From IMG/VR virus record IMGVR_UViG_2585427787_000008: a stretch of 19,832 nucleotides of DNA. One strand, 5' to 3'. Below are positions 1 to 19,832 of the stretch, piece by piece. Below the pieces are notes generated by a model. The model made no database searches, was not told the origin of the DNA, and saw nothing but the letters and a program-made list of their open reading frames with translations. This DNA is from a virus. Lineage: Duplodnaviria; Heunggongvirae; Uroviricota; Caudoviricetes. Both the position numbers and the translations under genes were made by a program. How positions within the stretch are numbered: the first letter of the stretch is position 1; each line of letters begins with the position of its first letter.

Positions 1-317
1 ATGACAGGCTCCGGAAGACGGTTGTTGCGCACGTATTCGGTGAACGCACTATGGCGACGCTGGGGCGTCTTATGAGCCTGCTGTCACCCTTTGACGTGGT
101 GATATGGATGACGGATGGCTGGCCGCTGTATGAATCCCGCCTGAAGGGAAAGCTGCACGTAATCAGCAAGCGATATACGCAGCGAATTGAGCGGCATAAC
201 CTGAATCTGAGGCAGCACCTGGCACGGCTGGGACGGAAGTCGCTGTCGTTCTCAAAATCGGTGGAGCTGCATGACAAAGTCATCGGGCATTATCTGAACA
301 TAAAACACTATCAATAA
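1..317 (+). CDS. insB: IS1 transposase InsB, C-terminal part (5'-truncated by window edge; reading frame begins at position 3)
   Basis: Translation ...[104 protein letters not shown] is the IS1 InsB C-terminus. Confidence 0.85.
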
Positions 318-332
318 GTTGGAGTCATTACC
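1..332 (+). mobile_element. IS1 insertion sequence, partial (3' portion; window starts inside the element); right terminal inverted repeat ends ...GTTGGAGTCATTACC at 332
   Basis: Sequence matches the IS1 insB 3' region and right IR as recalled; insB frame ends ...[10 protein letters not shown] at 315..317. Basis: seen in sequence plus established knowledge of IS1. Confidence 0.9.
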
Positions 333-542
333 CAGGATCTGTATCCGGGATGGTTTGTAAGTTACAAGGCCGATGTTGTGGAACCTGGTTCGAAATATGC
401 AAGTGCGCGCTACTCCAGGGGGAATGGGGCATTACCAAAAGACTGCCGAATAATCTTCTTCCATGGCAAACCGCGACCGCGTGAAGTGTCAGAGGATTGG
501 CTTCCTCTCATTAGCGCGTTTTTTGAGCAAGAATCAGAATAA
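333..542 (+). pseudogene. Possible 3' remnant of a gene disrupted by the IS1 insertion (70 stop-free codons with no start codon, ending ...FFEQESE* at 540..542)
   Basis: The frame is open from the first base after the IS1 right end to TAA at 540..542 and has no in-frame ATG. A 70-codon open run by chance is only moderately unlikely (about 0.03), so this is tentative. Confidence 0.3.
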
Positions 543-543
543 T

Positions 544-560
544 ATTGCTCTAATAATTCC
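544..560 (+). promoter_or_regulatory. P1 C1-repressor operator-like site ATTGCTCTAATAATTCC (14/17 match to recalled consensus ATTGCTCTAATAAATTT)
   Basis: Direct match to the asymmetric 17-bp C1 operator consensus, embedded in a roughly 40-bp block that recurs at 2675..2725. Confidence 0.6.
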
Positions 561-568
561 ATATTTTT

Positions 569-598
569 AAAACGTGATGTACACTCATCACGTTTTTT
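569..598 (+). terminator. Hairpin (11-bp stem AAAACGTGATG / CATCACGTTTT, loop TACACT) followed by a T-run; candidate intrinsic terminator, possibly bidirectional
   Basis: Perfect inverted repeat 569..579 / 586..596 with T6 at 593..598. The stem is AT-rich, so strength is uncertain. Confidence 0.4.
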
Positions 599-609
599 AT
601 TAGAGCAAT
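593..609 (-). promoter_or_regulatory. C1 operator-like site on minus strand (ATTGCTCTAATAAAAAA, 14/17)
   Basis: Reverse complement of 593..609 matches the operator consensus; inverted relative to the site at 544..560 and 15 bp upstream of the ORF starting at 624. Confidence 0.55.
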
Positions 610-623
610 TTACAAGGTGCACT

Positions 624-842
624 ATGTGGCCATTCCGACGGAAATATCACTACTGGCTGATCGCCTTTGTTACACCGACCGGCGGTATCAGGCATGTCAT
701 CACCAGGTATCGCAACAAGAGACTCACCTTAGCCAGAATTTTACAGGCTGCCATAGGTGAGGGACTGGATACAAATTGCGTAGTCCTTCCTCCTTCATAC
801 TTAGGAAAAATGACCGAAGCACAAGCTAATACGGAACTTTGA
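624..842 (+). CDS. Hypothetical small protein (72 aa), possibly C1-controlled
   Basis: ATG at 624 with an AGGTG Shine-Dalgarno-like motif 4 nt upstream, directly downstream of an operator-like site. No recognisable domain; it competes with an overlapping minus-strand ORF (650..871). Confidence 0.25.
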   Translation: MWPFRRKYHYWLIAFVTPTGGIRHVITRYRNKRLTLARILQAAIGEGLDTNCVVLPPSYLGKMTEAQANTEL

Positions 843-990
843 AATGAGCACTTCAGCATAAAAGCAATCAATCGAAAATGTATCTATCCCTGATGTCCTG
901 AATGCCGGTATCCCGGCCATTATCCAGAACATCCGGGCCGCGCAACGCCGCGTTAGTTGTGATGACCTCACAGCACGTTTTTTTGATAAT

Positions 991-2106
991 GTGGTTCAGT
1001 CAGCGGAGATGCTTCACGCACAGCTTATTGATGTTTATAACGCAGAAGCTGATAGCCATAACTCCCTGGTAGATGCAGCTGAAAATATGCAGTTGGATCT
1101 CGGTCTGAAGGGTAAAGAAATTGAAGAGCTTCAGCTGCAAATTGAACATTTGAAACGCCAGCAACAGGACGCGATCGACGATGCGACGCATGACGCCAAC
1201 CAGCGTGCTGATAATGCCGAACGTATAAGCATTGAGCTGGAAACAAAACTCAATGAAATGACCGCGATGGTTGAACTGCGGAACTCACAGATTTCAACGC
1301 TAAAATCTCAATATAAAGAGATCATGAAACTTGATCCTTTTAACCTTGAGAAACGCTATAACAAAGCTAAAAGCGAGCGACAGGAACTGCGTAAGCAGGT
1401 CGCCGACCTTAACCAACAGCTCAAAAAAACTATTAAAGATGCAAGCGAAGCGCGCGTGGCATTTGCTAATAAAAAAGCAGAGGTTACCGCGCTGGTTAAT
1501 GAGAATGCCAAATTTGCGACGCTCAAGAAGGAAATGTATGGCATTACTGAGCGCCGTTTCCCTGCAAGCAAACTTCATCCGACGTTAGGGCAAATCTCCT
1601 TCTTCCCGCGCCTCCTGGCTTATGGGATCTCATCGCCTAAAGAGTTCAATAACGAGCGTCCTTATATCGTTTCTAAGCTGGACTTTGCTTATCAGTTCTG
1701 CTGCGACATGGGCTATGCCATTGATATCCGAATCAACGAATGGTTGATGCCAAACTTCCAGCCGTTGGCCATTTTCCGCGAGTTCCAGCCGGAAGGTTGG
1801 GTAGAGTTCTTCCATGAATTGATCTGTAAAGAGATGGAAAGCCGCCGCCCGGAATTGGTCCGTCGAGTTGAGTGGGCGCAAGAGGTTATGTTGGCAGATG
1901 CAGAGCTGCCGTTCGAACCGGAATTCATTGATGATCTGGCAACTAAAGGGTTGCATACTCTGTTTGATGTGGTTACCCGCCGTCATGAGCAGTTGGTTGT
2001 CGAATTGGGTTTAGAGGAAACAGCGGCAAGAAGACTTCTCGATGTTTGCTATGCACGTAGCGATGCATGGGAAAAAGAGAACGGCGGCACTATTTACGTC
2101 CGCTGA
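991..2106 (+). CDS. Hypothetical protein, 371 aa: N-terminal ~190 aa coiled-coil-like (heptad-rich, charged), C-terminal ~180 aa globular domain of unknown function
   Basis: Long ORF with protein-like composition and its own downstream intrinsic terminator. The start is uncertain: GTG 991 or ATG 1009, neither with a good SD, and the same frame is open upstream to 862. Confidence 0.6.
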   Translation: MVQSAEMLHAQLIDVYNAEADSHNSLVDAAENMQLDLGLKGKEIEELQLQIEHLKRQQQDAIDDATHDANQRADNAERISIELETKLNEMTAMVELRNSQISTLKSQYKEIMKLDPFNLEKRYNKAKSERQELRKQVADLNQQLKKTIKDASEARVAFANKKAEVTALVNENAKFATLKKEMYGITERRFPASKLHPTLGQISFFPRLLAYGISSPKEFNNERPYIVSKLDFAYQFCCDMGYAIDIRINEWLMPNFQPLAIFREFQPEGWVEFFHELICKEMESRRPELVRRVEWAQEVMLADAELPFEPEFIDDLATKGLHTLFDVVTRRHEQLVVELGLEETAARRLLDVCYARSDAWEKENGGTIYVR

Positions 2107-2127
2107 TAGTTACAGTGTCACTTTTAA

Positions 2128-2159
2128 TGCTGGTGGAGTGCGCCCACCAGCATTTTTTT
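2128..2159 (+). terminator. Rho-independent terminator (9-bp stem TGCTGGTGG / CCACCAGCA, 7-nt loop, then T7)
   Basis: Perfect GC-rich hairpin 2128..2152 followed by TTTTTTT 2153..2159, 22 bp after the stop of the 371-aa ORF. Confidence 0.7.
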
Positions 2160-2178
2160 CGTCCAATGAGGAGGGCAT

Positions 2179-2685
2179 TTGAGTATTTTCAATAAACATG
2201 CACACCAGGAACGTCCGTATATCGTCATAGTCGATATTGATGGAACAATATCAGAGGCAACTGAAGACAGACTGCATTTGCTTCCGCCACCAGGTAAAGG
2301 TGCATTAACAAAGGACTGGAACGAGTTTAATCTCGCCTGTGACACCGATACTCCAATCACTCCAGTTATTGATATGGTGCGCCAGTTATTTAACGTTTAC
2401 ACGGTCTGGTTTGTAACCGGGCGCTGTGAGATCGCAAGGGATAAAACACGAGCCTGGCTGCGGAAGTACGTAACAAACGGGGCTGAGCCTTTGCTATCTA
2501 TGCGTCCTGCCACCGATGACAGAAATGACGGCCCAGCAAAGATTGATCTCCTTAAGAAAATTGGTATAAGCAAAATTGCGTTCGCGCTGGAAGATAAGAT
2601 TGAAGTGGCGCGTGTTTTCAGGAGGCACGGCGTGCTTACGTTAATGGTCAGGGAGTATGAAAATGCGCTTCTTCATCAACAATAA
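2179..2685 (+). CDS. Hypothetical HAD-superfamily-like hydrolase/phosphatase (168 aa)
   Basis: TTG start with a strong SD (GAGGAGG, 4-nt spacer). N-terminal IVIVDIDGT matches HAD motif I (DxDGT); VWFVTGR, a downstream Lys and a C-terminal acidic pair (ALEDK) fit motifs II-IV. Fold assignment is inference from motifs only. Confidence 0.55.
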   Translation: MSIFNKHAHQERPYIVIVDIDGTISEATEDRLHLLPPPGKGALTKDWNEFNLACDTDTPITPVIDMVRQLFNVYTVWFVTGRCEIARDKTRAWLRKYVTNGAEPLLSMRPATDDRNDGPAKIDLLKKIGISKIAFALEDKIEVARVFRRHGVLTLMVREYENALLHQQ

Positions 2686-2701
2686 TTGCTCTAATAAATC
2701 A
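2685..2701 (+). promoter_or_regulatory. C1 operator-like site ATTGCTCTAATAAATCA (15/17), with candidate -35 TTGCTC and -10 TAAAAC (2709..2714) reading rightward
   Basis: Operator consensus match starting at the stop codon of the 168-aa ORF; the same block architecture as at 533..583. Confidence 0.6.
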
Positions 2702-2722
2702 TGATTTTTAAAACAGGGAAAG

Positions 2723-2755
2723 TGAAAATAAAAACATGCCGCAAGGCGCGGCATG
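2723..2755 (-). terminator. Intrinsic terminator oriented for minus-strand transcripts (8-bp stem CATGCCGC / GCGGCATG, loop AAGGC, then a U-run in minus-strand sense)
   Basis: Plus strand shows an A-tract 2723..2734 then the hairpin 2735..2755, which on the minus strand is hairpin plus UUUUUAUUUU. It lies downstream of hsdR in minus orientation. Confidence 0.5.
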
Positions 2756-2783
2756 TATCCAATCAATCACAGGAGCTGAAAAT

Positions 2784-2870
2784 ATGAACACGGCATTCAA
2801 AATCATTATGGCCGCGATCTATTTCTGGCTGTTCTCTATCACTTTTGGCGGCATCGTCGCGCATGGGTAA
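2784..2870 (+). CDS. Candidate small hydrophobic peptide, 28 aa (MNTAFKIIMAAIYFWLFSITFGGIVAHG), single predicted transmembrane helix
   Basis: ATG at 2784 preceded by AGGAG with a 7-nt spacer, downstream of the operator-like promoter at 2685..2714. Too short for the ORF track; the call rests on SD quality and context only. Confidence 0.3.
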   Translation: MNTAFKIIMAAIYFWLFSITFGGIVAHG

Positions 2871-2949
2871 GGGGAGTATATTAGCCATTTGAAACCCCAC
2901 GGTCTCTTGCGGGTTTAATTAAGAACCCGCAAGAAAAACACGAATTGGG

Positions 2950-5900
2950 CTATATTTTTCCGCCTACGCCTTTAAACTTCTCAATAAACGAGACGATTTT
3001 CTGGAAAACTGCCTGTTTTTTCGTTTTATATTGCGGATTCAACGGACTAAGTTTTGGTAATGTTTCGTTTAATTCTGTGCCATTTTCTGTGGCATATTCG
3101 CGTTTTAAAGACGTGCGAATATAGCGTTTTGCTGCATCTTCATTGAGATTTTCTTCTTTTATCAATGCTTCTGCTTCACGTTGCTGTTCGCGTTGAGCAA
3201 ACGTAAAGAATGCGTCAATGATGCTGGCTTTGTCCGGTAAATCATCCAGGTTCGTTTGCTGAATAAAATCGACCACCAGGCCCTCTTTAGCACGGTTCCC
3301 TAGGCTTGAACGAATTAAGCGTTTAACCTCTTCGATCATTTCGCCCTTGCCTTTATTTTGTCTGTTGTGTTCGAAAATCAGTCCAAGGATATAATCCAGG
3401 TTTATTTCCTGAGACTTCAGCAAATCGACCTCAAAAACTACGTCATCCCAGTCAGTGGTTGATTTCTCTTTTTTCTCAGCTTCTTTCTCACGGCGCTGCC
3501 AGTCGCGAATATCGTTATAGGCAGAACGATAATCCTGAATCTTGCGATCAGCAGGGAGACGAATTGTTTGCAATTCAGCGAGCTTTTCATCATCCACATA
3601 ATGTTCTGCTTTGAATTTTTCTACTGCAACAGGATCGCTAAGATCGATTTGTTGCAGGGCTTTCAGCGTGGCAAATTCATCATAGTTTTGCAGGATGTTC
3701 TCGGCACGCAGGTATTCACCAAACAGTTTAACGAAGTCTTTCTTCTCTTTTTCACTTTCAATACTGGCAGGGTCAGGGAACCGTTGTTCCAGTTCTGAAA
3801 CTACTGCCATAAAGCCGCGCTTAGCTTCACCAGTGGCAGCATCAGTAAAGCCTTCCATATACTCTGCATAACTCTTTTCTAAAACCACATTTTTGGTGTT
3901 TTTGTCACCAAACAGCGTTATGGCATCAATAGTTGAGCGTTCCAGATCCCGGAAAGTGACGATATTACCGAAGGTTTTAGTTGCATCATAAATACGGTTG
4001 GTGCGGGAAAATGCCTGCATCAAGCCGTGAAAACGCAGGTTTTTATCGACGAATAGCGTGTTCAATGTTGGAGCATCGAAGCCAGTTAAAAACATCCCCA
4101 CGACAATTAACAGATCGATATCCTGATTTTTAACCCGTTGGGCTAAATCGCGATAGTAGTTCTGAAAACCGTTACCGTCGGTGCTGAAGTTAGTTTTAAA
4201 ATAGCTGTTATACTCACGAATTGCAGCGTCAAGAAACTCTTTAGCACTGCTGTCCATTGCGCTGGTATCAAAAGTTTCATCGGAAATTTCACCAATGGCA
4301 TTTTGTTCTTCATTGGCAGCAAAGGAGAAGATTGTCGCAACACGCAGCGGTTTATAGGTAGCCGATTTATTAGCTGCTTCCTCTTGTAACCGTTTAAACG
4401 CCGCGTAATAGGCTTTTGCAGCATCCACGCTGCTCACTGCCAACATAGCATTAAAACCTTTTGAGCCAGGGAAGGTGCGGTGGGTTTTCTGGCGGAAATT
4501 ATTCAGAATATATTGCGTGATTTCCTGTATACGCATGGGATGAAGAAACGCCTGCTGATTTTCAGCCGCACTTAGTTTTTTCTCGTCAGTTTCTGTCTCT
4601 AAAGACTTAAACTGTGGCCGCACATCGTTGTAGTCCACCTTGAATTTGAGCACTTTTTCATCACGAATCGCATCGGTAATTACATACGAATGCAATTCAC
4701 GACCAAATACGCTGGCGGTCGTTTCTGAGCCTAAGGCATTTTCCGGGAAAATAGGGGTGCCGGTAAAACCAAACTGATAATAGCGTTTGAATTTCTTCTT
4801 CAGGTTTTTCTGCGCTTCTCCAAACTGGCTGCGGTGACATTCATCAAATATAAACACCACTTGCTGATTGTATACAGGCAGGTCGCTTTCTGCTTTCATC
4901 AGGTTATTGAGTTTCTGAATAGTAGTGACGATAATTTTGTTATCGTCCTTATCCAGATTTCGTTTAAGGCCTGCGGTATTTTCCGAGCCGTTGACGCTGT
5001 CTGGCGAAAAACGCTGATATTCCTTCATGGTCTGGTAATCGAGGTCTTTCCTGTCGACCACAAAGAAGACTTTATCAATAAAGTCCAGCTCTGTTGCCAG
5101 ACGCGCGGCTTTAAAGCTGGTGAGGGTTTTACCAGAACCGGTAGTGTGCCAGATATACCCACCGCTTTCCGGTTTTGACCAGTTCTTCGCTGTAAAGGAA
5201 CTCTTAATTTTCCACAGAATGCGCTCGGTGGCGGCAATCTGGTACGGTCGCATCACCAGTAGCGTCTGACTACTGTCAAAAACGCTGTAGTTCACCAGAA
5301 CATTCAGCAGAGTATGTTTCTGGAAAAAGGTAGCGGTAAAGTCTTTGAGGTCTTTAATCAGCGTATTGTCTGATTTCGCCCAATTCATGGTGAAGTCAAA
5401 ACTGTTTTTATCGCGCTTTGTCGTGTTGGCAAAATAACGGGTATCGGTGCCGTTAGAAATGACAAACAGTTGCAGATACTTAAACAGGGAATTTTCGTTG
5501 TTAAAACTCTCTTTACTGTAACGATGTATCTGGTTGAAAGCCTCACGAATCGCCACCCCGCGTTTTTTTAGTTCGATTTGCACCAGCGGTAAACCATTAA
5601 CCAGGATCGTGACGTCATAACGGTTAGCATGAGAACCCGTCTGTTCAAACTGCTGGATAATCTGCACCTTATTGCGCATGAGATTCTTTTTATCTATCAA
5701 ATAGATGTTCTCAAGTCGCCCGTCGTCAAAAATAAAGTCGCAGATATAGTCGATATGGATTTTACGGGTTTTATCCAGAATACCATCGCTGGGGTTGTCC
5801 AGATACTGCTCCGTGAAGCGCCGCCACTCGCTGTCATTAAACATCACACCATTGAGGCTCTGAAGCTGTTCCCGAACATTAGACAGCATTGCCGACTGTG

Positions 5901-6066
5901 ATTTTACGGAAATAAATTCATAACCCTGATTCCGCAGGTCCTGAATCAGTTCACGTTCCAGGTCCGATTCGCTCTGGTAGCTGTCGCTTGTTTGCTCAGC
6001 TTTGATGTACTTATCAAGGACGATAAAGTTATTGGATTCAGCAATGGTGTGTGTTTGATGAGTCAT
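2950..6066 (-). CDS. hsdR: Type I restriction enzyme R subunit HsdR (1038 aa), EcoR124-like (family IC)
   Basis: Walker A TGSGKT and DEAH-type FDECHRSQ helicase motifs; N-terminal PD-(D/E)xK-like nuclease residues (YDVTIL ... QIELKK). Length matches EcoR124I HsdR as recalled. A 122-bp gap from hsdS fits a separate hsdR promoter. Confidence 0.93.
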
Positions 6067-6187
6067 AGCGCATCCTTTGTGCCGCCTGGCAAGGGCCGGA
6101 AAGGCGTTAAGAGTGACTTCCGGCGCGTAAAAAATAGTCTATATACAGACCGGATGTTACGATGGTTCGGTCTGTAATAATGGTCAA

Positions 6188-7425
<1,238 letters not shown>

Positions 7426-7429
<4 letters not shown>

Positions 7430-8988
7430 TTCTGCACCTCGCAGCCTTCAATTTCAGCCACAATCGCATCAATATCTTTACGCAACTGGTCGATTTTGCT
7501 GACCGTGGTTTTCAGCTCAGCATTTAGCTCAGCAATATCGATAGTTTCGCGGTTATCTTTCACTTCTACATAGCTGCTCACTGACAGGTTATAGTCATTC
7601 GCGACAACGGCCTCAAACGCGACAGATTTTGCCAGATGGGCAACATCTTCTTTGCTGGAAAATACCTGCATAATTTTTTCGATATGGGCATCGGTCAGGA
7701 TGTTGTTGTTAGTCTCTTTTTTGAACAGTTCGCTGGCGTCAATAAACTGAACTTTGGTATCCGTTTTATGTTTAGACAGCACCAGAATATTTACGGCAAT
7801 GGTGGTGCCAAAGAACAGGTTCGGTGCCAGTGAAATCACGGTTTCGACATAGTTATTGTCAACCAGATACTGACGGATTTTCTGCTCCGCGCCGCCACGG
7901 TAAAAAATGCCCGGGAAGCAGACAATCGCAGCACGACCTTTGGCAGAAAGATAGTTCAGCGCATGTAATACAAACGCAAAGTCAGCTTTGGATTTGGGGG
8001 CCAGAACGCCAGCCGGGGCAAAACGTTCATCGTTAATCAGCGTCGGGTCATCGCTGCCAATCCATTTCACCGAATACGGCGGGTTAGAAACGATGGCATC
8101 AAACGGGTTTTCATCTCTGAAGTGCGGCTCAGTCAGCGTATTGCCCAACTTGATATCAAACTTGTCGTAGTTGATGTTGTGCAAAAACATGTTCATACGC
8201 GCCAGGTTATAGGTCGTATGGTTGATCTCCTGACCAAAAAAGCCTTCTTCGATGATATGGTCATCAAACTGTTTTTTAGCCTGCAACAACAGCGAACCGG
8301 AACCTGCTGCCGGGTCGTAGATTTTGTTAACGTGGGTCTGGCCGTGCATTGCCAGTTGTGCAATCAGCTTAGAGACGTGCTGCGGTGTAAAGAACTCGCC
8401 GCCGGACTTACCGGCATTCGCCGCATAGTTAGAAATCAGGAACTCATAGGCATCGCCGAACAGGTCAATCTGATGTTCGTTGAAGTCGCCAAGTTTTAAT
8501 CCTTCAACCCCTTTCAGAACCGCGGCCAGGCGGGTATTTTTATCCTTAACGGTGTTACCCAGGCGGTTACTGGTGGTATCGAAATCAGCAAACAAACCTT
8601 TGATGTCAGCTTCTGAAGGGTAACCGTAAGCAGAACTTTCGATAGCAACGAAGATGCTGTTTAAATCTGCATTCAGTCTGTCATTGGTATTTGCTTTCGC
8701 AGCTACGTTGCAGAAAAGCTGACTTGGGTAGATGAAGTAGCCTTTGGTTTTGATGGCATCGTCTTTAATGTCATCAGTAATTACGCTGTCATCCAGTTTC
8801 GCATAACAGATGCTGTCATCACCGGCTTCAATATAGCTGGAAAAATTTTCGCTGATAAAACGGTAGAAAAGCGCGCCCAGAACGTATTGCTTAAAATCCC
8901 ATCCATCGACCGAACCTCTGACATCGTTAGCAATTTGCCAGATTTGACGATGAAGCTCTGCACGTTGTTGAATACTTGTCATTTTCAT
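7426..8988 (-). CDS. hsdM: Type I R-M N6-adenine DNA methyltransferase subunit HsdM (520 aa)
   Basis: AdoMet-binding motif [10 protein letters not shown] and catalytic NPPY motif (SNPPYS); N-terminus [17 protein letters not shown] resembles EcoR124I HsdM as recalled; first gene of the minus-strand operon. Confidence 0.93.
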
Positions 8989-9127
8989 CCACTTATTTCA
9001 GGCTTATGTAATTGGATGTGATTCTACAGCAACTTGGATGCTTTAGCAGTTCGGACATTAGGCTACGAATGACCTGCCTAGAGGTTTGTTAAGCCGCAAA
9101 GTGCTGGTGCTTTATGCCTGTGAAGTT

Positions 9128-9160
9128 TATAATTGTGTACACATAACGAGTACACGAGGT
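9128..9160 (+). promoter_or_regulatory. phd-doc promoter/operator region: -10 TATAAT (9128..9133), palindrome GTGTACAC (9135..9142), second half-site GTACAC (9150..9155), SD GAGG
   Basis: A consensus -10 hexamer and palindromic sites sit immediately upstream of phd, consistent with autoregulated TA promoters. Assigning them as Phd-binding sites is inference. Confidence 0.5.
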
Positions 9161-9164
9161 ATTT

Positions 9165-9386
9165 ATGCAATCCATTAACTTCCGTACCGCGCGCGGCAAC
9201 CTTTCTGAAGTGCTCAACAATGTTGAGGCCGGGGAAGAGGTTGAAATCACCCGCAGAGGCCGTGAGCCAGCAGTAATTGTCAGCAAGGCTACTTTCGAAG
9301 CCTACAAAAAAGCGGCGCTGGATGCTGAATTTGCATCCCTGTTTGACACCCTGGACTCCACCAACAAGGAACTGGTTAACCGATAA
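9165..9386 (+). CDS. phd: Antitoxin Phd (prevents host death), 73 aa
   Basis: Protein [49 protein letters not shown]... matches P1 Phd as recalled; stop overlaps the doc start (TAATG). Confidence 0.93.
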
Positions 9387-9766
9387 TGAGGCATATATCA
9401 CCGGAAGAACTTATTGCGCTTCATGATGCGAATATAAACCGCTACGGCGGCCTGCCGGGAATGTCAGATCCAGGTAGGGCAGAGGCCATTATCGGGAGAG
9501 TTCAGGCCAGAGTTGCCTACGAAGAGATCACCGACCTTTTCGAAGTCTCCGCCACCTACCTGGTGGCTACAGCGAGAGGGCATATATTCAATGATGCCAA
9601 TAAGCGTACCGCGCTAAACAGTGCGCTGTTATTTCTACGCCGTAACGGGGTGCAGGTATTTGATTCACCTGAACTGGCAGACCTTACCGTAGGGGCTGCG
9701 ACCGGAGAGATATCTGTATCTTCTGTCGCCGACACGTTACGTAGATTGTATGGTTCCGCGGAGTAG
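9386..9766 (+). CDS. doc: Toxin Doc (death on curing; Fic-fold), 126 aa
   Basis: Protein [22 protein letters not shown]... 126 aa, translationally coupled to phd; matches P1 Doc as recalled. Confidence 0.93.
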
Positions 9767-9770
9767 ATTA

Positions 9771-9950
9771 ATGGCACGTAAATACAACAAATTGTCCCGT
9801 GAAGCGTTAAAGATGCTTCTTGATGGCGTGAGTCGCCGCGAGGTAAAGCAATACCTGGTTGGTAAGCAAATTGGTGCCAGGACAGCTATTGCTGTGTTAT
9901 GCCGTCAGGAAATGGTTGTGCTTAAACAGAGAATGCCGGGCAGCAGATAA
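9771..9950 (+). CDS. pdcA: Small protein downstream of doc (59 aa from ATG 9771; the ORF track gives an alternative start at 9750 inside doc), PdcA-like
   Basis: ATG 9771 lies 4 nt after the doc stop with GGAG 9 nt upstream. The name follows the P1 gene order recalled (phd-doc-pdcA-pdcB-lpa); function unknown. Confidence 0.45.
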   Translation: MARKYNKLSREALKMLLDGVSRREVKQYLVGKQIGARTAIAVLCRQEMVVLKQRMPGSR

Positions 9951-9977
9951 AGCCCAATCAGTGATTAAAGGTGTGAT

Positions 9978-11021
9978 GTGAAAGCCGTAATTACTCCCTT
10001 TGTACAGAAAGAGCTTGGCCTCGCCACGTTCAAAGTGGATCAGGAGGTCAGAAAGCTGGTGGAGGCTGGCCGTAAATTTATTATGGAGCCGGTGCCGCGT
10101 GAGTTAATCGAGCACATGGAAGACGGCCTCGTTGTTACCGAGCAAACCATGGCAACAAATGAGGCGTTGCAGCCGTTTTTTAACAGCGATGAACTGTTTC
10201 GCCGTATTGGTGGAATTGACGCGCTGGTGGCGTGGTTGCGTAGGAAAGAGGGTCAATGCCAGGCCGCAGATCGTAGTTGGTGTGACAACCATATTGTCCA
10301 CGCTGAACGAGACAATAGCGCGGTGTTGTTGTGCTGGCATCACGATAACCATTACCGGATGCGTGGTTTTAATGAGCTGAAAGAAACGCTGCACAATAAT
10401 CGCGTTAACTGGATACTGGATGTCGCCCGTCAGGAAATGGGCCTTTCAAATAGCCATGATTTAAGTATTCAGGAGCTGTGCTGGTGGGCTTTCATGCGCA
10501 ACATGATGCACCTGATGCCGGAAGAAGTCTGCCGCATATCAATAAATAAGATGAAGGCTACTCCGCAGGATAGCGGACCTCTGAAAGAGGCGGATATTCG
10601 CCCGTATGACGATCGCGCTACAGCATATGTTCAGATGATGGAAGAACGCGCCGCGCCGATGCGTGCAAAAGTATGCCCTGTGGATGTTGACTCCGACCCA
10701 GGTATGGCGCATTTCAAGATACCAAAACTTCAATCGCTAAAATTGCCCGAGTACATGGACTTTGTGGCTTCCCGTCCATGCTGTGGCTGTGGAGCTGCGG
10801 GAGCTGGCGCTCACATTACGCCTTATATCGTTCGTCATAGTCGATTATGCGCGCATGACATTTATGCTATTCCTCTGTGCCAGTCATGCCAGCGTGATAT
10901 TGAGCGTGACCGCGATAATTGGGAGAAGACGCACGGTAGGCTGGCGATGCATCAACGATTGTTCTTTGATTACGCGCTTGGAGTCGGCGCTATCACAAGT
11001 CATTCGTCGAGTGTTAGATAA
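9978..11021 (+). CDS. pdcB: PdcB-like protein (347 aa), Cys/His-rich, function unknown
   Basis: GTG start with AAAGGTG SD-like motif; long ORF in the P1 position of pdcB. Contains C/H clusters (CWHHDNHY; CCGCG...H...CAH...CQSCQ). Confidence 0.7.
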
Positions 11022-11022
11022 A

Positions 11023-11039
11023 ATTGCTCTAATGTATTG
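11023..11039 (+). promoter_or_regulatory. C1 operator-like site ATTGCTCTAATGTATTG (14/17) upstream of lpa
   Basis: Consensus match directly after the pdcB stop and about 70 bp upstream of lpa; consistent with C1 control of the late activator gene. Confidence 0.6.
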
Positions 11040-11109
11040 CTATTTCTTTAATCGAGGGTATTATATTCGACGTTGATTAGTTGACATGGGCTAATCAGTA
11101 GGTGACAGG

Positions 11110-11562
11110 ATGTTACTTAACTGGCAGGGACGCCACTTCATGGAAATAAATCACTCACGAATAACATCGTACGAGATTGCGGATTACATGATCCGCACTA
11201 AATCTCTTCTATCAGCGAAAGAACTCGCAGCAATTCTTGAAAAGGAATACCCGCATCTGGATGTCGATAAGCGCGATGTTTATCTGCGCTTAAAGGCTAT
11301 CGCTGTGTCTAAGTATTCGTCTGTTTTGATTGATGACAGTACACGCCCACGTAGATTTCAGATCCACTCTCTGAATCCTGAATTCTTTCGCCGTAGCCGC
11401 GCTCCGCGCCGGTTTGATGAAAAACTCCAGAACGAACTCTATATGACGCAGGACGAAAAGGAACGCCGGGAGCACCAGCCTTGGGTAATGGCGCGTCAAC
11501 TTTTCAATAGGGTGGCCCGTCAGCACCGTCATTACGGTAATGCCACATCCGCACGTATCTGA
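11110..11562 (+). CDS. lpa: Late promoter activator Lpa (gene 10)-like, 150 aa
   Basis: Position between pdcB and pacA with an upstream C1 operator, as in P1; identity is assigned by synteny and size. Confidence 0.7.
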   Translation: MLLNWQGRHFMEINHSRITSYEIADYMIRTKSLLSAKELAAILEKEYPHLDVDKRDVYLRLKAIAVSKYSSVLIDDSTRPRRFQIHSLNPEFFRRSRAPRRFDEKLQNELYMTQDEKERREHQPWVMARQLFNRVARQHRHYGNATSARI

Positions 11563-11647
11563 TTGATTGCTTGCCCGTTCCGGGCCTTTTGACATGTGAC
11601 TTTCGTTACCCTCGCGTCAAAAAGAGTTTTTACGAAAGGAAGCATAA

Positions 11648-12841
11648 GTGACCTGGGACGATCACAAGAAGAATTTTGCTCGCCTGGCGCGAGATGGTGG
11701 TTACACCATCGCACAGTATGCCGCCGAGTTTAATCTTAACCCTAATACCGCACGTCGTTATCTCCGTGCCTTCAAAGAAGACACCAGGACTGCGGACAGC
11801 CGCAAGCCAAATAAGCCAGTCAGGAAGCCACTAAAAAGCATGATCATTGATCACTCTAATGATCAACATGCAGGTGATCATATTGCGGCTGAAATAGCGG
11901 AAAAACAGAGAGTTAATGCCGTTATCAGTGCCGCAGTCGAGAATGCGAAGCGCCAAAATAAGCGCATAAATGATCGTTCAGATGATCATGACGTGATCAC
12001 CCGCGCCCACCGGACCTTACGTGATCGCCTGGAACGCGACACCCTGGATGATGATGGTGAACGCTTTGAATTCGAAGCTGGCGATTACCTGATAGATAAC
12101 GTTGAAGCGCGGAAGGCCGCGCGCGCTATGTTGCGTCGGTCCGGGGCCGATGTTCTGGAAACCACTCTTCTTGAAAAGTCTCTTTCTCATCTCCTTATGC
12201 TGGAGAACGCCAGGGATACGTGTATTCGCCTGGTGCAGGAAATGCGCGATCAGCAAAAAGACGATGATGAAGGTACTCCGCCTGAATACCGTATCGCGAG
12301 CATGCTAAACAGCTGTTCCGCGCAGATAAGCAGCCTGATCAACACCATTTACAGCATCCGGAATAACTATCGAAAAGAAAGCCGGGAGGCGGAAAAGCAC
12401 GCTTTGTCTATGGGGCAAGCTGGCATTGTTAAGCTGGCATACGAACGAAAGCGTGAAAATAACTGGTCAGTGCTGGAAGCAGCTGAATTCATCGAGGCGC
12501 ATGGCGGGAAAGTGCCGCCCCTGATGCTGGAGCAAATCAAAGCCGATCTGCGTGCTCCTAAGACCAATACCGATGATGAGGAAAGGCAAACAGCCGTCGG
12601 TGGCCCTTCTCTTGAAGATCTGGACAAAGTTGCGCGAGAACGGGCCGCCAACCGCCGCGCCGATGCCGCATTGTGGATTGAGCAGCGTAGGGAAGAAATC
12701 GCCGATATCGTTGATACAGGCGGTTATGGAGATGTTGATACTGAAGGTGTATCAAACGACCCATGGCTGGAACAAGACCTGGACGAAGACGAGGAGGAAG
12801 ACGAAGAAGTTACCCGCAAGCTATACGGGGATGATGATTAA
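11648..12841 (+). CDS. pacA: Pacase (terminase) subunit PacA, 397 aa
   Basis: GTG start with AAGGA SD; 397 aa as in P1 PacA; contains the pac site internally; acidic C-terminal tail; stop overlaps the pacB ATG. Confidence 0.9.
11841..11999 (+). other. P1 pac packaging site: seven hexamers TGATC(A/G) in a 4 + 3 arrangement, each carrying a Dam GATC
   Basis: Hexamers at 11841, 11848, 11860, 11875 and at 11971, 11984, 11994, separated by about 90 bp, inside pacA. This matches the known pac architecture. Confidence 0.8.
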
Positions 12842-14325
12842 TGGCCAGAAGTTGCGTAACGGATCCACGTTGGCGCGAGCTGGTGGCGCTATATCGTTAT
12901 GACTGGATTGCGGCCGCTGATGTTTTGTTCGGCAAAACACCTACCTGGCAGCAGGATCTGATTATTGAGTCTGTGCAGGAACAGGGTAGCAAGACATCTG
13001 TTTCGTCTGGTCACGGTACCGGAAAATCAGACATGACTTCTATCATGATCATGTTGTTCATAATCATGTATCCCGGTGCCCGCGCCATTATCGTTGCGAA
13101 CAAAATTCAGCAGGTAATGACCGGTATTTTCAAGTACATCAAGATAAACTGGGCTACTGCCACCAGCCGTTTTCCATGGCTTGCTGATTATTTTGTTCTG
13201 ACAGAAACCGCTTTCTATGAGGTTACTGGTAAAGGTGTATGGACTGTAGTGCCGAAGGGCTTTCGTCTGGGAAGTGAAGAAGCTCTCGCCGGTGAACACG
13301 CAGATCATCTTCTGTATATTATCGATGAAGCCTCCGGTGTCAGTGATAGAGCTTTCGGTATCATCACCGGTGCTCTTACCGGACAGGATAACCGCATCTT
13401 ATTACTGTCACAGCCTACACGCCCAAGCGGCTATTTCTACGATACTCACCATAAACTGGCCAAGCGTCCTGGTAACCCTGATGGCGTTTATACGGCGATC
13501 ACGCTTAACAGTGAGGAATCACCGCTGGTAACGCCAGCATTTATCAAAATGAAGCTGGCGGAGTACGGCGGGCGCGATAACCCTATGTACATGATTAAGG
13601 TACGCGGCCTATTCCCTAAATCACAGGATGGCTTCCTTCTTGGACGTGATGAGGTTGAACGTGCAACGCGGCGGAAAGTCAAGATTGCCAAAGGATGGGG
13701 CTGGCTTGCATGTGTAGACGTTGCTGGTGGTACGGGAAGGGATAAGTCCGTTATCAATATCATGATGGTGTCCGGCCAGCGAAACAAACGCCGTGTAATC
13801 AACTATCGAATGCTGGAATACACAGACGTTACAGAAACGCAGCTTGCCGCCAAAATTTTCGCAGAATGTAATCCTGAGCGATTCCCAAATATCACCATAG
13901 CGATAGACGGCGATGGCCTGGGTAAAGCAACAGCGGATCTGATGTACGAGTATTATGGTATTACCGTACAGCGTATACGCTGGGGTAAAAAGATGCATAG
14001 CCGTGAGGATAAGAGCCTGTACTTTGATAAACGTGCTTATGCCAACGTTCAAGCCGCAGAGGCCGTAAAATCTGGTCGTATGAGACTGGATAAGGGTAAT
14101 GAAACTATTGAGGAAGCGTCGAAAATCCCTGTAGGGATTAACTCCGCAGGTCAATGGAAGGTGATGAGTAAGGAGGATATGAAGAAAAAACTCAACCTGC
14201 ACTCACCAGACCATTGGGATACATATTGTTTCGCTATGCTGGCGGATTATGTTCCCCAGGATGAAGTGCTTAGCGTCGAAGACGAAGCGCAGGTTGATGA
14301 AGCTCTGGCATGGCTTAATGAATAA
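12841..14325 (+). CDS. pacB: Pacase (terminase) large subunit PacB, 494 aa
   Basis: ATG overlapping the pacA stop; 494 aa as in P1 PacB; follows pacA. Confidence 0.9.
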
Positions 14326-14349
14326 CTCATTGACCATGCCGGATAGAAA

Positions 14350-15201
14350 CTATTGCGCGCTTTCGGGGTTGTCGTTTACTGGCTGCCCCTTCTTAGTTTT
14401 ACGGCTGCGCGTAACTGATGCGGCTGATTTGACCTTTTTCTCTTCGCGAGTGATGGCAATTTGTTTTTTTACATTTTCAATATCTGCCAGGCGATATATT
14501 TTTGCCTGCGGCCAGCGGTCGCAGATGATCGGTTCTATAGAGTCATAAAGGCTAAATTTTGCTTTCTCGAATTCACCGTTGATGATGATTCCATCACGGA
14601 GAGTTTCATCGCAGATAAACACACCACACAGCGGCACATGGTAACTAACTGATTTACCATCATTGTAGTTAGGGCTACTGGAAATGTAATGGACGCGCAA
14701 CATTGTTTCGCTAAAGCCGTGTACACGCATACGGAATTTTTCATCCTCCGGGTACTGCTTCATTAGCTCTTTTGTTGCTTCCAGGTTCTCTATGTATTTC
14801 GCACTGTGCTCATTGATCCCCGCGCTTTTCTGGATGCGAATGTCCTTATCAATCAGATGAATAATGCGGCCAGCGGTCATGTTGACGCTGTTCACAGCCT
14901 CTGTCTGATAAGTTGTAACCTTACGCACACCGCGAAGGATGTTAGGCACTGGATATAAAATAGTCTTTGGGATATTGAGGTCTGGGTACTGTTCCAGTTC
15001 CCGCGCCATTAAAGTCCATTTATCAATTTCAGCCTGAATGCTGTCAGTTTCTTTGAACGGTAGAACGACAACCGGGCGTACAGGACGACCGTCGCTGGCT
15101 GTATCAACGTGTTGGGCGCGTGCAACAGCTTTTTTTAGAAAGAGATCCCTGAAGCTGACGAACTCCTGGTACAGTTGTTCGCCGTAGACATAATTTATCA
15201 T
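14350..15201 (-). CDS. c1: C1 repressor of lysogeny, 283 aa
   Basis: Protein MINYVYGEQLYQEFVSFRDLFLKK..., 283 aa, matches P1 C1 as recalled; strong SD (GGAGGAGG) upstream on the minus strand; convergent with pacB. Confidence 0.9.
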   Translation of the reverse strand: MINYVYGEQLYQEFVSFRDLFLKKAVARAQHVDTASDGRPVRPVVVLPFKETDSIQAEIDKWTLMARELEQYPDLNIPKTILYPVPNILRGVRKVTTYQTEAVNSVNMTAGRIIHLIDKDIRIQKSAGINEHSAKYIENLEATKELMKQYPEDEKFRMRVHGFSETMLRVHYISSSPNYNDGKSVSYHVPLCGVFICDETLRDGIIINGEFEKAKFSLYDSIEPIICDRWPQAKIYRLADIENVKKQIAITREEKKVKSAASVTRSRKTKKGQPVNDNPESAQ

Positions 15202-15295
15202 TGATCCTCCTCCAGAATTGACATGGTCAATAACGCCCGGCTGAGAAAACCGGTCATTACTGACCTATATTATAGAGGGATCAAACAAAAATAAT

Positions 15296-15312
15296 AGATT
15301 TATTAGTGCATT
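15296..15312 (-). promoter_or_regulatory. Weaker C1 operator-like site (AATGCACTAATAAATCT, 14/17) between coi and c1
   Basis: Minus-strand match carrying the CTAATAAAT core; it overlaps the coi stop. Confidence 0.35.
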
Positions 15313-15521
15313 TATTGTGAGTCTAACTGGTTAGTTGCCATGAGATATTCGATTGTGTCAGTGAGGTCATCCAGGTCGTCTTGGGTGATGCGGTACTCCT
15401 GATTGGATATCTTTGAGTAGTGTTCAGCAATGGCGCGGGCAGCGTCGGTTTCGGCAGGGTCTACAGATAAAGCGTTAGAGCAATGTCTAACGTCGTCGAT
15501 GGTTGGTTGAATGAAAGCCAT
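15312..15521 (-). CDS. coi: Coi (C1 inactivator), 69 aa
   Basis: 69-aa acidic protein immediately upstream of c1 on the same strand, GAGG SD with 7-nt spacer; position and size as for P1 coi. Confidence 0.8.
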   Translation of the reverse strand: MAFIQPTIDDVRHCSNALSVDPAETDAARAIAEHYSKISNQEYRITQDDLDDLTDTIEYLMATNQLDSQ

Positions 15522-15759
15522 AATTATGCCTCACTGTATTGACAACACAGAGCCTGAAGCTCTGACCTACTGTTTCACCCATGATCCATGCTGGGGTAAT
15601 CTAACAACATTGCGCTGTGTGTAAGATGAGCAATGCATAGCTGTAATGCCGTTGTATAAGGTTTCCCTGTTTGCTCATTTCCTTCTGAGCCGCTCTACAA
15701 CGCTGAAGACACATTAAATAGTGAATCCAAAGTCGTATTACGTAACGTCGGCAAAACTA

Positions 15760-15776
15760 TAATTTATTAGAGCAAT
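15760..15776 (-). promoter_or_regulatory. C1 operator (ATTGCTCTAATAAATTA, 16/17) upstream of coi-c1
   Basis: Near-perfect consensus on the minus strand in the region upstream of coi. Confidence 0.7.
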
Positions 15777-15842
15777 TGTCAAACAACTATGAAAAACAAT
15801 CCAGTTTTTAGCTGGTGGAGTGGGATTTTTCTCTCAAAATTT

Positions 15843-15859
15843 ATTGCTCTAATAATTCT
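15843..15859 (+). promoter_or_regulatory. C1 operator-like site ATTGCTCTAATAATTCT (15/17)
   Basis: Consensus match in inverted orientation relative to the site at 15760..15776, 66 bp away. Confidence 0.65.
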
Positions 15860-15902
15860 TGATTTTTGTGCGCAGCTGGACGTAAACTCCTCTTCGGACC
15901 TA

Positions 15903-15936
15903 ATAACTTCGTATAGCATACATTATACGAAGTTAT
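15903..15936. other. loxP recombination site (ATAACTTCGTATA-GCATACAT-TATACGAAGTTAT)
   Basis: Exact 34-bp loxP: two 13-bp inverted arms around the 8-bp asymmetric spacer, about 410 bp upstream of cre. Confidence 0.97.
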
Positions 15937-16117
15937 CTTAAGGGTTATTGAACATGATCAATTTACCTGTAAATCCATACAGTTCAATACCTTATCAGGT
16001 CAAATAGTGATCATTTGATCAAGGTTGCGCTACGTAAAATCTGCGAAATGTTGGCAGTGTTAGTGCTCCAGATTTCGCGTAGCGCACTTAGCACCACCAA
16101 TCAATCAGAGGTGAAAA

Positions 16118-16339
16118 ATGGGATATTCAGCTGCTAAAGTGTCCACTCATATTGAGCTTGAGAAAAACCGTGGTTACTGGCGGGCAAAAGGGTTTGATTG
16201 TGATAGTTGTCAACTGTCATTATCGCGCGGTGAAGAGAAAATAGAACGCACGCGCGGTCGCTGGCGTTTCTATGACGAGAACCATAAACAGGTAAAGGCA
16301 GAGCCGATCCTGTACACTTTACTTAAAACCATTATCTGA
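16118..16339 (+). CDS. Hypothetical 73-aa protein between loxP and cre
   Basis: ATG with AGAGGTG SD; ends 8 bp before the cre ATG (possible coupling); protein-like composition. Not recalled as a named P1 gene. Confidence 0.4.
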   Translation: MGYSAAKVSTHIELEKNRGYWRAKGFDCDSCQLSLSRGEEKIERTRGRWRFYDENHKQVKAEPILYTLLKTII

Positions 16340-16346
16340 GTGTTAA

Positions 16347-17378
16347 ATGTCCAATTTACTGACCGTACACCAAAATTTGCCTGCATTACCGGTCGATGCA
16401 ACGAGTGATGAGGTTCGCAAGAACCTGATGGACATGTTCAGGGATCGCCAGGCGTTTTCTGAGCATACCTGGAAAATGCTTCTGTCCGTTTGCCGGTCGT
16501 GGGCGGCATGGTGCAAGTTGAATAACCGGAAATGGTTTCCCGCAGAACCTGAAGATGTTCGCGATTATCTTCTATATCTTCAGGCGCGCGGTCTGGCAGT
16601 AAAAACTATCCAGCAACATTTGGGCCAGCTAAACATGCTTCATCGTCGGTCCGGGCTGCCACGACCAAGTGACAGCAACGCTGTTTCACTGGTCATGCGG
16701 CGGATCCGAAAAGAAAACGTTGATGCCGGTGAACGTGCAAAACAGGCACTAGCGTTCGAACGCACTGATTTCGACCAGGTTCGTTCACTCATGGAAAATA
16801 GCGATCGCTGCCAGGATATACGTAATCTGGCATTTCTGGGGATTGCTTATAACACCCTGTTACGTATAGCCGAAATTGCCAGGATCAGGGTTAAAGATAT
16901 CTCACGTACTGACGGTGGGAGAATGTTAATCCATATTGGCAGAACGAAAACGCTGGTTAGCACCGCAGGTGTAGAGAAGGCACTTAGCCTGGGGGTAACT
17001 AAACTGGTCGAGCGATGGATTTCTGTCTCTGGTGTGGCTGATGATCCGAATAACTACTTGTTTTGCCGGGTCAGAAAAAATGGTGTTGCCTCGCCATCAT
17101 CCACCAGCCAGCTATCAACTCGCGCCCTGGAAGGGATTTTTGAAGCAACTCACCGATTGATTTACGGGGCTAAGGATGACTCTGGTCAGAGGTACCTGGC
17201 CTGGTCTGGACACAGTGCCCGTGTCGGAGCCGCGCGAGATATGGCCCGCGCCGGAGTTTCAATACCGGAGATCATGCAAGCTGGTGGCTGGACCAACGTA
17301 AATATTGTCATGAACTATATCCGTAATCTGGATAGTGAAACGGGGGCAATGGTGCGCCTGCTGGAAGATGGTGATTAG
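16347..17378 (+). CDS. cre: Cre site-specific tyrosine recombinase, 343 aa
   Basis: Protein MSNLLTVHQNLPALPVDATSDEVRKNLMDMFRDRQAFSEHTWKMLLSVCRSWAAWCKLNNRKWFPAEPEDVRDYLLYLQARGLAVKTIQQHLGQLNMLHRRSGLPRPSDSNAVSLVMRRIRKENVDAGERAKQALAFERTDFDQVRSLMENSDRCQDIRNLAFLGIAYNTLLRIAEIARIRVKDISRTDGGRMLIHIGRTKTLVSTAGVEKALSLGVTKLVERWISVSGVADDPNNYLFCRVRKNGVASPSSTSQLSTRALEGIFEATHRLIYGAKDDSGQRYLAWSGHSARVGAARDMARAGVSIPEIMQAGGWTNVNIVMNYIRNLDSETGAMVRLLEDGD is recognisably Cre (near-identical to the sequence recalled), with loxP upstream. Confidence 0.97.
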   Translation: MSNLLTVHQNLPALPVDATSDEVRKNLMDMFRDRQAFSEHTWKMLLSVCRSWAAWCKLNNRKWFPAEPEDVRDYLLYLQARGLAVKTIQQHLGQLNMLHRRSGLPRPSDSNAVSLVMRRIRKENVDAGERAKQALAFERTDFDQVRSLMENSDRCQDIRNLAFLGIAYNTLLRIAEIARIRVKDISRTDGGRMLIHIGRTKTLVSTAGVEKALSLGVTKLVERWISVSGVADDPNNYLFCRVRKNGVASPSSTSQLSTRALEGIFEATHRLIYGAKDDSGQRYLAWSGHSARVGAARDMARAGVSIPEIMQAGGWTNVNIVMNYIRNLDSETGAMVRLLEDGD

Positions 17379-17395
17379 CCGTCAACGCATAATAA

Positions 17396-17412
17396 ATTGC
17401 TCTAATTATTTG
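17396..17412 (+). promoter_or_regulatory. C1 operator-like site ATTGCTCTAATTATTTG (14/17)
   Basis: Consensus match 18 bp after the cre stop and 17 bp before the next ORF. Confidence 0.6.
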
Positions 17413-17428
17413 ATATTTATGGTGGCAT

Positions 17429-17740
17429 ATGAGAAAGGATTTCAACATCGACGGAAAATATGTAGTGCTGTCTGTAAGCACTAATATTCAGTCGCCAGCC
17501 GTCATTGTCACTGTAAAGCTGAGCGATAGAATGCCTGATATTGACTCAATATCCGTTGCGTTTCCTGTCAAAAGTATGCGTAGTGCTGAACATTTCGTAA
17601 TGAATGCCACCGAGGAAGAAGCACGGCGCGGTCTTGGTAAAGTGATGTCTGAGTTTGTCGAATTTCTGGGGCTCGTTAACAAAGCCCTCACAATCAGTTC
17701 AGCAAGGTCCAAAGCGTTAACAGCTTCCATGATGAAATAA
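17429..17740 (+). CDS. Hypothetical 103-aa protein downstream of cre (possibly the P1 cra homolog)
   Basis: ATG with GGTGG 4 nt upstream; protein-like composition. Preferred over the overlapping minus-strand ORF 17488..17799, which needs a TTG start and is low-complexity. Identity by position only. Confidence 0.5.
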   Translation: MRKDFNIDGKYVVLSVSTNIQSPAVIVTVKLSDRMPDIDSISVAFPVKSMRSAEHFVMNATEEEARRGLGKVMSEFVEFLGLVNKALTISSARSKALTASMMK

Positions 17741-17766
17741 AAAAAAGCCTGGCAAGGAGCCAGGCT
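17741..17766 (-). terminator. Intrinsic terminator oriented for minus-strand transcripts (stem GCCTGGC / GCCAGGC, loop AAGGA, then U7 in minus sense)
   Basis: Plus strand reads A7 (17741..17747) then a GC-rich hairpin (17748..17766); on the minus strand this is hairpin plus UUUUUUU. No U-tract follows in plus sense. Confidence 0.5.
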
Positions 17767-17872
17767 GCACAAAAGAGCGGGTTTGTATTCCGCATCCAAT
17801 CAATCAAGAAGGAGTATAGCACACAGGTACTGAAGTGAAAAAATGTGATTCGCGATAAACAAAATATCTACC

Positions 17873-17896
17873 ATTGCTCTAATTGATTGCTATAAT
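17873..17896 (+). promoter_or_regulatory. C1 operator-like site ATTGCTCTAATTGATTG (17873..17889, 14/17) overlapping an extended -10 element TGCTATAAT (17888..17896); candidate C1-repressed ref promoter
   Basis: Consensus match plus a TGnTATAAT element; a second degenerate operator-like copy overlaps at 17885..17901. Confidence 0.6.
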
Positions 17897-17954
17897 TGAG
17901 CCGCAGTTTTTGTCAACTACGAAGACGTGCCATTACTTAACTCCTTGACATCAT

Positions 17955-17981
17955 AGGCGGCCATTAGGCCGCCTTTTTTTT
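17955..17981 (+). terminator. Intrinsic terminator (stem GGCGGCC / GGCCGCC, loop ATTA, then T8) ending 6 nt before the ref start codon
   Basis: Perfect GC-rich hairpin followed by TTTTTTTT at 17974..17981. Confidence 0.7.
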
Positions 17982-17987
17982 GACCAT

Positions 17988-18548
17988 ATGAAAACAATCG
18001 AACAAAAAATTGAACAGTGCCGCAAGTGGCAGAAGGCAGCCAGAGAACGAGCGATCGCTCGGCAACGGGAGAAGTTGGCTGATCCGGTCTGGCGAGAATC
18101 TCAATATCAGAAAATGCGAGATACTATCGACCGCCGTATCGCTAAACAGAAAGAGCGCCCACCAGCCAGCAAAACGCGGAAAAGCGCTGTAAAAATAAAA
18201 TCTCGTGGCTTGAAGGGGAGAACACCAACGGCGGAGGAACGGCGCATCGCCAATGCTCTTGGCGCTCTCCCCTGCATTGCCTGCTATATGCATGGAGTAA
18301 TATCTAATGAGGTGTCTCTGCACCATATCGCTGGTCGTACCGCGCCGGGTTGTCATAAAAAGCAATTGCCACTTTGTAGATGGCACCACCAGCATGCAGC
18401 ACCGGCTGAAGTAAGAGCAAAATACCCCTGGCTGGTCCCTGTTCATGCCGATGGTGTGGTTGGAGGCAAGAAAGAATTCACCCTGCTGAACAAGTCAGAG
18501 ATGGAGTTACTGGCTGACGCCTATGAGATGGCAAACATCATGCACTAA
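17988..18548 (+). CDS. ref: Ref (recombination enhancement function; HNH-type endonuclease), 186 aa
   Basis: 186 aa with a basic N-terminal region and a C-terminal Cys/His HNH-like core (CIACYMHG...HH...CRWHH); position after cre as in P1; upstream C1 operators. Confidence 0.85.
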   Translation: MKTIEQKIEQCRKWQKAARERAIARQREKLADPVWRESQYQKMRDTIDRRIAKQKERPPASKTRKSAVKIKSRGLKGRTPTAEERRIANALGALPCIACYMHGVISNEVSLHHIAGRTAPGCHKKQLPLCRWHHQHAAPAEVRAKYPWLVPVHADGVVGGKKEFTLLNKSEMELLADAYEMANIMH

Positions 18549-18553
18549 TAAAT
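18537..18553 (+). promoter_or_regulatory. Weak C1 operator-like site (CATGCACTAATAAATAT, 13/17) overlapping the ref stop codon
   Basis: Shares the TGCACTAATAAAT core with the site at 15296..15312; upstream of the next ORF. Tentative. Confidence 0.3.
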
Positions 18554-18736
18554 ATATTATTTTTAATGATAAATGATTGACAACTGACAAGTGACTTCAG
18601 TCAGAATCATCACACGCCCGGTACGGATGGATCCCTTTTCAAATATTCCATGGACGGCACAGTCTGAGTACCGGGCGCTACCTTCAGTTGTATTGCTAAG
18701 CCGCCGCTGGTGGCTTTTCTTTTTTGTAGGGGCGCT

Positions 18737-19333
18737 ATGGATAAGAAAATATGCGTTGTTTCGATGAGCGTCGGCAAACCGGCGTCAATGACTGCTGCAT
18801 GGATCAATAACGAGCTGATAATGGCTGAGCGGACCAGCTACCCTGAACGCCGCCGCGACATGGAACTCCAGCTGCTGCGCGAATTGCGAGAAAAAGAGGA
18901 AAAGGGTTTTATCGTGCTGGTGGAAGAGGAAAACAGCTTTATTACTGGTCGAGTTGGCCAGCGTGTAAGGTTGCGCGATCCCTTCATGAACGGCAGGCCG
19001 GTACTAATTGAGGCAATGCAGATTTATAAGGAGCTGGAACGCCAGAAAGCAATCAAGTTACCGCGCAAGGAATCCGGCAAATACATCCTCCACCAAAGCA
19101 TCTTCGATTCCGAACACGATAAAAAAGGCGATGAATTTTTCAACATCAATTGGAGCGAAATAACGACAGAGCATGTTCTGACGTTACTCTGTTGCTTTGC
19201 GACGGAATACAACAACGTTGCCAGCGCCGACTACATCAGGGCAATGGCTTGTGAAGTGGATAGTCGTGATGACTCATCGCTGATAGCGTCATATATAAAC
19301 ATCATCGGTGATGCTGCCAACTTACTGATTTAG
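18737..19333 (+). CDS. ORF downstream of ref, interrupted by IS1: 190 native codons (ATG 18737, AGGGG SD) then 8 codons and a stop supplied by the IS1 left end (GDAANLLI*); possibly the P1 mat homolog, truncated
   Basis: The frame runs continuously from 18737 into the IS1 left inverted repeat, which begins at 19307; the stop at 19331..19333 lies inside IS1. The ORF track's earlier start at 18710 lacks an SD. Confidence 0.5.
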   Translation: MDKKICVVSMSVGKPASMTAAWINNELIMAERTSYPERRRDMELQLLRELREKEEKGFIVLVEEENSFITGRVGQRVRLRDPFMNGRPVLIEAMQIYKELERQKAIKLPRKESGKYILHQSIFDSEHDKKGDEFFNINWSEITTEHVLTLLCCFATEYNNVASADYIRAMACEVDSRDDSSLIASYINIIGDAANLLI

Positions 19334-19361
19334 TGTATGATGGTGTTTTTGAGGTGCTCCA

Positions 19362-19637
19362 GTGGCTTCTGTTTCTATCAGCTGTCCCTCCTGTTCAGCT
19401 ACTGACGGGGTGGTGCGTAACGGCAAAAGCACCGCCGGACATCAGCGCTATCTCTGCTCTCACTGCCGTAAAACATGGCAACTGCAGTTCACTTACACCG
19501 CTTCTCAACCCGGTACGCACCAGAAAATCATTGATATGGCCATGAATGGCGTTGGATGCCGGGCAACTGCCCGCATTATGGGCGTTGGCCTCAACACGGT
19601 TTTACGTCACTTAAAAAACTCAGGCCGCAGTCGGTAA
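19362..19637 (+). CDS. insA: IS1 InsA (transposition inhibitor / DNA-binding), 91 aa
   Basis: Protein [91 protein letters not shown] is IS1 InsA. Confidence 0.9.
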
Positions 19638-19832
19638 CCTCGCGCATACAACCGGGCAGTGACGTGATTGTCTGCGCGGAAATGGACGAACAGTGGGGCT
19701 ACGTCGGTGCTAAATCACGTCAGCGCTGGCTGTTTTACGCGTATGACAGGATACGGAGGACAGTTGTTGCGCACGTATTCGGTGAACGCACTATGGCGAC
19801 GCTGGGGCGTCTTATGAGCCTGCTGTCACCCT
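19556..19832 (+). CDS. insB: IS1 insB' frame (3'-truncated by window edge); expressed as an InsAB' fusion by -1 frameshift at A6C (19613..19619)
   Basis: -1 frame relative to insA is open from ATG 19556 to the window end and reads ...[50 protein letters not shown]. Confidence 0.6.

Follow-up and report, generated by a model that had tools for sequence, protein, structure and literature searches.

A one-helix ORF behind the C1 operator Op88 of P1-type phage-plasmids, probably the first gene of the pmgT operon orphaned by an hsd cassette

Few phages have been studied as thoroughly as P1, and about one-sixth of complete E. coli genomes carry a P1-like phage-plasmid. In the P1 GenBank record (AF234172), the genes pmgT-pmgU-pmgV follow the C1 repressor operator Op88/OpmgT, for which the record cites earlier deposits, and two predicted promoters, P1pmgT and P2pmgT; no gene is annotated between the operator and pmgT. 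The type IC restriction loci EcoR124I, EcoDXXI and EcoprrI have P1 DNA at their flanks, in an arrangement that is itself no different from the one described here, and the junction between pmgT-humD and hsd is already recorded in the P1 GenBank notes. The records consulted on EcoDXXI-type loci treat the flank purely as sequence homology, and none of them annotates the small ORF considered below as a named gene; the paper on the EcoDXXI flank (Tyndall et al. 1997) appears as entry 364 in the reference list of PMC12707154.

The stretch of DNA analyzed here (the window, 19,832 nucleotides) comes from a P1-type phage-plasmid with 98% DNA identity to P1 up to position 2874. The operator, both promoters, a hairpin and the position of a small ORF are the same as in P1, whereas pmgT-humD is swapped for hsdRSM. 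The features of the locus are as follows.

2179..2685, plus strand: pap, 3'-phosphatase of the polynucleotide kinase-phosphatase family (P1 pap annotation; 98% identity)
2685..2701, plus strand: predicted C1 repressor operator ATTGCTCTAATAAATCA, corresponding to P1 Op88/OpmgT (P1 annotation at the same place; consensus match)
2686..2714, plus strand: promoter-like block corresponding to the P1 predicted P2pmgT, with -35 TTGCTC and -10 TAAAAC (P1 annotation, lineage comparison)
2701..2729, plus strand: second predicted promoter, corresponding to the P1 predicted P1pmgT (P1 annotation; spacing conserved in 5 lineages)
2734..2756, both strands: leader hairpin, with a stem of 9 bp as plus-strand RNA and 10 bp on the minus strand (shuffle z)
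2757..2783, plus strand: CA-rich unstructured leader CCAATCAATCAC with SD AGGAG at 2771-2775 and an 8-nt spacer (lineage comparison, folds)
2784..2870, plus strand: 28-aa small ORF with its stop codon, MNTAFKIIMAAIYFWLFSITFGGIVAHG, single predicted transmembrane helix (ATG 2784, TAA 2868-2870)
2875..~9082, minus strand: type IC hsdRSM cassette of 6.2 kb, EcoR124I/EcoDXXI-type, replacing P1 84483-87968 (pmgT to humD)
2905..2934, both strands: hairpin 2 in the hsdR 3' untranslated region, 12-13 bp, dG about -20 kcal/mol, z = -4 to -6
2950-6066, minus strand: hsdR
6188-7429, minus strand: hsdS, in the cassette
7426-8988, minus strand: hsdM, in the cassette

The left junction of the cassette lies directly after TAAGGGG, between 2874 and 2875, and the right junction at ~9083, so that the flanks correspond to P1 up to 84482 on the left and from 87969 on the right, as in the P1 GenBank notes on EcoDXXI. 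The encoded HsdR matches EcoR124I HsdR (PDB 2w00) over its full length (1038 aa, 2273 bits). Because the cassette replaced pmgT-humD, hsdR faces the small ORF. A preliminary description of this DNA had pointed out the convergence, and because hsdR is convergent, a read-through transcript ending at 2756-2724, beyond the ORF, would be antisense to the whole of it. That description had also placed a perfect 10-bp stem at 2906..2933, between the peptide stop and the hsdR stop; a hairpin is indeed present there, but its stem has 12-13 bp and spans 2905-2934. Neither strand has a U-run next to it, so that it does not qualify as a canonical terminator, and it is confined to hsd-type loci as part of the cassette.

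The ORF itself translates as previously described, from ATG 2784 to TAA 2870, into a 28-aa hydrophobic peptide of one helix behind a strong SD, although the spacer to the AGGAG is 8 nt rather than the 7 nt given earlier. Its GRAVY is 1.30 and its best 19-aa hydrophobic window scores 2.1. The window contains 215 ORFs of 20-60 aa that start with ATG, and no other one combines a strong SD with a hydrophobic stretch (19 aa, KD >= 2.0), and mononucleotide shuffles yielded 0.02 such ORFs per window. PGAP makes a longer 44-aa call from ATG 2736; its start lies within the hairpin stem and has no SD, and the extension is missing in other lineages. Searches with the peptide gave nothing at E <= 10 in Pfam, NCBIfam and PADLOC, and in PHROGs only matches at E >= 0.05 to families of unknown function. 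No description of the small ORF was found in the literature searched on pmgT, Op88, the peptide or WP_001312275, and a P1vir RNA-seq preprint does not cover this interval.

An identical but unannotated ORF is present in P1, where 9 nt separate it from pmgT and its stop overlaps the pmgT SD. A word-indexed protein search with the P1-type peptide returned only relatives at 93% identity or above, and a Pap-based search of genome contigs gave at least two near-identical loci. Divergent relatives were found by inspection of Cronobacter phage JK004, by a search seeded with the JK004 peptide, and by running a profile against 1.84 billion representative proteins, which gave only 12 matches, with all those checked for context located in P1-like elements. 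DNA pattern scans of IMG/VR and metagenomes for the conserved leader picked up one genuine relative (L216), most of the other matches being due to chance. Altogether, four other P1-like lineages have the same layout of operator, promoter, hairpin, CA-rich leader, SD and one-helix ORF. In JK004, the Logan contigs L203 and L204/L205, L211 and the metagenome contig L216 the order is operator, -35, 17 nt, -10, hairpin, CAATCA leader, GGAG and ATG, with 102-108 nt between operator and ATG throughout. Their ORFs are 48-53 aa long, with a stop that overlaps the start of the next gene (ATGA).

The frame of this ORF is under purifying coding selection. Positions M1, K6, A11 and W15 and the hydrophobic helix are kept in four clades. 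Between the window and L211, pN is 0.25 and pS 0.81, and the differences are distributed over the codon positions as 9/6/16 (Fisher p = 0.009). Comparisons inside the JK004 clade give a dN/dS of 0.22-0.39, with both other frames closed by stops. Of 56 pmgT-type loci in E. coli elements, 53 encode the identical peptide, and the ratio of diversity at codon positions 1+2 to that at position 3 is ~0.09 for the peptide versus 0.15 for pap. Conservation at the amino-acid level, which had been proposed as a check on the ORF, was thus found (pN below pS; dN/dS 0.2-0.4). Since its members share position, leader, aligned start, one hydrophobic helix and purifying selection, they can be treated as one small-ORF family. 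We therefore consider it probable that the ORF is a real, unnamed membrane-protein gene, the first cistron of the C1-repressed Op88 (pmgT) operon, orphaned in the window by the hsd cassette.

The control region of the small ORF was compared with P1 and with the consensus of the C1 operator, a 17-bp asymmetric site ATTGCTCTAATAAATTT. The window operator matches the consensus at 15 of 17 positions and P1 Op88 at 16 of 17; nine C1-operator sites are present in the window where 0.2 are expected by chance. It is located at the pap stop (TAA at 2683-2685, abutting the operator) and overlaps the promoter, in the same genomic position as in P1, and it is kept in five lineages. By match and position it would be a member of the P1 C1-repressor operator set, and C1 binding is predicted. 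The operator-overlapping, promoter-like block noted earlier is present and corresponds to the P1 predicted P2pmgT overlapping Op88/OpmgT; its -10 is poorly conserved outside the P1-type lineage. The second promoter, P1pmgT, is the better conserved of the two across lineages, both of them being predictions. Its -35 at 2701-2706 reads ATGATT in the window and TTGATT or TTGTTT elsewhere, its spacer is 17 nt, and its -10 at 2724-2729 reads GAAAAT in the window and CAGAAT, AATAAT or AAGAAT elsewhere. The last base of the window operator, which is also the first base of this -35 (2701), is an A where P1 has a T, and T is found at this position in all 79 readable IMG/VR loci. The predicted transcript start of the 2701-2729 promoter coincides with the foot of the leader hairpin. 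A P1 late promoter inside the ORF was ruled out, as there is no AAGTTACTT-type -22 box of the kind found at LPhot.

The leader hairpin had been described as the only terminator-like structure in the gap, oriented for minus-strand transcripts. This is correct in terms of anatomy: on the minus strand, 10 pairs (2756-2734) are followed by the T-run TTTTTATTTT at 2733-2724, the hairpin reads as an intrinsic terminator on the minus (hsdR) strand only, and it is the sole strong terminator-like site in 2500-3100 and in 2700-9200. With its GC-rich stem and U-run it is a predicted intrinsic terminator for hsdR. Its folding z-score is -3.0 on the plus strand and -4.6 on the minus strand. Across lineages, however, 6 of 11 hairpin pairs have changed on both sides (compensatory changes), three independent changes give a G.U wobble on the plus-strand RNA but an A.C mismatch on the minus strand, and the U-run after the hairpin is absent in the non-E. 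coli lineages. What had been read as a minus-strand terminator is, by this pattern of substitution, a leader hairpin conserved as part of the plus-strand RNA. The leader and SD block that follows is nearly invariant across lineages and unpaired in every fold. Stem-loops at the 5' terminus, such as that of the ompA leader, stabilize mRNAs. The module resembles these in having a stable hairpin at or a few nucleotides from the (here predicted) start with an unstructured leader after it; in the module it is the hairpin's structure that is conserved and not its sequence, and a stabilizing role would apply by analogy.

The arrangement had also been likened to type I toxin-antisense systems. Type I toxins (Hok/Gef, Ldr, Ibs, TisB, ShoB, Zor, DinQ, Fst) are short hydrophobic proteins of one helix, as is this peptide, and an antisense transcript over the small ORF is geometrically possible. 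The peptide would then be a membrane toxin, with its mRNA neutralized either by the cis-antisense hsdR 3' UTR or by a dedicated sRNA ending at 2756-2724. A canonical minus-strand terminator is kept even in P1, where nothing is convergent, and minus-strand RNA 2850-2758 folds at z = -2.5 versus -0.25 for the plus strand. Rfam gave sub-threshold matches on the minus strand to GcvB (20 bits) and isrK, which were driven by the terminator. A CATAAT is present on the minus strand at 2810-2805, but it has no -35. A simple scan, which could miss a weak promoter, found no sigma-70-like promoter on the minus strand between the terminator and hsdR, and no consensus promoter in 2757-2950. The peptide has no sequence match to Hok, Ldr, Ibs, TisB, ShoB, Fst or others in Pfam, NCBIfam, PHROGs and PADLOC. 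Whereas an mRNA structure that occludes the ribosome-binding site belongs to the toxin arrangement, the plus-strand mRNA past the 5' hairpin folds no better than shuffles (z = -0.33, 0.06) and the SD is unpaired in all five lineages. In addition, the promoter is one predicted to be C1-repressed, and the ORF is coupled by its overlapping stop to the downstream genes in P1 and relatives. In P1, JK004, L203, L204/L205 and L211 these genes are on the same strand and nothing is convergent on the ORF; the non-E. coli lineages thus keep the hairpin without a U-run and without a convergent partner. The toxin-antisense reading, and with it the idea that the layout with hsdR is a design, is not borne out by a module that is present in P1 and four lineages without the convergent gene, and we regard a type I system here as very improbable.

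One observation on the minus strand stands apart. Within codons 1-20 in E. coli elements, 1 of 20 synonymous sites is segregating, compared with 68 of 168 in pap (p = 0.001). This would favor the type I reading; between clades, the synonymous sites of the ORF vary freely, which speaks against it. The explanation of an orphaned gene leaves these frozen sites and the better minus-strand fold unaccounted for. Minus-strand structure as the cause of the frozen sites was rejected, as the polymorphisms keep four minus-strand pairs and break nine, which also speaks against a type I antisense RNA. A related reading would explain both: in E. coli P1-type elements the first 60 nt of the ORF, the leader and the hairpin might also encode, or pair with, a structured minus-strand RNA of ~75-150 nt ending at 2756-2724, making the module an antisense-controlled membrane peptide and, in hsd-type elements, also a C1-gated switch that would couple prophage induction to hsdR expression. 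We give this only a small chance of being right.

The hsd-type arrangement also allows an exapted antisense switch, in which the C1-gated promoter would fire into the hsdR 3' end and, through convergent transcription or an antisense RNA, lower HsdR on induction (restriction alleviation), with the ORF being incidental. Between the ORF and hsdR there is no plus-strand terminator, since hairpin 2 lacks a U-run, and the nearest plus-strand site resembling one, itself weak, is at 3566-3583. The arrangement is common: the module was found in 890 of 5426 complete E. coli genomes, with the full hsd-type arrangement in 221 of those and in 257 of 875 plasmid records, and operator, promoter and ORF are intact in all 20 hsd-type loci examined. 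The weakening of the -35 in the window lineage from TTGATT to ATGATT, however, is unexpected for a selected promoter. Moreover, non-P1 plasmids retain hsd with an IS1-truncated ORF and no promoter, and Rho would probably be able to terminate an antisense RNA that is not translated. We consider such a switch unlikely.

In every same-strand context the stop of the ORF overlaps the next SD or ATG, and its C-terminus is freely swapped: with other cargo types the stop is lost and the peptide gains 9-37 different, unrelated residues, six cargo types beginning at the same nucleotide after GGGTA. Because the stop overlaps the pmgT SD in P1 or the next start in the relatives, translation of the ORF would be coupled to variable downstream cargo. 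These features, together with constraint that relaxes once hsd replaces the cargo, would also be compatible with a translated leader only, whose reading is needed for coupling or polarity, the peptide being functionless and a dead remnant in the window. Amino-acid drift would then be expected, yet the helix and its four conserved positions are kept in four clades, with pN well below pS and dN/dS of 0.2-0.4, so that a mere leader seems doubtful to us.

Under the explanation of an orphaned first cistron, C1 would bind the operator straddling the pap stop, next to the -35 of a sigma-70 promoter. Upon derepression, the transcript would start at the foot of the conserved 5' stem-loop, which by analogy with 5'-terminal stabilizer hairpins may protect the mRNA, and would run through the unstructured CA-rich leader and strong SD before reaching the ORF. 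Insertion of the peptide is predicted to be as a single helix, with K6 placing the N-terminus on the cytoplasmic side. The earlier suggestion of a small membrane effector released on the lifting of C1 repression agrees with this anatomy, that is, a coding one-helix gene behind an operator and promoter. Small one-helix bacterial membrane proteins such as AcrZ, MgrB and KdpF act by binding a larger membrane protein. They are like the peptide in size, in their single helix and in the few conserved residues along it; they have no sequence relationship to the peptide, which has no known partner and is phage-encoded and repressor-controlled. They might therefore serve as an analogy for its action, not as a family to which it belongs. 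Replacement of pmgT-humD by the inverted hsdRSM cassette would then have left an orphaned promoter-leader-ORF module convergent with hsdR, in which the leader hairpin and the A-rich -10 region would by chance form a good hsdR terminator, the antisense overlap being secondary. The annotated genes flanking the ORF position, pap and pmgT, were non-essential in a P1 CRISPRi screen (PMC10695390), and any role of the small ORF would therefore be accessory.

For work on P1, whose reference annotation is geneless here, the locus offers a conserved, selected membrane protein of 28-53 aa that probably heads the Op88 operon under C1 control, a leader hairpin, likewise conserved, where the transcript is predicted to start, and a fixed left boundary of a cargo hotspot occupied by restriction systems and further accessory genes. 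A tempting toxin-antitoxin reading falls away as unsupported, the convergent hsdR layout being best seen as an accident of cassette replacement. Practical consequences are limited until the function of the peptide is established.

Constraint on the peptide appears to be relaxed in the hsd context. A peptide substitution is present in 12 of 20 hsd-type versus 3 of 56 pmgT-type loci (p = 1e-6, with loci that are not independent), whereas pap diversity is equal in the two sets; counted as events, the non-synonymous to synonymous ratio is 9:5 in hsd-type and 3:3 in pmgT-type loci, a difference that is not significant. There the peptide may be vestigial. The ORF is disrupted in a few elements (L084/L116, P0007, P0020, P0027 and P0028). 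Finally, a minus-strand ORF of 45 aa (2763-2900) overlaps the small ORF; because it spans the junction between P1 DNA and the cassette, it is impossible in P1.

Direct reading of the sequence from 2400 to 3200 recovered the features named in the preliminary description, which are arranged as follows:

2683-2685, plus strand: stop codon (TAA) of pap
2685-2701: 17-bp operator site, ATTGCTCTAATAAATCA
2734-2756: leader hairpin, ACATGCCGC-AAGGC-GCGGCATGT, with GAAAATAAAAA before it
2771-2775, plus strand: SD sequence AGGAG, following the leader CCAATCAATCAC
2784 to 2868-2870, plus strand: 28-codon frame (small ORF), from ATG to TAA
2905-2934: second hairpin of 12-13 bp, centred on TTAATTAA, part of the cassette and located within the hsdR 3' untranslated region
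2950-2952, minus strand: stop codon of hsdR

The AGGAG thus stands as described, at a measured distance of 8 nt rather than 7 nt from the ATG. The hairpin between the two stop codons is also present, with a longer stem than the 10 bp originally given, and no U-run adjoins it on either strand. The window contains 215 ORFs of 20-60 aa that begin with ATG, and the small ORF was the only one in which a strong SD occurred together with 19 hydrophobic residues in a row-length stretch (19 aa); shuffled sequence gave 0.02 such ORFs per window, so its occurrence is not due to chance. In the RefSeq/PGAP annotation, a hypothetical protein of 44 aa (WP_001312275.1, 2736-2870) starts at ATG 2736. We rejected this start because it falls inside the stem of the hairpin, lacks an SD, and adds an extension that is absent from other lineages; it was probably mis-called, the correct start being ATG 2784.

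The interval holding the operator, predicted promoter, hairpin, CA-rich leader, SD and small ORF (the module) was 95-99% identical to phages P1, P7, SJ46, RCS47 and phi456 and to 875 plasmid records. The C1-operator-like site reported beside the ORF is annotated in the P1 record AF234172 as C1 operator OpmgT, formerly Op88, where it overlaps the predicted promoters P2pmgT and P1pmgT, and it is one of nine such sites in the window (0.2 expected). The other eight are located at 544-560, 593-609, 11023-11039, 15296-15312, 15760-15776, 15843-15859, 17396-17412 and 17873-17889, the pair at 544-609 being the counterpart of P1 Op86a/b, upstream of pmgR. P1 carries an identical, unannotated small ORF followed by GGGGGATGC and the pmgT ATG, so that the ORF stop overlaps the pmgT SD. 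In the window, P1 homology ends at 2874, four bases beyond the small ORF stop, and restarts at ~9083, just ahead of phd-doc. The pmgT-pmgU-pmgV-upfMNO-hot-lxr-humD genes of P1, a segment also called 'variable region 8' in P1-like phage-plasmids (PMC9603915), are absent, and hsdR (2950-6066), hsdS and hsdM are found instead on the minus strand. The window HsdR matched that of EcoR124I (PDB 2w00) end to end (1038 aa, 2273 bits). According to the P1 GenBank notes, P1 84263-84482 and 87969-88647 are the downstream and upstream sequences, respectively, of the EcoDXXI hsd locus, and these flanks, reported by Tyndall et al. 1997 (as cited in PMC12707154, reference 364), match the P1/cassette junction of the window. 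From these notes and the HsdR match, the convergent layout of the small ORF and hsdR corresponds to a known type IC cassette junction in the P1 backbone. Judged by its sequence, the module is a conserved, unannotated first cistron of the P1 Op88/pmgT operon, orphaned in the window by replacement with this cassette.

At 2865-2875 of the window, at least six downstream contexts diverged from the common sequence at one nucleotide, after ...CATGGGTA (window 2869). One context is pmgT and another the hsd cassette; three more are distinct arrays of same-strand genes, many of them Ead/Ea22 and DUF551 genes, and a further one is that of L065 (window and loci L001, L065, L206, L208 and L209); four further bases past 2869 are common to P1 and the hsd type. 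Several cargo variants have lost the small ORF stop, with 9-37 unrelated residues added to the peptide. The common divergence point shows that a cargo hotspot has its left border fixed at the end of the small ORF, which may reflect either a site-specific mechanism or selection acting on a gene border.

Close relatives of the small ORF were almost identical and therefore carried little information on its coding status. In Cronobacter phage JK004, the region downstream of the pap homologue shares the operator and the CAATCAATCAC-GGAGC leader with the window and likewise contains a hairpin; an ORF that opens at the aligned ATG encodes MHLIFKLAITAFYAWMLTVVITSFKPDANMKASRYLGNLSASYDCDQQGDDSL. A search seeded with this peptide returned 66-71% identical versions on the P1-like lineages L203 and L204/L205, and a profile search against 1.84 billion representative proteins yielded just 12 members of the family, one of which, the 48-aa P0026 on lineage L211, represents a fourth clade. 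The small ORF stop overlaps the ATG of the next gene in each of these lineages. Between the window and L211, pS was 0.81 and pN 0.25, and differences were distributed over the codon positions as 9/6/16 (Fisher p = 0.009). Within the JK004 clade dN/dS was 0.22-0.39, and stops close both other frames. M1, K6, A11 and W15 were invariant and the hydrophobic helix was retained in all clades, so that the peptide proved to be conserved at the amino-acid level in related elements. These sequence comparisons make it clear that the frame is under selection, and the proposed ORF withstood the analysis of synonymous sites that had been suggested for it. Our best guess is that the peptide serves as an early membrane protein in an accessory role and that its translation would also feed the downstream cargo. 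Of note, L211 has no pap; there (3834-4147) pmgS is followed immediately by the operator and promoter, then the hairpin and leader, and finally the small ORF.

The upstream elements showed a shared geometry. The operator-to-ATG distance was 102-108 nt in all five lineages, with a predicted -35 (TTGATT/TTGTTT) immediately 3' of the operator, a 17-nt spacer and a -10 of GAAAAT/AATAAT/CAGAAT/AAGAAT. The leader hairpin (6-11 bp across lineages) begins 4-7 nt 3' of the -10, at the predicted transcript start. Its sequence varies between lineages with pairing preserved (changes on both sides in 6/11 pairs), and three independent single changes, 2742 C>T in seven P1-type haplotypes, a G.T pair in L204 and GGTCGC/GCGGCC in the metagenome contig L216, give G.U wobbles on plus-strand RNA, as opposed to A.C mismatches on the minus strand. 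No U-run adjoins the hairpin on either strand in the non-E. coli lineages. Together, these three observations argue for a conserved hairpin function in the plus-strand leader, most likely as a 5'-terminal stabiliser. The claim that the only terminator-like structure here is oriented for minus-strand transcripts was borne out by a consensus scan of 2500-3100, which gave this one site (stem 2756-2734, then TTTTTATTTT); across 2700-9200, no other site was strong. The hairpin resembles a minus-strand terminator because the A-rich -10 region adjoins it, and in hsd-type elements it very probably stops hsdR transcripts as a secondary use. The 9-nt loops of the non-E. coli lineages (L111 2673-2681, L203, L204, L211 3948-3956) share a pattern (ACGCTATCA, GCACTACCA, GCGCTTCCA) despite different stems and may be recognition loops; the P1-type loop is shorter (AAGGC).

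The preliminary description had likened this layout to a toxin-antisense arrangement, in which the small ORF and a minus-strand RNA would form a type I toxin-antitoxin pair. The peptide is indeed hydrophobic and the canonical minus-strand terminator is retained even in P1, but the peptide had no match to toxin families, and a scan for minus-strand promoters found only a CATAAT without a -35. The minus-strand RNA from 2850 to 2758 folds at -24.4 kcal/mol (z = -2.5) into a long, imperfect stem-loop that includes five G.U pairs, compared with -15.3 kcal/mol (z = -0.25) for the plus strand, which folds no better than shuffles. However, the minus-strand pairs were not clearly preserved by polymorphisms, and the plus-strand mRNA is unstructured, its SD free. 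Third positions of codons 1-20 segregated at 1/20 sites against 68/168 in pap (p = 0.001; E. coli elements), but synonymous sites are free to vary between clades, and this freeze may therefore reflect a shallow genealogy of a short segment. In addition, the peptide promoter is predicted to be repressor-controlled, the ORF is coupled to downstream genes, and relatives have no antisense partner. We consider the type I reading highly improbable, and the small ORF and hsdR not to be a toxin-antisense pair by design. What remains of the original interpretation is a real small membrane peptide gene under predicted C1 control, as indicated by selection and the conserved module; the toxin-antisense design with hsdR gives way to the known cassette junction and the partnerless relatives. 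The near-invariance in E. coli P1-type elements extends over 83 nt (2764-2846: SD, start and codons 1-20, synonymous sites included), a stretch that coincides with the minus-strand stem-loop, and codons 21-28 have normal synonymous diversity; it could result from a shallow genealogy or from RNA-level constraint.

For diversity estimates we used 80 IMG/VR loci that were retrieved via Pap and hence unbiased as to the small ORF. In this set, pap showed the usual coding signature (pi 0.104 at codon position 3, 0.016 at positions 1+2). Elements with the pmgT operon downstream carried the canonical peptide in 53 of 56 loci (diversity ratio of positions 1+2 to position 3 about 0.09), as against 8 of 20 loci in hsd-type elements (about 0.73), where variants included G22D, G23D, G23S, A10T and T20I; the window's own peptide is canonical. 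Variants were more frequent in the hsd type (p = 1e-6, for loci that are not independent), pap diversity was equal between the sets, and the ORF was still open in 76/76 loci of both. Because the loci are non-independent and non-synonymous to synonymous events (9:5 vs 3:3) did not differ significantly, these data are only suggestive of relaxed constraint on the peptide after loss of the downstream operon. On non-P1 plasmids, the hsd cassette is accompanied by an IS1-truncated small ORF remnant that begins at window 2791 and has no promoter, so hsd can do without the module. That hsd-type elements have co-opted the C1-gated promoter to interfere with hsdR on induction seems unlikely to us. At one locus on a non-P1 plasmid (L212; NZ_CP023816.1, pEcIMT16316, 1749-2660) the remnant is cut by IS1A, and a CBASS-like pair, consisting of an SMODS nucleotidyltransferase and an S-4TM effector, adjoins the IS1. 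A P1 GenBank note places the start of R124/3 flank homology at P1 84399, the same coordinate as this remnant. Finally, window position 2701 is A, compared with T in P1 and in each of the 79 readable IMG/VR loci, a difference that affects the final base of the operator and makes the -35 ATGATT in place of the conserved TTGATT; among the sequences examined, phi456 and pLR-64-1_1 were the only others with this allele.

Follow-up and report, generated by a model that had tools for sequence, protein, structure and literature searches.

In phage P1, the genes around the maturation control gene mat run in the order cra-cre-c8-ref-mat-res-mod-lxc-ulx-darB (PMC10695390), and the res-mod pair has been described as variable region 1 of the P1-like phage-plasmids (PMC9603915). 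The annotated P1 record places the C1 operator Omat at 2628-2645 and the promoters Pmat/LPmat at 2666-2696. The resident IS1 of P1 lies at 22626-23393 on the minus strand, between isaA and isaB and ~13 kb beyond mod. These features provide the frame for a mat gene that meets an IS1 in the window, i.e. the whole stretch of 19,832 nucleotides analysed here, which exact look-up of the encoded fusion protein identified as the entire draft contig JORH01000161.1 of the E. coli assembly GCA_000713095.1. The initial annotation had given the P1 order as ref-mat-res-mod-IS1; the ref-mat-res-mod part of that order is correct, but the P1 IS1 does not stand beside mod.

The window contains an 18,974-bp unique segment (333-19306), bracketed by direct IS1 copies that each cut a P1 gene, with the order 'pmgQ-pmgR-pmgS-pap-[hsdR-hsdS-hsdM]-phd-doc-pdcA-pdcB-lpa-pacA-pacB-c1-coi-lox-cra-cre-c8-ref-mat (Table 1). 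Here the order cre-c8-ref-mat is that of P1, and positions 17900-19257 match P1 ref-mat at 97% in BLAST against phage records. The gene after ref, which had been called mat-like, can be identified as mat by its position and its match to P1. As in P1, it sits directly after ref, behind a C1 operator and a late promoter, and the 207 nt at 18530-18736 are identical to P1 2619-2826 except for one G missing from a G-run. That run reads GGGG at 18729-18732 versus GGGGG in P1 (region 18627-18739), and the shorter run therefore places the upstream mat ATG annotated in P1 out of frame in the window. The P1 record gives mat 250 aa from this upstream ATG, whereas most relatives encode 213 aa from an ATG matching 18737. 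This comparison favours the 213-aa form as the conserved Mat and suggests that the mat annotation in P1 extends too far at the N-terminus. The program-made list of open reading frames opens the frame of the window at GTG 18710; the relatives annotate their 213-aa protein from ATG 18737.

Table 1. Positions of features in the window and the basis of each assignment
Feature	Position	Strand	Basis or remark
Second IS1, nt 437-768, with IRR at 310-332	1..332	+	contig starts inside; overlaps right end by 90 nt
'pmgQ, codons 165-233 and stop	333..542	+	window 333 = nt 493 of 702-nt gene, NZ_CP027133.1
hsdR	2950-6066	minus	2270 bits end to end vs PDB 2w00
cre	16347-17378		
c8	17429-17740		
ref	17988-18548		
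mat regulatory region (C1 operator Omat, Pmat, late promoter LPmat)	18539..18607	+	position from annotated P1 record
mat', first 190 native codons; P1-type maturation control gene, DUF2971-lineage allele	18737..19306	+	translation, allele alignment
IS1 nt 1-526, cut by contig end, mosaic variant	19307..19832	+	
IS1 left terminal inverted repeat IRL, GGTGATGCTGCCAACTTACTGAT	19307..19329	+	23-mer ends complete 768-bp IS1 copies in relatives
IS1-encoded tail of fusion ORF (GDAANLLI and TAG)	19307..19333	+	translation
insA, 91 aa, GTG start, intact	19362..19637	+	A6C frameshift motif AAAAAAC at 19613-19619
insB' partial, runs off contig end	19556..19832	+	PF03400 DDE_Tnp_IS1 match

The reading frame from ATG 18737 continues through 190 native codons, the last of which encode ...SYINII, and then passes directly into the IS1 left inverted repeat at 19307, as the initial annotation had described; translation also confirms its statement that IS1 supplies the last eight codons and the stop (TAG, 19331-19333). 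IS1 has entered mat by transposition between codons 190 and 191 and turns its IRL to the gene; the encoded fusion, Mat(1-190)+GDAANLLI, is without the final 23 residues of Mat. The intact protein with identical first 190 residues is 213 aa long and occurs on at least 1000 contigs. The gene does not natively end at about 190 codons, and the suspicion that its native C-terminus is missing was well founded, with 23 codons absent from the window. In an alignment of eight mat alleles, residues 1-170 are almost invariant, the last ~43 vary, and Mat ends in a conserved VPxGxLTGKxN(Y/I)(F/L) motif; in the window, residues 191-213, including VPxGxLTGKxN, are replaced by the eight IS1-encoded residues. 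The window Mat is a truncated member of its family, for which no Pfam model exists.

The 198-aa fusion is on record as KEM33527.1 / WP_072005723.1 from E. coli, both at NCBI and in a Logan reassembly, and only from this strain. The exact mat/IS1 junction returned 0 matches among IMG/VR viral contigs, and searches of the phage, plasmid and complete E. coli genome collections gave no match spanning the junction in one piece, which makes the allele a singleton in the collections searched. Three unrelated draft contigs (GCA_036440835.1, GCA_026069835.1 and SRR19146172) end exactly at mat codon 190, and these ends coincide with the codon boundary where IS1 sits in the window. Their terminal bases are ...AACATAATT, plus a C in one contig, and they carry a different mat tail allele. 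Such ends may have arisen where assembly forked because co-resident alleles part right after INII (CTG... versus CGC...); an improbable reading would take codon 190 as a recurrent breakpoint, as the three unrelated contigs end there.

The sequence adjoining mat shows the marks of the IS1 family, namely ~23-bp imperfect inverted repeats, insA, an A6C -1 frameshift site, and insB' with its DDE_Tnp_IS1 domain, and matches IS1 copies at 93-98% over 526 nt (BLAST, E = 0). The reverse complement of IRR, GGTAATGACTCCAACTTATTGAT, agrees with IRL at 18 of 23 positions. Apart from single differences, this copy is identical to the common and P1 IS1 in nt 1-261 and 457-526, and 16 SNPs are clustered in nt 262-456 (window 19568-19762). 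The nine bases before the element, AACATCATC (19298-19306), constitute a candidate target duplication.

The IS1 at the left end has the same orientation as the copy at mat and is of the common type, identical to the IS1 in CP098997.1 and NZ_CP156815.1. It cuts pmgQ after codon 164, removing the 5′ 164 codons; the gene concerned, reported to be nonessential, is the P1 pmgQ counterpart of the 702-nt gene of NZ_CP027133.1. Exact look-ups of the reciprocal pmgQ-IS1 fusion proteins, constructed for 8- and 9-bp duplications with an N-terminus guessed from the closest PmgQ (WP_000684873.1), returned no match. A further, independent disruption of pmgQ occurs in NZ_CP021842.1 (309-1010 of the retrieved piece), where unrelated sequence stands in place of the 5′ half of the gene and numerous stops interrupt the frame up to about codon 85.

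Both ends of the contig fall inside IS1, the right end 526 nt into the element. The terminal 90 nt at either end of the window represent one and the same IS1 stretch, so that the two ends sum to the length of one element (526 + 332 - 90 = 768 nt), but 4 mismatches in the overlap indicate that they belong to different IS1 copies. A circular 19.7-kb molecule closed through the overlapping ends was considered and rejected in light of these mismatches, the unlike 9-mers beside the two IS1 ends (CAGGATCTG vs AACATCATC), and the fact that pmgQ and mat are not neighbours. Contigs from many other assemblies begin at the same IS1 position (221 index blocks hold the partial InsB), a pattern indicating that assemblies break at this repeat systematically, and the contig ends are repeat-induced assembly breaks. 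Among the 24 longest-contig blocks of the 221 that hold the 104-aa partial InsB opening the contig, none came from GCA_000713095.1. Assembly would have halted within IS1 because the element is repeated in the genome. The far side of either IS1 therefore cannot be read from the window; a contig that ends inside an IS carries no information on the sequence beyond it.

What lay beyond mat can nevertheless be approached through the mat allele itself. Alignment to P1 mat, which the initial annotation had proposed as a check on where similarity stops, reveals that P1-likeness decays before the IS1 junction rather than at it: mismatches number 14 in 414 positions at 18737-19150, 12 in 107 at 19151-19257, and 23 in 49 at 19258-19306 (49 of 570 nt in total). 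What precedes the junction in the window is not the res-linked, P1-type form of the mat 3′ sequence. By comparison, there are 0 mismatches to pEcoUTI1e (NZ_CP049847.1) and to more than 20 other plasmids. In pEcoUTI1e and the phage record MH422554, mat runs 23 codons further and is followed by a convergent 336-aa gene (9917-10927 of the retrieved piece in pEcoUTI1e), and then by lxc, ulx and darB; res and mod are both absent. The 336-aa gene matches DUF2971 (Pfam PF11185) and the PADLOC candidate defence family PDC-S31.

To gauge this linkage, plasmid records were queried with the sequence from the point at which P1-type and window-type mat diverge through DUF2971. The query matched 90 records, 87 of which carry the window-type tail and DUF2971 contiguously over at least 80% of the query, and mat tail type is therefore a strong predictor of the neighbouring gene. 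A few records carry a mat tail without its usual cassette, and insofar as P1-like plasmids are mosaic, the tail type predicts the ancestral neighbour strongly rather than with certainty. From the sequence of its mat tail, we infer that in the plasmid lineage hit by IS1 the mat-lxc interval would have held the DUF2971 gene (a candidate for defence, PDC-S31) rather than EcoP1I res-mod. Relatives fill this interval in at least six different ways: EcoP1I-type res-mod (P1 and CP098997.1), DUF2971 (pEcoUTI1e and MH422554), a RelA/SpoT-domain gene (NZ_CP027133.1), EAL-domain genes (NZ_CP061751.1 and NZ_CP156815.1), YaaC with a hypothetical gene (NZ_CP023896.1), and glgS/DUF1449 (CP055671.1). The interval serves as a swap site for one- or two-gene cassettes, each paired with its own diverged last ~23-40 mat codons, and the 3′ tail of mat can thus mark which mat-lxc cassette a P1-like lineage carries.

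We hold with good confidence that the window presents a mat::IS1 allele, located where a short-read contig breaks off, and that this allele belongs to a P1-like phage-plasmid carried by a single E. coli strain. As to what followed the transposition, we incline, somewhat cautiously, towards a simple insertion, in which another contig would hold the rest of mat and the cassette downstream of it, with a target duplication of 8-9 bp. Such an insertion predicts a far junction consisting of IS1-IRR followed by AACATCATC and AAGAAAACTCAAATTATGGG...; with a 9-bp duplication, ...AAGTTGGAGTCATTACC, AACATCATC and AAGAAAACTCAAATTATGGGATGC would be read in succession; a 'AACATCATC-AAGAAAACTCAAATT' junction would likewise be expected. 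Among four IS1 copies compared in or next to the interval in complete relatives (CP098997.1, in res; NZ_CP061751.1, in mat at about codon 125; NZ_CP156815.1; and CP122701.1), the first three show the 8-9 bp duplications of a simple insertion.

The intact target duplications of these three copies argue against the main alternative, namely an IS1 insertion and then an IS1-mediated deletion or IS1-IS1 recombination, with loss of the DUF2971 cassette, the 3′ end of mat and perhaps further sequence, so that the second half of mat would have vanished from the strain. This sequence of events is conceivable but unlikely, although it would account for a segment bracketed by direct IS1 copies with a P1 gene cut at either side, and a cassette loss of this kind is seen in CP122701.1. 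An exact look-up for PmgQ(1-167)+IS1 tail, the product expected from a simple insertion at the other junction, gave no match, which also leans towards deletion or recombination, albeit weakly given that the N-terminal sequence was guessed. The window itself agrees with either course.

We consider it improbable that the 19-kb IS1-flanked segment is a remnant residing on the chromosome or another plasmid, as an IS1 composite unit or cointegrate fragment. The direct orientation of the flanking copies is compatible with this possibility, as is the occurrence of P1-like sequence within larger multi-replicon plasmids such as the 169-kb CP098997.1, but most relatives are plasmids of 85-100 kb, and the difference between the 9-mers CAGGATCTG and AACATCATC counts against a circle with one simple IS1 insertion. 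A related proposal, to which we give slightly less credence again, is that the direct IS1 copies delimit a 19-kb module comprising type IC restriction-modification, phd-doc addiction, pac, c1 immunity, lox-cre and ref, captured or mobilisable as an IS1 composite unit. If true, the window would represent a domesticated P1 immunity, addiction and restriction block, not a living phage-plasmid.

The initial annotation had instead proposed that an IS1-adjacent deletion took away res and mod, the type III genes, along with the 3′ end of mat, and left the type IC system as the sole restriction module. IS1 is able to delete adjacent DNA, P1 itself is ordered mat-res-mod, and in CP122701.1 the mat-lxc interval contains an IS1 that lacks a target duplication, all of which would be in keeping with this proposal. 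However, the mat tail, with 23 of 49 positions mismatched to P1 and 0 to pEcoUTI1e, belongs to a type that is joined to DUF2971, not res, in 87 of 90 records. In addition, a P1-type tail contiguous with P1 res occurs in only ~57 of ~690 mat-bearing plasmid records; the absence of res-mod is therefore the common state and needs no deletion. The geometry is also unfavourable, in that the resident IS1 of P1, 13 kb away, turns its IRR to mat, whereas IRL lies against mat in the window. A deletion that extended from an IS1 in the P1 position would join mat to IRR, contrary to this arrangement, provided that the IS1 of the ancestor was situated as that of P1. Finally, type IC and type III systems occur together in CP098997.1. 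Loss of res-mod through IS1 is not supported, and we regard it as very improbable; in a mosaic family, a missing reference cassette such as res-mod is a common state and not evidence of deletion.

The type IC system is likewise not what remained after a type III loss. The intact hsdR-hsdS-hsdM cassette (2950-8988) occupies the pap-phd interval, replacing the pmgT-humD block of P1. HsdR is nearly identical to that of EcoR124I, and the adjacent HsdS and HsdM match PADLOC type I models; by these protein matches, the cassette is assigned to type IC restriction-modification (EcoR124/EcoDXXI group). Its location has long been known, given that the GenBank notes of P1 report a match between its pap and phd-doc regions and the sequences flanking hsd of EcoDXXI and R124. 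Comparison of pEcoUTI1e, which has DUF2971 without hsd, with CP098997.1, which has both hsd and res-mod, indicates that the hsd and mat-lxc contents vary separately, and pap-phd is therefore an independent variable site.

The least tenable explanation, an assembly chimera, could draw on the contig ending in repeats and on the mosaic character of the IS1 portion, but is rejected as exceedingly improbable because mat meets IS1 precisely at base 1 of the element, which marks transposition, because the two sides share no sequence that could cause a mis-join, and because the identical fusion protein is also present in the independent Logan assembly.

Returning to the mat::IS1 allele, its consequences can be considered in light of what is known of mat in P1, where the gene is listed as essential from amber mutants; CRISPRi knock-down gave an EOP of 0.28, and the authors of that screen regard mat as a known essential gene that the screen missed (PMC10695390). 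The Mat tail lost in the window contains the only conserved motif of the variable C-terminus. Given an essential gene deprived of this motif, the prophage is probably impaired in lytic particle maturation. Conversely, phd-doc (maintenance), c1 (immunity), lox-cre and the restriction-modification cassette are intact in the window, and plasmid maintenance, immunity and type IC restriction-modification would be untouched in the mat::IS1 prophage.

Several IS insertions known from P1-like elements are comparable to that in the window. The closest resemblance is to NZ_CP061751.1 (plasmid unnamed2 of E. coli O15:H12 2273-PO3), which likewise has a same-orientation IS1 inside mat, with the result that RefSeq annotates mat as two partial pieces. 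It differs from the window in that its IS1 lies near codon 125 instead of codon 190, its downstream cassette is an EAL-domain gene, and, the record being complete, both mat halves and the 8-bp duplication CGATTCCG are visible. The ETEC4063 plasmid CP122701.1 resembles the window in carrying an IS1 in the mat-lxc interval, but its mat is intact; 268 nt without a match to P1 res are left after mat, and 13 nt separate the IS1, which lacks a target duplication, from lxc-proximal sequence. Abutting lxc without a duplication, this copy therefore represents a real IS1-associated cassette loss. In CP098997.1 and in the sequenced P1 mod749::IS5, the same variable region was struck in a type III gene, by a simple IS1 insertion into res with the 9-bp duplication AACGAATTG and by IS5 in mod, respectively. 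The resident IS1 of P1 (isaA-IS1-isaB) shares element family and backbone with the IS1 at mat in the window, but is situated ~19 kb from mat in the opposite orientation and differs from it at 17 of 526 positions. Overall, the mat::IS1 junction reflects an unremarkable insertion of IS1, at a hot spot already familiar from a much-studied element, and adds one more IS1 event to a well-known plastic region of the P1-like phage-plasmids.
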